Shown: positions 1-64,000 of the stretch, one piece after another | Position numbering within the stretch: the stretch's first letter is position 1 | How the letters are laid out: every line of letters starts with the position of its first letter | DNA from: a phage | Assembly (NCBI GenBank): GCA_012401045.1 | Contig: GCA_012401045.1_4704.2 | Reading direction: 5' to 3' (one strand) | DNA: 64,000 nt | Translations under genes and position numbers: made by a program | The notes under the pieces: generated by a model | Database searches by the model: none | What the model was told of the DNA's origin: nothing | Seen by the model: the letters and a program-made list of their open reading frames with translations, nothing else

Positions 1-70
1 TGTTGCGTGCTATCTTCTCGTTCATCTTCGGTGCAAGCCCAGCGACAGCTTTGCAGAATCTAGGATCCAT
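1..70 (-). CDS. partial CDS (N-terminal ~23 codons; gene continues beyond window start)
   Basis: Reverse-strand ATG at ~68-70 with AAGGAG about 6 nt upstream; frame open to window edge. Too short to appear in ORF track. Confidence 0.35.
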   Translation of the reverse strand, partial: MDPRFCKAVAGLAPKMNEKIARN

Positions 71-109
71 CACACACTCCTTTCAGAAAGTTGCTTAAGC
101 AGATTAAAG

Positions 110-1546
110 TTACTTTTTCGATGACGCTTTCTCAAGAATCTTGAAAAAGGTCATACCTATACCGACAACGGCCGCGGTTATGCTCGCAGCGGCTTTCCAA
201 ACATCGACGTTACGTTGACGTCGCGCTTCTTCCGCTTCACGTTGTCTTTTTGCCTCTTCATCACGTCGACGTATCTCAGCAGCAAACTCGTCGTGCTTAC
301 GTTTGGATTCTTCGTCTCGACGACGAAGTTCAGCGACGAATTCTTCATGTTTGCGTTTAGCCTCGTCGTCACGACGTTTTAAATCAGCTTGATAATCTTC
401 GTGTATTTGTCTACGTAGATCATCTTGACGCTTCATTTCGGCTTGGTGTTGTTCCATCCTACGTTTTTGTTCGTCTTTAAGCTGATCGAGTTCGGCTTTA
501 TGTTGTTCATCGCGCAGCTTTGCGTCGGCGCGATGCGCCTCATGCATCTGTGAGATAACTGCCTTGTGTTCATCCGCCATACGTCGCATTTCAGCCATCA
601 CCCCTTTAAGGGTTTCTTCTGATGCCTTACGTTCGTAGCTACGTTGGTCGAAATCATTTTTGTAGGCTTCTTTTTGGATGGGGTCGCGCCAATGCAATGC
701 CGATTCACGTGTCGGAAAAACATTGTACTTCCACATCTCTTTTTCCAAATCTTCGACCGGTACGAAGATGGAGTCATTATTCCCGAAGGTAACCAACATG
801 CCTGGCGCGCCTGCTCCATTCGTTGGTTTTATTTCGAACGCTTTCCCCAACACGTTAACCCATAAGCTATACGGATTATGAAAGTCGGGCGGCGTCCAAT
901 GGATAGTGAGTTGCGTTCCGAGAATCCGGAAACCCTCTGTTTTTCCCGTCAAGCTCCGCGCGCACGTTGCGATGTAGGGGTGATCAATCCCTTTCGTAAC
1001 GTGGTCTGCGCTTTTGTATTCTCCTTTAACTTTTACGATTGCCACGTTGATTTGCGCGACATAAGCGGGTTGATTAAAGTTCAACGTGTTGAGGTCAATT
1101 TGACATATTTCATCCAGCGTATCGTACCAGTCTTGCTGGTCTAATAGACGCGGCATTTTCTCTGTGTTAACAATACGACGGATATGCGGTTTCCTTATCG
1201 CGTAACCTGTACCGTTTTTAACACGGAGTATATCCCGACGTCTACCCGCGTAGACGAAGTTTCTGAATGCACCATTCGCATTAGATACGTCATGGCTGTC
1301 AACTATTACAGGACTACGAAATTTTGAACGTCGTACGATCCTGAATGTATTGCCGTCCTCAACCCTACCAGGAATGTACTGGAACATATTGTCGGAGGTG
1401 ATAACCAACACGGTATGGCCAGATTCATTAATACATGCCCATCCTAATTCCAGGTCATATAACGGTTCAGCATAACCGTCAATGCGATAAGCGTGCGTAC
1501 CATCCCACGGTTCGAACGCGGTATCACATATTGGCATGGAGGGCAT
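110..1546 (-). CDS. tail-anchored coiled-coil protein with C-terminal tandem basic/acidic repeats and one predicted C-terminal TM helix
   Basis: 480-aa track ORF (110..1552) begins at TTG; first ATG is codon 3 with GGAGG 6 nt upstream. Repeated RRRDEE-[AS]KRKH-[DE]EF-[AV]AE units, then hydrophobic AAASITAAVVGIGMTFF. Confidence 0.7.
   Translation of the reverse strand: MPSMPICDTAFEPWDGTHAYRIDGYAEPLYDLELGWACINESGHTVLVITSDNMFQYIPGRVEDGNTFRIVRRSKFRSPVIVDSHDVSNANGAFRNFVYAGRRRDILRVKNGTGYAIRKPHIRRIVNTEKMPRLLDQQDWYDTLDEICQIDLNTLNFNQPAYVAQINVAIVKVKGEYKSADHVTKGIDHPYIATCARSLTGKTEGFRILGTQLTIHWTPPDFHNPYSLWVNVLGKAFEIKPTNGAGAPGMLVTFGNNDSIFVPVEDLEKEMWKYNVFPTRESALHWRDPIQKEAYKNDFDQRSYERKASEETLKGVMAEMRRMADEHKAVISQMHEAHRADAKLRDEQHKAELDQLKDEQKRRMEQHQAEMKRQDDLRRQIHEDYQADLKRRDDEAKRKHEEFVAELRRRDEESKRKHDEFAAEIRRRDEEAKRQREAEEARRQRNVDVWKAAASITAAVVGIGMTFFKILEKASSKK
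200..400 (-). repeat. in-frame tandem DNA repeats encoding the RRRDEE-KRKH-EEF coiled-coil units of 110..1546
   Basis: Repeated cgacg/ttcttc-rich ~45-60-nt units visible on the plus strand. Confidence 0.5.
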
Positions 1547-1695
1547 CGTCAACCTCCATCAGATTGAAAACTATCACGCATAATACATTTCCCTTTTCTT
1601 GTTCTTATCGAGCCGACAGCCGACGGTTTCAGCATCGTTCCTAGCGCGAGAACGACCTTACGTGTTGTCTATGCCTTATTCATCGCAGGCGTCTG

Positions 1696-1715
1696 TCACC
1701 TAGGTAATGTAAGCG
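1696..1715 (-). promoter_or_regulatory. third, partial copy of promoter-like motif (TCACCTAGGTAATGTAAGCG)
   Basis: Shares the TCACCTAGGTAATGTA core; upstream of 110..1546. Confidence 0.3.
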
Positions 1716-1745
1716 TCAAATTTTTTCTATTCGCAACGATAAACG

Positions 1746-1794
1746 GCATAGAAACCTCCCCCAACCCTTGCGGGCTGAGGGAGGCTGACTTATG
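1746..1794 (-). terminator. palindromic GC-rich hairpin (GCATA-CCTCCC...GGGAGG-TATG family) downstream of capsid gene
   Basis: Inverted repeat with polypyrimidine/polypurine arms, extended by GCATA/TATG flanks. Confidence 0.55.
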
Positions 1795-1883
1795 TATCAC
1801 GGTGCCGGATGAATGTCCGGTGCAATGAAACCATCCGCAACGTTGTCATCAAGAATATCATCCAACGAAGCAGCTACGGTAGT

Positions 1884-4106
1884 TCAGTTAGTCTGAACCG
1901 GCAGCTTGATGTTTTCAGTGTAGACCTTACGCAGGTTCACAACGTTAATCAGACCCAGCAGCGGGCAGTTGTTAACGAAGCGGCAGCGCGGCTGAACCAT
2001 GGTTTCTTTAGAAACCTGACCGTTACGGGTAACCTGAGCAACAGATACCAGTTCCGGTACGTACAGGAACATACCGAAGGTCAGCGGATCCGGAGAACCC
2101 TGGATACCACGAGACAGGGTCACGAAGATCTTATCGCGCAGCATGACGTTCGGGTTATCTACAACCACGAAGTTGAAGCTTACACCGACGGTACGGAAAT
2201 CGCCATCGGTCTGCAGGAACTGCGGGATGTAGTTGTCAGTTGCTACTACGCAACGCGGTTTCTCATCGGCGTTGGAAGACAGCAGCTGCAGAGCTGGCTG
2301 ATAACCAGACTCGGAGTACATGCGGTATGCCATCTCACGAATCACGTTCATGATCGCAGCAGACACTTCAGCACGACGTTCTGCAGTGGTGGTACCCTGA
2401 ACAGATTTCTCCAGGTCCAGATTGATTTCTTCGAACCACGGACGGATCAGGTAACGACCGAAACCTTCGATCTGGATGTCACCGAACTGACGGAAGCGAG
2501 AGGTCGCAACCGCTTTCAGTGCGTCTTTGTAGCTGAACAGTTTCTCAACCATCAGGTTGTCGAAACGTGCGTTAGCAGCTTGGATCAGAACGTCCAGGTC
2601 AGCAGCGTTTTCTTCCCAATCCAGCGGACGAGGAATGGAGAACGGAGCCAGCAGGCCGATTGCGTAACGTTCTTGCTTCATGTTGAAGTCAAGGTGCTTA
2701 CCGCGTTCACGACGGTTGCTGTTGTTACGGCGGATACGCAGTTCGTAACCAACCAGTTTGAAGCTCAGGTCTTCAGCCAGTTGTTTGAACTCTTCGCTCT
2801 TACGCGGTTGTTCGATGTTGTCCTGATCAACCAGGCGATACAGTTCAGCGTTAGCGCCGTTAACACGCAGACCCGCTTTCTCTACGTTGGAAGAACCGTA
2901 AACTTCGATCGCCAGCTGAGCAGCAGATTTCGCATCGATGATGTCCTGCAGCGCTTCGGCTTTCGCACCTTTAACGTCTTTGGTGTTCTCATCAACGAAG
3001 ATGGAGTGGGTGTCGAACGCCAGGGTCATTTTGCGGAAGTCGCCTTCCAGGGATTTCTGGAAACCGTTGGTGATCAGACCAGATACGTCGAACGGTACGT
3101 AAGAGGTTTTGCTGTGCTTGGTAGATTTGATTTCCACCAGGATTTTGGTCAGCGTGATCTGGGCGTCCAGCGCGTCGGTGTTGTCGCTATAACCGTTAGC
3201 CAGGATGCTATCGTCTTCAGCGATACCGATCATGTCGATCAGTTTATCAACAGCCAGGTAAGACGTTTTATAAGTTACGCCTTTAATTTCGATGTCGCGC
3301 GGAGCAACGATAGCTTTGTCAACGAAGTACTGCGCGTTAGCATCGTCAGCACGATAGATCGGATGCAGATCGGTCACGTCGTTGGACAGAACGTCGTTGT
3401 ACATGAACGCATCCAGCAGCGGACGACGTACCCAATCAGCCGGAGTACCGTCGGCGTTACGACGCAGGTGGTTGAACACCAGCGGACGACGGAAAGATAC
3501 GTCGTAACCGATCTGGTTCGGAGCCAGAACGATGGTGTTGTACAGTTCGTTACCCATGCGGCTCAGACGAGAAGCCTTCACGTTGAACACAACGGAGTAC
3601 GGCATCATGTCACGCAGTTCTTTCTGGTCGTAGGACAGCTGAACCAGTTCTTCAGATTCGCAACCGCAGGAATCAGCAGCCATCATGACGAAGTTAGAGC
3701 TGTCAACTTCACGGCCAGACGGAGTGGTGCTGATGTTCATGGAACGTGCTTGTTTAGCATATTCCACCGGGTTACCATGAGCCAGCATGATCAGTGCTGC
3801 TGCACGAGCCTGCTGTGCGTTCATGGTGAACAGCTGTTCTTCAATACGCTGCTTCTCTTCCGGAGTGGTGGTTTCGAAGCCCAGCATGGACAGAACCGGT
3901 TCTTCTGCTTTACGGATGTCGCTGCTGAAGCTCTTAACATCCATTTCGTTAACCAGTTTGTCCATGGATTTGAAATCAACCTTAGAAGCAGATTCCATAG
4001 ACAGGAAGGTGTTCTCCAGACCTTTGTCTGCTGGTTTGCTACCATTAGCGGTCAGGAACTGGCGAGTGGCCGCGACCTGTTGGCTAAGAAGGGTTTTATC
4101 ATTCAT
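1884..4106 (-). CDS. putative major capsid protein (740 aa); tail sheath not excluded
   Basis: Long ORF with strongly host-optimal codon usage (cgt/ctg/ggt/aac/gaa), AAGGA RBS 8 nt before ATG, hairpin terminator downstream. Size matches major capsid proteins of phiKZ-like phages. No homology search run. Confidence 0.45.
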   Translation of the reverse strand: MNDKTLLSQQVAATRQFLTANGSKPADKGLENTFLSMESASKVDFKSMDKLVNEMDVKSFSSDIRKAEEPVLSMLGFETTTPEEKQRIEEQLFTMNAQQARAAALIMLAHGNPVEYAKQARSMNISTTPSGREVDSSNFVMMAADSCGCESEELVQLSYDQKELRDMMPYSVVFNVKASRLSRMGNELYNTIVLAPNQIGYDVSFRRPLVFNHLRRNADGTPADWVRRPLLDAFMYNDVLSNDVTDLHPIYRADDANAQYFVDKAIVAPRDIEIKGVTYKTSYLAVDKLIDMIGIAEDDSILANGYSDNTDALDAQITLTKILVEIKSTKHSKTSYVPFDVSGLITNGFQKSLEGDFRKMTLAFDTHSIFVDENTKDVKGAKAEALQDIIDAKSAAQLAIEVYGSSNVEKAGLRVNGANAELYRLVDQDNIEQPRKSEEFKQLAEDLSFKLVGYELRIRRNNSNRRERGKHLDFNMKQERYAIGLLAPFSIPRPLDWEENAADLDVLIQAANARFDNLMVEKLFSYKDALKAVATSRFRQFGDIQIEGFGRYLIRPWFEEINLDLEKSVQGTTTAERRAEVSAAIMNVIREMAYRMYSESGYQPALQLLSSNADEKPRCVVATDNYIPQFLQTDGDFRTVGVSFNFVVVDNPNVMLRDKIFVTLSRGIQGSPDPLTFGMFLYVPELVSVAQVTRNGQVSKETMVQPRCRFVNNCPLLGLINVVNLRKVYTENIKLPVQTN

Positions 4107-4255
4107 TGAAAGTATCCTTTACAGAATTAACTTATATAAGTCGGTCGATAGACCATAGCGTACACGCGTGCATGCGCCACTATAGTATCAGTAAACACTT
4201 ACCGTTATTGAGGTCGTGATACAACACTAAAAATGCCGCATAACTTTTCCCTACG

Positions 4256-4876
4256 TCATAAACGACGCAGGCGATAATGGATGGAACGATTGGTGCAATA
4301 TGAACGGAACAGCGGCAATTGCGCAACTTCCGCAAGACTCATATTAATTCGCAGGTGTTCAATAACGGCGCTGTAGTTATCAGCAATACGATCGCTCAAT
4401 AACTCTTCTGCCAATAAAGGAAGACAATCGACAACAATCGCGATCACATCCTCATTAACATAACGCACCCGAACACTCAACGGACGTTTGTCTGGGCTGT
4501 AAGTTGGATCCGCCAAACGACGTTCAATATCACGCGGATAGCTCGTCAGTAAATGGTAATAACCATTGTCATAACGATTGATGTACTCACACAGCACATC
4601 AACATTCTTCTCTGGCGGCAAACCTGTTTCGTCATAGTGATACGCAAACATACCACCAAGCAGGTTGTTAAGATGAACCGCAGGGTTCGCTTGTTCGTGT
4701 TCTTTCGTGATGAAGAAAGGCACATTTTGAGCTGCGAAATAAAAACCTACATCATTGGGCGATAGTATGCCGAAAAGACTTTTAGGGTCTAATAACACCT
4801 GTAAGTCATCACGCGCATTTCGAATAATCGCGTGTTCTACCCAATTCGGAACGACGAGATATCGGAGTTCCTTCAT
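4256..4876 (-). CDS. hypothetical protein (206 aa), immediately upstream of capsid gene
   Basis: ATG start with AGAGG RBS ~9 nt upstream; no recognisable motif. Confidence 0.7.
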   Translation of the reverse strand: MKELRYLVVPNWVEHAIIRNARDDLQVLLDPKSLFGILSPNDVGFYFAAQNVPFFITKEHEQANPAVHLNNLLGGMFAYHYDETGLPPEKNVDVLCEYINRYDNGYYHLLTSYPRDIERRLADPTYSPDKRPLSVRVRYVNEDVIAIVVDCLPLLAEELLSDRIADNYSAVIEHLRINMSLAEVAQLPLFRSYCTNRSIHYRLRRL

Positions 4877-4915
4877 TATGATTACCTCTTTGCAAGTATC
4901 GAAAGGATTGAGTCG

Positions 4916-6526
4916 ATGGACCCAAAACAGATAGCCATTAAGATTATTACGTTACTGTTTCGTAATGCACAATTGAACCATCCCGATCCCAGTACGATCG
5001 AACATGTTAAATCCGTCTTAGATAAAGTCGAACCCCCGAAAAACCATCTCGCTACAGACGTAGATAGAGAGGTTTTCAACAACCTGATGAATACCATTCA
5101 TTGGATGTTGGAACAACCATTATCGGAACCTTTCGATAAACAACAGTTGTTACAAAGGATACGTTTGGATTGCCTTGAACAAAGCAATCTTTACGAGATT
5201 CTTGCCGACGGACTGTACGATATCGAAGACGACGCTCATATCAGTAAGGTCTGTTCACTCTATTACAACGAATTACGTAATCTGATTACCCGTCGTCGTG
5301 TTTTCGAAACCTTTAGAAACACGTACATGGATATCAGTAACGGGCGACTTGGGGATAAAGAATTTTTCGATGCAATGGCGAATCTGAAATTATCGCTAGA
5401 CAGTATCGAAATGGATACCGAAAATCCCGAAGAGATGTCGTGTATGATTGACGGCTTTATCGCTGACAGCGAAGACGATATCGAGAAAGTCGAACGTATG
5501 TTCGTCAAAGCGATGGAACGTAACAGTCCTGAAGGTGGATTTGTAACCGGCTGGCAAGGCTTTAATAAAATGTTGGGGTCGGTCGGCGTTTTACGTCGCG
5601 GTACCTTAGGACTGATCGGTGCAATGCAGCACCGGAACAAGTCAGGCGTGTTGTTAAAACTGTTCACACATCTGGCATTGTACAACAAACCCCATTTCTT
5701 TTTCCCGGAGCGAGCAAAGAAAGCATTACTGATTCATTTGTCGACAGAAAACGAAGTGGAAGAAAACACGCTTCAGATATACAAGAACATGCGAGAACAG
5801 GAAACAGGCGAATATGTCGATATTCGTAAGATTGACCCTCGCGAGGCATCACGTTATGTGTTGAAGGTGTTCAACGATGCGGGTTTCTCTGTTTGTATGC
5901 GTCGTGTTGATGGGATGAGTTATAAACAACTCGCTAATCTCATCGACCATTTCGAACGCATGGGTTATGAAGTCATGGCGTTGTTCATTGACTATCTGAA
6001 AATGTTCTCATCGGAAGGGTTGGATAGAAATGGACCGACCGGCGCATGGCTCCAAGAACTCTTCAACAAAGTACGTAACCTCTGCAGCGTCAAACGTATT
6101 TTAGGTATGACTGTACACCAGCTGTCATCCGATGCGAAGATGCGTGCGCGTGATGGTAACGATGAAGAGTTTGTTGACCAGGTCGCAGGTTTAAGTTACT
6201 GGGATGGTTGTAAAGGGATCGACCGTGAGATTGACCTTGAAGTGATTGTTGATATCGTTAAGGAGCCGGGCAAACGTCAAAGCTGGCAGGTCTTTGCGTT
6301 AGGGAAAGACCGTCAACCGGATAACGGTTCAACGAAACCTGAAGACAAACATTTCGCGATGCCATTCCAAACCATCGGGATGCTTCCTGATGATTACGGT
6401 AAGAAAGCAGTATATTGCCGCAAGGTTGGCGGACAACCTGTCTCCGAGGGAGGTAAAGGTCCGTGGAACAAGTTCGATGAAAACGCAGCACCGAGTAATG
6501 AATTACAATTTGATTTAGAATTTTAA
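4916..6526 (+). CDS. hypothetical protein (536 aa)
   Basis: Track ORF 4832..6526 starts at GTG inside the divergent gene; first ATG at 4916 has GAAAGGA RBS 8 nt upstream. Ends at a bidirectional terminator. Confidence 0.7.
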   Translation: MDPKQIAIKIITLLFRNAQLNHPDPSTIEHVKSVLDKVEPPKNHLATDVDREVFNNLMNTIHWMLEQPLSEPFDKQQLLQRIRLDCLEQSNLYEILADGLYDIEDDAHISKVCSLYYNELRNLITRRRVFETFRNTYMDISNGRLGDKEFFDAMANLKLSLDSIEMDTENPEEMSCMIDGFIADSEDDIEKVERMFVKAMERNSPEGGFVTGWQGFNKMLGSVGVLRRGTLGLIGAMQHRNKSGVLLKLFTHLALYNKPHFFFPERAKKALLIHLSTENEVEENTLQIYKNMREQETGEYVDIRKIDPREASRYVLKVFNDAGFSVCMRRVDGMSYKQLANLIDHFERMGYEVMALFIDYLKMFSSEGLDRNGPTGAWLQELFNKVRNLCSVKRILGMTVHQLSSDAKMRARDGNDEEFVDQVAGLSYWDGCKGIDREIDLEVIVDIVKEPGKRQSWQVFALGKDRQPDNGSTKPEDKHFAMPFQTIGMLPDDYGKKAVYCRKVGGQPVSEGGKGPWNKFDENAAPSNELQFDLEF

Positions 6527-6530
6527 ACGC

Positions 6531-6590
6531 AAAAAAAAAAAAAGATTGTACGGTTCCCTCCTCCAACCCGTAAGGGAAGGAGGAAGGTTT
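6531..6590. terminator. bidirectional intrinsic terminator (A13 run plus CCCTCCTCC...GGAGGAAGG hairpin) between convergent genes
   Basis: Hairpin flanked by a 13-nt A run on plus strand (T run for minus-strand transcripts). Confidence 0.7.
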
Positions 6591-6603
6591 ATGACCGCTT
6601 TGA

Positions 6604-6930
6604 TTAACTTATTGTCATGAATTCATTAGGTGAAAATTTCCAGCCGTTCTCAGTGAGAAGCGTGTTGAGTTTTGCCGCAACGATAAGCCATGCATGCATG
6701 GCCGTTACATCGTATTGGCGATTCACTCGACGTTGGTTTTCGATATTGATTTGCTCCTGTTCAGTGATGTTTGGATAAAGTGCGATAGCGCTAGGTTTAC
6801 CCAGCGCGCTAGTCATCACCGCCGTACATTCACTGATAATGTTGTTTAAGTGGTAGTTATACACCGTTCCACGCATGACGCGATGACGGCATTCGATAAT
6901 AGCGTCGTAAATGATTTCTCGAGTAATCAT
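6604..6930 (-). CDS. hypothetical protein (108 aa)
   Basis: ATG-initiated ORF immediately upstream of the hairpin plus T-run terminator. Confidence 0.6.
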   Translation of the reverse strand: MITREIIYDAIIECRHRVMRGTVYNYHLNNIISECTAVMTSALGKPSAIALYPNITEQEQINIENQRRVNRQYDVTAMHAWLIVAAKLNTLLTENGWKFSPNEFMTIS

Positions 6931-6936
6931 GATAAT

Positions 6937-7338
6937 TTAAAACATACGGTCGTTTTTAGCACGGGCGTCCATTACCAGATCGTAGATGCCTGCGGTTCGT
7001 AAGCACTCTTCGTAGTAACGATGTGTGCCTTCCTCAGCCATCCACGATAACCCTCGGCTATCCGCAACGATAACCAGTTTGTTATTGTTGAACGCACACA
7101 CCACACGGTAGGTCGCGTTGTTATTCGGATCGCGAGTGATAAGTTCGTAAACGCCGTTAACAGGTTTACTGAATTCGCCGTTTAACGGAACGAGTTCGGT
7201 AGTACCTTCAGCAAACGTTACGTTGATCGGTGATGGGTCTTTAGCGATAACAGTATATTCCACATTGTGTTCTTTACTGGTCATAATACCGAAGTAAGAA
7301 CTCACAGGGGAACGCGGTACACTAAGAATATTAAACAT
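6937..7338 (-). CDS. hypothetical protein (133 aa)
   Basis: ATG start with AAGAGG RBS; tightly packed with neighbours. Confidence 0.65.
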   Translation of the reverse strand: MFNILSVPRSPVSSYFGIMTSKEHNVEYTVIAKDPSPINVTFAEGTTELVPLNGEFSKPVNGVYELITRDPNNNATYRVVCAFNNNKLVIVADSRGLSWMAEEGTHRYYEECLRTAGIYDLVMDARAKNDRMF

Positions 7339-7407
7339 AAATGTTGTCCTCTTAATTGGATTTAGATTGTTGGGTATGTGATTGGAAATGAAAACGTTGT
7401 TTCGGTT

Positions 7408-7977
7408 TTAGACGATGAGTGACCAGGTGGTAAGCACCCCACTTGCGAATTCGAGCTTAAGACGTTTACCGATAAGTTGTTGCTGGATCATCTTCTCGGT
7501 GATACGTCGATCATGCTGAACCGCTTTATCAAACGCTTCTTTCGCTTCAGCTTGGTAGAAGTTCGTTTCTTCGTTTTCGTCGATCTCTTCGAGAGCATCG
7601 TCGTCGATGTCAGCAAGTTTCACTCGACCGTTTTCATCAGGTTGTTCTGCAGGTTCATTGTCATACGGCGTGTCTTTTGTTGGTGCGACACGATGTTGCA
7701 ACTCGACCTGCGTTAACATGATCTCCATCTCACCATCGATAGGAATGATTTCATCGGCGCTGCCGTTTTCGGTCAGCTCGCGACTTTCCAGTAATGTCGT
7801 CGTAACAGAGAACACCTCTTCAACAGGAACCTCATCATCGTCGATGGTGTTAACCGTGTTGCTGGTAACTTCAGCAACAACCATCAAATCAAATGCGTGA
7901 GGGTCACCTGGCATTTTGATTCCTGGAAGTTTGTTGAGGTACCAAGGATCAAGAATCATGATTTCTGGATTAAACAT
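7408..7977 (-). CDS. hypothetical acidic protein (189 aa)
   Basis: ATG start with AAAGG RBS; D/E-rich central region. Confidence 0.65.
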   Translation of the reverse strand: MFNPEIMILDPWYLNKLPGIKMPGDPHAFDLMVVAEVTSNTVNTIDDDEVPVEEVFSVTTTLLESRELTENGSADEIIPIDGEMEIMLTQVELQHRVAPTKDTPYDNEPAEQPDENGRVKLADIDDDALEEIDENEETNFYQAEAKEAFDKAVQHDRRITEKMIQQQLIGKRLKLEFASGVLTTWSLIV

Positions 7978-8053
7978 CGTATTTTACCTTTCTATGTTAG
8001 GTGGATTTCGGATAGAAGAATCAATGCATAAACTAATTTAAGTTTGTTAAGGT

Positions 8054-8956
8054 TTACTTAGCCTTTGAGTTATACGGACTAACATGTTGTTGTACTCGTT
8101 GGATTGTATCGTAGTACGGGTTAAGTTGATTGAACATGTTGTTGTGTGGGTGATAGCCATATGGCGCATTTTGCCTTGTTGGTGAGAAACCTTGTTGAGA
8201 AGGACGGTTTGAATTAACCGCGAGTACGTAGTAAACCAAATTTTGGCGGTCGAACGTTCCTTCGTTTTTGAAGGTGTCGGCGTAGGCGCTTACCGCTGGA
8301 GCGAGCCTATCACCATCGGTTGTAATGATTGTGCCATCGGGATAAACTTCCCGAACGACGCACCATGTTCCGATGAGAACATCTTTGGGTGATGTATTAC
8401 CGTATCCGGTTGTAACGGTAAGGTAAGTATCGAACCCTTCAGAACAACAAGGATGACGATAGATGGGTCCTGTCATTTCCAGTCTATCGGTGTCACCGCA
8501 TTTCTCTATTGAGAGCGATGATGTGTCGGTTTTGAAATTGTCAAATTCTTTCTTTAAGTCGATTACGGGTTCTTTCGTATAGTACTTCTTGATTGCTTTG
8601 ACGTAAAGATCGGGAACGGTTGTCAGCAATCCGTTATACCTGATTCTCAGGTTTTCGAGTAATCCAAAGATGCTCGCGCATGCCTGTTCGCGAGGTTTTG
8701 TAAGATAAGAGATCCCCCCAGGAACGCTGGGATCTTTGAGAAAGAAGATTGCGTTATTGTCGTTGTGCGATGCGTTGAAGAAAACGATTGATTCGATATA
8801 TACGGAGCATAGGCTGTCGTTGGCGTCGTCAGATAACACCCAGATGCACTCATCGGTCGTCTTGTTTAAAAGTTCTGTTTTGTCGACCAAACGTTGTTTC
8901 ATTGCGAGGAAATGTGCCTGTTGTTCAGCGGATAATTCACGATAAATGGTGGTCAT
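8054..8956 (-). CDS. hypothetical protein (300 aa), paralog of 9042..9824
   Basis: AAGGAG RBS; shares [YF]D[RT]YLT[IV]T-G and RE[IV]YPDG-I[VI]T blocks with the adjacent gene. Confidence 0.7.
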   Translation of the reverse strand: MTTIYRELSAEQQAHFLAMKQRLVDKTELLNKTTDECIWVLSDDANDSLCSVYIESIVFFNASHNDNNAIFFLKDPSVPGGISYLTKPREQACASIFGLLENLRIRYNGLLTTVPDLYVKAIKKYYTKEPVIDLKKEFDNFKTDTSSLSIEKCGDTDRLEMTGPIYRHPCCSEGFDTYLTVTTGYGNTSPKDVLIGTWCVVREVYPDGTIITTDGDRLAPAVSAYADTFKNEGTFDRQNLVYYVLAVNSNRPSQQGFSPTRQNAPYGYHPHNNMFNQLNPYYDTIQRVQQHVSPYNSKAK

Positions 8957-9041
8957 GTTGAGCTCCTTGATTACGATAAGGATGATTGCGGTTTTGTGGT
9001 GTTGGTAGGGCCCTAAACAAATGAACCCTACTAATATTAGG

Positions 9042-9824
9042 TTAATCGGGATCGGCGTAGAAATGGTGAGGATAGCCGGAGTACGATCCCGCGTTACCGG
9101 TTATGGATTCTTTCTGGGAATCGACGACGAGTGCATAGAACTGTCGGGAATTTGTTAGCGTTGAGAAATAAGAGGAAAGGACTTTTTCATTCAACGCATC
9201 GCAAGGTAGACAGGTGCGACCGCAAAACGTCACGATACGGCCGTCAGGATAGATCTCACGAATCATTCTCCACTCGCCAATATCGACTGGTGATGGCGCT
9301 GCTACACCACCTGTTATCGTTAAGTAACGATCGTACGTGGTATGGCATTCAGGATGAACGTAAATCGGTTGGGCATCAATACTATCGTTTTCTGTTTGAT
9401 CTTTATTCACGTATACCTCAAGGTAGATTGTTGGTAACCCGGTTAGAACGCCAGTGTCACGACGTTTTTTGGTAATCCGGGGACGGATATTATCGAGCAC
9501 GCCTTCCAGTTTTTCTGCGACTTCGTCAGCCGGTAATATATACCCGTATGTTGGTTCTGGGTCATCACCGTGGCTAAATAAGATACGACAGTCGTTTTTA
9601 TTAAATTCTATATCTTCAGGTGGGAAGATGATGACGCGAACCGTATGGCGTTCTGCGATATAAAATCCTTCAGGCCCCTCAGTTTTGGTAAGTGTAAAGG
9701 ACCAGGATGAATGATCTTCAAGTGACGTGCCTGCCAGGAAAAAGTCCGCCCGAATTGGTGCGTTCCATTTCGCGATCATATTGGCGTGACCAATAACGCC
9801 TAATTTTTGATAAATATCTGTCAT
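9042..9824 (-). CDS. hypothetical protein (260 aa), paralog of 8054..8956
   Basis: ATG with GAGG RBS; conserved promoter-like motif lies upstream; paralogy as above. Confidence 0.7.
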   Translation of the reverse strand: MTDIYQKLGVIGHANMIAKWNAPIRADFFLAGTSLEDHSSWSFTLTKTEGPEGFYIAERHTVRVIIFPPEDIEFNKNDCRILFSHGDDPEPTYGYILPADEVAEKLEGVLDNIRPRITKKRRDTGVLTGLPTIYLEVYVNKDQTENDSIDAQPIYVHPECHTTYDRYLTITGGVAAPSPVDIGEWRMIREIYPDGRIVTFCGRTCLPCDALNEKVLSSYFSTLTNSRQFYALVVDSQKESITGNAGSYSGYPHHFYADPD

Positions 9825-9858
9825 GATTGTATCCTCGGTTATTAAGAGAATTTACAAC

Positions 9859-9910
9859 GATAACAGTAACCGCTGTTATCACCTAGGTAATGTAGTCGCG
9901 AAATAAACTG
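9859..9910 (-). promoter_or_regulatory. conserved ~30-nt promoter-like motif (ATCACCTAGGTAATGTAGTCGCGAAATAAACTG) with adjacent palindrome GATAACAG-N6-CTGTTATC
   Basis: Near-identical copy at ~47084-47135 and partial copy at ~1696-1715, each upstream of a minus-strand gene start and downstream of a family hairpin. Confidence 0.4.
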
Positions 9911-9930
9911 GAGTAATGCGAAATAAGACA

Positions 9931-9975
9931 GCATAAGCCCTCTCCCAACCCGTAAGGGAAGGGAGAGGGAATATT
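9931..9975 (-). terminator. hairpin of the GCATA-CCCTCTCCC...GGGAGAGGG family
   Basis: Abuts stop of 9974..11341. Confidence 0.55.
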
Positions 9976-11341
9976 AAACGGTTGGACGAACGGTGTTGTC
10001 TTTTTCTGGTGCAAGCCATAACGTGACCGTACCATGGCATGTCCACTGTGGTTCACGTACAGAAGAACCTGCCATTGTAACAGCGCAATCGGTACGCATG
10101 ATAACCCCGTATGCTTCGCAGAGATTGTTATCTTGCATCCACACAACTTTAGCAGGCATGCCGGGATACAACATATCCATGTTTGCGTATTCCCACACCA
10201 ACTGCATTGTTCTACCGCGTAATCCAGCAGTATTACTTAATTCACGCCATCGGTTATCGGTTACGCGTCCCATCCCTTTCGCCACCTTCACGTTATCGCT
10301 ACGTTCTTCAGTTACGTACTCGCTAACGTTTACGGTACGACTGATTATCGTATCACCCCCTTTTGATAACGTCATTCCCTGACTCATCTGACTTGCCGAA
10401 ACAAAACGCCCACCCGCATTACCTAACAACGAAGCCGCGTTATTGATGTCGCTTACCGACGCCCCTCTCGTACATGCAATTTCCACGTATTTGTCACGAT
10501 TGATCCAGGTCTTGTCCATGCCCGGAAACATGTCGGCAGGATAGTTGTAAAAGATAGCCGTGCGCCGACCGTCAGAGAAACGGGTTTCGTCGTAGAGAGG
10601 ATAAATATACAGATACGGAGATTGATAATAACAACCGACATCCGCTGAATAAATACCGACCTGGTTCTGGATTTTGTCTACGAGATCCATTGCGTTGGTG
10701 CCGTGCGGAAGAATAAGCAACTTGAACAGGTTGTCGTTATTCGGTGCAACAATATCCACGCCCTGCATTTTGAACCCGGTGTCGGCTTCAACCGCAGAAA
10801 GTATCTTGCTGAATTCGAGCCGTAACACATCCAGCACTTTCGACCCGGTATAGTTTTCACCGGTTTCTGATTGCATGAAGCTTTCAAGAACAGGATCGAA
10901 CAGTTGAAATTGAAGATCGACCATTTGTTCGTAGTCTTTCTTCGAAGAATCGGTTGCGGTACGTTCGTCGTTAGCAGACATACGACTGTCTACGGTTGTT
11001 AAACAAACCGCTCGGTAGACGTAAGCTTGTGCGGCATCGTCTACGGTTTGGCGTTGTCCGCGCATCAGGCTGTACGCCTGCACGATGATGCGCATTTTAA
11101 GTTGTTGTTGGTACGGTAGAATGTATTTTCCGTAACTGCCGGGCGGGAACTTTACAGAGATATAGAGTTCATCTCCAGCGTTACGTTCATAGTCTCGATA
11201 CGTGTGGACTTGAGTCACTAAAGGAACAGACACCGTCATTGACGGCGTGATTAATTCCGCGGTGACTTTATACGCAACAGCAACTGCTTCCTGCGCAAAT
11301 GTACCGATATACCGTCCTAACGGCGTCTGTTTGTAATCCAT
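9974..11341 (-). CDS. hypothetical protein (455 aa), likely virion-associated
   Basis: Long ORF, stop abuts hairpin terminator; translationally coupled to upstream gene. Confidence 0.7.
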   Translation of the reverse strand: MDYKQTPLGRYIGTFAQEAVAVAYKVTAELITPSMTVSVPLVTQVHTYRDYERNAGDELYISVKFPPGSYGKYILPYQQQLKMRIIVQAYSLMRGQRQTVDDAAQAYVYRAVCLTTVDSRMSANDERTATDSSKKDYEQMVDLQFQLFDPVLESFMQSETGENYTGSKVLDVLRLEFSKILSAVEADTGFKMQGVDIVAPNNDNLFKLLILPHGTNAMDLVDKIQNQVGIYSADVGCYYQSPYLYIYPLYDETRFSDGRRTAIFYNYPADMFPGMDKTWINRDKYVEIACTRGASVSDINNAASLLGNAGGRFVSASQMSQGMTLSKGGDTIISRTVNVSEYVTEERSDNVKVAKGMGRVTDNRWRELSNTAGLRGRTMQLVWEYANMDMLYPGMPAKVVWMQDNNLCEAYGVIMRTDCAVTMAGSSVREPQWTCHGTVTLWLAPEKDNTVRPTV

Positions 11342-11343
11342 GT

Positions 11344-11949
11344 TTAACGACCCCGTTGCTGTTGTTGAATGATGAATTCTTCGATCTTCGTACCACGGAA
11401 TTCGCTGTGACGAACCGCTTGCAGTTGCTCTTCAACGGTTGGGCCTGCATTGAGACCACCACGACGTGCGCGGTTGATGCCGATTTTACGGCGCTGACCG
11501 ATTTCACGTAAACGTGAAGATAATCCGCTCATTTCGGTTGGGTCTTTAATGCGACCGCGTGCAACGTTCCACAGACCACCCATGAACTCTTCGAGAATAC
11601 GACTGGCTTCGAGAGACGGTACGCGTGCGTTAGGATCGTTTTCGAGATTGTATTTAACGTATTCCGTGTGTTCCAGAAGAAGCATGAACATCTTCATGGC
11701 GTTCACGTCAGGATTTGCAATACGCATAGGAACACCACGAGAATGTTTTTCAGCAGCCTGCGGTACGGTAAGCTGTGCGGGCACCTCTTCGTTCATGGCC
11801 ATATCGTCGATTTCTGCAACCCCTGAAGAGTAGACGCCGCTGACCTCATTGGTGTAATTGTCCACCATGAATTTACGGGGAATCCAGAATTCGAATTTAC
11901 GTTCAAATAGACGTTTGGTTGGGGTATCTTTAACGTGTTGTAGACTCAT
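11344..11949 (-). CDS. hypothetical protein (201 aa)
   Basis: ATG start overlaps upstream stop (ATGA-type coupling). Confidence 0.7.
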   Translation of the reverse strand: MSLQHVKDTPTKRLFERKFEFWIPRKFMVDNYTNEVSGVYSSGVAEIDDMAMNEEVPAQLTVPQAAEKHSRGVPMRIANPDVNAMKMFMLLLEHTEYVKYNLENDPNARVPSLEASRILEEFMGGLWNVARGRIKDPTEMSGLSSRLREIGQRRKIGINRARRGGLNAGPTVEEQLQAVRHSEFRGTKIEEFIIQQQQRGR

Positions 11950-13262
11950 GGTTCAATAGCTCCTGCTCGTAACAGCATAATAACGAACGGTGTGAAATAA
12001 TAACGATCCAGCGGAGAAAGCAACGGTATTGCGTCAACCATCTGTTTCAGTGCCGGATGGCTGATCGCTTTCTCATCGACCATATCACGTACCATACTCT
12101 CAATAATCGTCATTGGGGCTTGGTTGCGGTAGAAAGCCTCTGTGAAAACATAGTACGGATCGTCTGCTACCGATGGAAACAACGGAACGCCGTCATACTC
12201 CATCGATGTAAGGTTGGTCACCAACGGATTTGTCGGTGGTGTGTTTTCAGGTACAGCCAACTCTTTACCGACGTCTTCACCGAGCGACGTGGTCGCAGGC
12301 CACATACAGAATCGCGCCCCGCTAAAACGAATCCCACCTGCAGCCGGGTACTGATAGAAACGCTTTGTTGACAACAGTGTGAATTTCACCGTCAACCGCG
12401 CCTCGTCTTCCCGACGTCCGTCCATTACCCATTCAAAGACAGAAATCGCATTCGCTTCCTGGCTGTCGTCTACGTTAAGACGTCCGAAGTTCCATGAAGG
12501 TTTTCCTTCAAGCGACGACCATAATTTCGTAAACGCGTTAACACACCAGGGATCGTAGGTTGCCGCATCCTGACCAGGAACAAGTAGTGTGTTTAATTCA
12601 CGGCTGTAAAATTCGTGGTAATACGCATGACAAAGTCCCAGCGCACGACGGAGATAATCATACTTACGATTGTATTTCTCCGTTGCCATTACGGGATGTT
12701 TTCCGTGCTTCAACTGGTCTTGGTCGTACAGTGTATCCTCAACGATTTTCGCTTCCAGTTCGATAAGCTGTTTTTCGTCAAGAATACGCTGGAAGGAAAT
12801 ATCGCATTCGTAAGCCGGTGCTAAGCTAATGTTCTTCGGCGTGATTCGGGTGATCGTGTACACCGCGATACGATGATCGAGACCGGAGATTAACAGCATG
12901 TTACCTAAAAGAGGAACCGATACCGCCGGAAGTATACACGTACCCTCGGATTGAAAACGTGCGGTCCCGTTGTCGTACGATGGCGTCAATGACGACATTA
13001 ACTTGATAGGGTAATGTCTGATGCGACGGTACTGCTGTTCAGCGATATCGCGGTTAGCTTGAAAACTGCTTTGTTCATCATCGCGACCGAGAATCTGTTC
13101 GTAATAATCACATTCTACGGAATAACCGGATGCGTAATTCACTAACCCGATTTGACTATTGTATTGCTCATCCACCACCGCAGAACGATAAACATCGTCG
13201 CGAGCCTTCGCGGGTTGTTGGGGGTTGATGATGGGTTTCGCGGGCTTCTTAGCGAGCGCCAT
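11946..13262 (-). CDS. hypothetical protein (438 aa)
   Basis: Long ORF, overlaps neighbours by a few nt (operon-like packing). Confidence 0.7.
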   Translation of the reverse strand: MALAKKPAKPIINPQQPAKARDDVYRSAVVDEQYNSQIGLVNYASGYSVECDYYEQILGRDDEQSSFQANRDIAEQQYRRIRHYPIKLMSSLTPSYDNGTARFQSEGTCILPAVSVPLLGNMLLISGLDHRIAVYTITRITPKNISLAPAYECDISFQRILDEKQLIELEAKIVEDTLYDQDQLKHGKHPVMATEKYNRKYDYLRRALGLCHAYYHEFYSRELNTLLVPGQDAATYDPWCVNAFTKLWSSLEGKPSWNFGRLNVDDSQEANAISVFEWVMDGRREDEARLTVKFTLLSTKRFYQYPAAGGIRFSGARFCMWPATTSLGEDVGKELAVPENTPPTNPLVTNLTSMEYDGVPLFPSVADDPYYVFTEAFYRNQAPMTIIESMVRDMVDEKAISHPALKQMVDAIPLLSPLDRYYFTPFVIMLLRAGAIEP

Positions 13263-14814
13263 AGCGTTTCACTCCTACGATGGTACCGACAAGAATTCTC
13301 GGTACGAATAAACTACGATGTTTGAACCATGAAGCGGTTGTTGGGATACGTTTGATGGCTTCGATAAGCCCGATTAGCGTATAGCATCCCCGACTGTTCT
13401 TCTTAGGCCAGTACTTTTTATCTAGACCTAATACTGCAAACAGCTCATCCACCAGATTGGGATAACAACACAATGCTTCAAGTGTTTCAACCTGTAACTG
13501 ACTTAAATCTAACAGTATCGCTAGACGAACGTGGTAATCACTCCGTAAGTCTAACGGATCTTTCGCTTCAAGATCACCAACGTCGGTTAATGTCCACGCG
13601 TCTCTTGCGTAGCGGTATTTACCCTTCCAAACCTCAAGGAAAAAAGGAGATTGGTAATGACATTTTGACCATTCTGGGTACTCACGGAACCACCGAACAA
13701 GATCGGGATGGAATTCACCTTCTTCGGCTAACGAGTCCAACGTCACCAACAGGTTAGGTTGTTCAGGATCGATGGCAAGCAGCGCGGTGAAAAGCGTGCT
13801 TGATGGAAGTTCGGTTTCCACACTTGATGGCGGTAGCCATTCATCCAGATCAGGATACCGATACGCTTGAATCGACTCACCCTGCTCGGGCAAGAACGAA
13901 TCACGAAGAATGTCCTGATACTGCACCACCATACCACCACGACGCGCACGGGATTTATCGCGCACCGAGAGGCTCGGTTTGTAAAGGTACTCTTCGGGGA
14001 GTATCTGTTGGTGTACTTGAACAGGATACCGTGCTACGATATGTGTTGGCGTGTCGTACGTGTAACGGTAAGAGAAGGTTGCGTTGTACGAAGAACTGTT
14101 CTCATTCTTCTCTGGCTTCGGAGCGTCGGTGAAATCAAATTGACCAGAGATCTCTTCTTGCATTTCCCTGATAACCAATTTAACGCTCTTACCGTCACCG
14201 GCAACTGTCGTCATGGTGGTTGCGCGGTTGTCGAACCCGTCTCTAAGGTATTCGCTGAACTTATCCCCGTAACCCGCTATTGCTTCCCGGTGTGTATGAA
14301 TAACTTTTAACAACATGAGAAACTGTGTTGGGATCGCATAGCTGTATTCGGCGCTAAGGAAGGCAGCGACATGCTGACTTGTGAGCAACCGTTTCATGTC
14401 GTACCACCAACGTTCGGCAGTGACCTGATCTTCGAACCGTTTGGTGATCTGCATGGTTGCAACCATCGTACTGTAAACAGGTACTAACGATACGCCAAGG
14501 TTACGGTCTTCAAATACGGGAAGACTGTTTCGTTTGTAAACGGTATCGTACATAGAGGCCTGTTCTTCAGGGACAATGTTAAGCTCAATTTGGATAAACC
14601 CGTCAGCAGGCCCCTTTACATCCTGATCAACAACTTGCGGCGGTTGCTCGTTCGCAGCACTCATTTTAGCGTGAAGAGCTTCCCCTCGAAAAAGAATGTT
14701 CTCCCGACTATAATCCCACCCGCAAAGCTCGCTGATCTGCCGTAACACCGCGATTGCAACCGGACGTGTTACCGTCGCGTATACGTCATTGATTTTTCGA
14801 TCAAGTTTAGGCAT
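13249..14814 (-). CDS. hypothetical protein (~521 aa)
   Basis: Track ORF starts at GTG (14841); first ATG is codon 10 with GAGGA RBS 8 nt upstream. Confidence 0.7.
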   Translation of the reverse strand: MPKLDRKINDVYATVTRPVAIAVLRQISELCGWDYSRENILFRGEALHAKMSAANEQPPQVVDQDVKGPADGFIQIELNIVPEEQASMYDTVYKRNSLPVFEDRNLGVSLVPVYSTMVATMQITKRFEDQVTAERWWYDMKRLLTSQHVAAFLSAEYSYAIPTQFLMLLKVIHTHREAIAGYGDKFSEYLRDGFDNRATTMTTVAGDGKSVKLVIREMQEEISGQFDFTDAPKPEKNENSSSYNATFSYRYTYDTPTHIVARYPVQVHQQILPEEYLYKPSLSVRDKSRARRGGMVVQYQDILRDSFLPEQGESIQAYRYPDLDEWLPPSSVETELPSSTLFTALLAIDPEQPNLLVTLDSLAEEGEFHPDLVRWFREYPEWSKCHYQSPFFLEVWKGKYRYARDAWTLTDVGDLEAKDPLDLRSDYHVRLAILLDLSQLQVETLEALCCYPNLVDELFAVLGLDKKYWPKKNSRGCYTLIGLIEAIKRIPTTASWFKHRSLFVPRILVGTIVGVKRYGAR

Positions 14815-15190
14815 CGATGTCGTCCTCGCTAATTTCCTCACCTCCTTGTTGTCGATATCCGGTATAATGAATCAGACTGCTCTGTAGAAGCTCTTTAACG
14901 AGCCCTAGACGCGTTTTATCTGTTTCATTGGACGTTTCCATTAATGTTTCTATTTCGTTGTTTAAAACAGCGTATAGCGCTTCTAACGGCAATCCTTGGA
15001 TGATTGGTTTGATGGTACCTTCCGGTAGTGCCGCAACAGGAATCTGCACGACGGTTTCGTGTGCGGTATGTGGGTTAATACGGCAAATATACATACCGGG
15101 TACTGAATGTCGCGGGCACGCCGCTACCAAGCATGTCTGTTGCTGCGCACCGTTAAGTGCGAGTGAAAGAAATTTTGCTTCACGTGTCAT
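14807..15190 (-). CDS. hypothetical protein (127 aa)
   Basis: ATG start, weak RBS; fits gap between larger genes. Confidence 0.55.
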   Translation of the reverse strand: MTREAKFLSLALNGAQQQTCLVAACPRHSVPGMYICRINPHTAHETVVQIPVAALPEGTIKPIIQGLPLEALYAVLNNEIETLMETSNETDKTRLGLVKELLQSSLIHYTGYRQQGGEEISEDDIDA

Positions 15191-15235
15191 CGCAGATTCC
15201 TGTTTGAAAGATAAGATATCACATGATGGTCGACA

Positions 15236-15271
15236 GCATAAAGCCCACCCCGAAGGGCGGGCTGTTTATGC
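15236..15271 (-). terminator. hairpin variant (GCATAA-AGCCCACCC cgaa GGGCGGGCT-GTTTATGC)
   Basis: Immediately downstream of 15279..18656 stop. Confidence 0.5.
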
Positions 15272-15278
15272 GTACGGA

Positions 15279-18200
15279 TTACTTGTAGGCACCGCAATGG
15301 GCTTTGATGAGGAAAAGCACCGCTTGCATCGGTTTATTGAACTGTTGCCATAACGTCAATGCCGGATGGAACAACCAATCTTCCAGGCCGAGAACAATAC
15401 CGTAGTTAACGACATTATTAACATCGTTCTCAACGTTGAGTTCGCTATCCAGGAATTTATCGATTGAACGCAGGGTCTGCATGGCGTTGTCAGCAATAAG
15501 CCAAGCTTCATGTGCTTCACGAGCCGCACGCAGCACTGCCTCCAGTTCGCTGATAGTAGCTACCGGTAATTCCTCACTGGTGAGGTCGTCAGAAACCGTA
15601 AACTGGCGATTGATACCGGTGTAGATCCACTGCATCAGTTTCGCTGCTTCCTCGTTCGGGTTGTTACGCGTTGTCGCATAAGTCGCGCTCACCTTCACGA
15701 TGTGCGTTTCACCAAGATACGCTTTGGACCCAACACCTTTACGATCGCTGTCTTTCCACGGTTGTACGGTAGCGACCATGAGCTTATCCCATTTCTGAAT
15801 AGGAATACGCTTCAGACCAACAACCGATCCAGCGGATGTTTCGGACTGGTTGCTCTTCCGCACGTCGCTGAGCTCACGATCGATCGCAACGATTAATTCA
15901 CGCGTCATGTTACCAAGCATTTTGATTTCACCCAACGCAGCGATGAGCTTCTTCACATCGGTAACAGGTTCACCACCGATGGTAAGATGACGGATGAAAC
16001 GTTTCAGAATAATCCGTTCTGCTGCTGGGTTACCGCGCCGCGCTTTGGCCAACGCTTGCTGTGTTTCGGCGAACAGCTTATCCCATGGAGCCGTAGCGGC
16101 GGTATAGTAACGATGGTTGGTTTCAATCCAGTTACCGATACGGTTGACCGCGGTCTTAACGGTATCCATGAATCCTTCCATCGCAATTTCGGTAGCTTCG
16201 ACGTTACCCTGGAAGTTATCAGGACCGATCTCGCGTGCCGCTACCAGAATACCTTCCACCGCGCTCACCGCGTGGCGACCGATAGCCAGATTTCGCTGCG
16301 CTTCTTCAGCACGCTCAACGAATTCCACCACCGCAGGATCGTCAACGATTTCCACCTCAGCAACAACACGAGTACCAGCATCGCCTTCCAGTGTTTCGAT
16401 GGTGACAACAGGATCGTTTTCACCAGCAACATCCTGGTATTCTTCCTGTTTGAGATCGCCGTTATCAGCCGCTGCGACAGCGGTGAGTATACGAATGGTA
16501 ACATCGCCGAGTTCTTTTGCAGCGAATCCGTAAACGGTGCATGCGGTCGTTGCAAAGTTCATCAGGGTACGTGTGCGCTGCGTGACGTAGCGTGCGCCCG
16601 ATTCGTTTTCCACTTTGTCTAGATCGCGGAGTAACTGCTCAGCCGTCTCCTGAAGTTGAGTAGCTGCTTTCAGGAGGTCTTCGTCAAACAGTTTTGTTGA
16701 TGCATCGATCAGCATTTCAACGCTAACGTTGGGCGGTACAGCATCATCCTGCTGTTTCATGGCGCTAAGTTCGTAACGGAACTCACGAATGCCGTTTAAC
16801 GCGTCGTCGATAGAATATCCGAACGCTTTCACGCCCGCCATTCCAAGAGCTGCTTTCATTTCAGCTGGATGCTGAACTTGCTCGCCTTCCTTGCTGTTCT
16901 TTAACTCATCGAAATATTTCTTCGACGCGTCCGCAATACGTTTACTGTCTTTAACCGCATTTACGATCTTATCGACAGATTTCGAGTCGTTTGCGAGCAG
17001 CGTATCCAGTTTATTCCACTCAACGTCAACCTTCTTGGTGTCGCTCGGCGGAGGAAGCAGTTTCATCACTGGTGCTGTGCGTTGTTCTTTGGTCAGCTTG
17101 TTGGCCTTCTCTTCGATTTTTTTCTTATTAACACCAAAGAGATTTTTCAAACGCGCCACGAGGGCTTTTAAGAACTTCGCGACCGCTTCGTAAACCGATT
17201 TCAGAATCTGTTTAAAGCGACCCGGCTGCTTTTCCCCGTCTTCCAGATTGAGATCGCTGTTCAGTGCGACATCAAGCTGTTTGTACGATTCCATGATGTA
17301 TTCGTCTTTGATTTCAGGACGAATCTCGAAGCTTTCCATCGGACCTTCAGCCGGACGGAATTCCATTTTCAGTTCGCCTTGCAGGGTAGGGTCGACAATG
17401 GCGATCGCTTCACCCTGACCATCAGCGTTAAAGCGTTCAGCGTAACGAGTACGGCGAACAATAACACTCTTACCCCCGTCAAGACGACGTACCACCATGG
17501 TGCCAGGAATGTACGGTTGTTCTGTTTCAATGACGGTTACATCTGTTTCACCCTCACCGAGAATAACAGATGCACGCTGTTCAACAACAGGAACATCTAA
17601 TACACCACGGGCTTCCAGCTCTTGATGAATTTCGAACGACTCTTGTTTCAGATCTTCATCTTCTTCGTTTTCGTCGTCTTCATCATCGCCACCTTTGGTG
17701 TTTTCATCACCCTTGGTGGTTGTGTCGTCGGTGGCACCAGCGTCAGCGTCGGTGTTAGCAGGTTCTTCGGACGCAGGTTCGGTGGTGTTGTCCTCCGTGG
17801 ACGACCCGTCAGTGTTATCGACATCAACATCACCTTGCAGTTCTGTTTCCTGAGCAACTGCTTCGGCTTTCTGCTCGCCGGTATTGCCGTCATTAGCGTC
17901 AACGACAGGTTGTTCGTCAGCGACGGTATCTTCAACCTTTTCTACTTTCTCCACGACACGTTTAATCACGGTGACTTTGATGGGTTCTTCCGTCGTTTTG
18001 GTTTCTGGCGTCGCCTCGGCTACCTCAGCTGCTGTTTCAGCAACAGGTTCTGCTTTTTCCGGTTCGACGACATTGCCTTTAACACCTTCGGTGGTTTCTG
18101 CAGGTTGCGTCGCCTGTTCGATTTGTGCCGGATTGGTTGGATCGATGGCGTTAGCCGCATCCTGAATCTTGTTCTTCAGGTTGTCGCGGTCAGCGTTAAC

Positions 18201-18656
18201 GGTCGGGTCGTTGGTCACTTTCGGTGCCGGTGTTTCGGTCGGTGCGTTTGCCGGATACGGGTTCTTCGGCTCTTCGCCAGGTGCGGTCGGTACCGCGATC
18301 AGAACGAACGGTTGAACATCGTTACCGTCTTCCATGGTTACGCCACCGTTGCTCGGTGTGAAACGAATTCGTAAACTACCATCAATAGGACGGGTCACAA
18401 TAACAGCACGTACGACATCCTCACCGTTCTCATCCGTGCTACGAATCACACGAACAGCGTCATCAACGGTAGCCCCTTCCTCGAGCGTATCTGATTCGAT
18501 CGTCGCTTCGATGCTGTCTGGCCGTGCCGCTGTAGGTAATGCGATCACTTGCTCTTCTTTATCAGTAGAAAGCGTTGCTTTGACTTCGATAGGTGTATCG
18601 CCGCTTTCCAGGTTAAGATGCGACTTACGCATCAGATCAGCTAACGATTTTTTCAT
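15279..18656 (-). CDS. large virion-type protein (1125 aa) with long acidic, Thr/Glu/Asp-rich low-complexity N-terminal region
   Basis: AAGAGGA RBS; hairpin terminator just downstream of stop; low-complexity acidic region of ~300 aa. Confidence 0.75.
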   Translation of the reverse strand: MKKSLADLMRKSHLNLESGDTPIEVKATLSTDKEEQVIALPTAARPDSIEATIESDTLEEGATVDDAVRVIRSTDENGEDVVRAVIVTRPIDGSLRIRFTPSNGGVTMEDGNDVQPFVLIAVPTAPGEEPKNPYPANAPTETPAPKVTNDPTVNADRDNLKNKIQDAANAIDPTNPAQIEQATQPAETTEGVKGNVVEPEKAEPVAETAAEVAEATPETKTTEEPIKVTVIKRVVEKVEKVEDTVADEQPVVDANDGNTGEQKAEAVAQETELQGDVDVDNTDGSSTEDNTTEPASEEPANTDADAGATDDTTTKGDENTKGGDDEDDENEEDEDLKQESFEIHQELEARGVLDVPVVEQRASVILGEGETDVTVIETEQPYIPGTMVVRRLDGGKSVIVRRTRYAERFNADGQGEAIAIVDPTLQGELKMEFRPAEGPMESFEIRPEIKDEYIMESYKQLDVALNSDLNLEDGEKQPGRFKQILKSVYEAVAKFLKALVARLKNLFGVNKKKIEEKANKLTKEQRTAPVMKLLPPPSDTKKVDVEWNKLDTLLANDSKSVDKIVNAVKDSKRIADASKKYFDELKNSKEGEQVQHPAEMKAALGMAGVKAFGYSIDDALNGIREFRYELSAMKQQDDAVPPNVSVEMLIDASTKLFDEDLLKAATQLQETAEQLLRDLDKVENESGARYVTQRTRTLMNFATTACTVYGFAAKELGDVTIRILTAVAAADNGDLKQEEYQDVAGENDPVVTIETLEGDAGTRVVAEVEIVDDPAVVEFVERAEEAQRNLAIGRHAVSAVEGILVAAREIGPDNFQGNVEATEIAMEGFMDTVKTAVNRIGNWIETNHRYYTAATAPWDKLFAETQQALAKARRGNPAAERIILKRFIRHLTIGGEPVTDVKKLIAALGEIKMLGNMTRELIVAIDRELSDVRKSNQSETSAGSVVGLKRIPIQKWDKLMVATVQPWKDSDRKGVGSKAYLGETHIVKVSATYATTRNNPNEEAAKLMQWIYTGINRQFTVSDDLTSEELPVATISELEAVLRAAREAHEAWLIADNAMQTLRSIDKFLDSELNVENDVNNVVNYGIVLGLEDWLFHPALTLWQQFNKPMQAVLFLIKAHCGAYK

Positions 18657-18671
18657 AAAGCGTTATTCCTC

Positions 18672-19778
18672 TTAAAAGTAATATTTCAGCGCCTCGCGAG
18701 AGACATCAAGCATAGCCGCTGTTGAATTCGTAAAGAACTCGGCATAGCCCACAAGCGGCACCTTGATCCACGCGGTATACGCTGTAAGGTATCGAGAAAG
18801 GGCTACCATAGCATCATCAGAAGCAGTAGTAACTGACAACTGACCTTGTTGACGATAAACGTCGTTAAGTTTTGCTTGTAGATTCCCTGCGATTTCGAGT
18901 AACTCGTTGGCGTACTTTTTACGATGGTAACTAACCAGTAAATCAACACCCGTATTTACCGACTCGAGTAGCACACCAACTTGTTCTAATGTTGGCATTG
19001 TAACCACCATATCCCGTTCAACGGACGGTACATCCTGGACTTCAAACCGTGCGGATTGAATAGCGAGGGACTGTTGAATTGAACCAGAACCTGAGGTGGT
19101 AACCTGATCGAGTCGTAGCGTACGGTTACCCAGTAACGTTACATTGACGAGTCTCGATTCGTTCAGCGTACTGTAGACTTTATGCAATAACGTATACGCG
19201 TCACGGTTAATCACATCGATTAATGCGGTATCCGTCTGTTTTAAGATAATGTCGAGCGCTCTATCTAACGTATTAGCGAACTGTTTGAAATCATCACGGA
19301 ACGACGAAGACAAGAGATATTCAGCGATTGCCAAATTCTGTTTGTATAACGTATTCCCAGTTGTGAAGTCGAATCCAAAACTGTTCCCATACCGTAGGTG
19401 CGGTGCCAGCGTTGACGAAGCTTCGAAGCTTTGCGCGATGGGTTTACGACCAACGGCTTTTGTGTAGTGACGGCGGATGTTGCTGAGTTCGAGCTGTAGT
19501 GCGCGACTACGATCGATAAACCGGGCGATAAACGCAGTGATGTTCCGCAACGTTGTCCAGATTGCATCGATGATGGCTTTGATGATTTTCATCGCAAGCT
19601 GATTGTACGATTCCATCGTGAGGAGATCAGCACTTTCCGTGGTATAACTGGTTGTCGGAATACCGCCCGCTTGCTGATAAATGAGCTGGTGAATTTGTCG
19701 TTGCGTTGCTGTCTCTGGCACAGGTAATTTTTTTAACAAGCTTAACGCTTGAATCTGTCCATCATAGGTCTGCAGCAT
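18672..19778 (-). CDS. hypothetical head-associated protein (~368 aa)
   Basis: Track ORF extends to 19820; internal ATG (codon 15) has GAGGA RBS. Amphipathic helix resembles the paralog family below. Confidence 0.65.
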   Translation of the reverse strand: MLQTYDGQIQALSLLKKLPVPETATQRQIHQLIYQQAGGIPTTSYTTESADLLTMESYNQLAMKIIKAIIDAIWTTLRNITAFIARFIDRSRALQLELSNIRRHYTKAVGRKPIAQSFEASSTLAPHLRYGNSFGFDFTTGNTLYKQNLAIAEYLLSSSFRDDFKQFANTLDRALDIILKQTDTALIDVINRDAYTLLHKVYSTLNESRLVNVTLLGNRTLRLDQVTTSGSGSIQQSLAIQSARFEVQDVPSVERDMVVTMPTLEQVGVLLESVNTGVDLLVSYHRKKYANELLEIAGNLQAKLNDVYRQQGQLSVTTASDDAMVALSRYLTAYTAWIKVPLVGYAEFFTNSTAAMLDVSREALKYYF

Positions 19779-21063
19779 TGCTGGTTTCCTCAAGTTCGAG
19801 ATGCGCGTCAAGATAATCATTAAGACCGTCGATGACGTCGCAGACAGTTAACAGGAATCGGGCAAAAGCAACCGCCTGGAAGCCGACGACGTTACGCGCG
19901 ATACCCACACGTTGAACGATAGCGGATGCGGCGGTATCGTTGTTGTCCATCTGTTGTAGCAGGCGCTCGTAAGGTTGAATCCATTCGTCCTGATCGGCAA
20001 GGCTTGCTTCAAGACAACGTTTAAATTCCAACTGTCGTAGCGTAGACCATAACGTACTTAATGCGTTGATGATCGCGTTGGTTCCGTCGATAACATCGTT
20101 TAACGGCAAGAAACGGAATCCGTCTTTTGCTGATTGGAAAGGTACGGCTTCCCACACAACGCTGAATTGCGTTCCTGTTGCGTCTTCGATGTTGTGTAAT
20201 TTAAGATAGGAAGCACCAACAGGTACGTCAACGACTAGATCGTCTGTTCCGGTAGGCGTTAACGGCTTCTCGCATAACGCATCGTTGATGACTTCAAGGA
20301 TATTCTCCCAACAGGCTTCGTTTTCTGCAGCGATACCTTCTTTGTTATCCGCTGATGGTGCTTTTAGTAGCCGCATTAATAACGGATCGAGTTGACGATG
20401 CCACGCTGCGAGGATTCCTGTGTTCGTTACGATGTTTTCTGCGGTTTGTCGTAAATCAGCAATACTGCTTACCGCACCGCCTTTCGGATGAAGATAACGC
20501 CAGTTGTAGGGAAAGTTCTCCCAGAACGCGTTATCTTCATCGACGTCGTATTCGGAAATATTTTTCAACGCAACCGCTTTCTTTAATAACGGCTTCACCT
20601 GACGAACGAATCGACGATAACAACGATTACAGATATCGATCGCGTAACGGTATAACTCGTTCATGTAAAGCCATAACGCTCGGGTTGCTTCTTTTGCGGT
20701 CTTGTCAAAACTTTCCATGTTCAAGCTCATCCCGCTGGAAGTTTCCTCTTCCAGACCCTCGATGATTTGGTTTGGGTCCATCCCCATCCCGGCTGCTGCG
20801 GTTGTTGCGATATGTTTGATGGTGTTAATATCGCGTTCTTCAACTTCAGCCATGTTTGGGACAATATCCAGCCTGAGTTTATTTAATGTTTGAAGGTGTT
20901 GTTCACCTTCTTTCATCACCGTGTTTGTTTCGTCGATTGAGTGAAACTGATTCTCAATATTACTGGCATCGAGAACGTTGCCAGCGATACCGAACGATTC
21001 TACAGGTTCATCATCAATCCCTTGAAATAACGATGTCATGGGTTGTTGTAACACGTTTTCCAT
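19762..21063 (-). CDS. paralogous acidic head-type protein (433 aa), candidate proteolytically processed internal head protein
   Basis: AGGAG RBS; acidic N-terminal region with I-I-E-G motif followed by amphipathic helix, shared with 21212..22501, 22511..23827, 23930..25252 and 35044..37839. Confidence 0.7.
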   Translation of the reverse strand: MENVLQQPMTSLFQGIDDEPVESFGIAGNVLDASNIENQFHSIDETNTVMKEGEQHLQTLNKLRLDIVPNMAEVEERDINTIKHIATTAAAGMGMDPNQIIEGLEEETSSGMSLNMESFDKTAKEATRALWLYMNELYRYAIDICNRCYRRFVRQVKPLLKKAVALKNISEYDVDEDNAFWENFPYNWRYLHPKGGAVSSIADLRQTAENIVTNTGILAAWHRQLDPLLMRLLKAPSADNKEGIAAENEACWENILEVINDALCEKPLTPTGTDDLVVDVPVGASYLKLHNIEDATGTQFSVVWEAVPFQSAKDGFRFLPLNDVIDGTNAIINALSTLWSTLRQLEFKRCLEASLADQDEWIQPYERLLQQMDNNDTAASAIVQRVGIARNVVGFQAVAFARFLLTVCDVIDGLNDYLDAHLELEETSNAADL

Positions 21064-21161
21064 TTGGGACTCCTACGTAGGAAAATCTTGGCGGGTGATC
21101 ATGTCCGCCATTTACCTTCTGAACCGTTGATTCAGAAGTCAAAAGATAACCGGATACCAAC

Positions 21162-21209
21162 GCCATAAACCTTCCTCCAACCCAACAGGGAAGGAGGAAG
21201 GGATATGGT
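21162..21209 (-). terminator. hairpin of the CCTTCCTCC...GGAGGAAGG family
   Basis: Downstream of 21212..22501; two further short palindromes at ~21089-21110 and ~21117-21138 in the same spacer. Confidence 0.55.
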
Positions 21210-21211
21210 GA

Positions 21212-22501
21212 TTATGCTTTTTCGGTCGCTGCGTTGAAGTATTTCGCAGCAGCAAATACAGCATCCGCATATTGACGTATCGAAGCGCGAAGAATCTTGG
21301 TTGACAATACTGTACTTAAACGTGCCATTTCAGAAACCGCGCTTACATAAGGACGGATGGTTTCACGATCGGCTTCAGGCAGCTTGTCAAGCATATCACC
21401 CCACTTCGTTTTGATTTTCATGCCGTTGAGTTTAGCGGTACGCTCCACAGAACCAGCCAAAGCTTCAACCATGTGGAAATAAGAGGAGTCTATCGTACGG
21501 AACACGTTAAGATAGGAAGTCAATGCACCTTTCAGTTCGTTATCGTCTTTGAAAATGTTTGCGTTCTCTATCTCACCGGTCGCCGTCGTCTCGGTTTCAA
21601 CCCGAATATTTTTCACCAACGTGTAGGCTTTAATCGCATCACGTTCGTTTTCAACAGCATCGAGACCTTGAATAACGAAACGTTTCCCACCGCTCTCTGG
21701 AAAAACAACTTTATTCAGAGCCGATTTGATCGCAAGCAGGTATTTGTCTAAGATAGACGGAAGCAGTGTGAGGTCAGTGAGGTCTGCGACCTTTTTATTG
21801 ATATCAGCCACTTGCTTAAACAATGAATCCACCCCGCTTGCGCTTGCAGCGAGTTGTTCGATATGCTTGCTTGCAAACACGGCATTCGCTGATTTCGCAT
21901 TAGGGAACATATTGACCATATTTCCAGTGGGCTTATCCAACTGTTTGATATGGCGCTCACCTTTATTCACAGCGGTTGCGATGTTGACAATTTTGTTGTA
22001 TGCGACAACCAGGTTCTTGAACAACATCTGGAACAGTTTGAACAGCTGCTCAGCGATATTCGCAATGATTACCCAGACCGCATATAACGCTTGTGCTGCG
22101 CGTTCTTTAAAACCTTCCAGTACAATAGCTTGCCCTTCCACCAAACGATCGTCGGCTTGGAACATGTCTTCATCGGACATCCCCAGGTTAGCTGCTGACG
22201 TCGAAGCAATCTGACGGATAAGTGCGATGTCGCTGGCGCGAGCTTCAGGGATCGTAGGTGCGATCATGTACGCGGTATCTTCCAGCGTTGCTGAGGTACG
22301 CACCGCAATTTCAGCCAGTTCGCTGGATTCATCGATCGTCTCGTCGGTACGTCGAATCACCAACTCAACTTCGTCCTCTTCGATTTCTGCGTTAGGATCG
22401 TGTTGCTCCGCTGGAATTGCTGCAAGAAGATCTTCGGCGCTGAGCAATGCGAGTTCGAATGCGTTTTTATTGACGTTATCAAAAAGAGAAATACGTGCCA
22501 T
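21212..22501 (-). CDS. paralogous acidic head-type protein (429 aa)
   Basis: AAGGA RBS; N-terminal acidic region and IVLEGFKERA motif then amphipathic helix; hairpin terminator after stop. Confidence 0.7.
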   Translation of the reverse strand: MARISLFDNVNKNAFELALLSAEDLLAAIPAEQHDPNAEIEEDEVELVIRRTDETIDESSELAEIAVRTSATLEDTAYMIAPTIPEARASDIALIRQIASTSAANLGMSDEDMFQADDRLVEGQAIVLEGFKERAAQALYAVWVIIANIAEQLFKLFQMLFKNLVVAYNKIVNIATAVNKGERHIKQLDKPTGNMVNMFPNAKSANAVFASKHIEQLAASASGVDSLFKQVADINKKVADLTDLTLLPSILDKYLLAIKSALNKVVFPESGGKRFVIQGLDAVENERDAIKAYTLVKNIRVETETTATGEIENANIFKDDNELKGALTSYLNVFRTIDSSYFHMVEALAGSVERTAKLNGMKIKTKWGDMLDKLPEADRETIRPYVSAVSEMARLSTVLSTKILRASIRQYADAVFAAAKYFNAATEKA

Positions 22502-22510
22502 GTTAGTTCC

Positions 22511-23827
22511 TTAACCTTTGGTATAAGCTTTAACGAGAGTGTTGATAAATGAAGTCAGTGCGCGAAGATATTGGTAAGCGAACTGGTTTTCAATACGGTT
22601 CTCTTTACCGCAAAGCAGAATCGCACGCTTAACGAGCTTAGGGTAGATCTCAACGTACGGTTGGTAGCTTGCATCAAAATTCTGCTCGTTGAAGCGTTTC
22701 ATGGTGATTTCCTGGATGCGCTCCATGGTGCGAATTTTATTGCGAGAGAACATCTCAGAGAAAGCGCGTCCGCGTTTTGTTACCATCAACAGATCTTTCG
22801 CGAACGTCAGTTGTCGAACGTTACGCAAATCGTCCGGTGTCGGCAGGACGTACGTTTCCGGGTCACTATCCCATTCAACATCTTCAACGACAATATCCAA
22901 GTCGAGGTAACGTTTAACCGCATCGATGATATTGTCTTTTGACGCATCGAATTCTTTCAAGAAGACCGCGCCGTTGATGTAGCGGATGCGTTTTCCGGAA
23001 ACCGTTGGGGTGATAACGTCAGTACCTTCCACGGAACCGCGATTTTCCAGCGTCGATTTGACAGCGTTCAAGAAAGTCAGATAATCAACGGGAAGTTTTT
23101 CAACCTTATCTAAATGGAAGTCGACGATGCTTAATCCTAACCCATCAATAACTGAATAGCCGTCTGATTTAAGGAACATCTGATTGAAGGTATCGATGTT
23201 GCTTTTCAGCGCGTCTACGCCACCAACGTTGTTACGGTTAGGGAAAAGTGTCCGCCACTCCGCTTTAAACGCAACTTCTTTATTTTCCTCGTATTTGCCT
23301 TTAGGCATTTGTTCGAGGTCTGCAACGGCTTTCTGAAAATTGCGCGTCTCGTCGTAAACAAGACGGGTAAGCTTCTCGAAGGCTGCTGCCAAGGTCAGGG
23401 CAATATCAACGATGATATCCCAGATCTTTTTCATGGCTTTTACAACGGTGTCCTTAAACCCTTCAATAACCAAAGCTTCTCCAACCTCAACACGATCGGT
23501 TGGCGTCAGCAATGCTTCGGAGGGTAGACCCAGAGCAATCGATGCGGATTCTTGCACGTTACGAACTAATGCAACGTCACTGTAGTTAGCCGATTCGATA
23601 GTCGGAGCAACATCAAAACTGATTTCCCGCAGTGCAGCAACAGCAGGGAAAGCACGATCAAGTGCGTCTTCATGTTCGTCGATTGTCGCCAAACGCAATT
23701 CAACACCATCGGCATCGATGACATCGGCTGTAGGCTCCACGGCAAGCGCCTCAGCAACAATAGGATCTTTTTCAAACGCCTCAAGGCTGATATCGCCTTG
23801 GGTCGCAAATAGCGGTATGTGTACCAT
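22511..23827 (-). CDS. paralogous acidic head-type protein (~438 aa)
   Basis: Track ORF starts at TTG (23851); first ATG is codon 9 with GGAGA RBS; LVIEGFKD motif. Confidence 0.7.
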   Translation of the reverse strand: MVHIPLFATQGDISLEAFEKDPIVAEALAVEPTADVIDADGVELRLATIDEHEDALDRAFPAVAALREISFDVAPTIESANYSDVALVRNVQESASIALGLPSEALLTPTDRVEVGEALVIEGFKDTVVKAMKKIWDIIVDIALTLAAAFEKLTRLVYDETRNFQKAVADLEQMPKGKYEENKEVAFKAEWRTLFPNRNNVGGVDALKSNIDTFNQMFLKSDGYSVIDGLGLSIVDFHLDKVEKLPVDYLTFLNAVKSTLENRGSVEGTDVITPTVSGKRIRYINGAVFLKEFDASKDNIIDAVKRYLDLDIVVEDVEWDSDPETYVLPTPDDLRNVRQLTFAKDLLMVTKRGRAFSEMFSRNKIRTMERIQEITMKRFNEQNFDASYQPYVEIYPKLVKRAILLCGKENRIENQFAYQYLRALTSFINTLVKAYTKG

Positions 23828-23867
23828 GTGTTGTCTCCAGTAATGATTCAAAAGATAAACCTGAGCG

Positions 23868-23913
23868 GCATAGAACCCTCTCCCAACCCGTCAGGGAAGG
23901 GAGAGGGGATATG
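23868..23913 (-). terminator. hairpin of the CCCTCTCCC...GGGAGAGGG family
   Basis: Downstream of the highly expressed gene 23930..25252. Confidence 0.55.
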
Positions 23914-23929
23914 TCAGTTTATTAACTGA

Positions 23930-25252
23930 TTACTGCTGTGCTGCGTCAGCCGGTTTCTCAGCCGCCTGGCCGCCGTACTCTTTCAGCATTTTAGCAACGC
24001 CATCCAGGACAGCGTTACCTGCCTGAACACCGTATTTCATCAGACCAGTCTGCGGGTTCACGTAGCAGGAACGTGCGTCTTTCAGTGCAGACAGTACAGC
24101 TTGAACACGCTGTTTTTCCTGAGCGGAAACTTCGCCTTTCTTAGACAGATCGGCTTCCATATCGTCACCGAATTTAACAGCGTCTTTGAAGCCCTGGGAT
24201 TTCTTACCGATGTTGCCTTTCAGCGCCAGCAGTTTGTCAGCCAGTACTTCAACACCGCTAACCGCAGCAGCCAGCTGATTCAGGGACAGGACGGTAGCTT
24301 CAACTTCTTTTGCTTCGCCAGAGCGTTCCCAGGTTACTTTACCATCGTTGGCTTTGAAACCCCAGCCCGCAGGACCAGCAACGTCGGCAATCGCCGGAGC
24401 GTTCAGTTTATCAGCGTACTCGGTGTGAGATTTAGCGACAACGGTACCAACGAATTTATCAGCACGATCGTCAGCAGCCTTCATTGCTTTCTCGAAGGTG
24501 TCAGCGATTTTGGTCGCGCCGGTAACCAGATCATCACCACCGATGTAACCAGAAACGCCGCTACCCAGCTTAACTTTGGTATTTTTAGCAACGCCTTTAC
24601 GCTTGCCGATCATTTCTTTCAGTTTAGCAGCACGTGCTTTCAGTTTGGTCGCGCCGTCGAAGATGCGATCCATGAACTTCACGAAGGTTTCCCAGGAAGT
24701 TTTCAGGAAGTTCTTGATGGTTGCCCACAGTTTCTGCCACCATTTTTGTTCTTCCAGGAAGATCATGTTGGTTGCATCGTAGCGGGAAGCGGAACCACCG
24801 AAGCTTTCGAAGGACGGCATGGTTTCCGGCAGTTTGAAACCGATAGTACCACACAGACGTTTCAGATTACGCATGTGTTCCTGAGCGGTCTGTGCAGACA
24901 TACCGCCGTCTTTCAGGTAGCTTTCGGTTGCAACAACGGTTTCCGTCAGTTCATCCATGGCTTCGTCCATGGCTTCTGCGGTTTCGTCGTCTTTTGCAAT
25001 TTCGATAACAACAGCATCAACCTGCTCGATATCACCACGAACTTCGATAGCCAGTTCGGTTTCAGCTGCGGTATCTTCAGCGATTTCAGCACGTTCGGTC
25101 AGTTCAGCCACAACGGTTTCATCCGCTGGTGCAGCATCAGCTGCCGGTTCTGCTTCAACGGTTGCCGCTGCATCCGGGTCGATCTCAGCAGCCAGTTGAA
25201 CCAGCTGTGCGTTAGATGGATTTGCGACAAGACGATCAAAAATAGAAGGCAT
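23930..25252 (-). CDS. abundant Ala-rich acidic head-type protein (440 aa), member of paralog family
   Basis: Strongly host-optimal codon usage, AAGGA RBS, hairpin terminator after stop; acidic N-terminus then amphipathic helix. Confidence 0.7.
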   Translation of the reverse strand: MPSIFDRLVANPSNAQLVQLAAEIDPDAAATVEAEPAADAAPADETVVAELTERAEIAEDTAAETELAIEVRGDIEQVDAVVIEIAKDDETAEAMDEAMDELTETVVATESYLKDGGMSAQTAQEHMRNLKRLCGTIGFKLPETMPSFESFGGSASRYDATNMIFLEEQKWWQKLWATIKNFLKTSWETFVKFMDRIFDGATKLKARAAKLKEMIGKRKGVAKNTKVKLGSGVSGYIGGDDLVTGATKIADTFEKAMKAADDRADKFVGTVVAKSHTEYADKLNAPAIADVAGPAGWGFKANDGKVTWERSGEAKEVEATVLSLNQLAAAVSGVEVLADKLLALKGNIGKKSQGFKDAVKFGDDMEADLSKKGEVSAQEKQRVQAVLSALKDARSCYVNPQTGLMKYGVQAGNAVLDGVAKMLKEYGGQAAEKPADAAQQ

Positions 25253-25316
25253 AATTTGTTTCCTTTACAATAAATTGCACATTAGCTAATGCGGCTTAAG
25301 TGAACCGTCAGCTCAC

Positions 25317-25847
25317 TTAAAAGCCCTTAAAACCCGGTGCCATAGGTTGCCCAAACACCGCATTCAAAGTACATATGATGTCCTGGATGCCATTGTCCCA
25401 ATGGAGCCAAGTACGCACCATCTCTTCGTCTGACAACGTGATATAACTCATAAGTTTACCGCTGCTTTCCAGACGTTGGTGTGAACTTAACGACTGACGA
25501 TCTGACCAGTTATCAATCAATTGACCAGCAATCTGAACGTTCGTGTCTCGTCTACCCGTGTGAATGAACCGTAGTGTATCACGGATAAACTCCAGACTGG
25601 TGAAGTTCAGATTTGGGTTATGGCTGTTCATTTCCACCCAATCGGTGATGGGGTACATCAAACGATAAAGGGTAGAAAGAACCTGACGTTCATATTTCCA
25701 GTCATCGAGAGGAGTACCGTCGACCAGACGCTGATACAAACTAACAACGTCACGATCGTAGTTCTCCTGACGTTTTACACCGTTAACCGGAAATCCAAAG
25801 AACCCGGTACCGTATAACGTTAAAGGGACGTCACGAAGTGCATTCAT
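25317..25847 (-). CDS. hypothetical protein (176 aa)
   Basis: ATG start overlapping upstream stop; hairpin overlapping its own stop. Confidence 0.65.
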   Translation of the reverse strand: MNALRDVPLTLYGTGFFGFPVNGVKRQENYDRDVVSLYQRLVDGTPLDDWKYERQVLSTLYRLMYPITDWVEMNSHNPNLNFTSLEFIRDTLRFIHTGRRDTNVQIAGQLIDNWSDRQSLSSHQRLESSGKLMSYITLSDEEMVRTWLHWDNGIQDIICTLNAVFGQPMAPGFKGF

Positions 25848-26746
25848 ACAGCCGCCTCTTCTTTTCGTTTAATATCGTAACGAAGTTTCTTCAGTCGCTC
25901 TTCGTGATATTCGATCTGCTGCTGGATTTTTGGATCGTTGCCTGCATTCTGCTGTTTTTGCTTCAGTGACAAAATCCAATACTCCAACGCTTGGGCTTCT
26001 TCTTTGGCCGCTTGTAATGATGCTTCTTCACGTTCGCTGCGCCAGATACGGAAACGGTAAACAAGCGTGTCGGTTACATCACCGTTAGCCCACGAACCCA
26101 TGCGCATCGGGTCAGTATTACCCGCGTTGTACAATCCGTTACCAACACCGTCTTCATCAGAAACCACAACATCCGGGATTTTATCCAACCCAGCAAGGAT
26201 CTGTTGTTTCTGTCCACACAGCACCTCGGTGGCGATGGCGAAGCCGTACATGTTGGCGGTCAGGTAAGCAATCTCGTTTTTGGTGAAGAACTCACCAAGT
26301 GCTTTATCACCACCCGGCATGCTTTCGCAGATGACCGTTGCACGAAGCAGCGTACGGGCGTAGCTAACGTAGAAGCCCAGGGATTCAACAAGACGTACCA
26401 GAGCGGCTTCTTTGAAACTTAGACCGTCAGCAGCAACATCGATTTCCAGGTTTTTGTTAACGCGTTTAACAATTTCTGGAATCAGGTCAACAGCATTGCG
26501 TAGCGCTAAGTGAACGTTTTCTACCCAGCTTCCAGAGCGAACGCGGGTTAAACGCTGGTGAAGATCCTTGTCAGCAAGTTTCCATAAGGCGCTTTCACCC
26601 TTTTGGAGAAGCGAAGCGGATGTCTCGTAGTAAGGAATCGCGGTGTTGTTGATTTCGTCACGGATTGATTCGAGTGCGTCAGCAACACCGGTGCGTTTAA
26701 AAAGCGGCTTCAAACCGCGAATGAATTCTTTAAAATCGATTGCCAT
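25844..26746 (-). CDS. hypothetical protein (300 aa) with C-terminal coiled-coil
   Basis: ATG-initiated ORF in same operon-like block. Confidence 0.7.
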   Translation of the reverse strand: MAIDFKEFIRGLKPLFKRTGVADALESIRDEINNTAIPYYETSASLLQKGESALWKLADKDLHQRLTRVRSGSWVENVHLALRNAVDLIPEIVKRVNKNLEIDVAADGLSFKEAALVRLVESLGFYVSYARTLLRATVICESMPGGDKALGEFFTKNEIAYLTANMYGFAIATEVLCGQKQQILAGLDKIPDVVVSDEDGVGNGLYNAGNTDPMRMGSWANGDVTDTLVYRFRIWRSEREEASLQAAKEEAQALEYWILSLKQKQQNAGNDPKIQQQIEYHEERLKKLRYDIKRKEEAAV

Positions 26747-26785
26747 GAGTGAGCACCTATGCTATTTCGAAACAGGTTACGTGTA

Positions 26786-27892
26786 TTAACGAATCTGTGG
26801 GACGTTTCCGGTACGGAGCGCCTGGAGGATCGTCAGAAGATCGGAACCCGAGGTTGACGAACTGTTGGATTTTTCCAGTTGCTTGAAGCTTACGGTGGTC
26901 CCTTGATCCAAGCTGTGGAAATAGAAGGTCACCATCTCTTCAGCTTCGTCGATGATGATCAACTGCATTGCGAGGGCTTCAGCCATGACTTTCTGACGTG
27001 TGGTATAGTCAGATAAACGACGTCCGATCTTACGCTCGATGGCTTCCTGGTTAGCCTTAGAGATGATATAGGTGGAGGCGATGGCTCCAGAAGAAGGGAT
27101 CTTTGTGCTCGCTGCAGCTTTTGCGGCATTGATGCGTGCAGCATTAACAGCCTTGCGGATACCCTCTTTATCCATACGTGAGATTCGTTTATGTTCACGA
27201 ACCAGATCGCTAAGCAGGATCATATCGCTCCAGAAAGACAGCTCACCTGCCATCATGCGATGCCAACGTGCTCGCCAGGTGTTCTGTGGGCCACCGATCG
27301 CTAAAATCGATGCAAGCACTTCCGCTGGAGAGCTTGCAATACGCATGCTGATGTTCAACGGCATTTTCATCGTTGCTTGACCATCGGTCAGCGTCACGGT
27401 TAAGAACTTGCCGGTAACCGCGTTCGCATCTTTGTTCAGCAATTCGATCGCAGCGTCGCTGGCTCCAACATCGAGGCTATTTTTTTGTTTCCCCTGCAGG
27501 TTGAATCCTTTGTCATCAAGGAAAACAAGGCTTTTGCTATCCGCACTTTCCAGCGCTAATTTAACAGCCTTATCCATCAGGTTAGCGTTACGATTTGGGT
27601 TCACACGACCCAGCGTTTTGTCTACACTGATATTACCCACCTGCATGATGGTATTCAACGCCAGTAAATAGAACCCGGTATACATGTTTTCAGCGGTGCG
27701 CATGCAGTTGCCTAACGCATTGCGTGCGTCGCTATAATACAACTCACGTTCAAAGATCAACGGCGCGATAACGCGTGAAGGTTGTGAGAGTTCAACCAGC
27801 GAACCTGGCTGGATAAGTTTATTAACTTCGTAGACTTTAGCGATACCGGACGCAACAACGTTAACAGCGTCGGCAATTTCTGATGCTACCAT
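26786..27892 (-). CDS. hypothetical protein (368 aa)
   Basis: ATG-initiated ORF; first gene of the minus-strand block, diverging from plus-strand gene 27927..29132. Confidence 0.7.
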   Translation of the reverse strand: MVASEIADAVNVVASGIAKVYEVNKLIQPGSLVELSQPSRVIAPLIFERELYYSDARNALGNCMRTAENMYTGFYLLALNTIMQVGNISVDKTLGRVNPNRNANLMDKAVKLALESADSKSLVFLDDKGFNLQGKQKNSLDVGASDAAIELLNKDANAVTGKFLTVTLTDGQATMKMPLNISMRIASSPAEVLASILAIGGPQNTWRARWHRMMAGELSFWSDMILLSDLVREHKRISRMDKEGIRKAVNAARINAAKAAASTKIPSSGAIASTYIISKANQEAIERKIGRRLSDYTTRQKVMAEALAMQLIIIDEAEEMVTFYFHSLDQGTTVSFKQLEKSNSSSTSGSDLLTILQALRTGNVPQIR

Positions 27893-27926
27893 ATTGAAAT
27901 CCTTATTTACAAATAAAGGAAAGAAA

Positions 27927-29132
27927 ATGTCTAATTACTACGACCAAGCTATTCAAACCATTCAGGAGAATAATGCGTCGTTAACACCCGAAGCTGTGGA
28001 GGCAGCGGGCAATGCGGTGTTATTCACTGATTCGGATTGGGCAATAGCGCGGAAGAATATTCGTACCAGTGTCGGTCAAGGGACATACGAGGACAGTATC
28101 GCCAGACGGTATCGGAATGTGTCACCTATTCCGGGTAACAGCCCGATCCCGATTAACCGCGATCATGCCGGTATTACCTTCTTCACACGACCTAATTTAC
28201 ATCTTACCGACGCGAACTTAAAACGAGATCGACGTTTGTGGTCGTTACGTACGGATAACCCTAACAGTATTCAGGCTGTTGTCCGTGATTACTTGGACCC
28301 TGTGGGTGCCAGAAAGCGGAACCATCGAGGACGTGCCATCGTCGATGAGCGCAATCCATTCATAAGTATACTGACGGACAACCTAACGGATATCAGTGGC
28401 TTCAACGACATGGAAATGCAGGTTTACCAGGGTAAACCGGGATTACGTCAAGAAACCGTTGTGATGGCTGACGGTTCGGTGGATATGTTCCAGCCCTATA
28501 ACCTGAACGCGACGTTCAAGAACATCATGGGTAACCCCATCATGTTCCTTCATTATATTTGGTTGATTTACATCGCAGGTGTGCATAATGGCGAACTGAC
28601 GCCAAGCCCTCAGGCCATCATTGATAATGAAATGGATTACTGGACAAGATGTTATCGTATCATCTTGGATCCGACTGGGATGTATGTTCGTTATATCTTC
28701 GCACCGACCGCGATGTTTCCTGTCGGGTTACCGATTGGTAATATGGCTAACTACAGCATCGATAAACCCTTCACGCAAGATAACGAACGTATCACTATCC
28801 CATACCAAGCGGTTGGTAACAACGCATTCGATGAAATTCTGAAGGATGAATTCAATCGCCTTGTCCTGATGTTCTATTACGGTGAGAACGATACCCGTAC
28901 GTTCCTTGAAGATGAGGAGCTGGTACCTATCTCACCCTACGAGCGTCGAATCATGTCGTATCGTGTCGATATGTATCCATTTATTCATCCGTTGACCTCA
29001 GAGCTTCTTTGGTTCGTACCCGCTGATGATTACAACGAATTCTATCTGGATCTTGAGCCGTCGGCGTTACCACCGGATACGTTCAGTCGCGATCTTGTCC
29101 GTACCACCATTCCGCAAAATTACGAGGGATAA
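27927..29132 (+). CDS. hypothetical protein (~401 aa)
   Basis: Track ORF starts at TTG (27894); first ATG is codon 12, preceded by AAAGGAAAG. Confidence 0.7.
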   Translation: MSNYYDQAIQTIQENNASLTPEAVEAAGNAVLFTDSDWAIARKNIRTSVGQGTYEDSIARRYRNVSPIPGNSPIPINRDHAGITFFTRPNLHLTDANLKRDRRLWSLRTDNPNSIQAVVRDYLDPVGARKRNHRGRAIVDERNPFISILTDNLTDISGFNDMEMQVYQGKPGLRQETVVMADGSVDMFQPYNLNATFKNIMGNPIMFLHYIWLIYIAGVHNGELTPSPQAIIDNEMDYWTRCYRIILDPTGMYVRYIFAPTAMFPVGLPIGNMANYSIDKPFTQDNERITIPYQAVGNNAFDEILKDEFNRLVLMFYYGENDTRTFLEDEELVPISPYERRIMSYRVDMYPFIHPLTSELLWFVPADDYNEFYLDLEPSALPPDTFSRDLVRTTIPQNYEG

Positions 29133-29135
29133 TAA

Positions 29136-32129
29136 ATGAGCGTAACCAACAAAGATCTTGCTGAACAGCTCAATCGCTATATGCTTTCACCTATTGAAAT
29201 GCAGGCTGTTGCAAGCGATATGATCCGTTTGGCTTCTGATGGTGAATTAACCCTGGTTGACCCCAGCTGTCCGTTTGTTTATCTGCTGGAGGTTGCAACG
29301 GCGACGGCTGCGAACCAGAACGCACGAGATGAGTCCCGTGTTCGCGAACTGTATCCAAAACTTGCAACCAACTGGAGCCAGCTCTATCGTTGGATGTACG
29401 ACGAGTCGTACGTCGGACGTTTCGCAATGCCGGGTAAAACGGAAATCATTTATTCGTTAGGGTATCAGGAAATCCTCGATCGTGCGGTAGAAATTCCAAA
29501 CAATGCCACCTCCGATGATTTAAGCCGTTCTTACAGCCGTAAGTTAGTGATACCACGTACGACGGCGTTTACGGTAGCCGGAATGGATTTCGGGTTGCAT
29601 TATCCCATCGAAATCCAAGTGCAAGCGCACGACCAGATCCGCGTCGTTTATAACACCGATAACATCAGCCCATTGCAAACCTTGGAGAGTAACCAAGTTG
29701 AGTATGGGGTTGTTCGTGTAAAAGCGGGTAAAGTGTTGGTGATGCGTATCCCGCTGTTCCAGTTTAAAACACTGGTAAAAGATGTGCCGTTTAACAGCGT
29801 TCACGGAATGAACAGCAGTATTACCTTCGAAGATCAGTTTTACCATTGTCGTGCGTACATGTCGTCGGATAACGATACCTGGACGGAGATAGCGACAACG
29901 CACAGTCAACAGATCTACGATCCGTTAACACCAACCATCGCGTTACAAGTAGAAGGGAACAAACTTAACTGGCGTGTTCCTGAAATTTATTTGTCTCAAG
30001 GTACGATGGATAAAAGCACCATTCGACTTGAGGTGTTGACGACGAAAGGGAAAATCAGCGTCGACCCGTCTGATTACGATGTGACCGACTGGAAAGATAA
30101 CTACATCGATTTGTCGCCAAAAGCTGAACAGAAATACAGTGCACCGCTAAGTGCATTCAACATTAAAGGGATTTATAGCGAAGGGGCATTGTCGGGTGGG
30201 CGATCCGCGTTAACGTTCGAGGAACAACGTGAACGTGTTATGGCGGGTGTGAACAAAACCAAGGTGCCGATCACAGGAACGCAGGTAGAGCTGGTGCTTC
30301 AAGATGCGGGTTACGGGATGGTGACCACCATCGACAACGTAACCAATCGTTCGTTCCTGGCAACCCGAGATTTACCGCAATTGAGCGACAGCGTACCGCA
30401 AGCCGGTTCGTTGATGGGGTCTTTCTATACTTCAGCCGCAGCATTGGTGAAAAGTAAGTTTGTCGCCGATAACGGCGATCGTATTACGATTAAACCCGAT
30501 TGCTTGTATCGTGACAGTAACGGAAGTATCGCGCTGTTGTCAGACGATGAAATTGACCGTATTAATGCAGGCAACTCTGATGCAAAGTTGAACGCGGTAA
30601 ACAACGCCATGTTGTTTTACAGTCCGTTTCATTACGTATTAGACGCGACAAGCGATTTCGATATCCATGCTTATTACCTGGACGCCCCTAAGATCGGCAC
30701 ACAAGCATTCCTCGACGCGAACGAGACAATCCCGTTAACCGCTATGGTGACCGGATACCGTCTGGATCGTATCGCTGAAGGATATCGTCTAAGCCTCATT
30801 GTAGAAGGTAACGACGCATGGAAGGCGCTCGACGATAAAAACGTGCATATCCAGCTGGGATTCAATCCGCGGGGTGAGGGTGATTATGCGACGATGTTGG
30901 CGTCACCGACAACCGATGAACAAGGTCGTCGTTTGTTCACCTTCGATATCACCACGAATTATGATTTTACACGAATCCTGGCTGATGATTCCACGGCGTA
31001 TGAACCGTATATCGCATTGACCTCTTTCTCGATGTATGAATCAACACCGCGGGATTATTGGGCATCACTGCAGCAGTATTTGGAAATCTTCCATGTGGTG
31101 ACGGATTACGCGCCGGAAGATGTCGACGGTATCTTACACAGTGCTTCCGATAATTACCTGGTTAAGAAACTCACGCTTCAAAATGGGTATTGTTTCTACC
31201 GTGAACGTCTCACCGCAACCTTTGGTTATGATCTGGATGGCCTTTGGATGCGCTCACGTACGGTGGCCTCGGAGATTACGTATAAACGTTACACCGAGAA
31301 CATTCCGTGGGTGTATGATGAAGATATCCCAGCGACGGATGAGACCGGCTCGGTTATCATTGAACAAGGTGACGATGGTACGCTGTCGGTTAAATACCTG
31401 CATCGTAAAGGTGACCCGAAATTAAACAGTGATGGAAGCCAAGCCTATCGTTATCTGAAAGGCGACATCATGAAAGATAATTACGGTAATCCGATCCCTG
31501 TCGATGAACGTGAGGTTCTGCGTAACCTGGACATGTTCTTTATTGATGCGTCGTATCTGTTAGCGAACGATACAGACGTGATTGAGTATCGTAATGCGAT
31601 TCCTACGCAGCTTATCGAATGGATCCAGAACGATATCGACACGTTCAGGAATTTCTGTTATGAAGAAACAGAGATTTCATTGTATCCTAAGCAATCGCTG
31701 GGGTATGTGGATGTTATTGTGGAAAACGGATTGGAAACAACGCTTCCTGCTGCCCTCTCGTTCAACGTGACACTGTACTTACCGGCTAAGCAATACGCTG
31801 ACCTGGATTTACGTCAAGTCCTTCAAGCGATGGTATCGAAAGTCATCAATGAATGCTTGACATCCCGTACAGTAGCTAAAGCAGAAATGATCGCGATGAT
31901 TCGTGAGGAGGGCGGTGACGACATCCTTAACGTTGAAATCGATGATTTTGGACCAGGTAAGAACCTCAGTGTTTATACCGCGAAGAACGACGGTGTTCGC
32001 TGCGCGGTGAAGAAAGAGCTTTATGTGAAAGCGGATGGTATCTTGTCCGTACGTGAAGCGATCGATGTGAGTTTTGTGAAACACGCACAAAGCAACAGTT
32101 CAGCGCTAGCGCAAGGCCTTCGTGTCTAA
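29136..32129 (+). CDS. large hypothetical structural-type protein (997 aa)
   Basis: GAGGG RBS 7 nt before ATG; ends at bidirectional hairpin terminator. No catalytic motif recognised. Confidence 0.75.
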   Translation: MSVTNKDLAEQLNRYMLSPIEMQAVASDMIRLASDGELTLVDPSCPFVYLLEVATATAANQNARDESRVRELYPKLATNWSQLYRWMYDESYVGRFAMPGKTEIIYSLGYQEILDRAVEIPNNATSDDLSRSYSRKLVIPRTTAFTVAGMDFGLHYPIEIQVQAHDQIRVVYNTDNISPLQTLESNQVEYGVVRVKAGKVLVMRIPLFQFKTLVKDVPFNSVHGMNSSITFEDQFYHCRAYMSSDNDTWTEIATTHSQQIYDPLTPTIALQVEGNKLNWRVPEIYLSQGTMDKSTIRLEVLTTKGKISVDPSDYDVTDWKDNYIDLSPKAEQKYSAPLSAFNIKGIYSEGALSGGRSALTFEEQRERVMAGVNKTKVPITGTQVELVLQDAGYGMVTTIDNVTNRSFLATRDLPQLSDSVPQAGSLMGSFYTSAAALVKSKFVADNGDRITIKPDCLYRDSNGSIALLSDDEIDRINAGNSDAKLNAVNNAMLFYSPFHYVLDATSDFDIHAYYLDAPKIGTQAFLDANETIPLTAMVTGYRLDRIAEGYRLSLIVEGNDAWKALDDKNVHIQLGFNPRGEGDYATMLASPTTDEQGRRLFTFDITTNYDFTRILADDSTAYEPYIALTSFSMYESTPRDYWASLQQYLEIFHVVTDYAPEDVDGILHSASDNYLVKKLTLQNGYCFYRERLTATFGYDLDGLWMRSRTVASEITYKRYTENIPWVYDEDIPATDETGSVIIEQGDDGTLSVKYLHRKGDPKLNSDGSQAYRYLKGDIMKDNYGNPIPVDEREVLRNLDMFFIDASYLLANDTDVIEYRNAIPTQLIEWIQNDIDTFRNFCYEETEISLYPKQSLGYVDVIVENGLETTLPAALSFNVTLYLPAKQYADLDLRQVLQAMVSKVINECLTSRTVAKAEMIAMIREEGGDDILNVEIDDFGPGKNLSVYTAKNDGVRCAVKKELYVKADGILSVREAIDVSFVKHAQSNSSALAQGLRV

Positions 32130-32144
32130 AACAAAATAGCATGA

Positions 32145-32189
32145 GCATAACCCTCCTCCAACCCAACAGGGAAGGAGGAGGGAATATGC
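32145..32189. terminator. bidirectional hairpin terminator (CCCTCCTCC...GGAGGAGGG) between convergent genes
   Basis: Located between stop of 29136..32129 (+) and stop of 32192..34984 (-). Confidence 0.6.
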
Positions 32190-32191
32190 TG

Positions 32192-34984
32192 TTATCTTAC
32201 GTTATTGCTGTTCTGCTGTTCGCTGAACCAACTGTACACCTTGAGATCGGTACCGTATTTCAATGCGATATACGCATTCAGCGCAGCACAGAACAAAGAC
32301 GCGAATGCCCATATCAGCGAAGGATCAACATCTTCCGTTACCACCTGGAGAGTATTATCCGGTTCCCATGATGGAGAACTGTCCATGAACGTCGTGTACC
32401 ATTCCCGCCGTTGTTCTTCGGTGGTAAAGTCGCTATGAGGTTCCAACGCTTCTTTTGCCAGACGTCGATATTCGAACATATGCGTTGCTAAAGCCGACGA
32501 GTTACCAGATTCGCCTTCATAGTTCGGATCCACCGCATAACAGAGTTCTGTTGAATCCAACAAAGCAATCGCTTGTGTGATGCTGTCGGCAGTGCCTGCA
32601 CCATAAAGCTCGATAGACCGCGAAAGCTTTTCACAGAACGCATTTAACGCGGAAGGATTGGACACCTGAAGGTCAAGGCCTAATGTCCACGGATAGTTAC
32701 TGAATACGCCCGTAAACCGCGGCATAACACCCAACAGATGTTGTCCGATTACAGCACGGTTATAAACAGCCCGGTTATAGACTTGAAACGCAGCCTCCAA
32801 AGCTTGGTTATAATGACGACGAAGTTCGTCACGCGAGTTGCGGAATCTGTTTGCCGCAAGACTTGTGGCTGCGACGCTACAAACATCGTAATTGGTGGAC
32901 GAGAGCACAGTTTCGTTAAGATCGAACGATTCCTGTTTCAACGATCCGCTAACCGCTGCTGCTTCGCTGTTTGCTTTATCGACAACAGTACTCAAAGCGT
33001 TGATGTAACGTTTAGCTCGGACTTCCAGCCATTGTGCGATACCGAGAATATCCACCGCGGCTTTAGCAAGATCGCGTGCATTCACGATTTCGTTCTTCAA
33101 CGCCCCTAAACCTTTATTTTCAGGCAATGAGGCTTGTTGACGAATCATGCTGTTCAACATGGTAAGCAGATTATCCAACTCATGTCCACTGACCTTGTTA
33201 CGTGCATCGGTAATAGGACCTTGCAGGAATTTACGGCAACCATCGTTGTATCGAATCAGTTTATCCACATCGATAGATTCGTTCGTGGATTCCTTGAACT
33301 GATTCTTCAATTCTTCACGGTAGTCATGGATTTCACTTGCGAGATTATCGATAGTGATACCATCATATCCAAGAAGAACTTTATTGAAGTTACCTTTCTC
33401 GAATGCAAGAGCAAGACCTTCACGAATCTTAGCGAGTTTGTCCTGATCAAGTTCACGACCGTTCGATAGCTCTTTCACTTCCGAGCTGATTAATGCCGAA
33501 ACGTTACCCAGATTGTCGGTAACTCCTTTGAACGCTCCCGACCAGATCGTTCCTGCTTCAGCGTATTTCGCAATGGTCTGAATACCGACGGTATGCAACG
33601 ACGCTAAACGTTTCTTCGTGCCTTCGGTAAGCAGTGCGTCTTTAGCTCGCGTAAGTTGACTGTTATTAGCTTCCGCTTGCTGGATTGCTGCTTTCGCACT
33701 TCCATTACGCCAGCTCTTAACTAACCAATCAACCAAACGTTTTAGGATGTTGACGGTGTATTCCATTGTCCGCCGTAACGTTTCCCACGCGCTTTCTGCG
33801 GTATAAATGCCGTACCCTTCCATCTTCGTTGGGTCAAAGAAACCTTCCTGCACGAGATCAGTACGTGTGTAGCCATCAGCAGCTTCTACTTCCGCCTGGG
33901 TTTTATCCCAGAAGTCGTCGCTCTTTGCAGCAATCGCTGTATCTTTAACGTCCAGGATGATCTGACCAACCGTTTGTGCAAACAGCAAGGCCGCACGTAC
34001 CGATTGTGCGAACATCCGCTGATATTTGATTCGAACGCATTGCATCTGGGTTAGCAGATTCAGTTGTGCGATCCCATCCAAGGTGCTATCCTGAGCAAGC
34101 CCTTCGGCTTTAGTGATAACCTGTTTTACACGTTCAGCGACATCACCGTACTGCTGGCAAACATCTCGCAGAATACGTGCCGCGAAGACCCCGGTACCGA
34201 TATAGTTCAATAGGTCTTTTAACGACCATTCGGTCGGACAATCGGTCGGCGCAATAGGGAGTAAGCAACCATCACCGTCCATGAATCTCTCTAATGCGCT
34301 AATATCCTGATTTTCTACGCTCATGGGGATATCGACATCAGCCGCTTGCAGATCCAGCATCTGTTGTAGGATGTTGGTATCGGCTTGTACAAGCGTCACA
34401 AGCGCTTGGCTGTGTGCGATTATTGGTAACGCAGGTGACCATACTGCAGCAAGCTTGTCGGCGTGACGTTGAATGGCATACCCCATATCCTCGATCACAT
34501 CGGGATGCTCGATAACCCCCTGAAGCGTTTGATGTAGCTCACCGAGTTGCTGAGACAGATCGACCATCATGGTGTTGAAGGTTTCACCATCCTCTTTGTG
34601 GTTGTCCAGACGCTCGAGTTCATGTCGAAGCAATGTAACGAGCTGTCCGTTGCCTTCTTGCTTCAGCTTGCTTTCCATTAACGTAATGGCTTTATCGACG
34701 ATCTGACACGCTTCACGAAAACCGGTTGTGGAAGGAAGCTCTGTCCATAACGCCAACGGTTTACCGTCAAGGGCTTCCGGCATCGATAAAGAAAGCATAG
34801 ACAGTTGTTGACGTGATACTTGCTGTTCACGGTGTAATGTTTCTTTTAACGCCAGGAGATCGTCAAGAAACGCGCCGTTAAGGGTGGTCGTACGCGGTGT
34901 TGAATTAATACCGTCAGTTAACGATTCAAGCACCAGGAGACCGTTATCAGCTGAAGAGAGTCCCGCGGCAAGATATTTGTTCAT
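32192..34984 (-). CDS. large hypothetical protein (~930 aa)
   Basis: Track ORF extends to GTG at 35041 through a perfect 12-bp-stem hairpin; first ATG is codon 20 with GGAG RBS. Confidence 0.7.
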   Translation of the reverse strand: MNKYLAAGLSSADNGLLVLESLTDGINSTPRTTTLNGAFLDDLLALKETLHREQQVSRQQLSMLSLSMPEALDGKPLALWTELPSTTGFREACQIVDKAITLMESKLKQEGNGQLVTLLRHELERLDNHKEDGETFNTMMVDLSQQLGELHQTLQGVIEHPDVIEDMGYAIQRHADKLAAVWSPALPIIAHSQALVTLVQADTNILQQMLDLQAADVDIPMSVENQDISALERFMDGDGCLLPIAPTDCPTEWSLKDLLNYIGTGVFAARILRDVCQQYGDVAERVKQVITKAEGLAQDSTLDGIAQLNLLTQMQCVRIKYQRMFAQSVRAALLFAQTVGQIILDVKDTAIAAKSDDFWDKTQAEVEAADGYTRTDLVQEGFFDPTKMEGYGIYTAESAWETLRRTMEYTVNILKRLVDWLVKSWRNGSAKAAIQQAEANNSQLTRAKDALLTEGTKKRLASLHTVGIQTIAKYAEAGTIWSGAFKGVTDNLGNVSALISSEVKELSNGRELDQDKLAKIREGLALAFEKGNFNKVLLGYDGITIDNLASEIHDYREELKNQFKESTNESIDVDKLIRYNDGCRKFLQGPITDARNKVSGHELDNLLTMLNSMIRQQASLPENKGLGALKNEIVNARDLAKAAVDILGIAQWLEVRAKRYINALSTVVDKANSEAAAVSGSLKQESFDLNETVLSSTNYDVCSVAATSLAANRFRNSRDELRRHYNQALEAAFQVYNRAVYNRAVIGQHLLGVMPRFTGVFSNYPWTLGLDLQVSNPSALNAFCEKLSRSIELYGAGTADSITQAIALLDSTELCYAVDPNYEGESGNSSALATHMFEYRRLAKEALEPHSDFTTEEQRREWYTTFMDSSPSWEPDNTLQVVTEDVDPSLIWAFASLFCAALNAYIALKYGTDLKVYSWFSEQQNSNNVR

Positions 34985-34999
34985 AAAACACTCCGTTGG

Positions 35000-35030
35000 C
35001 CTAGGGGAAGGCTGAAAACCTTCCCCTAGG
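35000..35030 (-). terminator. perfect palindrome CCTAGGGGAAGG-ctgaaaa-CCTTCCCCTAGG (12-bp stems)
   Basis: Sits between stop of 35044..37839 and ATG 34984 of the next gene. Confidence 0.45.
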
Positions 35031-35043
35031 GTTATAAACACAA

Positions 35044-37839
35044 TTAAGCTAATTTACCGAAACCGGCTTTCTGCAGTTTCTCGTTGATGATTTTCGCTTC
35101 AGCGAAGACGTAATCACGATACGCAGTGACTAATCCGTCCACCCGTGAACGCAAGGCTTCTTCGAAGCTATACCACGCAGCGATTTCACGAATCTGTGCG
35201 TTGATATAATCAACGGTTGAGCGAAGCTCGGTTGCGTTTTCTTGCGGAATGGCTTTCACCTGGCGAGCAACGTCATTTAAACGACGGAACTGTGTTTCGA
35301 TTTCTTTAAACTTACTGTCGGCAAGTTTGCTGAATTCGTCACCAGAACGGGTAAATAACAGATAGCTGTTGCCGTCAAGTGCGGTCGCTAACTGCTGAAG
35401 TACGTTGGTGTCCGGATACACAGGAGTACCGCTTTGCAGTACTTTCTCACCGAATTCCGCGAAGTCCTTCGGTGGTAAGTGTGCAGACGTTGTCAATTCG
35501 TTGAAACGGAAAGTCAGCGAATTATCATACAGCATCCGGTACGCTTCCATACCCTGTTTCATGGTACCGGCCAGGTTAGCCAGACGCGGAGCAATCTCGC
35601 CTTCTTTAGCGCGTTTCTGGTCTTCTAACGCCCCTTCGAGTTCTTTACACTGGTCGTTCAGATACACGATACGATCAGGACGTAGACGACGCATCTCACG
35701 AAGAATAGTATCCAGCTTACCTTCCTGGAAATAACCCAACGTTAAAGACGTACACGCTTGCTGAAGACGATCGAACACCGGTAAGGTTACCATCTCCTTA
35801 CGGATACCATCAACAATCGCAGAAACAGCCGAAAGTTTCTGTTCTGTAGTCAATGGAACATCAGAGGCCGACTTGCTGGGTGCACCAACAACGTTACGCA
35901 TTGCGTCGGTATCCTCGGTTTTATCAACCTCTTTACGAACATGCTCATCAGGAACATAAACGTTCGCGTTACGTTTCGCCTGCTTGATGGCGTCGTTGGC
36001 CGCTTTTTCGGTGGCTGCTACGCTATCAGCACGTTTCTTCAAGAGTTCAATAATCCAGAGCAACAGACGACGAATCGCAGTATAGGCCGTCGTGATGATG
36101 ACACCGATAACAGCCATCTTCATGATACCGAACGATTCCATGGTCGGCTCTAACGCTTGGTCTGGCATATACCGTTCACGCAGCTCCAGATAGATCTGCT
36201 CATCTGGTTTGCTGACCTCACCACGATGCGAAGTACGATAGATGGCTTCGTCAATCTCAACAAGATCTTTGCGGGCCTGGCGATCGGATTCTGTTAAGTA
36301 AGCACAACCGGATACGTCGTCTTCGAAGCTTAAGAATTTGAAAAAGTCACTGACGTCGATCTTGATCTTCTTCGCTTCATTATCGACATCGATAACATCT
36401 TTTTTCTGTGCCTGATATTCCGCTTTGATGTCGTTCACCGGCTTCAACGCACGTTCTTTTAATGCCTGCACGATCTGTTTCCAGTCGGCGTCACGCTCAA
36501 GAACAAGGAAGTAATTCTTGAGTTCAAAAGCACGGTAACGCGCAACGAGTTGTTCTACCTGAATATGAGCGAGTTGCACATCCATCAGCCAACGCGACAT
36601 TGCTGAGATCAAACGGCTATAAGCAAGCAATGTCTGATATGTTAGCTTCATGTGCTTTTCGTACAGCTCAATATCGCCGTCTTGAATATCAGCCGTTGGG
36701 TTCATTTCCTTCGTTGCTTTGAAGATCTGTTCGGCCTCATTTAACGTTTGTTCGAATTTGACTTCATTAAACGTGTCAAACGGTTCAGCCAACTCCATCA
36801 TTCGATCGTGAAGCTCACGAACCCAGGCTTCCTTATTGTTGCGAATAGCTGCGTCATCGTGAAGTTCAGTTTGATGTTTCTGTACCCATTCTTCGACGAT
36901 ATCAGCGGCGGCAACAATTCCTGTACCATCGGAAACTAACGGAACAACTCCAGCAAGTACGCCTACACACGCCGGGGTTTTCCAATAATCGTTCAAAGCG
37001 TTTCTGAATTCAACGATGGATTGTACGTTTGGTACCGTATCCAAAAACGTACTGCCGTTACGGCTCATTGTCGTTACGATATCAGCGAATTCCTTCTGCT
37101 TAGCGGTAACAAAAGGAACCAGGACCATAAGCCATTCAGCAACCGACTTCGCTTTCTCTTTCAGATTTTTGTCAGCGATTTCCTTAAGGTTTATCGCACC
37201 ACCGTAACCTGCAAGCTCTTTATATACGTCGCTAAGGGTCATCTGTTTATCCAACATTTCTTTGAAACGTGGGTAATCAGCACCTAACGCATCGACAATA
37301 TCGTTGATTACGTCATCAGTTGTTGCGATAAACTTCTTCGTATCAACGTTTGAATATTTCCAGACGTATCGTACTGCTTTCTTGATTCCTGCAAAGATAA
37401 ACGCCCAGATACGCTTGATGAGTTCCCAGACTTTCTTCGCGCCATCGACAAACAGTTTAGAGACCTTGGCAACGAATCCTTCCTGCACCAATTCAACGCC
37501 GTTACGTGATGGGATTTCCGTGAAGAAAGCATCCGGCAGTTGTTTCGGGAATGCGTCACCAAGACGCATACGCAGTTCCGGTACATCAGCACGAGAAATA
37601 CCGCGTGTTACTAATTGTTCGTGAAGACGAACGTTTTCTTCACCAGAGGTCACGAATTCGTCAACATCGAAGGAGACCATTGTTTCCTGATCTTCGGTGG
37701 TAACGACGCTTGAACCATCACTGGTTTGGATGTCTTCGTCAGGGAATGCCATGAGCATACCGTGACGCATTTCAACCACCCCGTAATCGGTTGCTAAACC
37801 GAATTCGTTGTGGTCTGGGGTAATAACTGGGATACTCAT
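35044..37839 (-). CDS. large acidic head-type protein (931 aa), distant member of the paralog family, with one internal hydrophobic helix
   Basis: AAGGAGA RBS; N-terminal acidic region plus LVQEGF motif and amphipathic helix (WELIKRIWAFIFAGIKK) as in the 19762-25252 family. Confidence 0.7.
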   Translation of the reverse strand: MSIPVITPDHNEFGLATDYGVVEMRHGMLMAFPDEDIQTSDGSSVVTTEDQETMVSFDVDEFVTSGEENVRLHEQLVTRGISRADVPELRMRLGDAFPKQLPDAFFTEIPSRNGVELVQEGFVAKVSKLFVDGAKKVWELIKRIWAFIFAGIKKAVRYVWKYSNVDTKKFIATTDDVINDIVDALGADYPRFKEMLDKQMTLSDVYKELAGYGGAINLKEIADKNLKEKAKSVAEWLMVLVPFVTAKQKEFADIVTTMSRNGSTFLDTVPNVQSIVEFRNALNDYWKTPACVGVLAGVVPLVSDGTGIVAAADIVEEWVQKHQTELHDDAAIRNNKEAWVRELHDRMMELAEPFDTFNEVKFEQTLNEAEQIFKATKEMNPTADIQDGDIELYEKHMKLTYQTLLAYSRLISAMSRWLMDVQLAHIQVEQLVARYRAFELKNYFLVLERDADWKQIVQALKERALKPVNDIKAEYQAQKKDVIDVDNEAKKIKIDVSDFFKFLSFEDDVSGCAYLTESDRQARKDLVEIDEAIYRTSHRGEVSKPDEQIYLELRERYMPDQALEPTMESFGIMKMAVIGVIITTAYTAIRRLLLWIIELLKKRADSVAATEKAANDAIKQAKRNANVYVPDEHVRKEVDKTEDTDAMRNVVGAPSKSASDVPLTTEQKLSAVSAIVDGIRKEMVTLPVFDRLQQACTSLTLGYFQEGKLDTILREMRRLRPDRIVYLNDQCKELEGALEDQKRAKEGEIAPRLANLAGTMKQGMEAYRMLYDNSLTFRFNELTTSAHLPPKDFAEFGEKVLQSGTPVYPDTNVLQQLATALDGNSYLLFTRSGDEFSKLADSKFKEIETQFRRLNDVARQVKAIPQENATELRSTVDYINAQIREIAAWYSFEEALRSRVDGLVTAYRDYVFAEAKIINEKLQKAGFGKLA

Positions 37840-38276
37840 GCATTCTCTCCTTGCAGTGCGTTAGCGAAAGCCGTTGCGAGTTGCGCAACCAGCTTAGGAT
37901 CAACACCTTCGATAACGTCGGGCAGCCCTGCGGTTTCTTGGTCACGAACGGCGGAGGCTAATAACAGCATGGTTTCAGGTGCGGTCGGCTCATGCACCAT
38001 GCGGTAACGCAGGCACCAGAAGTAGCGGGCAACGTCTAACGCATCGGCCAGCCCAATAACCAGTACCTTGTTCAGCTTATCCAGCCCTTCACGGATTTTA
38101 GGGAGATGTTCGCGAACGAAAATGCTATCTGCGGTCAGATCTTCTTTTTCAGCGAATACGGGCATGCTGTAACCAGCGATATAACCTGCGGCAATACTTA
38201 GCGCACGGGTCTGTTGTTCGGCTGGGAAATCACGTACCAGGTCTTTCAGCTGAACGGCGAAATCAGAAATATTCAT
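37836..38276 (-). CDS. hypothetical protein (146 aa)
   Basis: AAAGGA RBS; overlaps downstream start by 4 nt. Confidence 0.65.
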   Translation of the reverse strand: MNISDFAVQLKDLVRDFPAEQQTRALSIAAGYIAGYSMPVFAEKEDLTADSIFVREHLPKIREGLDKLNKVLVIGLADALDVARYFWCLRYRMVHEPTAPETMLLLASAVRDQETAGLPDVIEGVDPKLVAQLATAFANALQGENA

Positions 38277-38308
38277 GTTAAATTCCTTTATAGTAAAAAT
38301 AGAAGAGA

Positions 38309-39619
38309 TTAGGCGATAATGGAGTCAAGAGTCGCTGCGGTTTTGAACAGATCGTTGTTCATTGTAGAAGAAAGGACTTGCTGAATTTCTTCCTGTTTAA
38401 CCGCTTTACGAACCCCAGGACGAAGGATAAGCGTAACCATCTGTGAAAAGGTACGATTATTGTTCATCGCACTCAGCGTTTCATCGATTGTTTTGATGGC
38501 ATCCAGCGTCATGGAACGAACATCGCTTGGGATATCACGATCTTTCAAGCGTATAATTAAATCTTGTTTGATTTTACGGAATCGTTCCATGTCGTTATCG
38601 TAAATGCTGTATGTCGGATCTAACCAAACAGAAAGCGCGGTTACAGCGACAACAACCAACACGCCGATAGCACCAACAGAAGCTAAACCTATCGCCATCA
38701 TAGAAGCTATAGTAGCATCCATGATGAAGGAGAGCCAGAACATCGTTTTGGACTTCACGGAGTCTTTGCTATAAAGCCGATACATTTTAGCAAGCCCGCT
38801 AACGAGATACTCCCCACCGCCATGACGCGTAGCGAACTGATCAGCCATGAATTCGGAAGCAACGTCGGTATATCGTCCAGCGTTGTTTACGTTTCTTAAC
38901 TGCATCGCTCTGTTAGACACGTAAACCGTGTACCAGACACTACCGTCGTCTGAATCACTGATTTTGTCTACGTCGACGTTGGTATCCAACGTTTTGTTTA
39001 ACGCTTTCGCCAGTTCGATACGTTTTACCTTATCGGTTGTCCCCAACAGTTCACGCTGTACGGTCATGATTGAGGCTTCGACACGAACCGTTTCCGACAA
39101 TGTTTCAAGGAAGGTAAATGCGTGCCCGATTTCATGCAGCATTATGGCTGCTTTTTCTTCCGGAAGAAAGGGTTCTGTCGCCGTTAGCAGTTCATACGTG
39201 ATGGCAGAACGAATCTTCAATTCTTCAAAAATACCGTAAACACGACCTTTTTCTAAATCGACGTAACCGACAGGTGTATCTTTAATCTTCTTAAGGAGCG
39301 TAACACCATCAGCACCGCGCATCCATAACCGATGATAGTCTGCCAGGATTGTGTTGTTTGTCGAAATATCCGGCGGGTACACGTAGGCATTCATCCGGCC
39401 CATTTTCACGTCGACCGAGAATTCGATGTTCAACCCCGTATAGCGTTTAACCATCTCGGTTAAACGACCGTCCTTGAAAACGTTTAAAACCTCTTTTTTA
39501 TCCAGTCCCTGTTTGCTTCTGAAGAACTCGGTCATTTCCTTGAACAAGGAACCATCTTGAAACTTGATGGCCTCCATCGTTAATTCGTCATGACCATACA
39601 CGCGTTGTAGTAATGACAT
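38309..39619 (-). CDS. putative membrane-anchored zinc metallopeptidase (HExxH; 436 aa)
   Basis: Motif AIMLHEIGHAF (HExxH) mid-protein; two hydrophobic helices near C-terminus; GAGAG RBS; perfect 18-bp palindrome just upstream of RBS. Confidence 0.5.
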   Translation of the reverse strand: MSLLQRVYGHDELTMEAIKFQDGSLFKEMTEFFRSKQGLDKKEVLNVFKDGRLTEMVKRYTGLNIEFSVDVKMGRMNAYVYPPDISTNNTILADYHRLWMRGADGVTLLKKIKDTPVGYVDLEKGRVYGIFEELKIRSAITYELLTATEPFLPEEKAAIMLHEIGHAFTFLETLSETVRVEASIMTVQRELLGTTDKVKRIELAKALNKTLDTNVDVDKISDSDDGSVWYTVYVSNRAMQLRNVNNAGRYTDVASEFMADQFATRHGGGEYLVSGLAKMYRLYSKDSVKSKTMFWLSFIMDATIASMMAIGLASVGAIGVLVVVAVTALSVWLDPTYSIYDNDMERFRKIKQDLIIRLKDRDIPSDVRSMTLDAIKTIDETLSAMNNNRTFSQMVTLILRPGVRKAVKQEEIQQVLSSTMNNDLFKTAATLDSIIA

Positions 39620-39630
39620 TGTACACTCTC

Positions 39631-39648
39631 TAAATTTACGTAAATTTA
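39631..39648. promoter_or_regulatory. perfect 18-bp palindrome TAAATTTACGTAAATTTA upstream of the HExxH protease gene
   Basis: Located ~12-30 nt upstream of the start codon, in the divergent region with the DNA polymerase fragment gene. Confidence 0.35.
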
Positions 39649-39840
39649 AGGGCTAATGGATCGGCTGGCCGCACCAATCACAATGTGTCCGCTGCTATGC
39701 AACGGCATTCATAGAAATACCTTTTGACGGTAACATCACCGTTCATACCCCAAGCAATAAGAGTGGTCGGTTAAAAACAACAGAACGTGGGGATGATATA
39801 GAAAATCACCTTTTAACACTTATTACGAGTTTATCAAGCC

Positions 39841-41592
39841 ATGAGCGAACAAGAACGAAAACCTAAGAAGAAACTGCTCGGTATTCAATGTCGACACATC
39901 AGCTATAACGAAGCGAACGATGGCAGCAAGAACGACCTCATGATCGCAAAAGAGATCATGTTCTTTGATGACAATACGCAAGCGACGAACCTTCGCTTCT
40001 TTGAGAATTACAAACGTCCGTTTTGGGTGACGGTAGAGAGTAAACGTAAGAACAAATATAAAAAGGAAAGCGAGAAGCTCTCGCATGTGCGTCGCTACGA
40101 TGTCCGCCAAAGCGAACTGGTTGAAAAGATCAGCTCGGTACTTTATAAAAGACGTGCTGACGATAACACCCGTTTACAGCAGCTTGCACGGAGTCCATAC
40201 CTCTATGGAACGGACGTTAGCGCCAGCTGTTATTTAAAAACCCAGTACAACACAAAATGGCCGGAATACGTCGATAAATTACCCGCTTCCATTGCCTGTT
40301 TCGATATCGAAACCGACGTTGTCCACGGACACGGTAAGATCGTTTGTATGTCTATTACAATGGGATACAATGCGATACTTTGCTATACCAAGGACTTCGT
40401 TGGTCATATTCCGAATGCCATTGAGAAAACCCATGAGAAGATTCGATATTACCTGGCCGAACGTCTGAATACCAAAGAAGATCCCCACGCATTCGAAAAA
40501 TATCAGTACGATGTTCGAATCGTAGAAAGCCCGGCACAAGCGGTCATCCAATGCATGCAGAAGGTTCACGAATGGCAGCCGGATTATCTCCTTGGCTGGA
40601 ATATCGCGTTCGATATTCCGCGCATGCTCCAGGCACTGAACGAGGAAGGGTATCGTCCCGAGGATGTTTTCTCCGATCCCCGTATACCACCTAAATATCG
40701 TATTGCTCGCTGGGTACCACCGAAGACCGACAAGGTATCTGCTTCAGGTCGTAAAACCAACCTTACCCTTGAGCAAACCTGGCCGATGTTTTATACGATG
40801 GCTACGTATCAGGTTATGGATGCGATGTGTGGCTATAAGTTCGTTCGTTTAGGAAGACCGGATGAAGGACGCTATTCACTCGATGCGGTGTTAGAGCGAA
40901 ATAAATGCCATACGAAATTAAAAGCTATTCCTGGTACAGAGGGGTTCACGGAGCTTGCCTGGCACGAAGAGATGCAAACGAACCATCAAATCGACTACGG
41001 CGTATATAACCTTTGGGATAACCAGGGTATTGAGGCGTTGGACCAGAAAACAAAAGACTATTCGATGACCATCCCTATCCGTTTAGCGGCGTCGGATTTG
41101 AAAGATTTCAGTTCTAACCCTAAACGTATCTGCGATAAACTTTTCTTCGTTTATCTTAACCGTGGGGAAGTCATGGGATGTACCGCTGACGACATGACCC
41201 AGGAAGAAGATAAGTGGGTTATCTCACGAGCTGGACATATCGTCACATTACCATGCGATCTCATGGCTGACAACGGCATTCATCTCTTCTGGGATATGCC
41301 GAACCTGAGAAGTTATATCCGTCTATTCGTTGCAGACCTTGACATTAGCAGTTCATACCCGAATGGGCAGATCCTGTTGAATCTATCCAGAGCGTGTGTT
41401 TTTCGCGAGCTCTCACGCATTGAGGGCGTCTCTGACTATCAATTCAGGAAGTTAGGTATCAACTTTATTACCGGAGGTAAAACGAACGCTGTAGACTTCT
41501 GTAGAATCGTTTATAAAGCACCATCGATGTTTGAACTTTTAGAACATTTCGATGCAACGCGTCCAAAAGAGGAAGCGCGGACCATCGAATGA
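39841..41592 (+). CDS. family-B DNA polymerase N-terminal fragment: 3'-5' exonuclease domain plus polymerase motif A
   Basis: Exo I FDIETD, Exo II WNIAFD, Exo III YNLWD, then DISSSYP matching motif A (DxxSLYPS); ORF ends ~80 aa later with no motif B or C. Confidence 0.6.
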   Translation: MSEQERKPKKKLLGIQCRHISYNEANDGSKNDLMIAKEIMFFDDNTQATNLRFFENYKRPFWVTVESKRKNKYKKESEKLSHVRRYDVRQSELVEKISSVLYKRRADDNTRLQQLARSPYLYGTDVSASCYLKTQYNTKWPEYVDKLPASIACFDIETDVVHGHGKIVCMSITMGYNAILCYTKDFVGHIPNAIEKTHEKIRYYLAERLNTKEDPHAFEKYQYDVRIVESPAQAVIQCMQKVHEWQPDYLLGWNIAFDIPRMLQALNEEGYRPEDVFSDPRIPPKYRIARWVPPKTDKVSASGRKTNLTLEQTWPMFYTMATYQVMDAMCGYKFVRLGRPDEGRYSLDAVLERNKCHTKLKAIPGTEGFTELAWHEEMQTNHQIDYGVYNLWDNQGIEALDQKTKDYSMTIPIRLAASDLKDFSSNPKRICDKLFFVYLNRGEVMGCTADDMTQEEDKWVISRAGHIVTLPCDLMADNGIHLFWDMPNLRSYIRLFVADLDISSSYPNGQILLNLSRACVFRELSRIEGVSDYQFRKLGINFITGGKTNAVDFCRIVYKAPSMFELLEHFDATRPKEEARTIE

Positions 41593-41635
41593 TTCAAGTA
41601 GGTTGATCCTCGCTTAACAAAAAAGAAAACACATG

Positions 41636-41685
41636 CGAAGCCCCTCCCCCTGGCGGAAGCCGGAGGGAGGGGTGAGGTTTATGCG
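41636..41685. terminator. bidirectional hairpin (CCCCTCCC...GGGAGGGG) between convergent genes
   Basis: Between stop of DNA polymerase fragment gene (+) and stop of 41679..42164 (-). Confidence 0.55.
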
Positions 41686-42164
41686 CGTTCGTTACCAACC
41701 GTTACTTTGTAGTCAGCGTCGGTTAAGAAAATAGACAGGAATCCATGTTCTTTGCAAATCTTACTAAGGATGTCAGCAATGATTTCGTTGATCATCGGCT
41801 TGTTTGCAAGGGCATAGATGTACCCGGGTGTAAAAGAAAGTGCGTGATTGATCATAGGCTCATGAGAAGCCAAGATAAGGATCACGTGATGCTTCCCATC
41901 GTCGGTAACGACCGCTTGCGTAGACACGAAGAAATCAGTGAAGCAGCAGCGATCACAGGCTTTAGGTATATACAAGTCACCCAGAGCTTCGTCACGTGCT
42001 TTTACGTGTGTTTCAGGGGTGATGCTGCTAAGTTGATCTTCAGCGAGATCCAAGACATCCTCAATCGTTTTAAGAATAGCGTTGCGGAAATCCTCACGGT
42101 AGAATGGGATGATATCACGATCGTTCATGTAATCGCCGGATTCGATAGTAAAGTTGATGTTCAT
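41679..42164 (-). CDS. hypothetical protein (161 aa)
   Basis: AGGAG RBS 6 nt before ATG; convergent with DNA polymerase gene across a hairpin terminator. Confidence 0.65.
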   Translation of the reverse strand: MNINFTIESGDYMNDRDIIPFYREDFRNAILKTIEDVLDLAEDQLSSITPETHVKARDEALGDLYIPKACDRCCFTDFFVSTQAVVTDDGKHHVILILASHEPMINHALSFTPGYIYALANKPMINEIIADILSKICKEHGFLSIFLTDADYKVTVGNERA

Positions 42165-42234
42165 TGAATGCTCCTAGTGGTTATGTCGATTGATCGATGT
42201 ATTGATTTATGTTTGAAGGTGTTGTTCACCTTCG

Positions 42235-42699
42235 TTAGATATCGTCATCCGTGGTGCCGTAGGACATATGCTGAATTAATTTTCTCGGCTCGATGAAAAT
42301 ACGACATGTGATAAACACATCGGGATCGTATTGCTCCACGCAACGTCCGAAGGTTTGTTTTGCGGCTTGGCGCATCGATGTTATTTCCTGATCGTTCATC
42401 GCATTATCGAATTCGATGTTGATCGTGATTTTATCGGGAAATAAATAGATAAAGTAATCGCCGCTGATACCACCATCATCAAAGTGACGTTCATTGTAGC
42501 ACTGGACGAGCTTACCTTCACGTTCTTTCTGATACCATCCAAGGATACTATTAAGACCTCTGTCCACGCATTCGAATGCTTGAGTAATAACATCCTCAAC
42601 GACGGATGCAGGCGTGGGACCATTGAATAGACGATCTAAGCGCTTTTTCATCGATTTGGTTTTCTCGTTCATGATTTCTTTTCCTGTTATAATCGGCAT
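42235..42699 (-). CDS. hypothetical small protein (154 aa; alternative start at 42672)
   Basis: First ATG lies inside a hairpin element; internal ATG (codon 10) has AGGA RBS. C-terminal QYDPD resembles the EYDPD paralog family. Confidence 0.6.
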   Translation of the reverse strand: MPIITGKEIMNEKTKSMKKRLDRLFNGPTPASVVEDVITQAFECVDRGLNSILGWYQKEREGKLVQCYNERHFDDGGISGDYFIYLFPDKITINIEFDNAMNDQEITSMRQAAKQTFGRCVEQYDPDVFITCRIFIEPRKLIQHMSYGTTDDDI

Positions 42700-42740
42700 A
42701 CAACCCTTCCCCGGCCTGATGGCTAGGGAAGGGGCTATGC
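42696..42740 (-). terminator. hairpin variant (GCATA-CCCTTCCCC...GGGAAGGGG-CTATGC)
   Basis: Downstream of 42748..43146. Confidence 0.5.
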
Positions 42741-42747
42741 TACGTTG

Positions 42748-43146
42748 TTATGCTTCGCAATCAGCTGAAGGCGTCGCGCCTTTCTTACCAGCGATACACC
42801 AAATCCGACACGCTGGGTAATGGTTAACCTCTAGAGAGCAAGGAATGTTATATTTCTCTTCCAGCGCATAAAGACATTTCGTTAGCTGCTCCAGCGCGTT
42901 CTCGTCGTGTCGTAACGCGTGGTGGCCTAATCGATGTTGGTCGTTCTTTATATACGCCTCGAAGAGAACATGTTGGCGATGTACGCTGACGTTTACAGCC
43001 TCGAGTATAGCTTGGTCGAGCATACGACTAAAGCACATCAACGAGTCAGATACGTTTTCTCGCTTAACCAGATCAATCATGGCGGGAATATACGAATGGT
43101 CGATGTTATCGATGACCGCTTTAGCGACGGAATCAGCAACGTTCAT
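42748..43146 (-). CDS. small protein (~132 aa), paralog of 43183..43578
   Basis: Track ORF starts at GTG (43176); first ATG (codon 11) aligns with the paralog N-terminus; shared EEKYNIP[CF]SLEVN block. Confidence 0.65.
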   Translation of the reverse strand: MNVADSVAKAVIDNIDHSYIPAMIDLVKRENVSDSLMCFSRMLDQAILEAVNVSVHRQHVLFEAYIKNDQHRLGHHALRHDENALEQLTKCLYALEEKYNIPCSLEVNHYPACRIWCIAGKKGATPSADCEA

Positions 43147-43182
43147 CTTTTTAATCCCTAGTTTGTTATTGATCACGTATAT

Positions 43183-43578
43183 TTACTCTTTGACGTCAGT
43201 TGTCGTTTCGACATGCTTCTCACTACTGACGTACCAGAGCAGGTACGCTGGGAAAAGATTGACCTCTAAGCTAAATGGAATATTGTATTTCTCTTCCATT
43301 TTACAGAGATGTTCTTTAAGTAAATTTCTCGCGTCTCTGTCACCACGAACAGAGTGCCAGTCTAGTTCTTTGTTCTCCTTTACCAGGACCTCTACGATGA
43401 TACGTTGCTCGTGAACCTCGGTTTTCACAGTGAAAAGTAAATCGCTGCTATCAAAACGGGTAAAACGAATGTATGAACCAGGTGTTTTTTCTTGTTTAAT
43501 AATATCGATCATGGTAGAAATGCGCGGATGATCGATGTTGTCGTTAACAGCTTTAACGATGGATTCTACAATGCTCAT
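43183..43578 (-). CDS. small protein (131 aa), paralog of 42748..43146
   Basis: AAGGA RBS; paralogy as above. Confidence 0.65.
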   Translation of the reverse strand: MSIVESIVKAVNDNIDHPRISTMIDIIKQEKTPGSYIRFTRFDSSDLLFTVKTEVHEQRIIVEVLVKENKELDWHSVRGDRDARNLLKEHLCKMEEKYNIPFSLEVNLFPAYLLWYVSSEKHVETTTDVKE

Positions 43579-43610
43579 TTTTTATCCTTAATGTTATCGA
43601 TTTGGAAATA

Positions 43611-44378
43611 TTACTTATTTTTGCTTTCTTTATAGACAGTTGTTACCCACGATGGGAAAGCCGGATGGAAACAGAGCGTGAACGTAACTGTCGTATCGTA
43701 TTTAAACGCACAGTTCACTAACCGGGTATCTAACGTTTTCCTTAATCCGTCATCATCGTTATCGATGATGGTCATATCTCTTAATATCCCAAGCACGTTA
43801 ACGCCATCGGGTGTCTGGGTTACGACAAGTCGTCGTAATGGCCCGCATGTATAGTCACGTACAAATCCTTTCTTCGGGTCCGATACCCTGTTTAACGCAT
43901 CGTGATTTTTGATGAATTCATCGGCGATACAATAGGTTTGTTCCCTTGCTTTATCGGGATCGTATTCTGCTAATAGTTCCTTCGTGTCGAACGTTATCAT
44001 GTTATTATCATTCGATTCAGAAGGGAAGCATAAAACTAAACGAACAGGGTACTCGTATTGATCTGTTCTCGTTTCGAAAGCATTAGCTAAACACGGCTTG
44101 TATGCCTTTGCGTCGACATTGTCCAAACATGGATGCAATAATGCATGAATAACGGCACCATCGTCAGTTAAACCGAATTCCAGAAATTGTACCCTATCAG
44201 TATCCGCTACGGTTTTCTGAAGGTACGCTTTACCGTTAACAATATCGGTATCCCACATATCGTCGTTTAACGATTCTTCAAACTTATCGAATATATGGTT
44301 TACGAGATTGACGAGTTCATCAATACGGCACTGTTGGTTGAATTCGATTAATCGTTGAACTTTATCTTTGATAGACAT
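43611..44378 (-). CDS. hypothetical protein (255 aa) related to the EYDPD small-protein family
   Basis: Contains LAEYDPD block shared with 44381..44839, 44839..45300 and 45372..45866. Confidence 0.65.
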   Translation of the reverse strand: MSIKDKVQRLIEFNQQCRIDELVNLVNHIFDKFEESLNDDMWDTDIVNGKAYLQKTVADTDRVQFLEFGLTDDGAVIHALLHPCLDNVDAKAYKPCLANAFETRTDQYEYPVRLVLCFPSESNDNNMITFDTKELLAEYDPDKAREQTYCIADEFIKNHDALNRVSDPKKGFVRDYTCGPLRRLVVTQTPDGVNVLGILRDMTIIDNDDDGLRKTLDTRLVNCAFKYDTTVTFTLCFHPAFPSWVTTVYKESKNK

Positions 44379-44380
44379 GA

Positions 44381-44839
44381 TTACCCATTAGCTCCTTCTT
44401 CGTCTGGAGAGTATTCCATCGTGTAGAATTCATAACCATCGGAAAACTTGAGTGTTAATGTAATAGGGAAATCGCACGGCATAGCTGATTTCGTAAATGC
44501 GTTATTAGCAACATCAGCCAACCGACGTATAGCATCAGTCCCGCTGACGCTGAACGGTAGTTGTATGTTGATAAGGATGCGGTGCTTGTAAACATGGAAA
44601 ACAACGGTACTGTCAAGATAAACGCTATGGAACGGTATTGTTGGGATGCGTTCCACAATGGAAAAATACGTCCCGTCATTATCGCTATGCCCCATCGACC
44701 AAATATCGGATTTGCGTAGATTTTGTTTGAGGGATTCGATACTTCGAGTGACGGTCTCATCAACAGGCGTGACGTAAGTGTCTTTATGCGAGTCGAAAAG
44801 TTCGTTGACGTTAGATTCGAATGAATACATTGTTGCCAT
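44381..44839 (-). CDS. small paralogous protein (152 aa), EYDPD family
   Basis: QLPFSVSG and EYSPDEE blocks shared with the downstream paralog; 1-nt overlap coupling. Confidence 0.65.
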   Translation of the reverse strand: MATMYSFESNVNELFDSHKDTYVTPVDETVTRSIESLKQNLRKSDIWSMGHSDNDGTYFSIVERIPTIPFHSVYLDSTVVFHVYKHRILINIQLPFSVSGTDAIRRLADVANNAFTKSAMPCDFPITLTLKFSDGYEFYTMEYSPDEEGANG

Positions 44840-45300
44840 TATTCTACCTCTTTCTTCATCTTCATCGGAACAGAGAGTGCTGTTATCTCTGTTCCATTAT
44901 CCGGTTCATACTCCAATGTAACGAGATTGCAGCCATCCGATAATTCATAATCGATCGCTAGGGGGAACGAGATACCGTGCGACTTTATGCATTTACCAAA
45001 TGTCTCGTTGGCTGTATACATTAGAAGTTGCTTTGCGGCAAGCCCGTTTACGCTGAAAGGTAATTGTGCTGTCGCAGCGATACGATTATTGTAAACTCTG
45101 ATATCGGTGATATCTACAATCGTAGCATTGCCGTGTTGTGTTGTTGGAACGGATAGGTTGTAGAAGTAAGGTTCGGAGTCGGAATCGGGCTCGTTAAATA
45201 ATTCCCAGCACCCGTCCTCCTGCAATCTTACTTCGAGTATTTCAAAGCTTTTAATTATCGATTCTACCAGCTGCTCACCGTAAGAATCCCATGTCGTCAT
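44839..45300 (-). CDS. small paralogous protein (153 aa), EYDPD family
   Basis: QLPFSVNG and EYEPDNG blocks. Confidence 0.65.
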   Translation of the reverse strand: MTTWDSYGEQLVESIIKSFEILEVRLQEDGCWELFNEPDSDSEPYFYNLSVPTTQHGNATIVDITDIRVYNNRIAATAQLPFSVNGLAAKQLLMYTANETFGKCIKSHGISFPLAIDYELSDGCNLVTLEYEPDNGTEITALSVPMKMKKEVE

Positions 45301-45371
45301 TTTTTAACACCTTCGACACCTTTTAACCGATACGTGTCCCATCTAACAAGGGACACGATATCGTTGATTAA

Positions 45372-45866
45372 TTACTCTTCTGTGTTTTCATTGTCAGGAT
45401 CGTAGTGGAATTCGAACAGCCCTGAACCGTCGTGTCCGTTGATTGTTAGTATAACGGGCATATCGAATCCTCGGACACGCGAATGAAAACATTGTGCTAA
45501 TTTTAGTTTGGCGTATGCCGCTACTTCATTGACAGCAATACACGATTCACCTGTTATACTCAGTATAACGTCGATACTAACAACGTTGTCGTGCAACGCA
45601 AAACGCCAGCGATCGATACGATTATTATCTTTATCGGTTGTCTCGTTTACGAGATAGACTTTATCGTCAACCGACAAAGCGGGACTCCAGCAACGATCGT
45701 TTATTAAATTCGCCTGGAGTTTTAGTATCGTCTGATCGATAATATCCCAACACGTAACCAGCGTGGTGTCAGGCACTGAGTAGAGAAGGGCGTGCACTTT
45801 ATCCTTTATTTTAAGTGCTTCCGCAGGACGTCCGCAAATACCATGCATTTCAACTTTCTTATTCAT
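45372..45866 (-). CDS. small paralogous protein (~164 aa), EYDPD family
   Basis: Track ORF starts at GTG (45872); ATG is codon 3; C-terminal FEFHYDPDNEN block. Confidence 0.6.
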   Translation of the reverse strand: MNKKVEMHGICGRPAEALKIKDKVHALLYSVPDTTLVTCWDIIDQTILKLQANLINDRCWSPALSVDDKVYLVNETTDKDNNRIDRWRFALHDNVVSIDVILSITGESCIAVNEVAAYAKLKLAQCFHSRVRGFDMPVILTINGHDGSGLFEFHYDPDNENTEE

Positions 45867-45909
45867 ATTCACTTCTTTCTTAATCTAAATGTTAGTTGGG
45901 GTGGGATGT

Positions 45910-46512
45910 TTACATGCTTTCTAGCATATTGACGATCATGGAACCCATACCGAAACTCGGTCTTTCACCGATGTACTCAGCAAGCTGGCGATGGACGTCT
46001 TTTGGATTTCCTTCTTCACCATCGGCATCGATGTAAACCGAAAAAGAAACCGAATCGGAATCCACGCTGATAACCAGACGACGTTCATTGCGTTCCTTGA
46101 GCGTGTCGACGATAGATGCTTTCAGTACCGGGATCGCATTCATCGCGTGCAAGATATCTCCATCGGGTTTCGGCAGATCGATCTTTTCTTTCAGGTCGAT
46201 ATTGATGTTGGTTACAATTGGATTGAGGTCGACCTTGACATAATCGTTAGGATACATGCGAATAATCGCACGATCGATATCTGAGCCGTAAAAGTCAACA
46301 CGCGGCTTTAACACTTCTTTGTTTGGATCCATGTTTTCATCCATCCCAGCCTGCAAGAAACGTTCTACGTTATCCAGTTCACGATAAACTGACGCTTCGA
46401 TTTCTTTCAGATAGTTGGCTGCGGTTTCATGTTCTTTACGCAGCTCGTCTTTAAGGAGCTGTACGGTGGTTTCACTGGAACGGATGCTGTTCGCGAATTG
46501 TGTAATTGACAT
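45910..46512 (-). CDS. hypothetical protein (~200 aa)
   Basis: Track ORF starts at TTG (46542); first ATG (codon 11) has AAGGA RBS 7 nt upstream. Confidence 0.65.
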   Translation of the reverse strand: MSITQFANSIRSSETTVQLLKDELRKEHETAANYLKEIEASVYRELDNVERFLQAGMDENMDPNKEVLKPRVDFYGSDIDRAIIRMYPNDYVKVDLNPIVTNINIDLKEKIDLPKPDGDILHAMNAIPVLKASIVDTLKERNERRLVISVDSDSVSFSVYIDADGEEGNPKDVHRQLAEYIGERPSFGMGSMIVNMLESM

Positions 46513-46610
46513 ATCGAATTCCTTAAATTCTCTTGAGTTCAATTAATGATGAAAAGCTGTAAAAAAAGGTGGGGCGAACCCCACCAAAACGTCAGACACA
46601 CGCAGGAAAA

Positions 46611-47036
46611 TTAATTCAGTGATGCATATAAGGCATAACGACTGTAGATCTCAACCGCCGGTCCGTTATGTGTTAACAGACCATCCTGGTTGTAATACTG
46701 GAAAAATGAATAACGTTTGTCGAAGTGATAAACAAAAGCGATGTCTTTGCCGTCAAAACCTGTGATGCGTGGTCTGTTTTTATCTAGCAATGCTTTGACT
46801 TTTAACAGTGTTGCCGCACGTGCTTTAACGTTAGGGATCAAGCCATCACAATCGATATAAACGGTGTAACCTGTTTCAGATGTTGCGACGGTTGTATTGC
46901 GATTGACGCGGAAGATTTTTGTTTCGTATGTACTATCTTCAAGAATTGGGTTTTGTTTTTCGTATTTTCGTTTACGTAGAAATTCTACAACGGTGATATA
47001 GTTAGCGGTAATATGCCCGGTTATTGCTTGTAACAT
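46611..47036 (-). CDS. hypothetical protein (141 aa)
   Basis: AAGGA RBS; conserved promoter-like motif ~70-100 nt upstream. Confidence 0.65.
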   Translation of the reverse strand: MLQAITGHITANYITVVEFLRKRKYEKQNPILEDSTYETKIFRVNRNTTVATSETGYTVYIDCDGLIPNVKARAATLLKVKALLDKNRPRITGFDGKDIAFVYHFDKRYSFFQYYNQDGLLTHNGPAVEIYSRYALYASLN

Positions 47037-47083
47037 CTCGACATCCTTTTATATTGGATTGATTGCAATTGTCTTAAATAGAT

Positions 47084-47135
47084 GATAAGATATTTTGCTC
47101 TTATCACTAAGGTAATGTAGTCGCGAAATAAACTG
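47084..47135 (-). promoter_or_regulatory. second copy of conserved promoter-like motif with adjacent palindrome GATAAGA-N8-TCTTATC
   Basis: ATCACTAAGGTAATGTAGTCGCGAAATAAACTG; ~70-100 nt upstream of ATG of 46611..47036. Confidence 0.4.
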
Positions 47136-47156
47136 CGTTAACACGAAATAAAAACA

Positions 47157-47212
47157 GCATAGAACCCTCCTCCCCCATCCTTCAAGAGGACGGTGGGAAG
47201 AGGGAGAGATTA
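47157..47212 (-). terminator. hairpin of the CCCTCCTCCC...GGGAAGAGGG family
   Basis: Overlaps stop of 47210..47611; followed on minus strand by the conserved promoter-like motif. Confidence 0.5.
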
Positions 47213-47611
47213 AATGTCGTGGACGGCAATGCCGTTTAACCAGCAATACAGCTTAACGCGACACGGATACCGCTTCGTTGCGGCAACCATTTCATCGCGT
47301 AAACGCTGGTAGATTTCATCCTGGTGTTCACGTTCAATGGGGTAATCAGCCCAACATTCGATCATGACATCACCATTCGTCAGAATCGTCGTACGCATCC
47401 TGTCCTGGATACGGCGGTCTTTCCCGGCATTAGGGAAATACATTCCTTCAGTACGAATAAGGTCGCCGCAGGGCATGACTAACCATTCGTTCGTTTTGCC
47501 GGTATTCTTATAATCCATTACGGCTTGCATTGCGGTGTCAACGCTAAAAGAAACATAATTCCAAACGGATGTCCAACGATAGATTGCGGGTTGTTCGAGT
47601 GTTTCGTTCAT
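47210..47611 (-). CDS. hypothetical protein (133 aa)
   Basis: ATG-initiated ORF followed by hairpin element at stop. Confidence 0.6.
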   Translation of the reverse strand: MNETLEQPAIYRWTSVWNYVSFSVDTAMQAVMDYKNTGKTNEWLVMPCGDLIRTEGMYFPNAGKDRRIQDRMRTTILTNGDVMIECWADYPIEREHQDEIYQRLRDEMVAATKRYPCRVKLYCWLNGIAVHDI

Positions 47612-47657
47612 GGAGTGCTTGTCCTATTTTTATTTTCTGCACAGGATAAATTCAACG

Positions 47658-47707
47658 GCATAAAGCCCTTCCCTGCCCTTATATGGGGCGGGAAGAGTTT
47701 ATGACCG
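47658..47707 (-). terminator. hairpin variant (GCATAA-AGCCCTTCCC...GGGCGGGAAG-TTTATG)
   Basis: In the ~210-nt spacer downstream of 47825..48451. Confidence 0.45.
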
Positions 47708-47824
47708 CAATGAGAATCTCTCACGACAAGCTCACGACGATTATCGCATCACCCCGCGAGTGAGGGAGATCAGGATCACCTCCTACGTCGTAACGACAGC
47801 AATCCCGTTACGTCGCTTTAGACG

Positions 47825-48451
47825 TTATGCGAAGCGACGCATGTAACCCGCCAGATAGTTACGCGTATCGAAGTAAGCAATTTCAGGAATTGCGATATTA
47901 AGGTCGATAGCGCGGATTTCAACTTGGCGACGGCTTTCATCATAGATCGCATCCATCAGACGCAGTACTGTCAGGAAAGCCATGCGGGTATGGTAGTCCA
48001 GCGGCATGTTATCGATACCGCGATACAGATAACGGTTTGCATTAAATGCCCCTTCGCTGTTATCTTTCCAGATCTTCAGAATATCAGCAAAGGCGGTGCG
48101 GAAAACTTCAGGATTATCCACATCCAGTAACGCACGGAAAGCAGACATTAAAGACCGCTGATGACGGATCAACGACTGCGGCGTTTGCGGCATGGTCGGA
48201 CCCATTTCTTCCGCATATTTCTGGAACGGAGCAACCAGGGTTGCGGCACGAGAAGCCACGATAGAAACAGCAGGCGATTCTTTCACCGCCGGTTTCGCAG
48301 GCTTTTCTTCAACAACGGTTTCCTTCTTCTCAACAGCGACCGTTTCCGGCTGTGCTACAACATCACTAACCGGAGCATCTGCAACGGTGGTTTCTACCGC
48401 AGTAATCTCCTCGTCCATTTTTGCAGAACGTTGGTCTTTATTCTTGCTCAT
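47825..48451 (-). CDS. hypothetical protein (208 aa) downstream of RNA polymerase fragment gene
   Basis: AAGGA RBS; Ala/Val/Glu-rich N-terminal region. Confidence 0.65.
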   Translation of the reverse strand: MSKNKDQRSAKMDEEITAVETTVADAPVSDVVAQPETVAVEKKETVVEEKPAKPAVKESPAVSIVASRAATLVAPFQKYAEEMGPTMPQTPQSLIRHQRSLMSAFRALLDVDNPEVFRTAFADILKIWKDNSEGAFNANRYLYRGIDNMPLDYHTRMAFLTVLRLMDAIYDESRRQVEIRAIDLNIAIPEIAYFDTRNYLAGYMRRFA

Positions 48452-48476
48452 GTTTATTTCCTTTCATTTAACAAGG

Positions 48477-49778
48477 TTAACTAATATAAAGTTCAGGATC
48501 GTAAGGCGCTAACGATACACTGGCGTTATGCATTGCTTTCATCATAGTGTTCATGAAAACGTTGTTTACACCGGTGATCTCTGCCCCGATCGCGTCTGGG
48601 GTTGGAGCCATCGCGTTACCGCAACAGGTAGCACAGTATTCCAATGGGCCTGCTTTACAACGTTGAGGATCGCGTAACTTGATGGTTTGTCCTTCCAAGG
48701 AAGCAAGTAATTCAGCATCAATAAGTTTAAGCGCCGCACCGTCGATCATGTAACGGCCGACAAGCAGCTTATCTTTGATATGATCGCGGTTTACCGTGAA
48801 CAGAATATGTTCGTGGGTACCGCAGTCGTCCATCGTGATTTTAAGGTTCTGTGTCGCACGTTGTGATTCTTTCGCCGTCTGTCCCGCTAAAGCGGTCAGT
48901 GCGCCACGTGAGAACGAACCTGCACGTGCACTGTTGTTGTACTCCGCCCAATGGTCGACACGCATCCCTTCAGCCAGGCTGTGTGTGATAACGTTACGTT
49001 TACCAGGGTCAACGAAGTCGGCTTCAACCCCCATCATGATGTGTGTTTTCTTTCGAGTATTACCGAAACTCTTGCCTGGGTTAATATAGAACCCTTCCGA
49101 TTCGTCGCCCTTAAAGGATTCTTTATCCATTTTGGTTAGCGTGGCTTCGAGTTTGATCAGTTCTTCAGGCGTGAACTTACCTTCCTCTTGTAAGCGTGCT
49201 AACTCTTTATCGCGATAGGCAATAATATCATCATCGACCGTTAACGCTTTATCACTCATTGATGGAACAATTAAACGGTTGATAGCGGTTAATGCGCTGA
49301 TATTGTTGGTGAATTTCTTCACTTCGCTTGCGTACAACGGACCAATTGGACGTTCGTTAGGATCGGGTATTCCCTCTTCAGGATCGTCCGCTACGCGTGG
49401 CGCAATCAGTGACTCCAGTGTACCGCTGGTCAACCGTCCTGCCTGGTATTCAATCTGAATACCGAAAGCATCATAAAGGACGTACATATTGAACAACGCT
49501 TCACCGAAGGTTGTGGTGGTTGTATTCTTAACCGACGGTAGATCACCAGGTGCAAGCTCCAATGACTCCCAGAAACTCAACAAGGGTTTTGTTGGCTCGG
49601 TTTCCCATTGGTGTTCTTCACCGTCGATGGTAACCGTAACGACGTTACCTTGACGACGTAATTTAGGCTGATACTTCTCAGCGCCGCCTTCCGTAAAAGC
49701 AAATGCGTCGTTAATCCATTCAAGATAACGGTAGTGCCCTTCACGCATCGCGTAAAGGAAATATTCACGAGGTGTCAT
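48477..49778 (-). CDS. multisubunit RNA polymerase beta-prime-like fragment (bridge helix region; 433 aa)
   Basis: AAGGAG RBS. EGMRVDHWAEYNNSARAGSFSRGALTALAGQTA resembles the beta-prime bridge helix ([27 protein letters not shown]); TMDDCGTHEH matches the DDCGTHEG segment that follows it in bacterial RpoC. No NADFDGD, so it is a fragment. Confidence 0.55.
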   Translation of the reverse strand: MTPREYFLYAMREGHYRYLEWINDAFAFTEGGAEKYQPKLRRQGNVVTVTIDGEEHQWETEPTKPLLSFWESLELAPGDLPSVKNTTTTTFGEALFNMYVLYDAFGIQIEYQAGRLTSGTLESLIAPRVADDPEEGIPDPNERPIGPLYASEVKKFTNNISALTAINRLIVPSMSDKALTVDDDIIAYRDKELARLQEEGKFTPEELIKLEATLTKMDKESFKGDESEGFYINPGKSFGNTRKKTHIMMGVEADFVDPGKRNVITHSLAEGMRVDHWAEYNNSARAGSFSRGALTALAGQTAKESQRATQNLKITMDDCGTHEHILFTVNRDHIKDKLLVGRYMIDGAALKLIDAELLASLEGQTIKLRDPQRCKAGPLEYCATCCGNAMAPTPDAIGAEITGVNNVFMNTMMKAMHNASVSLAPYDPELYIS

Positions 49779-49791
49779 GTAACAACTCCTT

Positions 49792-50664
49792 TTAAACCCG
49801 GGTCAGGTCACCGTGACGTGAAACGAACTCTGATAACGCTCGGGTTGCTTCTTTGGATTCTTCAGCCATCGGGAAGTTTGCGGTAATAAGTTCTCGTAAG
49901 ACAGGGACGAGTTCATTATCTTCGAGATCGGAAGCTAAGGCGAATGCAATCAGTTCTTGGGTGTATGCATACGGTTGCTGACGTAATGCAGTAAGCTGAT
50001 CCCGACACTGCGACATTAGCAGGTCCAGTGGAACCGCTATCGTACCCCCTTCATCAATATACTGGCTGAACACCGGTGGGAACGCATCGCTGATGACACG
50101 AATACGTCGACGAATATGATCCGGAATCTGGACGTTTTCTTCGTCGGCGACGTTTTCGCTATCTTTCTCCAGCTTCTTGGTCAGTACCTGCTGGATACGT
50201 GGGAGCAGGCTTGAATGCACAAAACTGATTAATGATGCTACGTCCACAGCATCGACACCGTAAATATAATGCGCGCATTCCGCTAGCGCTTCAGCTGCGG
50301 TGTAGTCTTCATCTTCAACGATAGCGAGTAGAAAAGCGGTATCGTCGTGTGTTTCCAGGTCTAATAACGTAGACGCTAGCGCATGAAGATATTTCAGGCT
50401 ATCCAGAGTTAGCTGCCCTTCGTTAATTCGGATCCCGAAGGCAAGCAATTGTTGTTTATAAAGTTCGATACATCCGTTTGTTAAAATGATGTCTAATTCG
50501 TTTAAATCGTATTGTTCCCCAGCACCTGACAACATCGTACTGCAGAACGTTTCCAGTTGTTCACATTTAAAATCTTGGTATAAACGATGCATGCAGTGCT
50601 GTAACAGCGTACGCCTTGTTTCAGGGATCTTACCTTCTAACAAAGCCAAGACGGAATCAATCAT
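49792..50664 (-). CDS. hypothetical protein (~290 aa)
   Basis: Track ORF starts at GTG (50670); ATG is codon 3 with GGAG RBS. Confidence 0.65.
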   Translation of the reverse strand: MIDSVLALLEGKIPETRRTLLQHCMHRLYQDFKCEQLETFCSTMLSGAGEQYDLNELDIILTNGCIELYKQQLLAFGIRINEGQLTLDSLKYLHALASTLLDLETHDDTAFLLAIVEDEDYTAAEALAECAHYIYGVDAVDVASLISFVHSSLLPRIQQVLTKKLEKDSENVADEENVQIPDHIRRRIRVISDAFPPVFSQYIDEGGTIAVPLDLLMSQCRDQLTALRQQPYAYTQELIAFALASDLEDNELVPVLRELITANFPMAEESKEATRALSEFVSRHGDLTRV

Positions 50665-50760
50665 ATCCACTCCGATGCGGTAAATGTCTACTAGCTCTCA
50701 TAATCTATTGAAGAAACTACCAGCTTACGCCAACTTAGATTAATCAGGAGTAACCATCCC

Positions 50761-51234
50761 ATGCCAGTTTCATCCAAACCAAGAAAAAAATCCGTAGGAA
50801 ACCCTAAAGCTCAGGAAACAACAGCAATTCGTTGGGACGAGTTACGTGAACCTATCGAAAACTGCGAATTGTTATTGGGTACCCTGGGTGCGGCTATTTA
50901 CCAAGCGACGCAACCCTGTCGTTTACGATTAACCCAAAACAAACGTGATGAGTTCGTTGCGTTATCAACAAGCACGAATAAAGATCTGACCGAACTTCAA
51001 ACCGAGTTGACGACGATCAAGAACTCCATTACGCCGATGTACGGTAAAGAAGTTGATGAACAAAGTATTCTGTTACAGTACAACTACGGGATGTCGTTAA
51101 TGAACATCCTGGAACGCGCATCCGATATTCTGCGTCCTGACGTTGCACGTCTAAGCCAACTGCGTGTCGAAGGGATGGAGAACCAGATCCGATTCGCTAA
51201 CAGTGTTAAATCTCAAGGAGCCACCGAAGCATGA
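50761..51234 (+). CDS. hypothetical protein (157 aa)
   Basis: AGGAG RBS; stop overlaps next start (ATGA). Confidence 0.65.
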   Translation: MPVSSKPRKKSVGNPKAQETTAIRWDELREPIENCELLLGTLGAAIYQATQPCRLRLTQNKRDEFVALSTSTNKDLTELQTELTTIKNSITPMYGKEVDEQSILLQYNYGMSLMNILERASDILRPDVARLSQLRVEGMENQIRFANSVKSQGATEA

Positions 51235-52916
51235 GCGAACAAGAAAAAGAAGTCGTGACGAATCAGGAAGCCGTTGAGCGTTCAGAGTCGTCCGTTGAAA
51301 CTACGATTCCGGCAAGTTCCGAGCCGGTTGGTTCCGCACAGCAGGAAAGTAAAGACGAAGTCAGCACGACTAAAGAAGATGTAGTGGCTCCAGAAGCAAC
51401 CCGTGAAGAAGAACCATCACATCCACCACTAATCGATTTCTCGAAGGCGACGATACGTTTCCAATGCGAAGACATTCGTCCTAAGAGCCCGAAGAAAACA
51501 AAACGCCAGCCGTTGGTGTTACCGCTGTATTCTCCACGTGTGCAGACAACGTATTACCGGGAATACATCAACGAAGCAATGGATACCGTGCAAGCCATTG
51601 TCGCTCAACGCGGTAAACCGACAGACGAACAATTTGATAAATTCAGTAAAGCGGTGGTGCAATCGGTTGCTGATGGACAATATCATCCGCGTGGCCCAGC
51701 TCACGATCGCGCCTTGGAACGTAAGGGCAGTCAGTGGACTAACGTACCCGTAGACTCATCGGGTGTTGGTCGCGTTATTCCTGGCATTCCACAACCGAAC
51801 CATATCCCTGATGATGTCGAAGCGCCGCTGACAGGAACCGATGCGATCTATTTTGCAATCCGCAATACGAAATCAGGTGCGCCTGCGGTAATGCCGTTAT
51901 GGCATAGCGGTATTAAGCTGCAGTTCAATCCGCCGTCAAATGAACGTGTTGCAATTATGCACGAACGTATTGCACGCGATAAAATCCTGGGTGGACGTGA
52001 TAGCACCGGTTTCCTGTTTTCGGCAACCTCGATTATCACCATGAAGCACGCAATCGAATTAGCGTTAGAATGCTGTTACATGGCCAACGTACCGAACCTG
52101 GATATCCAGCGTTTGAAAGACATTATCCCGGTTACCGATGTTCCGGCATTGTTGTTGAACGTGCTGGTAACCATGTATCCGTACGGATATCCTTACGTAC
52201 AGACCTGCTATCAGAATCCAGAAACCTGCGACTATCGTGTTGAAGATACCGTAAGCTTTGCGAAACTCTATCAAGTTGACAACAGCGCAATAACCAAACG
52301 TATGCGACAGATCATGACCGAAGGTCCGGTCATGACGGATGAACTTTTGCGTGAGTATGCAAACGAACTGGGTGAAACAAACTCCCGTACGCTGGATCTG
52401 TCCGACAACGGTTCTGTTATCATTGAACTTGAAGTACCGAAGATCTCACGACAAATAGCCATGGGCGAACGCTGGTTAAGCGATACCCTGGAAGATCTGC
52501 GTGATATTCTATCGCGTCCGTCAATGACCGAAGAAGAGCGTGATCGTGTTATTCGTGAACGTCAGTTTTATAGCTGGATGCGTCAGTATGATGCGTGGAT
52601 CAAATCGATGCACGTGTCAGTAAACGGTACCATGCGTCGTGTAAGCGATGCAGATACGGCAACGGTATTAGCACAGCTGTCACGAGACAGCGACCTTCGT
52701 GAACGTTATATTGACGGGTTGATGCAATTCATCGGTGATTCGACGATTGCGCTCGCAGCGATGCCTGCCTGGAAATGTCCGAAATGTAATGCCGATATTG
52801 CTGACAATCTGCGTGACCAGAAATACTACGATCTGATTGCTTTGGATGTACCCCAGCTTTTTTTTACCCTAAACTCCGTCCAATCTCTTCAGGAGGGGAT
52901 GGACGCGGTATTCTAA
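51231..52916 (+). CDS. hypothetical protein (561 aa); possible -1 frameshift extension into the next ORF
   Basis: AAGGAG RBS. A T8 run at ~52858-52865 sits near the 3' end; the downstream ORF frame is open from 52817. Confidence 0.7.
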   Translation: MSEQEKEVVTNQEAVERSESSVETTIPASSEPVGSAQQESKDEVSTTKEDVVAPEATREEEPSHPPLIDFSKATIRFQCEDIRPKSPKKTKRQPLVLPLYSPRVQTTYYREYINEAMDTVQAIVAQRGKPTDEQFDKFSKAVVQSVADGQYHPRGPAHDRALERKGSQWTNVPVDSSGVGRVIPGIPQPNHIPDDVEAPLTGTDAIYFAIRNTKSGAPAVMPLWHSGIKLQFNPPSNERVAIMHERIARDKILGGRDSTGFLFSATSIITMKHAIELALECCYMANVPNLDIQRLKDIIPVTDVPALLLNVLVTMYPYGYPYVQTCYQNPETCDYRVEDTVSFAKLYQVDNSAITKRMRQIMTEGPVMTDELLREYANELGETNSRTLDLSDNGSVIIELEVPKISRQIAMGERWLSDTLEDLRDILSRPSMTEEERDRVIRERQFYSWMRQYDAWIKSMHVSVNGTMRRVSDADTATVLAQLSRDSDLRERYIDGLMQFIGDSTIALAAMPAWKCPKCNADIADNLRDQKYYDLIALDVPQLFFTLNSVQSLQEGMDAVF

Positions 52917-53008
52917 TCGATCCGCGATACGGGTTACATGACGGACAACTTGTTCGTAATGATGAAAAAATCTGGGAACTGCTGTTAGCGCGTAAAGGCG
53001 ACGGCGGC

Positions 53009-53338
53009 ATGAAGCTGAACATCGAAATGGGTATTGCGTACGATACCATGTTTGGCTTGTACGATCGTGTTAACGAATGGACGCCGTTGAAATGGGTTGC
53101 TCAGCATCCCGCTGAAGATCCCTGGGACAGATTGGGGATTAAACCCTTAATCGAAGATTATGTCCGATTCGGTATTAAAGAGTTCATGACGCTGGATGCG
53201 TTTTTAAAAGCACCGTATCCTTACGCGCAAACGGTACTCAAAATCGCACAAGACGAACTGCGGAAACGTAGTGCGGTACTGGACGACGATGAGGACAAGT
53301 TACGACGAGAAGAAGAACGTTTACGAAACGGAAAATAA
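53009..53338 (+). CDS. hypothetical protein (109 aa) or 3' portion of a frameshift product
   Basis: ATG at 53009 has a weak RBS; its frame is open for ~190 nt upstream, overlapping the end of the 561-aa ORF. Confidence 0.5.
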   Translation: MKLNIEMGIAYDTMFGLYDRVNEWTPLKWVAQHPAEDPWDRLGIKPLIEDYVRFGIKEFMTLDAFLKAPYPYAQTVLKIAQDELRKRSAVLDDDEDKLRREEERLRNGK

Positions 53339-53339
53339 A

Positions 53340-53849
53340 ATGGCAAGATTTACCAGTTTGATTGGATTGGATATTTGGGAAACACCGGCTGACGTTCGGG
53401 TTATTCCTGTTAACACCGTCGGTGTGATGGGACGTGGTCTTGCCAAACAGGCAGCCGATCGTGTGCCCGGTCTTCTTGAAGCGTACCGTAAGCAATGTCA
53501 AGATGGGTTTAAGGTGGGCGAAGTCGTATCGTATCAGCAAGGCGAGAACGATCAGCTCACTTACGTGTTGTTTCCATCAAAATCGGATTGGCGTGAAAGA
53601 ACACGACGCGAGTATATCGTTAACGGTTTACTGGCGTTAAAAGCATGGTTACTGGAGCTTCAGTTCGAAAGAGACGGCTTCTCATATCGGCGTCCGGCTG
53701 AACCGCTGATCGTTGCAATTCCTCCGGTCGGTTCTGGTTGCGGTAATATCGGTTACGGACAATCCGAAACAATCCAGCCTCAATGGGTACGCGCACAAAT
53801 CAAACAGTATCTTGCCACCGTACCAAACGTTCATTTCTACTTGTTCTAA
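53340..53849 (+). CDS. macro-domain-like protein (ADP-ribose binding/processing; ~169 aa)
   Basis: Track ORF 53271..53849; ATG at 53340 directly follows upstream stop. VIPVNTVGVMGRGLAKQAA resembles the macro-domain glycine-rich loop; IPPVGSGCGNIGY resembles its second loop. Confidence 0.5.
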   Translation: MARFTSLIGLDIWETPADVRVIPVNTVGVMGRGLAKQAADRVPGLLEAYRKQCQDGFKVGEVVSYQQGENDQLTYVLFPSKSDWRERTRREYIVNGLLALKAWLLELQFERDGFSYRRPAEPLIVAIPPVGSGCGNIGYGQSETIQPQWVRAQIKQYLATVPNVHFYLF

Positions 53850-53859
53850 TGCAAAGGTA

Positions 53860-53905
53860 ACATAACCCTCCTCCAACCCGTAAGGGAAGGAGGAGGGCTT
53901 ATGCT
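53860..53905. terminator. bidirectional hairpin (CCCTCCTCC aacccgtaaggg AAGGAGGAGGG) between convergent genes
   Basis: Between stop of macro-domain gene (+) and stop of 53907..54281 (-). Confidence 0.6.
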
Positions 53906-53906
53906 G

Positions 53907-54281
53907 TTAATGTTCGTTCCAGATGGCATCTTCCGGTGGAACAATAGGATCTTTCTTCGGCATTGACGGTACTTCATGACGATGCTTACGGAATTGCCTA
54001 TCGATAACCTCACGAAGCCGGTACGCATCAACCCATGTTGATTTATTGAACAGCTCCAATGTCACAGTTAATCGTGTTCTTGACATTGAATAGCTTTTCT
54101 TTGCAATCAAATTGGGATAATTCAGTTGAGCGAACCACGCACGTATTTGTGCTTCGGTAAAAGCGATGCTGTAATAACTAAGTTTACCGTCATTAAAATC
54201 GTGCGCGTGGGTGTAACGTCCAGCGTAACGCCAGACAAGATGCACATTCAGATCGATCCATGGTGGGGTGGTATCAGCCAT
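53907..54281 (-). CDS. hypothetical protein (124 aa)
   Basis: GAGGG RBS; hairpin terminator after stop. Confidence 0.6.
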   Translation of the reverse strand: MADTTPPWIDLNVHLVWRYAGRYTHAHDFNDGKLSYYSIAFTEAQIRAWFAQLNYPNLIAKKSYSMSRTRLTVTLELFNKSTWVDAYRLREVIDRQFRKHRHEVPSMPKKDPIVPPEDAIWNEH

Positions 54282-54290
54282 GTGTTACCC

Positions 54291-54860
54291 TCAACGATTC
54301 TTCATCACTTTACCCAGGCTTTCGATATTATCCCAAAAGCGATTTTTACTTGGCGCATCGCCGACGATAACCGACATCAAATCACGACGTTCGCGACTGA
54401 TGATGCCTTGTGATTTCCAGATCACCATCGTCCAGCAAGCGGCCAGAACGAACAGATGGTTAATGCTCGGTTTGGTTTGCGCGATGAACGCAAGCCATGC
54501 CCAGATACCGGTGTATACTAGCGTCACTAAAAAGAGCGAGATTGTTGCAACGACAACAACGAAGTTTTGGACAGCGGGTTGATTAGCGTTATCATGAATA
54601 GCGGTAAGATCAGGAAGATTACCTTCAACTGAACTCGTTTCATCGATTTCCAATTCTTCGATTTCTTTTCGTGTGTCAGGAGCTAATCCAGCATCATCGA
54701 GATGCTTTTTTAACCGCTGTATGCTTAATCGTTGACCGACAGGAATGTTGATGTTGTCGTAACTATTAAGCGCATCAACCAGGGAGCGTCCATCAACGAG
54801 AACCAAGCTCGCGGTACCCATCGTTTGCGGTTTTATTTTGTAAAGGTCTTTTACTTTCAT
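54291..54860 (-). CDS. predicted integral membrane protein (189 aa; two TM helices)
   Basis: Hydrophobic segments VVVVATISLFLVTLVYTGIWAWLAFIA and LFVLAACWTMVIW; immediately downstream of tailspike gene. Confidence 0.6.
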   Translation of the reverse strand: MKVKDLYKIKPQTMGTASLVLVDGRSLVDALNSYDNINIPVGQRLSIQRLKKHLDDAGLAPDTRKEIEELEIDETSSVEGNLPDLTAIHDNANQPAVQNFVVVVATISLFLVTLVYTGIWAWLAFIAQTKPSINHLFVLAACWTMVIWKSQGIISRERRDLMSVIVGDAPSKNRFWDNIESLGKVMKNR

Positions 54861-54881
54861 GTAGACACCACCTCCAACGTG

Positions 54882-57494
54882 TTAAGCGTCCGGCGTAAAA
54901 TCAAAAGGAATGTCCGTACGAATGATACCATAACGTTTTCCGAGGAAATAAAACTCTTCGGGAACCTGACCGGGAATAATGCTATCACCGATGAACTGCG
55001 GATACGCCCAGATGTACTGAGTGAGTCCTTCGAACATATCCAGGTTATTTGCGTGGTTACCCATGATACGTTTCCAGAGTTCGCGTTTATACGGCGTTTT
55101 AACATCGAAACCATAAAGCGGTGCAAGATCTTCACCAGGAACAAATCCCAGGTAATAGTGAATCTGACTAACCGGGAAACCAAGCGTATCTCGCGGAATG
55201 GTGATCGCTTGCTCAGCTTTGGTGACATGCGTTTCAATAATCCAGTCGTAACACTCTGAATAGAACCGATCGAATTTCTCTGGATTATACCATGCTTTGG
55301 GAAGATTCAGTTTCTCCGTGAACGCATTCGACATGATCGTCGGTAAGAACGGAAGAACACCGGTTTTGATCTGCGTGTATTTCGATTTTACCCGGTTAAC
55401 CAAATTCCAGCAACTGTATCCTAACTGTTCGTTACAAAACTCAACGTAGAGATCGTAATCACCGCCGGATAATGGGTTGTTGATATCACCAATGTCTGCA
55501 GCGTATTTGTTGGGATATCGGTTATTGAAAGCCAGTTTGGTTTGGTAATCGTAGATACACGGTTTGTTGTTCGCTGTATTGATCCACCACCAGGGTTCAC
55601 CCACCTGTACACAAATGTCCTGGACATGAGGGTAAATAATATCGGCAAACGCGGTTAACACATCCCCTAACCACGCCATCGCCTGTTGGTTACATGGAGA
55701 CAGCAACCAGGACGGTGGTGTATATCCGGTTGCTGCGATGTTTCCTTCCCAATCCTGCTGCGCCCACTCGAACGGGCAGGCTGTACTCATCAATTCGTAA
55801 CTTAAACTGATGGTGACAGAGAAATGGTGTTTTGCAGCATATGCGGCGAAAGCTTCATGCCACGCGATACAGGGTGGATTTAATACATCCGTGGTGTTCA
55901 CCAGTAACTTACCCGCACTTGGCGTCCAGACAGTATCGTAGAAATGCGACATTCCAACATAATGCACTAATTCATCTTGATACCCCGCATAAACCAGGTT
56001 CTCAAATACACGCTCTGGCGTGATGTTGTAATGGTCATCGTAAGCGGTTATCGCACGAAGTTCGTGTGGTGTACAGTGGTGACGATTAACCGTCATTTCC
56101 TGATACACCCCATCGATAGGAAGAATCTCGAGGGTTAAACCGAGGTCGATTGGCGTTTCCAGATAGGTCGTTTCAGTCGCACCTTCCTTATAATGTCGAG
56201 AACTCATGCTGAACATCAACGATGCTACCGATTCGAGTTCGATAGGTTCGTCAGCATAGAACCCCGCCATTGCGTCATTGAAATCGATCGTTACGATTGC
56301 GCTTCTACCGTCTTCAGAGACATCGGTGGCGTATCGGGTTAATGAGATATACTGACGGCTATCGTCTTTGTGTACGACGGTTAAAACCGGCGGGTTTTCG
56401 GTATCTGCAAAGTTACGCTGATCGCCAGTAAACGTGATCTTCGCTTTAAAGATCAAACCGAATAACGACGTCATGGGATCATACGCAATACAACCGTGAT
56501 CCAGCGTATCCGTTGTCCGCCATTCTATCCCGACCAACCCGTTAGCGGTATGGCATCGCATATACGCATTAAGGACCATGTCTTCACTGACAACCGCGAA
56601 GTTCTCTGTTGACTGACCGTTGATAATCCAATACATCGGTTGCCAGAGGTTACGCGTACCTTTTGCGTAGCGGTAGGTTGGTGCGCCTTTAGGGTTGCCG
56701 TTATTGAGATGGAATACGGCAGTACCTTGATAATGGTCGTTCGTATTAATCGGAACACTGTAAGCGTCACCGAGGTCCGTACGTTCCACCTTCGTGACCG
56801 TTGCGTTTTCAAATAACCCACGCAACGCTGGTAAACCGATATCTTCAGGCGCGTTTTCTCGACGAATCGCATCCGCGATGCGATGGGCTAAGGCGGGGTA
56901 AATAGCTTCACCCTGTTGTAGGTTTGCAAGACCTACAAAGCGATCAGGGTCGATACCAGCAATCAATAACTCAACATCACCCTTCGTTCTATCGTCGTTA
57001 AGATATTTCAGTCCGGTAAGGTCAAGATGCTGAATAAGCGACAACAGGTTGTATTTACGGTTTTCAACAGTTAGTACAAGATCGCCTGCCCAAACCAAAC
57101 TTCCCTCATCCGCTGTTACTTTAACGGATTGTCGGCCTGTGGTAGACGTTGTTGTCGTTTTATTTAATTGTCCTTGTAGGAAGTCGGTTGCGAGGTCAAA
57201 GGCAATACCGTAACGGTCAGCGACCGCTTGCATGATTTCACGTAACTGGGTATCTTCTTCAATGATAATCTTGACAGGTATTCCCAAGAACGCTTTAGCA
57301 AGGTCTCGTTTAACCAACGAGACGAATACGGATTTGTAGTATCGGCTTCCATCTTTCCCTTTAAAAAGAATGGAGGTTGTTTCGGGTGCCGATAGAACAC
57401 GTGCAAATACAACATCGTCGGAAGTAAGAGAAAGTCCGTTTTTCTCGTTGACCAATCTTAGTATTTCATTTTGCGCGGTTTCATGTAACTTCAT
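54882..57494 (-). CDS. putative tailspike/receptor-binding protein (870 aa) with N-terminal anchor domain
   Basis: N-terminal ~170 aa homologous to 63370..63897 (RDLAKAFLGIPVKII block); Trp-rich C-terminal region (GEPWWW); lies in tail fibre module. Confidence 0.55.
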   Translation of the reverse strand: MKLHETAQNEILRLVNEKNGLSLTSDDVVFARVLSAPETTSILFKGKDGSRYYKSVFVSLVKRDLAKAFLGIPVKIIIEEDTQLREIMQAVADRYGIAFDLATDFLQGQLNKTTTTSTTGRQSVKVTADEGSLVWAGDLVLTVENRKYNLLSLIQHLDLTGLKYLNDDRTKGDVELLIAGIDPDRFVGLANLQQGEAIYPALAHRIADAIRRENAPEDIGLPALRGLFENATVTKVERTDLGDAYSVPINTNDHYQGTAVFHLNNGNPKGAPTYRYAKGTRNLWQPMYWIINGQSTENFAVVSEDMVLNAYMRCHTANGLVGIEWRTTDTLDHGCIAYDPMTSLFGLIFKAKITFTGDQRNFADTENPPVLTVVHKDDSRQYISLTRYATDVSEDGRSAIVTIDFNDAMAGFYADEPIELESVASLMFSMSSRHYKEGATETTYLETPIDLGLTLEILPIDGVYQEMTVNRHHCTPHELRAITAYDDHYNITPERVFENLVYAGYQDELVHYVGMSHFYDTVWTPSAGKLLVNTTDVLNPPCIAWHEAFAAYAAKHHFSVTISLSYELMSTACPFEWAQQDWEGNIAATGYTPPSWLLSPCNQQAMAWLGDVLTAFADIIYPHVQDICVQVGEPWWWINTANNKPCIYDYQTKLAFNNRYPNKYAADIGDINNPLSGGDYDLYVEFCNEQLGYSCWNLVNRVKSKYTQIKTGVLPFLPTIMSNAFTEKLNLPKAWYNPEKFDRFYSECYDWIIETHVTKAEQAITIPRDTLGFPVSQIHYYLGFVPGEDLAPLYGFDVKTPYKRELWKRIMGNHANNLDMFEGLTQYIWAYPQFIGDSIIPGQVPEEFYFLGKRYGIIRTDIPFDFTPDA

Positions 57495-57516
57495 TAAAAA
57501 CCTCAGCCCTTTAGAA

Positions 57517-58158
57517 TTAAATGTACTGCTTACCGCCCACGAAGGAAGTTAACCAGTTCCCGCTGACGAGTTGTGATACCCAGCCTGGAACGGCTCTACC
57601 ATTCTGGCTCATGATGTTACCACACCAACCAGGGAATCCGGGACGGATGTAATAGAAAGTTAAATTGTAGAGATGGCAATTCCATACCGCAACGTTATGT
57701 TTACCAGAAACCGCTTTAAAGACAAACGCGACAGGTAACGGAGACGATAACAATTCGGTCACAGGGACGGCTGACCAGTTCGCATTCGCGTTCCATGGTT
57801 GCCAGGTATGGCTGCGCGAGTCGCAATATACGTTACCGTTGTTACCGCGCCCACCCGCATTCCACCACAGCGACGGACTCATGTTCTTAAGTGAGGTAAA
57901 TTGCTGCGGTGGAATATTCGGAATGATAACAGGGTTGGTGCCTTGTCCATGTTTCTTTTCTTTTGCGTTCACATAGCCGTTTATCGATTCGAGGTATTTG
58001 GTACCAGGATAATTGTTCTGGACTTGTGTCGCAATATCACGAACGTCGAACGTCCAGCAGATCATGGTGTTGTAGTAAGCATCGGTGTTGTCGTACCATG
58101 CGTTACCATCTTGTAAACGTGCACCACTATTCGGTGTTTTATCTGTGCTTATAGCCAT
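57517..58158 (-). CDS. hypothetical protein (213 aa), paralog of 58261..58917; fibre-module accessory protein
   Basis: Shares PGFPGW[AC]GN[IV]MSQNGRAVPGW[AV]SQLVSGNWLTSFVGGK C-terminus and HGQ...VPNIP block with neighbour. Confidence 0.65.
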   Translation of the reverse strand: MAISTDKTPNSGARLQDGNAWYDNTDAYYNTMICWTFDVRDIATQVQNNYPGTKYLESINGYVNAKEKKHGQGTNPVIIPNIPPQQFTSLKNMSPSLWWNAGGRGNNGNVYCDSRSHTWQPWNANANWSAVPVTELLSSPLPVAFVFKAVSGKHNVAVWNCHLYNLTFYYIRPGFPGWCGNIMSQNGRAVPGWVSQLVSGNWLTSFVGGKQYI

Positions 58159-58260
58159 GGTGTTGTCCTATACGTTGGTGGTTGAGGTGGCGGATATCGG
58201 ATGCGTGTTGTCGTCAGGTAATACATACAGAAACGCCCACTGATAAAACAGCAGCTTCTT

Positions 58261-58917
58261 TTAAATTGAATTTAGATATCGCTTACCACCAACAAACGAC
58301 GTCAACCAGTTCCCTGAAACAAGCTGCGAAGCCCAGCCAGGCACTGCCCTACCGTTCTGACTCATCACGTTACCTGCCCATCCCGGAAAACCTGGTACCA
58401 TTTCGTATATATTGAACGATTCTATCTGGAACGAACCAAGCTTAACGTAGTGCGTTGTTGATCGGTACTTAAATTCAATAATAACAAAGAACGGATGTGA
58501 TTGTAAGTCGGACATTCTAATAGGTGCCGAGAGATTACCCGCCGACCATGGTTTCCACGTATGCTTACGGCTATCACAGTCAATATTACCCATTGAACCG
58601 TTAGCTGACGCGTTCCAGAATAGCTTATAGTCATACGCGGCGACATCGCCACTCCATCCTTGGAGAGGTATATTTGGTACATATACCCCGTTATTCCATT
58701 GTCCGTGTTGAATTTCTTCAGCATCGCCATGCCCAGAGACATATTCTAAGTACGCGTTTGGGTGTCTAGCGACGACTTCTCGCGCAAAAGAACGCAAGTC
58801 AAAAAGATGGGCGACAATGCTGTTATTATAAGCCACTCTCCAGCCGGGATCACGCCACCCTAATTTGCCGTCAGCGTGCCTTCTAGACGTGAACCCTATA
58901 GTTCGCGCTATTGCCAT
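58261..58917 (-). CDS. hypothetical protein (~218 aa), paralog of 57517..58158
   Basis: Track ORF extends to 58968 inside a hairpin; internal ATG (codon 18) has GAGG RBS and aligns with the paralog N-terminus (MAI...). Confidence 0.6.
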   Translation of the reverse strand: MAIARTIGFTSRRHADGKLGWRDPGWRVAYNNSIVAHLFDLRSFAREVVARHPNAYLEYVSGHGDAEEIQHGQWNNGVYVPNIPLQGWSGDVAAYDYKLFWNASANGSMGNIDCDSRKHTWKPWSAGNLSAPIRMSDLQSHPFFVIIEFKYRSTTHYVKLGSFQIESFNIYEMVPGFPGWAGNVMSQNGRAVPGWASQLVSGNWLTSFVGGKRYLNSI

Positions 58918-58963
58918 TTTATACCTCGTTCCTATTCTCAAAAAGGAAATTTCATACGATGAC

Positions 58964-59006
58964 GCCATAGCAGCTCCTCCAACCCGTCAGGGAAGGAGGA
59001 GCATAC
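58964..59006 (-). terminator. hairpin (GCTCCTCC aacccgtcaggg AAGGAGGAGC) downstream of lipoprotein gene
   Basis: Loop sequence identical or near-identical to other family members. Confidence 0.55.
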
Positions 59007-59010
59007 TTAA

Positions 59011-59517
59011 TTACTTACTGATAACCTCAACGGAGTTGGGATCAGCGATCAATGCACGGTCGGTAGAACAATTGAAGAAGACCATCCCAACACCATCGCC
59101 GTTCGAGTTCAGGGTTGAACTTGCGTAAGACAATGTTGGTTTATTCATGCGGTAGAAGCGTTCGCTGGTTGCGGTATTGAACCCCAGGTCAACGTAGTCT
59201 TTCACCGTGGTATACAACTGGGTGGACTCGAAAACGGTTACCGGAGAGTCAACGGTAAATTGACTACCTTCGTCCACAACCAGAACTTTATCGTTCCAGA
59301 TTTCAGTGGTTGAGAACTTCGGTTTCCAATGTTCGAATTCCTGGGTTGCACCCCAGCAAGAATACACAGCGAGATTGCTGTTCTTCTCGACTGGTTTCAA
59401 ACCCACCAGTTGCGTCAGGTCTTTATCCAGGTTCGGTAAACCTTCCAGCGTAGCACACCCACCCAGAGAAAGCACCATCAACATACCAAGAACGATCGCA
59501 CAAAGTTTCTTCATCAT
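59011..59517 (-). CDS. predicted outer-membrane lipoprotein (168 aa)
   Basis: N-terminal MMKKLCAIVLGMLMVLSLGGC: signal peptide with lipobox-like LGGC, Ala at +2. AAGGA RBS. Sits between tail fibre gene and fibre-module paralogs. Confidence 0.6.
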   Translation of the reverse strand: MMKKLCAIVLGMLMVLSLGGCATLEGLPNLDKDLTQLVGLKPVEKNSNLAVYSCWGATQEFEHWKPKFSTTEIWNDKVLVVDEGSQFTVDSPVTVFESTQLYTTVKDYVDLGFNTATSERFYRMNKPTLSYASSTLNSNGDGVGMVFFNCSTDRALIADPNSVEVISK

Positions 59518-59565
59518 TAGATTTCCTTATGTGTTAACGGAAGTGACTTCCATAAGGATTGATGA

Positions 59566-62500
59566 TTACTTTTTGAGCGCTTTAAGTTCTTCTTCCATCG
59601 CTTCCACTTTTGCCGTAAGCTTCTGTACTTGTTTGATTAATGGAACCACCAAACGTTCGTACATAACACCTTCGGCGACGAGTCCGTTAGAAGAAACGAT
59701 AGCGGGGTCATCTTCTTCGGTTGCATCACGCCAATGCACGTATTGTGGTGCGATCTCACCAACCTCTTCGGCAATCAACCCATACCAACCCCAATCCTTG
59801 TTGTCGGCTTCGCAGGTAGAACGATACCAGACAGGACGCATCTCCAATACTTTATCCGCTTGTTCATCCGTGATATTCTCGATATCTTTCTTATAGCGCC
59901 GCGACGACGTTGAACGAAACACATTGTTGATCCCAGCAGTAGGACTGATATACATATTAGCCCCGCTGGTTGTAGTGCTAATGTCCCATACCGCAAATCC
60001 GCCGTTACTCCCATTTCTCACGACCAACGTATTGGCAATAATATCCAGGTTATTGTTGTAACCGGTTAACTGGTTTTCGGTGACAAAATCGGATAAGTTA
60101 ACGGAGTAGTTCTTGCTGTTATAACAACGACGCCATCCTGGGCTGTTGGTGCTGCCATTATAGTTGTCGTAGCTATAAATGAACTCGGAGTTGGTTTTCG
60201 CACCACTGACGGAAGACGTGGTTGCGGTGGTAACACGGATAGTGTAGTTCGTCATCCCGAAGCTAACGACCTCGATAACCGCACCAGCCAGAGGAATAAT
60301 ACCACATTTGGTTTCACTGTCTGGGATGTATGCGCTATCGGCAGCAGCGAAGGAGCAACGTGCGACCCAGGCACGGGTATTGAATGCACCTTGGTTCTGT
60401 AATAACGTAATAAACGATGAGGTCGTAATCGAGCTGTTATTATCACCTGTGATCAACCAGCCGGTTGGACATGCGGTAGCACCAACGTTTTTCGCTGTTA
60501 GCGTGATGTTCTTCGATCCGTCGAAGGCTACGCCGCTGATGGTACGTGCAGTCTGTAGCTTCGTCGCCGTTGCCGCGTTCCCTGATGTGTTCTGGTTCCC
60601 TGCCGCATTAACACCAGGCAGATTGATGTTCGCACTACCGTCGAAAGACACCCCGCCAATGGTGCGGGCTGTTTTCAGTTTTGTCGCCGTGGCGGCATTA
60701 CCGGTTGTGTCTTGGTTACCGGTGGTGTTTACCCCAGGTAGATTGATATTTGCCGTTCCGTTAAATGAAACGCCGCCAATCGTCCTTGCCGTTTGCAACT
60801 TCGTTGCAGATGCCGCATTCCCCGTGGTGTTTTGGTTGCCTGTTGTATTCACACCCGGGATACTATCCTTAGATGTGTAGATCTGTGCCCATTCCGACCA
60901 TTTCGCATCGGTTGAATCACGACGTGAACGTAGGTAAGCTGGAGCGTGTGCACCCGAGGTACCTGACCATCCAATGAGGATTTCACCTTCGCCGACCGAT
61001 GAAGCGCCTTTAAGATGAACAACGTTACCGTAGGCTGTAGGGTATCCGTTATTGTACGCTTCATACATCTGGATACCCGTATTGCTGCCCTGGGTCGCAT
61101 TAGCTAAAGCGGTGACCCGTCCCTTGGAAGCGAGCACGTTAATGCTAAAGCTAATATCGGTTGTACCGTCAAAGGCGACCCCATTAATCCTCCGCGCTGT
61201 TTGGAGTTTCGTGGCAGTAGCCGCATTACCAGAGGTACTCTGATTGCCTGCTTTGTTCACACCTGGTAAATCAATGTTGGCGGTTCCATCAAAGGACACG
61301 CCCCCTATGGTTCTCGCCGTCTGAAGTTTTGTTGCTGAACCAGCGTTTCCGGAAGTGCTTTGATTACCCGCCGCGTTGACACCTGGTAGGTTAATGCTAG
61401 CAGAACCATCAAAAGAAACTCCACCGATCGTAATAGCTGTTCGCAACTTCGTGGCTGTCGCAGCGTTACCCGTCGTATTCTGATTACCAGCTGCATTGAC
61501 GCCAGGTAATGCGATATCAGCTGTGCCATCGAACGCGACACCTCCGATTTTACGGGCGGTTTGTAGCTTGGTTGCTGTAGCAGCATTACCGCTGGTATTT
61601 TGCGTACCGGCTTTATTTACACCAGGAAGATCGATGTTAGCAGAACCATCGAAGCTGACGCCACCTATCGTTCTTGCAGTAGCAAGTTTAGCGGCTGTAG
61701 CAGCGACGTTACCGACTTTTAACCATTCTCCCCATGGACCATCCACACCGTTCCATGATGCCGTTAAACTGCGCACGTATATGTTTCCTGTACGTACTGT
61801 GTAACGTTGTGTTCCACCGAATTGACCGGCTGGGAGCACTTCGATGTAACCTACAGCATTTGCTTCAGGGAAATTGTGGGCAGCATCGGCATTCGTTGAT
61901 GTTTGTTTGGACCAAATACCCACAGACGCTTCAACCGGACCGTAGGTATCCAGATTTGCATCGGTGGGGAGCTGTCCTCGAAAACGTCGGAATAATGAAG
62001 CCGATAACCCCAACGTTGTTTGCATCCCTTCAATGCTTGACTGCGATAGAAGCGCCCGAGCTGTCGACGTGATGGCCGCTAAAGCAACCTTATCCGTACC
62101 GGTAAAAAACGGGAATTTGTTTGCTGATGTTGCTAAACCTGAAAGGGCGGTCAGTAATGCGTTAAGGGGTTGTTTCCCGGCTAGCGCGTTAGTCACAGTC
62201 GTTGCAAAGTTTGGATCATTACCTAACGCTTGAGCTAACTCGTTAAGCGTATTTAGCGCTTCTGGAGACGAGTCGATCAGCGACGCGATAGCACGCATCA
62301 CAAATTCCGTGTTGGCGATCTGTTGACTGCTATCGTTCTCTGCAGCCGTAGGTGCTGCTGGGATACCGGTGAACACAGGGTTATTAAGATCCGCCTTAAG
62401 GGCGATGAGACGTCTAAGTGCTTCAACATCGACTTTCAGGTTTTCCCATCCGACGAGATAACCATCACCGGTTGTGTGATAACGGTTGTACCAAAAATCG

Positions 62501-63363
62501 CCATTAACGCCAAAATAAAATATTCCCTTCTCTTCGTATTGTGGGCCAGAACTGTTCCGTGATGAGCTAATGTATTTTATTTCGATAAGGCCGTTGAATA
62601 CCACTCCTGGGATTATTTTGTTGTCTCCAGCTGACTGTGATACCTGGTAAATCCCCGGGGTTGCGGCTTTAACCCACGTTAAGAATTCTGTTACTCCAGC
62701 GGTACCGCTGAAATTCTTAACGTCGGTAAGTATTGCCCCATAACCGAACATACCGGGTAGAGCCACTCGTCCGCTGGTACGGTCACGAATATCTGTTGCA
62801 ACAACAGGTAATTGTTTACGAACGGCATTAACCGCTTTAGGTGTGGCCGATTTTGTCTCGTCGTCGCTATCGGTTTCATTACTTAGAATAGTTAAACCGC
62901 GTGTAGCAGTAGTTGCATCAGGAAGAAATGCGTTATCCAACACCTTAAGCTGTACTGCACTCGTATTACTAACAACGACATGCACTTGACAGTTAAGAAC
63001 GCTGGTTGCGCCTTCGGTAGGCGTAGGCTTATATCTTTCTGGTGCACTGCAGACGGCAATCAGAACACCTTGGTCATCGTACAGACCGATCTCACGTACC
63101 CAGAACCCACCTTGACCAGCAGGAATAATACCCTCAACGATAATCCTGGTTGTGCTATCACCATCCGCATGGATATTAGAAACTTCCCCACGATAAACTT
63201 CGTGAACAAGCGCTGTTTGGCTGGCGGTCGGGGTTGGGATCGAGCCGTTACCATCACCAACGGCAAAGTGTGTGATTTTTAGTTTCTCACCGTCGGGAAG
63301 TAACGCGGCGGTGATACGTTCTGCTCCTTTATCGGTAACTACCGTTATATATGCTGTACTCAT
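59566..63363 (-). CDS. tail fibre protein (1265 aa) with tandem ~40-aa fibre repeats and C-terminal S74-type intramolecular chaperone domain
   Basis: N-terminus resembles tail-fibre N-terminal domains (ITHFAVGDGNG...WVREIGLYD). At least eight repeats of NAATATKLQTARTIGGVSFDGSANINLPGVN. C-terminal SSRRYKKDIENI...WYGLIAEEV matches the S74 chaperone domain pattern. Confidence 0.8.
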   Translation of the reverse strand: MSTAYITVVTDKGAERITAALLPDGEKLKITHFAVGDGNGSIPTPTASQTALVHEVYRGEVSNIHADGDSTTRIIVEGIIPAGQGGFWVREIGLYDDQGVLIAVCSAPERYKPTPTEGATSVLNCQVHVVVSNTSAVQLKVLDNAFLPDATTATRGLTILSNETDSDDETKSATPKAVNAVRKQLPVVATDIRDRTSGRVALPGMFGYGAILTDVKNFSGTAGVTEFLTWVKAATPGIYQVSQSAGDNKIIPGVVFNGLIEIKYISSSRNSSGPQYEEKGIFYFGVNGDFWYNRYHTTGDGYLVGWENLKVDVEALRRLIALKADLNNPVFTGIPAAPTAAENDSSQQIANTEFVMRAIASLIDSSPEALNTLNELAQALGNDPNFATTVTNALAGKQPLNALLTALSGLATSANKFPFFTGTDKVALAAITSTARALLSQSSIEGMQTTLGLSASLFRRFRGQLPTDANLDTYGPVEASVGIWSKQTSTNADAAHNFPEANAVGYIEVLPAGQFGGTQRYTVRTGNIYVRSLTASWNGVDGPWGEWLKVGNVAATAAKLATARTIGGVSFDGSANIDLPGVNKAGTQNTSGNAATATKLQTARKIGGVAFDGTADIALPGVNAAGNQNTTGNAATATKLRTAITIGGVSFDGSASINLPGVNAAGNQSTSGNAGSATKLQTARTIGGVSFDGTANIDLPGVNKAGNQSTSGNAATATKLQTARRINGVAFDGTTDISFSINVLASKGRVTALANATQGSNTGIQMYEAYNNGYPTAYGNVVHLKGASSVGEGEILIGWSGTSGAHAPAYLRSRRDSTDAKWSEWAQIYTSKDSIPGVNTTGNQNTTGNAASATKLQTARTIGGVSFNGTANINLPGVNTTGNQDTTGNAATATKLKTARTIGGVSFDGSANINLPGVNAAGNQNTSGNAATATKLQTARTISGVAFDGSKNITLTAKNVGATACPTGWLITGDNNSSITTSSFITLLQNQGAFNTRAWVARCSFAAADSAYIPDSETKCGIIPLAGAVIEVVSFGMTNYTIRVTTATTSSVSGAKTNSEFIYSYDNYNGSTNSPGWRRCYNSKNYSVNLSDFVTENQLTGYNNNLDIIANTLVVRNGSNGGFAVWDISTTTSGANMYISPTAGINNVFRSTSSRRYKKDIENITDEQADKVLEMRPVWYRSTCEADNKDWGWYGLIAEEVGEIAPQYVHWRDATEEDDPAIVSSNGLVAEGVMYERLVVPLIKQVQKLTAKVEAMEEELKALKK
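60470..61700 (-). repeat. tandem ~120-bp repeats encoding the 40-aa tail-fibre repeats, in two blocks split by a non-repeat insert
   Basis: Antisense track ORFs 60308..60880, 61052..61243 and 61496..61804 show the mirrored periodic peptide pattern. Confidence 0.7.
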
Positions 63364-63369
63364 GGTGTT

Positions 63370-63897
63370 TTATCCTGGATAAATAGTGATGATATCACCA
63401 ATGACAGTTGTGGCACCGGCGTAAAGATGAGCCGGAGATACATCGTGTTGGTTTGTCACAGTAAGATCCAATCGACCACGCCAAACCATGGAGGTATTTG
63501 CGATGGGGATAGAAATCTTTTTGGATATATCGTCACGAAAATCAATAACAGTGGCAAGGGTAACCGCATCAAAGTCAACGTCGGGGTCAAAGACGAACCC
63601 GTATTGATCTGAAATCGCCCGAATAATCGCATGTATAGTTGTTGTCTCAACGGACTCTAAAACGATTTTTACCGGTATTCCTAAAAATGCCTTCGCGATA
63701 TCGCGTCGAGCGTAAACGATAAAACTTTCACCACACCACTTTGTTCCTTCATTTGCTGTGACGATCACTTTTGCCCTGTTAGCACCAGAACTCCCATCCA
63801 AGGTTAATGTAAGATCGGAGTTGCTGAACACGCTACTGTTACGTCTGTTTATCAACGACGTCAGTTCGTCTTTCCATGGCGGGTAAAGTGAACGCAT
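63370..63897 (-). CDS. fibre-anchor-domain protein (~175 aa), homolog of N-terminus of 54882..57494
   Basis: Track ORF starts at TTG (63918); ATG is codon 8 with GGAGGAGGG 11 nt upstream. RRDIAKAFLGIPVKIV block. Same frame as the downstream fibre gene, separated by TAA plus two codons. Confidence 0.6.
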   Translation of the reverse strand: MRSLYPPWKDELTSLINRRNSSVFSNSDLTLTLDGSSGANRAKVIVTANEGTKWCGESFIVYARRDIAKAFLGIPVKIVLESVETTTIHAIIRAISDQYGFVFDPDVDFDAVTLATVIDFRDDISKKISIPIANTSMVWRGRLDLTVTNQHDVSPAHLYAGATTVIGDIITIYPG

Positions 63898-64000
63898 AAG
63901 CGCACCCTCCTCCAACAATCAAATTAAATTGTAAAACGCCTCGAGACCAAAGTGTGATTCGAGGTAAACGTAAACAGTCTTAACGACCGCATAAAATTCC

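Follow-up and report, generated by a model that had tools for sequence, protein, structure and literature searches.

The DNA analysed here, which we call the window, is a stretch of 64,000 nucleotides from a phage contig (GCA_012401045.1_4704.2 of the assembly GCA_012401045.1). It is syntenic with the region between 41.5 and 103.5 kb of Escherichia phage vB_EcoM_Goslar and shares 94-98% identity with it over most of its length. The window thus belongs to a Goslar-like chimallivirus of E. coli, i.e. a nucleus-forming jumbo phage. At two sites 21 kb apart it carries the same short sequence with a hairpin, once inside the coding sequence of the gp55-homolog gene (copy 1) and once in the spacer between the homologs of gp71 and gp70 (copy 2). 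The features that matter for the following are these:

19762..21063, minus strand: gp55-homolog gene, homolog of Goslar_00055, 433 aa, probable donor of the repeat
20886..20910, minus strand: copy 1, exact 25-mer in the gp55-homolog coding sequence, mRNA sense GAAGGTGAACAACACCTTCAAACAT, gene nt 154-178
41641..41672, minus strand: strong terminator with a GC-rich hairpin (dG about -28 kcal/mol) and a T-rich tail, which closes the two-gene unit
41679..42164, minus strand: gp70-homolog gene (Goslar_00070), downstream cistron, 161 aa
42165..42234, minus strand: intercistronic spacer of 70 nt, composed of 1 nt, the 19-nt hairpin and a 50-nt leader
42209..42233, minus strand: copy 2, exact 25-mer within the gp71/gp70-homolog spacer
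42215..42233, minus strand: intercistronic stem-loop GAAGGUG-AACAA-CACCUUC, 7 bp, dG -8.4 kcal/mol
42235..42672, minus strand: gp71-homolog gene (Goslar_00071), 145 aa, start as called in relatives
42238..42252, minus strand: deletion junction; similarity to the gp71 homolog of divergent relatives can be followed as far as 42252, and the 3' end of their gene X' is matched from 42246 on
42697..42734, minus strand: strong GC-rich hairpin at 42704-42734 (dG about -23 kcal/mol), then TATG at 42700-42697

The exact shared sequence is the 25-mer ATGTTTGAAGGTGTTGTTCACCTTC, found at 20886-20910 and 42209-42233 when the plus strand is read. A preliminary description of this DNA had reported an exact repeat of about 28 nt with a 7-bp-stem hairpin, located within 19762..21063 and again just past the stop of 42235..42699. 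Both loci and the hairpin at each of them were confirmed, but the exact part comprises 25 nt only. The quoted 28-mer is exact solely at 42206-42233, and the coding copy at 20883-20910 reads TTAATG... and differs from it by one mismatch. If two mismatches are allowed, the repeat stretches to 31 nt (repeat family D14). The palindrome GAAGGTG-N5-CACCTTC within the repeat has a stem of 7 bp and a loop of 5 nt and occupies 20892-20910 and 42215-42233. The ATG on the plus strand opens an ORF of 9 codons at copy 2 and one of 64 codons, antisense to the gene, at copy 1; we read neither of them as a gene.

The window contains 46 perfect 7-bp hairpins with loops of 3-8 nt and therefore the hairpin alone is unremarkable. 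The length of the repeat is not. No match was obtained in 100 dinucleotide shuffles of the window. Simulating it 30 times with a third-order Markov model gave longest exact repeats of 15-20 nt, compared with the observed 25 nt, and by our own arithmetic a 64-kb sequence should contain about 2e-6 chance pairs of 25-mers. The repeat is genuine and chance does not account for it, as had been supposed in the preliminary description. Flanking sequences of the two loci showed no significant similarity to each other (P = 0.08-1.0). A search for further copies, which had been proposed earlier, returned only the two known ones from the window with up to three mismatches and one from the complete Goslar genome (237 kb). 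Likewise, no third copy of the palindrome was found in the window with a free loop and two mismatches allowed, and the 25-mer was absent from the bacterial and archaeal genome collection. The word TCAAACAT and related words were not enriched, which leaves a dispersed motif or promoter word unsupported, and the many intergenic copies of a dispersed repeat family (REP/MITE-like or a reiterated regulatory motif) were not found either.

At copy 1 the repeat consists of the codons GAA GGT GAA CAA CAC CTT CAA ACA T, that is codons 52-59 (EGEQHLQT) and the first base of codon 60. The next gene (21212..22501) is a distant paralog of the gp55 homolog, and the copy-1 segment aligns with it without gaps (22% identity, E = 6e-9), which argues for an old segment that is an integral part of the protein. 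The peptide MKEGEQHLQTLNKL is invariant in all 15 of the 15 aligned gp55 homologs, which fall into two clades (95% and ~86%). At the DNA level the 25-mer is the same in both clades, between which the whole gene is 81% identical, and it is also identical in Goslar and in the IMG/VR relatives. The sole variant is a synonymous CAA>CAG exchange in the loop in the assembly L019. Around copy 1 a run of 9 codons has zero fixed synonymous differences between the clades (a priori P ~0.01); comparable runs are common throughout the gene (P = 0.89 in a scan of synonymous sites), and the synonymous conservation at this pre-specified site is suggestive only. The earlier label of a head protein is acceptable for this gene, as Goslar gp55 is predicted to adopt a PF12699 'inner-body' fold and is present in about 50 copies per virion (bioRxiv 10.64898/2026.04.21.720040). 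Yet the protein of the window itself had no match in Pfam or PHROGs, and neither database gave a family for the gp70 and gp71 homologs; the neighbouring gp54 homolog showed a weak match to PF12699. Copy 1 is ordinary coding sequence in which the palindrome is incidental, and since the segment is old and constrained, the gene is favoured as the donor.

Copy 2 begins 1 nt past the stop codon of the gp71 homolog (42237-42235), and from its hairpin it is another 50 nt to the start of the gp70 homolog (42164). For the gp71 homolog the start at 42672 is likelier than the start of the mechanical ORF at 42699. The two-gene unit is probably opened by the terminator together with a late-promoter-like motif at 42697..42734. 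Public assemblies contain a gp70-homolog protein identical to that of the window in at least 117 blocks. Four of the seven pairs in the stem are G-C pairs. The 3' sequence is AAACAUAAAU and lacks a U tract, the stem is followed downstream by AAACAUAAAUCAAUAC, and a terminator scan did not flag the hairpin. All spacer alleles have the 50-nt leader in common (TCAAACATAAAT.AATAC.TC.ATCAATCGACA...AGGAG). A promoter motif on the coding strand was not found at copy 2, which lies inside the transcription unit, and the site of copy 1 is located deep in the coding region. Rfam 15 gave no match at E <= 1 around either copy. The region of copy 2 differs from Goslar by several indels, its small-gene cassettes vary, and an HNH/NUMOD1 endonuclease gene ~0.6 kb away is present in some relatives and absent in others; the region is generally recombination-prone.

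In order to follow the spacer among relatives it was collected from 27 further loci. At least five allele classes were found, and the gene segment is invariant in the homologs. In type A the exact 25-mer stands in a 70-nt spacer; this allele is present in the window and in eight independent assemblies besides it, drawn from ENA metagenomes and NCBI isolate assemblies, with or without the HNH endonuclease gene. Type A2 (L036-L040) has the same stem with the loop AACAG, a gp70 homolog of ~80% identity and an upstream gene, X', which is different from that of the window and ends in ..EYTPDDI*. The inverted form of type A (L033-L035) reads GATGGTG-TTGCT-CACCTTC, with the loop inverted and one mismatch in the stem. 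Decayed sequences such as GAAGGTGCAACCCTTC follow a gene X (..NFEYIPD*) in type C (L017, L041/L042 and L047). The left arm is missing in type B, either with a gene remnant in its place (Goslar, L015, L016, L025 and L032) or with an intact gene that reads through TCAAACATAAATTAA (L010 and L048). These classes are scattered over the whole range of gp70-homolog similarity (78-100%), which indicates that recombination has reassorted spacer and gene. Among these relatives the spacer copy is a polymorphic allele that is inherited. Hence, the repeat is kept in relatives in a different manner at its two sites, namely as a gene copy in all relatives that were read and as a spacer copy that is exact in eight other assemblies and polymorphic elsewhere. 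The absence of the copies from all related genomes, which the preliminary description had named as evidence against the repeat, was therefore not observed.

Between the window and L036 the 30-nt block of the hairpin is the best conserved part with 29 of 30 identical positions, compared with 13-28 elsewhere (a priori P ~0.008 by a binomial estimate from ~79% identity). The loop AACAG was read in the spacer of L036-L040 and in the gene of L019, i.e. in different assemblies; the contigs with the AACAG spacer are at most 18 kb long and the two sites are 21 kb apart. Co-variation of gene site and spacer site could not be demonstrated, the gene site being constant in both gp55-homolog clades. Only in the window were both exact copies read together in one genome. 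The three related contigs in IMG/VR each have the gene copy alone, and the collections of complete E. coli genomes and plasmids contained no relatives. Neither the window's exact gp55-homolog protein nor the exact 154-aa product of the mechanical ORF 42235..42699 is recorded for any complete type-A contig.

The allele of the window has a history of its own. In four of the four divergent relatives that were read (L017, L033, L036 and L041) the gp71 homolog is followed by a gene Y, a gene X, the spacer and the gp70 homolog. Genes Y and X, two small genes of together ~975 nt, are missing from the window. The tail of its gp71 homolog (..SYGTT-DDDI*) corresponds to ..SYGTTD of the gp71 homolog of relatives joined to DDI* of X', so that the last codons ..TDDDI* come from gene X'. 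A CGGAT microhomology and an additional GAY triplet are found at the junction, from which copy 2 is ~10 nt away. As read from these homology boundaries, the allele of the window evidently arose through a deletion of ~975 nt next to the hairpin. A deletion from an arrangement of X', hairpin and gp70 homolog means that the window inherited the hairpin and did not create it.

The explanation that we prefer, and which we hold to be somewhat likelier true than false, is that a short stretch of the gene was long ago copied ectopically into the spacer and was later shuffled, inverted, decayed or deleted depending on the lineage. In an ancestor of the Goslar-like phages, templated break repair or illegitimate recombination would have placed ~25-28 nt of gp55-homolog coding sequence in the spacer in front of the gp70 homolog. 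Since then the spacer copy would have been inherited as one allele among others, subject to substitution in the loop, inversion of the loop, decay and deletion of the left arm, and the alleles would have been reshuffled among lineages. Through the ~975-nt deletion in the lineage of the window, the gp71 homolog finally acquired the last codons of the gene formerly located in front of the hairpin. An old ectopic copy best explains why the spacer copy is identical to the gene. As expected for an ectopic duplication, 25 of 25 nt are identical, the patch is short and lies between flanks without significant similarity, the donor is old and constrained, and the recipient is polymorphic among relatives. 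Of the suggestions made in the preliminary description a recombination footprint fits best, given the polymorphic allele, the recombination-prone cassette region and the nearby deletion junction. What we infer from this pattern is that the gene was the source and the spacer the target, that the copying happened once and long ago, and that there may be some role in cis. Today the element would be an RNA stem-loop within a two-gene transcription unit, which could act at most in cis, as a weak barrier to 3' exonucleases or as a pause site by which the two cistrons are balanced against each other; it would be dispensable. The two copies are not a working pair. The original insertion junctions are no longer legible. 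A candidate for microhomology from the copying is C(C)[A/T]TCAAACAT, which the gene has in common with the alleles that lack the hairpin; the ancestral state may have been hairpin-bearing or hairpin-less.

Several other explanations have to be weighed against the ectopic copy. The stem-loop of the spacer could be under selection as a partial terminator, an attenuator or a site of mRNA stabilisation or processing, with its identity to the gene reflecting history. The perfect stem is kept where the gp70 homolog is only ~80% identical, the hairpin block is best conserved there, and the loop-inverted allele retains most of the stem. Besides, mapped terminators of phage 201phi2-1 reach values of -6.9 kcal/mol and many 3' ends lack a classical motif (PMC11512511). 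However, none of the seven pairs is altered on both sides and every change in the stem breaks a pair, so the compensatory changes that mark a conserved structured RNA are missing. The U tract of an intrinsic (Rho-independent) terminator is lacking as well and the terminator scan was silent; in many viable lineages, the laboratory phage Goslar among them, the stem is gone or decayed, and with -8.4 kcal/mol it is far weaker than the terminators of its own unit (-23 and -28 kcal/mol). Judged from these comparisons, selection on the hairpin is unlikely, although it deserves consideration. Accordingly, the earlier notion of a small regulatory hairpin could survive in a weak sense in cis, but the missing compensatory changes and U tract and the viable relatives without the stem speak against anything beyond that. 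The notion of an antisense-pairing site finds no support. The copies are direct repeats that are both mRNA-sense, which means that their transcripts are identical and not complementary and that simple antisense pairing is excluded; between the transcripts of the two copies only the palindromic arms could pair. An antisense promoter on the plus strand has also to be considered, in which TATG (42208-42211) is followed by the hairpin and a putative RNA would run into the gp71 homolog. In the late promoters of phiKZ the consensus is TATG, and transcription starts at its G (PMC4666361); most spacer alleles contain the complement of CATAAAT (..ATTTATG), and antisense RNAs have been reported in phiKZ according to a statement cited in bioRxiv 10.1101/2023.09.22.559000. 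On the other hand, TATG is needed but insufficient by itself and is very common (PMC4666361). Copy 1 has AATG, the alleles of L017 and L047 are without TATG, and functional-looking TATG motifs in this DNA directly follow GC-rich hairpins, unlike that of copy 2. We regard such a promoter as very improbable.

A different kind of explanation connects the two sites. In a functionally coupled pair, or under concerted evolution, one trans-acting factor would act at both copies or repeated gene conversion would keep them alike, which is distinctly unlikely; such a factor might be a protein that binds RNA, an RNase, or a dimer that binds DNA at the 19-bp palindrome. The exact identity of the repeat in nine genomes agrees with such a pair, and so do the missing fixed synonymous differences in the gene copy, the position of the spacer copy in an island of conservation and the occurrence of AACAG at each site, albeit in different assemblies. 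Arms such as a palindromic operator would have, GAAGGTG-N5-CACCTTC, are present with varying loops (AACAA, AACAG and TTGCT). Conservation of the hairpin block and the synonymous run could come from selection at the nucleotide level or from repeated homogenisation. Against a coupled pair, the gene site is constant in both clades while the spacer is decayed, inverted or deleted in several lineages, a run of 9 codons without fixed differences is ordinary in this gene (P = 0.89), and there are two sites only, of which Goslar has one. An old copy furthermore stays exact solely in a slowly changing stretch, and thus the conservation is in part a selection effect of how the repeat was discovered. That the 25-mer might be a shared cis element which links the PF12699 'inner-body' virion gene to the small gp71/gp70 cassette appears quite improbable to us. 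Little credit can also be given to the associated proposals that one phage factor would bind both sites or that repeated gene conversion would preserve their identity, and it is similarly doubtful that the missing synonymous change would reflect an RNA- or DNA-level function inside the coding region. Initially, we had considered a recent, lineage-specific patch, for which the lineage of the window would have copied 17 nt from the gene during break repair. When only Goslar and UViG_3300045988 are compared, a conserved block of ~45 nt seems to be replaced by gene sequence next to the microhomology CCTTCAAACAT. Nevertheless, the initial model was rejected on the hairpins of divergent relatives: far more divergent lineages have the same hairpin here after a different upstream gene, and the 'conserved block' of Goslar is what remains of the 3' part of a small gene, still intact in L010, L017 and L048, which makes a recent patch hardly credible. 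A chance match or an assembly artefact, finally, is of negligible probability. Nothing except the short length of the repeat speaks for it, 25 nt were never reached in shuffles or Markov simulations, and the same spacer allele occurs in eight independent assemblies from ENA and NCBI.

The ectopic copy from gene to spacer agrees with processes known from other systems. Phage genomes are mosaic and acquire short ectopic (templated) transfers as well as illegitimate recombination at short homologies. Similar to such transfers, the spacer shares a short identical patch with a distant donor and the recipient site is polymorphic and lies in a recombination-prone cassette region, and the neighbouring deletion junction with its microhomology resembles illegitimate recombination. 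Unlike in templated transfers, the original junctions of the spacer copy are unreadable and the event is old, the lineages being ~20% diverged, so that the mechanism is one that we infer. Template switching at a hairpin classically leaves an inverted loop. Minute inversions of hairpin loops have been described for chloroplast spacers, and in T4, Ripley's model reportedly explains mutagenesis by template switching at quasi-palindromes. The allele in which exactly the loop is inverted between conserved arms would fit template switching. Intercistronic stem-loops can shield an upstream cistron from 3' exonucleases or partly terminate transcription, as is known for the REP stem-loops of the malEFG operon of E. 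coli. Like the REP stem-loops of malEFG, copy 2 lies directly past a stop codon in a polycistronic unit and is moderately stable. Unlike REP, it is confined to a single locus, lacks compensatory evolution and is absent from close viable relatives. With the signals of the chimalliviruses phiKZ and 201phi2-1 it shares the intergenic position and the same type of genome, and its free energy is in the lower range of the mapped terminators of 201phi2-1 (PMC11512511). The terminator family of the window itself has GC stems of 9-10 bp, free energies of -23 to -28 kcal/mol and CATA/TATG flanks; copy 2 lacks a stem of this kind and also a U tract.

Taken together, the element is a new example of known processes and not a new kind of system. 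If the reading of coupled sites were true, it would constitute a rare cis element inside the coding sequence of a chimallivirus virion protein. An exact 25-nt repeat with a neat hairpin looks regulatory, and caution is advised here, since ~25 related genomes show a dispensable allele in a shuffled spacer. This spacer provides a small but well-resolved example of how spacers evolve in the variable small-gene cassettes of nucleus-forming jumbo phages, where ectopic copying, microhomology deletion, hairpin-loop inversion and decay are illustrated side by side.

Besides the 25-mer, the main repeat with one copy (copy 1) inside the gp55 homolog and another (copy 2) in the gp71/gp70 spacer, we identified a 22-nt exact repeat, ATAACGCTCGGGTTGCTTCTTT, with two copies in the window:

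20673-20694, within the gp55 homolog
49833-49854, near the C-terminus of ORF 49792..50670 (gp79 homolog, phrog_5038)

Both copies encode KEATRAL in frame, and apart from this stretch the gp55 and gp79 homologs are unrelated proteins. Relatives also carry both copies, with a 20/22 match in Escherichia phage vB_EcoM_Goslar (Goslar). Codons 126-136 of the gp55 homolog, its longest stretch without a fixed synonymous difference between the two clades, overlap ATAACGCTCGGGTTGCTTCTTT. The gp55 homolog takes part in two short repeats, the 25-mer and ATAACGCTCGGGTTGCTTCTTT, each of which is improbable. Smaller matches were observed near copy 1, within the gp55-homolog gene:

20812-20826 and 20927-20944, the matches AACACCATCAAACAT and TCAATCGAC

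In mRNA sense, AACACCATCAAACAT is a 14/15 near-repeat of the right half of the 25-mer in a different reading frame. TCAATCGAC is also present downstream of copy 2, its order relative to the 25-mer being opposite at the two loci. Both matches are probably due to chance.

The polymerase-like gene at 39841-41592 is a single uninterrupted 583-aa ORF, with a junction at ~41336-41356. In the Goslar record, pfam03104 (DNA_pol_B_exo1) is annotated on the 500-aa counterpart Goslar_00068, which is followed by 1.8 kb bearing the NUMOD1/HNH endonuclease gene Goslar_00069. A Pfam search of the 583-aa ORF gave no match, and an Rfam search of the 1.8-kb Goslar stretch at the gathering threshold did not find a group I intron. 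The intact 583-aa form is also present at the related-phage loci L023, L024 and L031, and other relatives have HNH genes of 368-403 aa. Compared with Goslar, the window also contains a 1.8-kb insertion at 8030-9820, with just ~90 nt corresponding in Goslar. It holds two ORFs, neither with a Pfam match:

8054..8956, minus strand, ORF
9042..9824, minus strand, ORF

Moreover, a variable small-gene array lies at 42748-44378 and 44840-45394; in Goslar and other related phages, segments of it are either missing or have been replaced. Judging by their N-termini (MNVADSVAKAVIDNIDHSYIPAMIDLVKRENV and MSIVESIVKAVNDNIDHPRISTMIDIIKQEKT), ORFs 42748..43176 and 43183..43578 are evidently paralogs, and an ATAAC...TAGGAG pattern is common to the leaders of the array genes.

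An intergenic motif, TCACCTAGGTAATGTA..CG..AAAT, is repeated at 1696-1721, 9872-9926 and 47097-47151; the 26-nt AGGTAATGTAGTCGCGAAATAAACTG, part of this motif, occurs exactly at both 9885 and 47110. The motif is promoter-like and a candidate promoter. The window further contains a family of GC-rich hairpins of the form CCCTCCTCC-AACCCGTAAGGGAA-GGAGGAGGG:

6546-6593, GC-rich hairpin
9928-9990, GC-rich hairpin
21160-21222, GC-rich hairpin
23866-23928, GC-rich hairpin
32141-32203, GC-rich hairpin
53856-53918, GC-rich hairpin
58962-59000, GC-rich hairpin

The hairpins bounding the gp71-gp70 unit (41641-41672 and 42704-42734) share the style of this family. Often CATA stands on one side of the family members and TATG on the other, and they look like bidirectional terminators adjoining the TATG late-promoter motif, which is known in phiKZ (PMC4666361).

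Follow-up and report, generated by a model that had tools for sequence, protein, structure and literature searches.

The phiKZ-like jumbo phages carry a conserved virion protein, the product of the chimallivirus core gene cg22 (phiKZ gp84), which is treated in the literature searched only as a "virion structural protein"; it is tabulated as a "putative virion structural protein" (Prichard 2023 supplement), phiKZ gp84 is annotated as a structural head protein, and most database records for the family bear "virion structural protein" as their sole annotation. For the ortholog of phage SPN3US, gp45, a propeptide of 20 residues has been reported (PMC5694885). A peptidase function for cg22/gp84 is not discussed in the literature searched on these phages, and literature searches for a functional study of gp84, or for M48 or metalloprotease in jumbo phages, found none.

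Zinc peptidases of family M48 are membrane-associated as a rule, and in HtpX a hydrophobic hairpin lies between the HExxH motif and the third zinc ligand. The gene described here lies in a 64,000-nt stretch of phage DNA (contig GCA_012401045.1_4704.2 of GenBank assembly GCA_012401045.1; the whole stretch is called the window below) which, with 93.9% nucleotide identity over positions 38000-41000, is a close relative of the E. coli jumbo phage Goslar.

The gene, its orthologs and its neighbours

The gene is encoded on the minus strand and is surrounded by the following features:

38309-39619, minus strand: coding sequence of 436 aa with ATG start (open reading frame; ortholog of Goslar gp067, phiKZ gp84, SPN3US gp45 and PhiPA3 gp086; cg22)
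37836-38276, minus strand: 146-aa gene, ortholog of Goslar gp066 and phiKZ gp85, inner-capsid protein of the vertex-binding complex (Goslar-collinear, 93%; cryoEM paper)
35044-37839, minus strand: 931-aa gene, ortholog of Goslar gp065 and phiKZ gp86, protein of the vertex-binding complex, 55 copies modelled
32192-35041, minus strand: 949-aa gene, ortholog of Goslar gp064, unmodelled virion protein, estimated at ~110 copies
32151-32182, minus strand: G+C-rich hairpin from a repeated family, immediately following the stop codon of the gp064 ortholog
39841-41592, plus strand: divergent DNA polymerase subunit gene (PHROG 3011, E 7.8e-178)

The 436-aa protein is 91% identical to Goslar gp067 in amino acid sequence and matches phiKZ gp84 (BLASTP E 1e-25), SPN3US gp45 (BLASTP E 7e-26) and PHROG 2767 (E 9e-83); 201phi2-1 gp145 is a further ortholog in the cg22 group. 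Homology to cg22 extends over the full length of the protein, and the gene order is that of cg22 as well, that is, divergence from the DNA polymerase subunit gene (cg21) followed by the orthologs of gp85 and gp86; the order was compared in the window, Goslar, PhiPA3 and SPN3US, and in phiKZ gp83 is interposed. Goslar gp067, phiKZ gp84 and SPN3US gp45 share length, motifs and gene position with the window protein, while the window gene differs from its orthologs by its own allele of a hairpin-encoding segment (described below); some relatives carry the entire gene body swapped. There is strong support for the gene being the cg22 (phiKZ gp84) ortholog of the Goslar group. The family comprises at least 1760 clusters (50% identity, E <= 1e-30), nearly all with proteins of 410-455 aa, and a functional name for the single protein was obtained from none of Pfam, PHROGs and NCBIfam. 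In phiKZ, orf84 has 0 filtered transposon insertions, which may be a polar effect because orf85-86 are also insertion-free and yet can be deleted.

The first-pass annotation had placed the gene at the head of a minus-strand block of large head-type genes. It does head a transcription unit of virion-protein genes, but the block is mixed, consisting of two genes of the vertex complex and one of an unmodelled virion protein. It is strongly supported that the gp067 gene heads a four-gene unit and that the two genes following it encode the vertex-binding complex of the inner capsid face, to which gp066 and gp065 were assigned by the Goslar cryoEM paper; the G+C-rich hairpin at 32151-32182 is the probable end of this unit.

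The predicted catalytic domain and the hydrophobic hairpin

From its N-terminus onwards the protein is composed of these parts:

39572-39619, minus strand: propeptide, codons 1-16, of the capsid-targeting type, ending in T-M-E16 before A17
38765-39571, minus strand: catalytic domain, ~aa 17-285, with an M48-like zincin fold (beta-sheet, HExxH helix, ligand helix)
39122-39136, minus strand: HEIGH (H162 E163 I G165 H166), two predicted zinc ligands and the predicted catalytic base
38819-38854, minus strand: E256-F-M-A-D260-Q-F-A-T-R-H-G267, predicted helix of the third zinc ligand (E-x-x-A-D)
38621-38752, minus strand: hydrophobic helical hairpin, ~aa 290-333, predicted to insert into membranes
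38312-38602, minus strand: C-terminal helical domain, aa 340-436, with conserved Y340, D341, R346, K359 and N422-x-L-F425

The HEIGH zinc-binding motif pointed out earlier is confirmed, and the metallopeptidase reading built on it is supported: the motif occupies residues 162-166 of the reading frame, and profiles as well as the predicted fold group the protein with the M48 zinc peptidases. In an alignment of 41 relatives, which are 21-92% identical to the window protein, H162, E163, G165 and H166 are invariant (41 of 41), as are E256, D260 and G267, while F262 and R265 are kept in at least 90%; HExxH and E-x-x-A-D are unchanged even among relatives with 21-30% identity. H162, H166 and E256 are the predicted zinc ligands and E163 is the predicted catalytic base.

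The Pfam family PF01435 is matched weakly by 24 of the 41 relatives (best E 2.5e-5) and, at E <= 10, not by the window protein itself; the HtpX/LoiP models of NCBIfam reach at best E 0.001, in 1-2 family members. The profile of the family matches ZMPSTE24 at the HExxH motif (HELGH) and again at 412-RRFEFQADAFAKKLG (R412-RFEFQAD); E415 of ZMPSTE24, a zinc ligand, thereby comes to lie opposite the E-x-x-A-D of the window protein. Alignment with E. coli HtpX by hhalign gives a probability of 77.5% at the HExxH helix, with HEIGH opposite HEISH. When BFVD was searched with Foldseek, the model resembled phage proteins named "Zincin protease" (AR9), "Peptidase M48 domain-containing protein" and also "Beta-barrel assembly-enhancing protease", with E-values from 1.6e-6 to 7e-5; against the PDB nothing significant was returned, the best M48 match having a probability of 0.38. 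The PDB search also listed faint matches to the alpha-pore-forming toxins AhlB, AhlC and MakB (E 1.9-3.6).

The protein thus has the HExxH motif, the E-x-x-A-D third ligand and the predicted fold that characterize M48 (MEROPS clan MA(E); Pfam PF01435), whereas the window protein stays below the curated score thresholds of Pfam and NCBIfam; it is best described as belonging to an M48-like divergent sister family and not as a curated M48 member. Motifs and structural model strongly support a zinc metallopeptidase whose catalytic domain is M48-like, its activity being predicted; the enzyme is probably both active and membrane-competent.

The two hydrophobic helices noted earlier are real and conserved in position (~aa 290-333 of 436), but they are not C-terminal, as had been stated; a conserved helical domain of ~100 aa comes after them. 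A hydrophobic stretch of ~35-45 residues recurs at this position in 40 of the 41 relatives (Kyte-Doolittle; means over 19 residues up to 2.6), and in the AlphaFold2 model the hairpin helices span residues 291-313 and 317-332, with the C-terminal helices at 343-435. The hairpin is flanked by Lys before and Arg/Lys after it, and its turn is free of charge; the 436-aa protein has neither a signal peptide nor an N-terminal anchor. Nowhere else in the gene are variability and recombination as high as in the hairpin: in codons 301-330, 39 of 90 nt differ from Goslar (elsewhere ~5%), and the hairpin sequence is mosaic, made up of discrete alleles. Variability and recombination of this extent would be expected of a host-facing part, and the recombining alleles may be taken as a hint of such a surface.

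The divergent spacer and its palindrome

The gene and the DNA polymerase subunit gene share a divergent spacer of 221 nt. The coding part ends at 39619, and 39620-39648 comprise leader and palindrome; read towards the polymerase gene, the spacer contains:

39626-39630, minus strand: ribosome-binding site GAGAG, 6 nt before the ATG, invariant in 8 loci
39631-39648, no strand assigned: perfect 18-bp palindrome TAAATTTACGTAAATTTA, 11 nt before the ATG and directly upstream of GAGAG
39689-39706, minus strand: small hairpin directly after TATG, kept with a different sequence in the most diverged Goslar-group locus (L004)
39710-39713, minus strand: TATG, candidate late-promoter/start motif of the nvRNAP (inferred), giving a leader of ~91 nt that contains the palindrome

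The candidate TATG corresponds to the phiKZ late-promoter consensus T(-3)ATG(+1) (PMC7598289). In its region a conserved block of 26 nt, AAGGTATTTCTATGAATGCCGTTGCA, is common to the window and L004; ATCTTTATGATTA is common to phiKZ and PhiPA3 upstream of their orthologs, and TATGAATG is also found upstream of the Goslar head-protease gene gp212. A scan of the divergent spacer detected no sigma-70 promoter, as is expected for a phage that does not use the host RNA polymerase.

The palindrome, described in the first-pass annotation as perfect, upstream of the ribosome-binding site and a plausible operator, is present with 0 mismatches. Further copies, which it had been proposed to look for, are found neither in the window, where TAAATTTACGTAAATTTA is the sole match with up to 3 mismatches allowed, nor in the 237-kb Goslar genome, where the nearest match has 5 mismatches, and the half-site AAATTTAC is not enriched (3 found versus 3.8 expected). 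The mere existence of the palindrome is weakly unusual, since ~0.28 perfect 18-bp palindromes are expected per 64-kb window; the Goslar genome has 4 perfect palindromes of at least 18 bp versus ~1.0 expected from block shuffles. It is invariant in 8 of 8 Goslar-group loci, also where a TAAA insertion adjoins it; outside the palindrome, the spacer agrees with that of L004 in 81% of ungapped columns, which makes P(18/18) ~0.02. Within the genus the palindrome is conserved, but so is the adjoining ribosome-binding site, and an equivalent palindrome is missing upstream of the phiKZ, PhiPA3 and SPN3US orthologs.

The reading as a general promoter element was rejected, since half-sites show no enrichment and each genome has a single copy. 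A stable RNA structure was likewise rejected: the putative 5′ leader folds no better than shuffled sequences (z = 0.12). A genome-wide k-mer search for an AT-rich early-promoter motif resembling the half-site brought up none; a family of G+C-rich hairpins surfaced instead.

It is unlikely that the palindrome is an operator at which a dimeric DNA-binding protein controls the gp067 unit and/or the divergent polymerase gene. The perfect dyad symmetry and the invariance in 8 loci, even beside a TAAA insertion that has arisen there, would suit such a site, and the spacer is made up of conserved blocks including the direct repeat AAAAGGT(G)A(A)TTTCTAT, which is unique in the genome. However, neither a recurrent site or half-site at regulated promoters nor a candidate binding protein was identified; allowing up to 4 mismatches, the 237-kb genome contains no related site besides the single copy, which has no counterpart in other genera; its conservation is inseparable from that of the adjoining ribosome-binding site, and chance (~0.28 per window, P ~0.02 for the conservation) is not negligible. 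The palindrome is specific to this gene and confined to the Goslar genus, and most likely it is part of the 5′ leader of the unit, where it may act as a DNA site for a dimeric protein or as a weak, all-A-U RNA hairpin beside the ribosome-binding site; by itself it adds little.

Packaging, possible roles and relation to known systems

Information on the fate of the protein comes from the Goslar ortholog, which has the same first 34 residues as the window protein. In published mass spectrometry of Goslar virions, gp067 is covered to 46.8% by 19 peptides, among them the tryptic peptide AAIMLHEIGHAFTFLETLSETVR from the HEIGH region, and is estimated at ~48 copies per virion (32-76), although such label-free estimates are rough (gp066 is estimated at ~1000 versus 110 modelled); from the atomic model gp067 is absent. 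A semi-tryptic peptide, AIKFQDGSLFKEMTEFFR, begins at A17 (one spectrum, moderate score), and among the Goslar virion matches listed there is no unprocessed tryptic peptide across the cleavage site. E16 is kept in at least 90% of the 41 relatives, with mostly S/G/A/T at P3 and A/S at P1′. The protein thus combines a small-X-Glu cleavage site with an observed mature N-terminus, as do substrates of the prohead protease, and T-M-E16/A17 fits the S/A/G-X-E type of site of the phiKZ-type enzyme. It is strongly supported that gp067 is made as a precursor, enters the prohead, loses a 16-residue propeptide and stays in the virion at tens of copies. Of the roles proposed at first for the zinc protease (virion maturation, lysis or cleavage of a host factor), lysis is unlikely, because purified virions contain the Goslar ortholog in a form trimmed at a site of the prohead-protease type, which places it inside the prohead; the range of roles is narrowed accordingly.

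The best overall explanation, to be held tentatively and at not quite even chances, is a head-packaged M48-like zinc protease which is ejected and inserts into a membrane. The protease, which may be activated from a zymogen by the removal of its propeptide, would be carried in the head in soluble form with its hairpin shielded and would leave together with the DNA and other ejected proteins. The hairpin would then insert into a membrane of host origin, either the inner membrane or that of the early-infection vesicle, leaving both flanking domains on the same side, and the tethered protease would cut unfolded or membrane-proximal proteins, of the host or co-ejected, early in infection. Such cleavage at membranes is proposed by analogy, since cellular M48 enzymes do so; the sequence of ejection, insertion of the hairpin and early cleavage may apply but is somewhat less likely than not. 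Against ejection it can be held that the phiKZ proteins shown to be injected are gp90, 92, 93, 95, 97 and 174, with gp84 not among them, that some head proteins of phiKZ (gp89, gp162) stay behind, and that a capsid-resident role at the vertex would account for gene order and copy number just as well.

In that role, which is rather unlikely, the protease would sit close to the inner vertex-binding complex, with ~5 copies at each vertex other than the portal vertex, and serve maturation, for example by degrading the large propeptide and scaffold fragments that the prohead protease releases to peptides small enough to exit the shell; the hairpin would be a protein-protein contact. The gene is co-transcribed with those of gp066/gp85 and gp065/gp86, and their order is retained across Goslar, phiKZ and PhiPA3. 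A copy number of 55 falls within the estimate for gp067 (~48, range 32-76), unassigned helical-bundle density lies beside gp65 while the model of the protein consists mostly of long helices, gp067 is already inside the prohead at the time of cleavage by the prohead protease, and the long propeptides of these phages (~125 residues) need disposal. However, all mapped head cleavages match the motif of the prohead protease alone, the structure of the phiKZ vertex complex lists seven proteins without gp84, the copy estimate is subject to the roughness mentioned, and a membrane-like stretch of 35-45 residues, present in 40 of 41 relatives with freely exchanged sequence, would be left unexplained.

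A more specific form of the injected effector, in which the hairpin would enter the membrane of the early-infection vesicle, the first enclosure of the chimallivirus genome, and proteolysis would be needed to build or remodel the vesicle, or to open it for hand-over of the genome to the chimallin nucleus, is decidedly improbable; a role at the vesicle or phage nucleus is not required, since the family reaches AR9-type phages and the occurrence of cg22 is not limited to phages that encode chimallin.

Chimallivirus capsids are reported to assemble at the inner membrane. The protein might accordingly act from the membrane of the producer cell before it is packaged, for example by tethering or nucleating proheads there, and its presence in the virion would be a by-product; the hydrophobic hairpin, the context of head genes and the membrane association customary in M48 would agree with this. 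Yet ~50 copies per virion and a dedicated propeptide point to deliberate packaging into the interior, and the lack of a signal peptide or N-terminal anchor also speaks against it, which makes this scenario very unlikely. That the protein is a structural one with a retained zincin fold and no longer an enzyme, as the prevailing record name "virion structural protein" might suggest, is most improbable, because H162, E163, H166, E256 and D260 are invariant in 41 sequences with identities otherwise down to 21-30%, the pattern of a working active site.

As a predicted protease that is packaged and may be ejected, the cg22 product would be a concrete enzyme with which to ask what packaged non-structural proteins do on entry, including the making and resolution of the early vesicle, and it also bears on how bulky cleaved propeptides leave maturing heads; the apparent essentiality in the phiKZ transposon data, subject to the possible polar effect, suggests that the answer matters for infectivity.

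The gene does not represent a new kind of system. Compared with the M48 family (HtpX, Ste24/ZMPSTE24, Oma1, BepA, LoiP), the protein has no N-terminal transmembrane segments, signal or lipoprotein sequence, and both the seven-helix chamber of Ste24 and the TPR domain of BepA are absent; it has an extra C-terminal helical domain, its hydrophobic hairpin comes after the third ligand, unlike in HtpX, and, unlike cellular M48 enzymes, it ends up in a virus head and undergoes trimming by the prohead protease. Likeness over the whole length, on the level of structure, is found in the "zincin protease" paralogs of AR9 and in metagenomic Myoviridae proteins with an M48 domain (BFVD; 12-17% identity, TM-scores 0.37-0.47); the phages from which these proteins come are likewise jumbo phages with virion and non-virion multisubunit RNA polymerases. 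Two further proteins, for neither of which a sequence relationship to gp067 is shown, offer parallels in their delivery: SPN3US gp47, which is packaged in the head, ejected with the DNA and has a predicted transmembrane helix (PMC5694885), and the C1 domain in the C-terminal region of the N4 vRNAP, which is packaged in the head, delivered with the DNA and carries an HExxH motif (PMC13434306).

The peptidase gene and its family

The predicted peptidase has 436 amino acids, begins with MSLLQRVYGHDELTMEAIKFQ and carries HEIGH at residues 162-166; its gene shares a 221-nt spacer with a divergent DNA polymerase subunit gene. On the coding strand the palindrome is followed directly by GAGAG, six bases and the ATG.

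Features of the locus
38309..39619, minus strand, peptidase gene
39631-39648, perfect 18-bp palindrome, TAAATTTACGTAAATTTA
39841..41592, plus strand, DNA polymerase subunit gene (PHROG 3011, E 7.8e-178)
Next gene downstream of the peptidase gene, ortholog of Goslar gp066 and phiKZ gp85, vertex binding complex
Second gene downstream, ortholog of Goslar gp065 and phiKZ gp86, vertex binding complex

The first-pass annotation had described this reading frame with its HEIGH motif, the palindrome upstream of the ribosome-binding site and the region divergent with the polymerase gene; since all were found as described, the gene is real and was read correctly. The two hydrophobic helices it had placed at the C-terminus are present, but they lie at about residues 290-333, and some 100 residues beyond them form a further domain.

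Over positions 38000-41000 the window shares 93.9% identity with the nucleus-forming jumbo phage Escherichia phage vB_EcoM_Goslar, in which the gene corresponds to gp067, annotated as 'hypothetical protein'. Relatives were found by tblastn in 243 phage records, all of jumbo phages, whose host genera are Pseudomonas, Erwinia, Salmonella, Serratia, Ralstonia, Vibrio, Klebsiella and others. The commonest label is 'virion structural protein', while a few read 'peptidase', 'putative M48 family lipoprotein protease' or 'beta-barrel assembly-enhancing protease'; a zincin or M48 label on relatives is already known from some database records. Direct BLASTP of the window protein retrieved phiKZ gp84 (E 1e-25) and SPN3US gp45 (E 7e-26), and in the PhiPA3 record gp086 is given as the counterpart of phiKZ gp84, 201phi2-1 gp145 and EL gp052. 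In the supplement of Prichard et al. (2023), core gene cg22 comprises Goslar gp067, phiKZ gp084 and RAY gp286 and bears no asterisk, which means that phages without chimallin have it too. When 1.84 billion cluster representatives were searched with the family profile, at least 1760 clusters were returned at E <= 1e-30, nearly all with lengths of 410-455 aa. The peptidase gene thus belongs to a core family of jumbo-phage virion proteins that has been catalogued before.

The palindrome, the spacer and the surrounding genome

The palindrome occurs once in the window and once in the 237-kb Goslar genome, the next-best site there having five mismatches, and its half-sites are enriched in neither; the further copies for which the first-pass annotation had proposed a search did not turn up. 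Goslar has four perfect palindromes of at least 18 bp, against ~1.0 in shuffles. The palindrome is invariant in all eight Goslar-group loci, including L004 with its diverged spacer, and in L014 and L015 (~1480-1490) a TAAA insertion directly upstream leaves the 18 bp intact; the probability of 18/18 conserved positions against L004 is ~0.02, and the conserved run takes in the ribosome-binding site too. No comparable palindrome was found upstream of the phiKZ, PhiPA3 and SPN3US orthologs. About 91 nt upstream of the ATG, a conserved block, AAGGTATTTCTATGAATGCCGTTGCA, contains TATG, the phiKZ late-promoter/start motif (PMC7598289); ATCTTTATGATTA is common to phiKZ and PhiPA3 upstream of their orthologs, and TATGAATG also stands upstream of the Goslar head-protease gene. 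If transcription starts at the candidate TATG block, the palindrome would lie within the transcript leader; the folding of this putative leader is not unusual compared with shuffles (z = 0.12). The palindrome could be an operator, as the first-pass annotation had proposed, but with low probability, and the sequence evidence speaks neither clearly for it nor clearly against it.

On the minus strand of the spacer, AAAAGGT(G)A(A)TTTCTAT stands as a direct repeat at 39711-39725 and 39798-39814, 89 nt apart; it is absent elsewhere in the Goslar genome, and both copies fall within blocks conserved in L004. Directly after the candidate TATG start lies a small hairpin (39689-39706, minus strand; 7-bp stem, 3-nt loop); at 3908-3926 of L004 the stem, again of 7 bp, has another sequence and the loop has 5 nt (GCCGTTG-CAGCA-CAACGGC), and a 5'-terminal stem-loop seems to be maintained despite the sequence change.

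Beyond the two vertex-complex genes, a G+C-rich hairpin (32151-32182) follows the stop codon of the ortholog of Goslar gp064, a virion protein outside the atomic model with ~110 copies. The motif CCCTCCTCCTTCCC-loop-GGGTTGGAGGAGGG recurs seven times in the window (0.01 expected by chance).

Copies of the G+C-rich hairpin
6563-6580, minus strand
9945-9962, minus strand
21177-21194, minus strand
23883-23900, minus strand
32158-32175, minus strand, just after the gp064 ortholog
53873-53890, minus strand
58979-58996, minus strand

All are intergenic and just 3' of minus-strand genes and have the look of related terminator hairpins; the copies at 9945 and 32158, the two that were read, are followed by TTATGC, which contains TATG, and the family may possibly consist of terminator-promoter cassettes. 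The polymerase subunit gene is uninterrupted (583 aa) in the window, whereas in Goslar, L004 and L005 an insertion with an HNH homing endonuclease gene occupies it (window site 41336-41356); the Goslar insertion (1.78 kb, L001 12339-14119) matches group I intron RF00028, for which the gathering score is 50, at a lower 44.7 bits (E 1.2e-9). The allele of the window phage is intron-less. Elsewhere, two long reading frames overlap on opposite strands, 1809-4109 (plus, 766 aa) and 1884-4106 (minus, 740 aa); the latter agrees with gp041, the major head protein of Goslar, in length and position only, and the former is then presumably a shadow ORF.

Catalytic domain and hydrophobic hairpin

When 41 relatives with 21-92% identity to the window protein were aligned, only 11 columns were invariant, among them H162, E163, G165, H166, E256, D260 and G267. 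When the M48 assignment was checked by profile, the window protein alone had no match in Pfam, whereas 24 of the 41 relatives gave weak Peptidase_M48 matches (best E 2.5e-5); the protein has diverged too far for curated family thresholds. Against PDB sequences, the family profile aligned with human ZMPSTE24 at two places, the HExxH helix and 412-RRFEFQADAFAKKLG, which faces E256-F-M-A-D260-Q-F-A-T-R-H-G of the window protein; the Glu facing E256 is E415, the third zinc ligand of ZMPSTE24. With E. coli HtpX, hhalign gave 77.5% probability across the HExxH helix. The AlphaFold2 model built from the alignment (mean pLDDT 78, pTM 0.79) had no significant Foldseek match in the PDB; among predicted viral structures it matched a 'Zincin protease' of Bacillus phage AR9 and a 'Peptidase M48 domain-containing protein'. 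It is concluded that the window protein is a predicted M48-like zincin with its active site kept intact.

A hydrophobic stretch of ~35-45 residues keeps its position in 40 of the 41 relatives, and the model shows it as a pair of helices (291-313 and 317-332); with Lys before it, Arg/Lys after it and no charge in the turn, the natural reading would be a hairpin whose two flanking domains lie on the same face. C-terminal to it, the alignment shows near-invariant Y340, D341, R346 and K359 and a C-terminal N-x-L-F.

Hairpin codons 301-330 (window ~38627-38725 spans codons ~299-331) differ from Goslar at 39 of 90 nt, with 19 of 30 codons non-synonymous; the remainder of the gene differs by ~5%. Among close relatives the segment occurs as discrete alleles, shuffled independently of an adjoining patch (SKDSV or GTNSM), which points to patchy recombination, not gradual drift. 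L005 shares 97% identity with the window through the polymerase gene and the spacer and on into the peptidase gene for its first ~100 nt, and 88% from the last ~150 nt onward; in between, ~1.05 kb is without detectable nucleotide similarity (window 38464-39517; L005 4104-5164). The L005 protein, P0016, is 48% identical overall with its catalytic residues kept; the allele has been swapped within the gene while the ends are conserved. In the PDB, Foldseek also pointed faintly and without significance (E 1.9-3.6) to AhlC, AhlB and MakB, alpha-pore-forming toxins in which a hydrophobic helical hairpin is hidden until a membrane is met; this is only a lead, hinting at how a hairpin protein might be stored soluble in a capsid.

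Packaging, processing and possible roles

In CsCl-purified Goslar virions, gp067 (YP_009820752.1) was detected by 19 peptides (46.8% coverage), and its copy number per virion was put at 48, with a range of 32-76 (Table S4 of the 2026 bioRxiv Goslar structure paper); the HEIGH-bearing peptide was detected, and the atomic model of that paper is without gp067. In the same file, peptide AIKFQDGSLFKEMTEFFR, assigned to gp067, begins at A17, after E16, a junction that is not a trypsin site, and none of the gp067 peptides listed is a tryptic peptide across it. At least 90% of the family keep E16, and in the 41-relative alignment P3 is a small residue and P1' is A/S; in sequence the junction matches the small-X-Glu sites of phiKZ-type prohead protease. 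Among SPN3US head proteins, gp45 is reported to be alone in having a propeptide that is short (20 residues) and T4-CTS-like (PMC5694885), and the window protein is identical to gp067 over residues 1-34. From the virion detection, the A17 start, the conserved E16 site and the gp45 propeptide it follows that a precursor of the peptidase goes into the prohead and is trimmed inside it. Transposon sequencing of phiKZ gave 0 filtered insertions in orf84, with polarity as a caveat since orf85-86 also had 0, yet are deletable; phiKZ gp84 figures neither among the proteins with demonstrated injection nor among those demonstrated to remain in the head.

Tentatively, the protein may be an ejected, membrane-inserting protease effector: it would be stored soluble in the head and leave together with the DNA, the hairpin would insert into the inner membrane or an early-infection vesicle, and the tethered protease would cut host or co-ejected proteins. 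M48 enzymes have a membrane habit, which favours this reading, as do a hairpin conserved in position and free in sequence, its mosaic alleles and a propeptide like those of T4 internal proteins; precedents are SPN3US gp47 (PMC5694885) and the HExxH domain of the ejected N4 polymerase (PMC13434306). A second reading that fits the data, slightly less likely, is a capsid-resident protease associated with the vertex binding complex, which lies on the inner face of each non-portal vertex; such a protease would perhaps clear away cleaved propeptides. It is favoured by the gene order, by a copy number that agrees with 55 and by the helical-bundle density without an assigned protein that adjoins gp65 in the Goslar map (2026 bioRxiv paper). 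Relatives in AR9-type phages argue against a role strictly tied to nucleus or vesicle. A pseudo-enzyme is unlikely because the active site is invariant across relatives.

The peptidase gene is not a new kind of system. What is added is the combination of an intact M48-like site, trimming by the prohead protease, tens of virion copies, a hairpin with a further domain, and linkage to vertex-complex genes, of which our literature search found no discussion; the protein is a good experimental lead. Compared with characterised M48 enzymes, it has a post-catalytic hairpin and a domain of ~100 residues, and no characterised M48 enzyme is known in which the parts stand in this order.

Follow-up and report, generated by a model that had tools for sequence, protein, structure and literature searches.

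A divergent family-B DNA polymerase (PolB) encoded in two pieces was first predicted for the phiKZ group of phages in 2011, with the exonuclease and the polymerase as separate chains and both catalytic aspartates (EL D229 and D398) put in the polymerase chain (Kazlauskas and Venclovas, 2011; PMC3201878). Such an enzyme has been termed a 'split subunit DNA polymerase' (PMC5105663) and is regarded as characteristic of the jumbo phages of 'group 1' (PMC7824862). According to the abstract of a bioRxiv preprint of 1 October 2026 (Basu et al.; PMC13648687), the two PhiKZ chains, DNAP-N and DNAP-C, are homologous to B-family polymerases, as seen in a 2.1 Å cryo-EM structure, and a third subunit of the polymerase, Rhc, combines an RNase H domain with a fused clamp-like domain. 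Other naturally split PolBs include those of the T4-like phages 44RR, 25, 31, 65 and 133 (gp43A/gp43B), the PolB of Methanothermobacter and that of phage RM378 (PMC3061061).

Here we analysed an open reading frame in a 64,000-nucleotide stretch of phage DNA, further referred to as the window. ORF 39841-41592 is, with very little doubt, an intact gene for DNAP-N, a subunit of a two-piece family-B DNA polymerase, in a Goslar-like nucleus-forming jumbo phage. The split PolB is the arrangement used by all nucleus-forming (phiKZ-like) jumbo phages and has already been described; this is an ordinary DNAP-N gene of a Goslar-like chimallivirus. Our sampling of broad sequence sets assigns the motif A aspartate to DNAP-N, and the remaining interest lies in this placement of motif A and in the intron-homing polymorphism found there.

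Gene structure and genomic context

Megablast identified the chimallivirus vB_EcoM_Goslar, a nucleus-forming jumbo phage of Escherichia, as a close relative of the window, with 96-99% nucleotide identity. Base 1 of the window corresponds to Goslar base 41555, and the two sequences are 99.1% identical in the initial 3 kb and 96.3% identical in ORF 39841-41592, the counterpart of Goslar gp068, which is annotated as 'DNA polymerase'. The ORF begins with ATG, encodes 583 aa followed by a stop codon, and stands in the ORF list as a lone long plus-strand frame, flanked on both sides by minus-strand ORFs. Its product matches PHROG 3011 ('DNA polymerase') at E 7.8e-178, residues 8-576 spanning positions 5-570 of the 576-position profile. 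The tblastn search with this protein returned 291 phage records, all from phiKZ-like jumbo phages, 287 of them with at least 80% query coverage; phiKZ-type phages are matched at ~39% identity over 95% of the length. A search of a large protein database yielded 210 homolog clusters, mostly of 560-640 aa, and one protein (P0001) is 99% identical to the product. Given the full-length match to PHROG 3011 and the lengths of the homologs, the stop codon represents the normal end of the family and not a truncation.

Immediately downstream of the DNAP-N gene, nine small ORFs (131-255 aa) are arranged in tandem on the minus strand (41679-46542). They comprise at least two paralog groups, namely 42748/43183 (38% identity) and 44381/44839/45372. 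Goslar covers 49% of the 42200-46600 segment, which holds most of this run, at 88.7% identity, and the segment is ~2 kb longer in the window; it is therefore a variable region. Scans for sigma-70 promoters and terminators around the gene yielded fewer promoter-like sites than shuffled sequences and nothing at the gene ends. Since chimalliviruses rely on RNA polymerases of their own, the scan is uninformative.

Exonuclease motifs, motif A and membership in family B

An earlier note on this DNA, made from the letters alone, had recognized FDIETD, WNIAFD, YNLWD and DISSSYP in a 583-aa product that stops early. This description holds: the four motifs are found at the positions given in Table 1, and the chain ends 76 residues past P507 of motif A. 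The residues listed there as invariant are those conserved throughout an alignment of 50 sequences of the DNAP-N family (A1). The exonuclease motifs answer to the PolB patterns DxE (Exo I), Nx2-3(F/Y)D (Exo II) and YxxxD (Exo III), and motif A agrees with DxxSLYPS at its invariant D, Y and P.

Table 1. Features of the DNAP-N gene (positions in the window)
Feature	Position	Strand	Description
DNAP-N, complete CDS	39841..41592	+	N-terminal domain, 3'-5' exonuclease domain and first palm segment with motif A
Exo I, FDIETD, aa 154-159	40300..40317	+	D155 and E157 invariant (50 homologs); aligned to RB69 D114/E116
Exo II, WNIAFD, aa 253-258	40597..40614	+	N254 and D258 invariant; aligned to RB69 'WNVESFD', D222
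Exo III, YNLWD, aa 389-393	41005..41019	+	Y389 and D393 invariant; aligned to RB69 Y323/D327
Motif A, DLDISSSYP, aa 499-507	41335..41361	+	D499, D501, Y506 and P507 invariant; RB69 'FDLTSLYPS', D411/Y416/P417
Empty homing site	41337..41338	+	Goslar 1762-nt group I intron inserted between these bases (D499|L500)
C-terminal 60 residues, aa 524-583	41410..41589	+	Helical, without RB69 gp43 counterpart

The Pfam model DNA_pol_B_exo1 matches the ORF below its gathering threshold (16 bits vs the 23-bit cutoff, E 0.0082). Despite this, homology to family-B polymerases is supported by profile alignment and fold comparison. With the DNAP-N family profile, hhalign gave a single colinear alignment of residues 147-523 to residues 106-433 of RB69 gp43 (probability 97.2%, E 3.5e-11), in which Exo I, II and III as well as motif A are all placed. 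HMMER, run with the A1 profile against PDB sequences, recovered RB69 gp43 (E 3.3e-7) as three colinear segments; the final one pairs 'irahvaDLDvsstYPnteavlNiskett' with RB69 403-431 and so includes motif A. The D-x4-Y-P spacing of this motif is exact in DNAP-N and is followed by NIS-x-ET, as in RB69. We conclude that the exonuclease motifs and motif A of the ORF are not chance look-alikes; D501 is the predicted metal-binding aspartate of motif A.

The AlphaFold2 (AF2) model of DNAP-N (pLDDT 85.6, pTM 0.79) is confident over residues 7-450. In Foldseek comparisons it retrieved RB69 gp43, T4 gp43 and Pol epsilon at E ~3e-12 and probability 1.0 over ~450-510 columns. The stretch around motif A (residues 496-516) has pLDDT <50 in this model of the isolated chain, which would be expected for a palm strand that needs the palm of its partner.

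Motifs B and C and the partner subunit

Motifs B and C are not located on ORF 39841-41592 itself, and the claim of the earlier note that no ORF of the window carries them proved correct. When the six frames were scanned with regular expressions, neither a KxxxNSxYG-like nor a DTDS-like motif turned up in any long open frame of the window. Hmmsearch with the polymerase-subunit profile gave no match to its six-frame translation at E<=10, whereas Goslar gp244 is recovered with this profile at 1e-271. At the left end of the window (1-70, minus strand) lies the start of an ortholog of Goslar gp039, a gene that continues beyond this end. Goslar gp039 (598 aa, PHROG 2943) is annotated as 'polymerase'; we considered it as the missing half and rejected it, as it shows no Pfam hit, no PolB motifs and no match to the DNAP-C profile.

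Goslar gp244, annotated as 'DNA polymerase' (174314-176467, minus strand, 717 aa), scores E 2.4e-204 with Pfam PF20286 divDNApol ('Divergent Family B DNA polymerase') and also matches PHROG 2927. Its sequence carries KLDNNSLSG as motif B (K152/N156/S157/G160) and SDTDS as motif C (S404-D405-T406-D407-S408). Since motifs B and C are thus borne by another polypeptide in Goslar, the product of ORF 39841-41592 is a PolB subunit and not a complete PolB.

In an alignment of 50 diverse sequences of the DNAP-C family (A2), the invariant residues are R122, K126, K152, N156, G160, S404-D405-T406-D407-S408, K484 and Y486. The two aspartates of SDTDS are the only invariant ones; the best others between motifs B and C reach 62-86%. 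We take the spacing of R122, K126, K152 and N156 to represent both fingers helices of PolB, and K484..Y486 forms a KKRY-like motif. In RB69, the segments matched by the A2 profile are 439-505, 553-570 and 706-755; the profile also aligns with the fingers and palm of yeast Pol delta, and its hhalign alignment extends over RB69 616-767. The AF2 model of gp244 (pLDDT 90.3), for which RB69 and T4 gp43 are the best PDB matches, contains long helices at 110-134 and 138-163, the motif C hairpin at 401-411, and a thumb. In gp244 and in the metagenomic protein P0121, an all-helical insertion of ~190 residues (206-395), with no counterpart in RB69, follows the post-motif-B helix and precedes the motif C hairpin. 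Goslar also has 'YYDCD' at the canonical position of motif C, a sequence that is not conserved across the DNAP-C family.

Hmmsearch of six-frame translations showed that Goslar has a single locus each for DNAP-N and DNAP-C, and no full-length PolB that includes an exonuclease domain was found in this genome. The gp244 gene is located ~91 kb from the DNAP-N gene, on the opposite strand and outside the region that matches the window. By analogy with the 96-99% identical Goslar genome and with 99%-identical metagenomic proteins (P0121), the phage of the window probably encodes a corresponding DNAP-C. A candidate ortholog of Rhc is also present in Goslar, namely gp190 ('ribonuclease', NC_048170 233087-234613; 508 aa, RNase HI domain).

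Position of the split and the polymerase active site

DNAP-N aligns with RB69 gp43 up to residue 433 and DNAP-C from residue 439. On the DNAP-N side, the hhalign alignment stops at aa 523, which equals RB69 433; on the other, the DNAP-C profile meets RB69 439 only from its position 80, so that ~80 N-terminal residues are without an RB69 counterpart. Judged by these alignments, the break falls between RB69 433 and 439, that is, past the motif A helix and ahead of the hairpin leading into the fingers. The C-terminal 60 residues of DNAP-N are modelled by AF2 as helices 532-557, 563-573 and 576-582. They may serve as a docking element for the polymerase subunit and probably form, together with the first ~80 residues of DNAP-C, the interface of the two subunits.

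In DNAP-C, invariant aspartates occur only in SDTDS, and an invariant D-x4-YP is present on DNAP-N; from this we infer a composite polymerase catalytic centre, to which DNAP-N would contribute motif A, and DNAP-C motifs B and C. Besides its N-terminal domain, DNAP-N supplies a proofreading 3'-5' exonuclease (D155, E157, D258, D393) and, in the first palm element, the motif A aspartate D501. DNAP-C, in turn, supplies both fingers helices (R122, K126, K152, N156) and the thumb, along with the hairpin of motif C (D405, D407) and the KKRY-like motif (K484..Y486). The two would act as obligatory subunits that assemble 1:1 into one replicative enzyme, a step modelled on PhiKZ, for which the abstract of the structure paper reports a stable 1:1 complex of DNAP-N and DNAP-C with activity (PMC13648687). 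If the active site is indeed built from both chains, this explains why DNAP-N and DNAP-C are obligatory partners.

The placement of EL D229 and D398 from 2011 (PMC3201878) conflicts with a motif A located on DNAP-N. In the literature, the PhiKZ structure paper being represented by its abstract, we found no explicit statement that motif A sits on the exonuclease chain. A catalytic centre composite across two chains has good support at the sequence level and would correct the 2011 domain assignment; jointly with the homing of introns into motif A discussed below, it is put forward tentatively.

A group I intron in Goslar and the intron-less allele of the window

In megablast, the ORF matches Goslar gp068 directly over no more than its initial 1493 nt, and the remainder is found ~1.8 kb further on. 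Alignment of the junctions showed that in Goslar an insertion of 1762 nt (NC_048170 81187-82948; L001 9498-11259) separates codon D499 from L500. Within it lie the HNH_3/NUMOD1 endonuclease gene gp069 and the core of a group I intron (Rfam RF00028 Intron_gpI, 44.7 bits, E 1.5e-9). In keeping with group I splice sites, U is the last base of the 5' exon and G that of the intron. Reconstruction of the spliced Goslar gene gives a product of 583 aa that differs from the protein of the window at 3 residues of 583. As splicing restores the same 583-aa product, the Goslar intron is unrelated to the lack of motifs B and C. The RefSeq entry for gp068 (YP_009820753, 499 aa) corresponds to exon 1 only, the intron and exon 2 being unannotated; it is thus truncated by an unannotated self-splicing intron.

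In the window, the ORF is continuous across the site of the Goslar intron and represents the intron-less allele. No Rfam family, introns included, reaches its threshold in the window, and Pfam detects no intein/Hint domain. With the ORF as query, phmmer retrieved nothing from PDB but an intein (E 0.43, residues 386-465); this reading was dropped, as the match is insignificant and these residues lie in the part around Exo III that is modelled with confidence and aligned to RB69. The exons of the window and Goslar are ~95% identical (81 mismatches in 1752 nt). Within ~60 nt on either side of the intron site (41281-41400) we counted 30 of the 81 differences, every one of them synonymous. Such clustering resembles that of a co-conversion tract or of an endonuclease target that has been recoded.

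Similar interruptions appear in other members of the family. Among the 120 homolog clusters listed, 17 gene calls end at '...HVAD' or '...HVADLD'. Two cases were inspected, both from distant metagenomic relatives (38-40% identical); in these, the intron is located ~two codons downstream of the Goslar position, after D501, so that exon 1 ends in HVADLD* and exon 2 restarts with 'IVSTYPN'. One of them (L010, 479-3700) contains an HNH gene and an Rfam intron match of 75.8 bits; the other (L008, 4001-6150) is without an endonuclease gene and has an Rfam intron match of 27 bits. A second insertion site is suggested by four further homolog gene calls, which end near residue 463 ('DDWI').

Group I introns like these typically target catalytic-site sequences (PMC12908238). 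It is conceivable, though we consider the joint reading with a composite catalytic centre somewhat doubtful, that group I introns home recurrently into the motif A codons of DNAP-N in chimalliviruses, with at least two insertion points two codons apart and with or without an HNH gene. The locus would then be a second arena, after the RNA polymerase intron of PhiPA3/PhiKZ, of intron-endonuclease interference between co-infecting nucleus-forming phages. If so, the recoded site of the window would be either a susceptible target or a resistant variant.

Alternative explanations

Two other readings of the ORF were weighed against that of an intact DNAP-N subunit. It could be a stand-alone proofreading exonuclease subunit, in which DLDxxxxYP is vestigial or coincidental and the polymerase chain has a motif A aspartate of its own. 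This would agree with the 2011 paper, where the two activities are on separate chains and the polymerase chain has two active-site aspartates, EL D229 and D398 (PMC3201878). However, no column of the 50 polymerase-chain homologs other than those of SDTDS holds an invariant aspartate (62-86% at the remaining ones between motifs B and C), and the polymerase-chain profile meets RB69 only from residue 439, downstream of motif A. Conversely, D499, D501, Y506 and P507 are invariant in the exonuclease chain, with the exact spacing of motif A and NIS-x-ET thereafter, and it is into these codons that group I introns, whose typical targets are catalytic-site sequences (PMC12908238), home repeatedly. We regard an exonuclease-only subunit as very unlikely.

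Even less probable, to the point of being almost negligible, is a truncated or interrupted polymerase gene, i.e., one in which an intron, an intein, a frameshift or an assembly break precedes a contiguous downstream remainder. At motif A, the copy in Goslar does carry a group I intron that harbours a homing endonuclease gene, its RefSeq product is a 499-aa fragment, and ~17 of the 120 clusters listed likewise stop at '...HVAD(LD)'. Yet the ORF of the window runs through the intron site and ends with the family profile (570 of 576), neither an Rfam intron in the window nor a Pfam Hint/intein domain was detected, the ORFs downstream lie on the minus strand, and similarity to the polymerase half is absent from every frame of the window. 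The spliced Goslar gene still gives only 583 aa, and DNAP-C has its own start codon and ~80 N-terminal residues that lack an RB69 counterpart. Between the two options offered by the earlier note, an intein, intron or frameshift can be set aside on the continuous ORF and the lack of intron and intein matches. A split into separate polypeptides, as in phiKZ relatives, the option that the note put first, is supported by the full coverage of PHROG 3011, more than 200 homolog clusters, the free-standing partner gene in Goslar and the literature. Neither outcome that would have refuted the note was obtained: its exonuclease motifs do align in profile searches, and Goslar encodes no full-length polymerase with an exonuclease of its own. 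For annotation, this means that the '583-aa polymerase fragment' is a functional DNAP-N subunit and neither a pseudogene nor an assembly error, and that its partner is to be looked for in another part of the genome.

Comparison with known split and single-chain polymerases

Goslar gp068 is orthologous to the window gene and occupies the same genomic position. It differs by the intron and gp069 between codons 499 and 500, both lacking from the allele of the window. With DNAP-N/DNAP-C of PhiKZ, the polymerase of the window shares the family (PHROG 3011) and, judging from Goslar, presumably the encoding by two distant genes and a divDNApol partner, whereas the phage itself belongs to a different genus (Goslarvirus-like, with E. 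coli as host). The phiKZ-type DNAP-N ortholog is longer, 638 aa in phage SL2 compared with 583 aa in the window. As for the catalytic aspartates, the 2011 paper has both in the polymerase chain, while our alignments put motif A on DNAP-N.

RB69 and T4 gp43 have the same fold and the same order of elements, with Exo I-III and A falling on DNAP-N and the fingers, B, C, KKRY and thumb on DNAP-C. In contrast to gp43, which is one polypeptide, the type found in the window is cut between RB69 433 and 439, with ~60 extra residues on one side of the cut and ~80 on the other, and DNAP-C has a helical insertion of ~190 aa relative to RB69/T4 gp43. Like the enzymes of the T4-like phages 44RR, 25, 31, 65 and 133, of Methanothermobacter and of RM378, that of the window would be a PolB made from two separately translated chains; its split sits between motif A and the fingers. 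The cistrons of the T4-like gp43A/gp43B pairs are 2 bp to 3 kb apart, whereas those of the Goslar gene pair are separated by ~91 kb and lie on opposite strands.

Follow-up and report, generated by a model that had tools for sequence, protein, structure and literature searches.

What do the small genes do that lie between the DNA polymerase gene (39841..41592) and a virion RNA polymerase subunit gene (48477..49778) of this phage, and do they belong together? The window, a stretch of 64,000 nucleotides, comes from a phage that, by its sequence, is closely related to Escherichia phage Goslar (Chimalliviridae), a nucleus-forming jumbo phage of E. coli. A sequence-only reading had counted about ten small genes in this interval, where there are twelve, on the minus strand; the six open reading frames it singled out, four as an 'EYDPD' family and two as a separate pair, are all present on that strand with the boundaries it gave, each with a Shine-Dalgarno-like sequence upstream. 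The surroundings of the block include virion genes, namely gp66 (vertex complex), gp77 (capsid decorator) and gp78 (virion RNA polymerase). The genes referred to below, designated by slot (A to E) or as pair members (P1, P2), are:

46611..47036, minus strand: orthologue of Goslar gp75, 99% identity; first gene of the putative early island
45910..46512, minus strand: orthologue of Goslar gp74, 200 aa, 96% identity; second island gene, the first after an internal terminator
45372..45866, minus strand: slot A, 164 aa; orthologue of Goslar gp73, 78.6% identity; C-terminus HYDPDNENTEE
44839..45300, minus strand: slot B, 153 aa; QLPFSVNG and EYEPD; not in Goslar
44381..44839, minus strand: slot C, 152 aa; orthologue of Goslar gp72, 85.8% identity; QLPFSVSG and EYSPD
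43611..44378, minus strand: slot D, 255 aa; family domain at residues 1-148, ending in EYDPD; not in Goslar
43183..43578, minus strand: P1, 131 aa; EEKYNIPFSLEVN; not in Goslar
42748..43146, minus strand: P2, 132 aa from the ATG at 43146 (homologues 132-136 aa); EEKYNIPCSLEVN; not in Goslar
42235..42672, minus strand: slot E, 145 aa from M10; orthologue of Goslar gp71, 73.6% identity
41679..42164, minus strand: orthologue of Goslar gp70, 100% identity; last gene of the putative early island

The start of slot C overlaps the stop of slot B at 44839, and the B/C and C/D junctions are both coupled or overlapping. Slot E probably starts at M10 (position 42672), since its homologues are 145-150 aa long.

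Smith-Waterman scores, expressed as z relative to 300 shuffles, connect most of these proteins directly. Slots B and C are the closest within the EYDPD group (z = 23.8; 30% identity, blastp E 4e-17), and pairwise similarity centres on slot A (z 9-11), which scores 11.3, 9.3 and 11.4 against slot C, slot B and the N-terminal half of slot D; P1 and P2 score z = 44.8 (38.8% identity over 129 aa, E 1e-30). Profile-profile (hhalign) probabilities among the groups are 89-98%, and by these measures the four EYDPD genes are homologous to one another. That homology had been read from two blocks, QLPFSV[SN]G and [EY][YF][DES]PD, supposedly shared by at least four genes, and while the homology stands the first block does not, being confined to slots B and C; what the four have in common is [EH]Y[DES]PD, with HYDPD as the slot A variant. 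In slot D this block lies inside the protein, at residues 140-144, with a 107-aa extension after it. The N-terminal half of slot D matches slot A at 94.9% and a further slot of the relatives, G, at 97.8%, and its C-terminal 107 aa have no significant hhalign match to any group (maximum 2.3%). This C-terminal half may perhaps be a second copy of the domain, KYDTTVTFTL and QYDFPVTLTL looking alike by eye, but the hhalign probabilities of <=2.3% give that no support.

Slot E, previously unassigned, is a probable distant fifth member of the EYDPD family: its profile matches a merged A/B/C/G profile built without it at 80%, slot F at 90% and slot G at 73%, and it aligns from end to end in the family alignment (A1), including the columns where L, W, A, F and Y are invariant, at a pairwise z of only 3.0. 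The products of gp70, gp74, gp75 and gp76 and the protein of a slot designated 'x' are not family members (hhalign <2% each, and <1% for gp74). The block proteins are acidic and lack hydrophobic segments (pI 4.4-6.4, GRAVY <0).

Sequence profiles relate the pair to the EYDPD family at 16-26% only, and it is predicted structure that suggests the link. AlphaFold models of slot C (m5d4cf34f9ade; pLDDT 81.2, pTM 0.74; topology HH-EEEE-H-EE) and P1 (m69bf04da2f7f; pLDDT 84.4; HH-EEE-H-EE) share one order of elements: helix-helix, beta-meander, helix, beta-hairpin. In Foldseek searches against BFVD, Goslar gp73 was the sole strong viral structure match for slot C (TM 0.74, E 5.8e-11) and the sole significant match for P1 (E 1.3e-6, TMq 0.56). 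Because the models agree in topology and in having gp73 as their only significant match, we treat all seven genes as one predicted fold superfamily; the pair is thus a pair of relatives, as first described, but probably not a group apart from the EYDPD genes.

Nothing in the databases gives this domain a name. Pfam, PHROGs and NCBIfam scans of ten block proteins returned sub-threshold noise only, PDB sequence-profile searches with both family alignments returned no match, and known anti-defence families (Acr, anti-restriction, DNA mimics) were likewise unmatched in Pfam, PHROGs, NCBIfam and PDB sequence searches, which bears out the initial impression of proteins without recognisable catalytic motifs or known domains. 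Could they instead be enzymes that have degenerated or diverged? The predicted topology is reminiscent of the alpha-beta-beta-beta-alpha-beta core of, for instance, PD-(D/E)XK-like nucleases, and UL24, YqaJ and PD-(D/E)XK proteins are enriched among the lower-ranking Foldseek hits of both models. However, there is no significant structural match to any member of that superfamily, a catalytic signature was not found in either alignment (the invariant columns of A1 and A2 are L, W, A, F and Y only, hydrophobic or aromatic throughout), and the pair has E63-x3-K67 rather than (D/E)xK, so that we regard an enzymatic origin of this kind as very improbable.

Across 15 related genomes the array occupies one collinear set of slots, populated by 3 (Goslar) to 9 members, with nine slot types and one unplaced variant (c34) in the relatives taken together and seven genes in the phage studied here. 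Slots A and C are present in 15/15 genomes and slot B in 7/15; slots B, D, P1, P2, E, F and G are each missing from some genomes, which argues that these are dispensable in nature, while the universal presence of A and C could mean that their function in the phage is core, not accessory. Four of the seven genes (B, D, P1, P2) are missing from Goslar, and in one relative (L042) slot D is truncated at residue 138, a deletion caught within a slot. In the flanks, gp74-gp78, gp66 and gp67 occur in every genome and are mostly 92-100% identical, the lower values being due to one divergent genome (L005) and single flank alleles. The region had been called hypervariable and accessory, and this comparison of synteny and copy number agrees, ruling out a fixed number of copies.

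The mode of variation is another matter. Paralogues share 20-39% amino acid identity, each slot is orthologous across genomes, and the block contains no direct DNA repeats >40 nt at 73% identity. The repeated local duplication proposed from sequence, with its suggestion of ongoing amplification, is therefore not what we see: the duplications are ancient, since DNA-level repeats have all gone, and the fixed and collinear slots indicate variation by loss and allele exchange. Allele comparisons show reassortment between co-circulating phages: the gp72 orthologue in the window is 98.7% identical to that of relative L012 and 63.8% to that of L007, and the gp71 orthologue 77% and 94.5%, respectively. 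A search of 1.84 billion representatives with the family yielded 16 clusters, with matches on long contigs of ~229-260 kb or on short fragments, and every contig traced was Goslar-like; the family thus appears unique to the Goslar lineage, and its predicted fold appears to have no known relative.

In several genome pairs block orthologues are 64-86% identical in amino acid sequence versus 94-100% for flanking genes, and dN/dS is 0.09-0.53 (mostly 0.13-0.45) in block genes versus mostly 0.01-0.15 in the conserved flanks. The orthologues are evolving several times faster than their neighbours, under purifying selection; dN/dS is <1 throughout, and no positive selection is demonstrated. Slot C is among the highest in the block in most comparisons (0.32-0.45 in 6/7), and per-site variability of gp72 orthologues, placed on secondary structure, shows no single hot patch, the variable sites being spread over the sequence. 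These ratios, far under 1, also bear on whether the array might consist of decaying duplicates or chance open reading frames without function, an idea that has nothing but missing annotation to recommend it. The frames are intact in dozens of genomes and have ribosome-binding sites, both transcripts and peptides are seen in Goslar for the orthologues of slots A, C and E, and the AlphaFold models are confident; we consider this explanation effectively refuted.

If the genes are functional, when are they expressed? The candidate regulatory elements in and around the block are:

47110..47193, minus strand: boundary cassette preceding gp75, composed in order of a GC-rich polypyrimidine/polypurine hairpin, TATGCTG and TTTATTTCGCGACTACATTACCT
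46568..46585, minus strand: canonical intrinsic terminator in the gp75/gp74 gap, GGTGGGGTTCGCCCCACC plus a T-run; annotated as a terminator in Goslar
42697..42739, no strand assigned: in the P2/slot E gap, palindromic GC-rich hairpin with TATG following it on either strand
41642..41683, no strand assigned: GC-rich hairpin where the block and the DNA polymerase gene converge, marking the island end

We infer that the cassette at 47110..47193 combines a late terminator with the island promoter and leader. It is kept in relatives, with hairpin arms that vary in sequence and a constant position of the TTTATTTCGCGACTACATTACCT element, and its sole other copy in the window (9885-9969) lies at the other late-to-early boundary. 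The TTTATTTCGCGACTACATTACCT element was considered as a general early promoter and rejected: it occurs just twice in the whole Goslar genome, and so is specific to two embedded islands. Similarly, the TATG that follows the hairpins recalls a late promoter mark of the phiKZ type (PMC4666361) but precedes early (gp75, gp71) and late (gp76) genes alike, and for this reason was not used for timing. The terminator at 46568..46585 is nearly invariant across 13 loci. Rfam gave no match on 41000-48000 at E up to 0.1, and a sigma-70 promoter scan found fewer sites than in shuffled sequence, a deficit to be expected of a phage with its own RNA polymerases.

Early-expression profiling, suggested at the outset as a check, is available in published form for Goslar. 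RNA-seq under ChmA knockdown gives log2(knockdown/control) of +1.0 to +1.3 for gp70-gp75 (bioRxiv 10.1101/2023.09.20.558163, Sup. Table 2) and of -3 to -8 for gp51-69 and gp76-93; that is, with nucleus formation blocked, gp70-gp75 transcripts stay full while those of flanking genes fall 8- to 250-fold (bioRxiv 10.1101/2023.09.20.558163). We checked the Goslar gene numbering by protein mass. These data place gp70-gp75 in a nucleus-independent (early) class, an island inside late genes, and by orthology the same would hold for the present phage, with the class assignment covering the Goslar orthologues only, four of the seven genes (B, D, P1, P2) being absent from Goslar.

Goslar virion mass spectrometry supplies a second line of evidence. 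It detects gp72 at 0.36-0.85 and gp73 at 0.27-0.63 copies per virion, by one peptide each (bioRxiv 10.64898/2026.04.21.720040, Table S4), the level of non-virion RNA polymerase subunits and a helicase, as well as gp71 (slot E) at a borderline 2.5-5.8 copies, gp70 at an abundant ~110-260 and gp74 at 5-13 (10.64898/2026.04.21.720040). This shows that gp72 and gp73 are made, yet are not stoichiometric virion components, and the homologues do not prove to be structural proteins; low-copy packaging of gp71, at ~4 copies per virion, is possible. Could the family nonetheless be low-copy cargo, injected with the DNA and acting before transcription, as do T4 internal or P1 Dar proteins? The presence of the island neighbours gp70, gp74 and gp71 in purified virions would fit, as would the position of the block among gp66, gp77 and gp78. 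Against this stand the levels of gp72 and gp73, below one copy per virion, transcripts that are early-class instead of late, and the absence of any at-threshold Pfam or PHROG match to the PF12699 inner-body domain or another structural-protein domain, and we judge a cargo role decidedly unlikely.

We propose that the genes of this collinear array arose by ancient duplication and all encode one alpha/beta domain of 130-170 aa, soluble and mildly acidic. The domain is predicted to open with two helices, followed by a beta meander of 3-4 strands, a long helix and a beta hairpin, and on most branches it ends in [EH]Y-x-P-[DE]. By orthology with Goslar gp70-gp75, the island would be transcribed off the injected genome, ahead of the phage nucleus and without dependence on it, with the flanking virion genes late. 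Each member would most likely bind a protein of the host or of its defences in the cytoplasm and act stoichiometrically, a common scaffold presenting divergent surfaces, and the slot repertoire would be shaped by the hosts met by each phage lineage. A host-takeover or anti-defence role is plausible for this candidate family, and that such an early-made array of small domains serves host takeover or counter-defence is a proposition we hold in even balance. Searching the literature by gene name, we found no functional study of Goslar gp70-gp74, and no genome-wide Goslar fitness screen was found.

Alternatively, the family may serve the early programme of the phage itself, its paralogues being specialised adaptors in the early-infection vesicle, in nucleus establishment, in protein sorting or import, or in the regulation of phage transcription or translation. 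Co-expression with nucleus-independent early genes and the presence of slots A and C in 15/15 genomes are in keeping with this, and the island also encodes the virion-associated gp70 (abundant) and gp74 (5-13 copies), so that it is not purely 'host-directed'. But nucleus and vesicle functions are conserved family-wide, whereas this family is found neither in other chimalliviruses nor elsewhere in the 1.84 billion representatives or BFVD, and most of its slots are dispensable in nature; we therefore consider such a role unlikely.

It is tempting to speculate further along the host-directed line, that the domain is a novel fold of early cytoplasmic immune antagonists or decoys restricted to Goslar-like phages, each slot countering a different enterobacterial defence or host factor. 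Protein- and RNA-sensing defences would be the main threat to nucleus-forming phages, because their DNA is hidden. These phages also form persistent carrier-state infections in E. coli and Salmonella isolates (10.1101/2024.12.31.630880), and were the antagonist or decoy reading true, the slot repertoire would set host range or carrier-state infections. We advance this tentatively, and on balance think it doubtful.

Several known systems invite comparison. In T4-like phages, the hyperplastic or 'plastic periphery' early regions discussed by Comeau et al. in 2007 are reportedly clusters of small early genes between conserved modules; such plastic regions hold small open reading frames without homologues, expressed early, variably present and presumed to act in host takeover or anti-defence. 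The present block is alike in that gene content varies among close relatives between conserved core flanks, with early transcription here by Goslar orthology, but unlike in that most island genes belong to a single predicted fold superfamily in fixed collinear slots, and in that this is a nucleus-forming phage, with an injected phage RNA polymerase transcribing its early genes. Pfam, PHROGs and BFVD gave no link in sequence or structure to any T4 protein. Tandem paralogues of varying copy number, tied to host range and immune evasion, are also known from the MGF110/360/505 families of ASFV and the 'genomic accordion' loci of poxviruses. Those arrays share with ours tandem paralogy and isolate-to-isolate differences in copy number, but here there are no near-identical copies and no recent amplification, with slot loss and allele exchange instead.

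Within the chimalliviruses, lineage-specific paralogous families also include the phiKZ-type inner-body or high-copy virion proteins (PF12699; Goslar gp58 and gp53), thought to act on injection (10.64898/2026.04.21.720040). Those are late gene products (gp58 log2FC about -3.8) present in hundreds to thousands of copies, whereas the present family is early, lacks PF12699 and occurs in the virion at trace level. Another parallel is JADA (Pa36 gp316), an early chimallivirus protein with a novel fold that is sensed by Avs5 (PMC12931631); like the present family it is expressed early and has no recognisable fold, and it illustrates early cytoplasmic chimallivirus proteins as an interface with protein-sensing immunity (PMC12931631).

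Nucleus-forming jumbo phages evade DNA-targeting immunity, and the proteins present in the cytoplasm in the first minutes are therefore the remaining contact between host and phage. Even if the genes were inert, the analysis would still delimit an accessory island and its boundary elements inside a late structural region. Goslar is tractable by dCas13d knock-down, and the sequenced E. coli and Salmonella isolates already hold presence/absence variants, so that correlating slot repertoire with host genotype is feasible. The block is a compact, defined set of candidates for host manipulation, with Goslar orthologues in the early class and slots that are naturally variable.

The only megablast match to positions 42000-46600 of the window is the Escherichia phage vB_EcoM_Goslar (89.6% identity, 52% of the query covered), a nucleus-forming jumbo phage of the Chimalliviridae. 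In the Goslar annotation the block has the DNA polymerase gene (Goslar_00068) on one side and gp77 and gp78 on the other, identified in the Goslar virion-structure preprint (10.64898/2026.04.21.720040) as, respectively, the protein that decorates the capsid and a subunit of a virion RNA polymerase; the polymerase landmarks of the sequence-only reading are therefore right, although the window has twelve, not 'about ten', small minus-strand genes between them. The DNA polymerase gene of the window (39841-41592, plus strand) is a single unbroken 583-codon ORF, and that of one relative (L008) is likewise uninterrupted. In Goslar (L001, 2081-5591) and most relatives its codon 499 is followed by 1.76 kb of inserted sequence that carries a NUMOD1/HNH homing-endonuclease gene, and past this insertion the remaining 85 codons continue at 98.8% identity. 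The insertion looks like a mobile intron or endonuclease insertion, of which the window would carry the empty allele.

Array genes and neighbours (all minus strand; g, lower coordinate in the window; slots, orthologous groups across relatives; gp, Goslar genes)
46611..47036, gp75 orthologue
45910..46512, gp74 orthologue
g45372, slot A, gp73 orthologue
g44839, slot B
g44381, slot C, gp72 orthologue
g43611, slot D
g43183, slot P1, first of the pair
g42748, slot P2, second of the pair
g42235, slot E, gp71 orthologue
41679..42164, gp70 orthologue

Similarity among the small genes is real by both blastp and z scores from 300 shuffles: g44839 and g44381 share 30% identity (E 4e-17, z = 23.8), g45372 scores z = 11.3, 9.3 and 11.4 against g44381, g44839 and the N-terminal half of g43611, and the pair is 38.8% identical over 129 residues (z = 44.8). 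Two sequence blocks had been proposed to unite at least four of these genes. QLPFSV[SN]G is present but confined to two, while the C-terminal block is indeed shared, its exact form being [EH]Y[DES]PD rather than [EY][YF][DES]PD; in g43611 this block lies inside the protein, which extends 107 residues beyond it. The start of g42235 is probably its tenth codon, because homologues are 145-150 aa long. Outside the array, the gp74 and gp75 orthologues show weak mutual similarity (blastp E 0.011 in a small database; Smith-Waterman z 4.6, with 2/300 shuffles equally high), which may reflect either coincidence or a very ancient common origin.

To delimit the family, the orthologous block was taken from 15 distinct Goslar-like genomes, one alignment was made per orthologous group, and profiles were compared by hhalign. 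Most pairs among A, B, C, the N-terminal half of D, and G (142-167 aa, a slot not in the window) score 89-98%; weaker pairs are A-B (34%) and B-D and C-D (below 15% or not scored). Slot F (169 aa, also not in the window) scores 95% against the merged profile, and E scores 80% against a profile made without it and 90% against F. By sequence profile the pair reaches only 16-26%. Its AlphaFold model (pLDDT 84.4, pTM 0.77) nevertheless has the order H-H-E-E-E-H-E-E, against H-H-E-E-E-E-H-E-E in a gp72-type model (pLDDT 81.2, pTM 0.74), and in Foldseek searches of BFVD Goslar gp73 is the only significant match of the former (E 1.3e-6, TM 0.56) and the only strong match of the latter (E 5.8e-11, TM 0.74). 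A Y-[DN]-x-P-x-[ST]-L motif also follows the long helix at an equivalent position in the pair and the EYDPD family, the slots with the C-terminal block. From these models, matches, motif and scores we place all seven genes of 42235-45866 in a single fold superfamily, the pair being linked to it through predicted structures; gp70, gp74, gp75 and gp76 are unrelated to it (hhalign below 1%).

Scans of the array proteins against Pfam, PHROGs and NCBIfam gave nothing above threshold, and sequence-profile searches of the PDB gave no match. The superfamily is a small, soluble, non-catalytic domain of acidic composition, and that it might be a degenerate enzyme seems very improbable. HMMER, run exhaustively over 1.84 billion cluster representatives, returned 16 clusters only; word-indexed searches gave 139 and 29 (90% identity clusters), from long contigs of ~229-260 kb or short fragments in metagenomes and E. 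coli/Salmonella assemblies. Every contig traced from these matches is Goslar-like, and the family is confined to one phage lineage; its occurrence in bacterial assemblies agrees with the reported persistence of Goslar-like phages in bacterial isolates (10.1101/2024.12.31.630880).

The order common to these genomes is gp74 - [x] - A - [B] - C - [D] - [P1 or c34] - [P2] - [E] - [F] - [G] - [gp70], where brackets mark slots missing in some genomes, x being one of them and c34 a variant in the place of P1. Across the 15 genomes A and C are present in every one and each other slot is absent from at least one. Copy number is thus not fixed: there are 3 family members in Goslar, 7 in the window and up to 9 elsewhere. 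One locus (L042, Logan SRR23754872 contig, 9267-9698) has slot D cut at residue 138, just before the EYDPD block, with P1 to F gone and the array resuming at G, a natural variant that catches deletion at work within the array. The 'repeated local duplication' proposed earlier is old, and ongoing amplification is not supported: no DNA-level repeats were found between paralogues, and present variation stems from deletion and exchange. Identities are also discordant between slots: against L012 the window has 98.7% for gp72 and 77% for gp71, against L007 63.8% and 94.5%, respectively, a pattern that indicates recombination between allelic lineages.

Pairwise dN/dS of family genes is 0.09-0.53, mostly 0.13-0.45, with gp72 among the highest in most comparisons (0.32-0.45), against mostly 0.01-0.15 for conserved flanking genes. 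Such values, below 1 and short of demonstrating positive selection, mark genuine genes whose constraint is weaker or more diversifying, and make it hardly credible that these are non-functional ORFs. The family evolves fast, and its members other than A and C, being naturally absent from some genomes, appear individually dispensable. The universality of A and C would suit a phage-internal early function, a reading we consider unlikely.

Goslar transcripts at 30 min have been compared between chimallin knock-down, which halts infection at the early vesicle stage, and control (10.1101/2023.09.20.558163, Supplementary Table 2). The log2 fold change is +1.0 to +1.3 for gp70-gp75, whereas it is -3 to -8 for gp51-gp69 and gp76-gp93; the block is thus an early-class, nucleus-independent island amid late structural genes, in the window by orthology. 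Early-expression profiling, suggested previously as a check, accordingly places the orthologues gp71-gp73 in the early class. Copies per virion, as estimated by mass spectrometry (10.64898/2026.04.21.720040, Table S4), are 110-260 for gp70, 5-13 for gp74, 2.5-5.8 for gp71, 0.36-0.85 for gp72 and 0.27-0.63 for gp73. RefSeq gp numbers in both published tables equal the GenBank locus tags, as checked by protein-mass matching. With gp72 and gp73 below one copy, at levels equal to those of non-virion RNA polymerase subunits, homologues are not virion structural proteins and the superfamily is not at stoichiometric levels in virions; that its members are low-copy injected cargo is, in our estimate, improbable. 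The window protein at 41679-42164 is 100% identical to gp70, an abundant packaged protein whose transcript is yet of the early, nucleus-independent class, and which is missing in some relatives (L007, L010).

Features at the island boundaries and within the island
47110-47193, minus strand, cassette upstream of gp75: GC-rich hairpin, TATGCTG, then element TTTATTTCGCGACTACATTACCT
9885-9969, minus strand, only other cassette copy in the window (chance expectation 0.00)
46568-46585, canonical terminator between gp75 and gp74
45310-45345, minus strand, 13-bp stem-loop (CGATACGTGTCCC...GGGACACGTATCG, plus strand) without T-run
42697-42739, hairpin before gp71
41642-41683, hairpin at the end of the island

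The cassette (~100 nt: hairpin, TTATGCTG, then TTTATTTCGCGACTACATTACCT..GTGATAA) coincides exactly, in the window, with both boundaries from late to early transcription; its 9885-9969 copy separates the late gp48 orthologue from a second early island. Upstream of gp75 it is kept in relatives, with varying hairpin arm sequences. The whole Goslar genome has just two copies, which led us to reject a general early promoter; related loci carry one apiece, where gp76 adjoins gp75. We infer a putative terminator-plus-promoter/leader common to two embedded islands. The second, gp44-gp47 in Goslar (log2 fold change +0.7 to +1.3) and 7408-9824 (minus strand) in the window, is hypervariable too: 9042..9824 (260 aa) and 8054..8956 (300 aa) are present in the window and not in Goslar, are paralogous to each other (25% identity, E 2e-19), and have no Pfam match and no relation to the EYDPD superfamily, despite the former ending in FYADPD. 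The 45310-45345 stem-loop, within the 71-nt spacer of slots A and B, could serve inside the operon for attenuation or as a processing site. GC-rich hairpins whose arms are polypyrimidine/polypurine (CCCTCCTCC...GGAGGAGGG) form an intergenic family that recurs through the window (~1747-1794, 6555-6593, 9932-9969, 15237-15270, 21164-21207, 23869-23913, 32146-32188, 41642-41683, 42697-42739, 47158-47193, 47659-47703, 53861-53903 and 58966-59002). TATG(C) lies 2-4 nt past each, often on both strands; in phiKZ, TATG forms the core of late promoters (PMC4666361). These units stand before early and late genes alike and are candidate terminators, promoters or processing sites.

The hypervariable accessory block first seen from sequence is therefore confirmed and sharpened to an early island with 3 to 9 members per genome, early expression of the superfamily being assigned by orthology with Goslar. 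As a good instance of an already known kind, the locus is not categorically new; it is made of a lineage-specific superfamily without recognised fold relatives. Its mechanism we only infer: members would act in the cytoplasm before the nucleus forms, binding host or host-defence proteins stoichiometrically, in infections by Goslar-like phages, a group whose early cytoplasmic proteins draw current interest.
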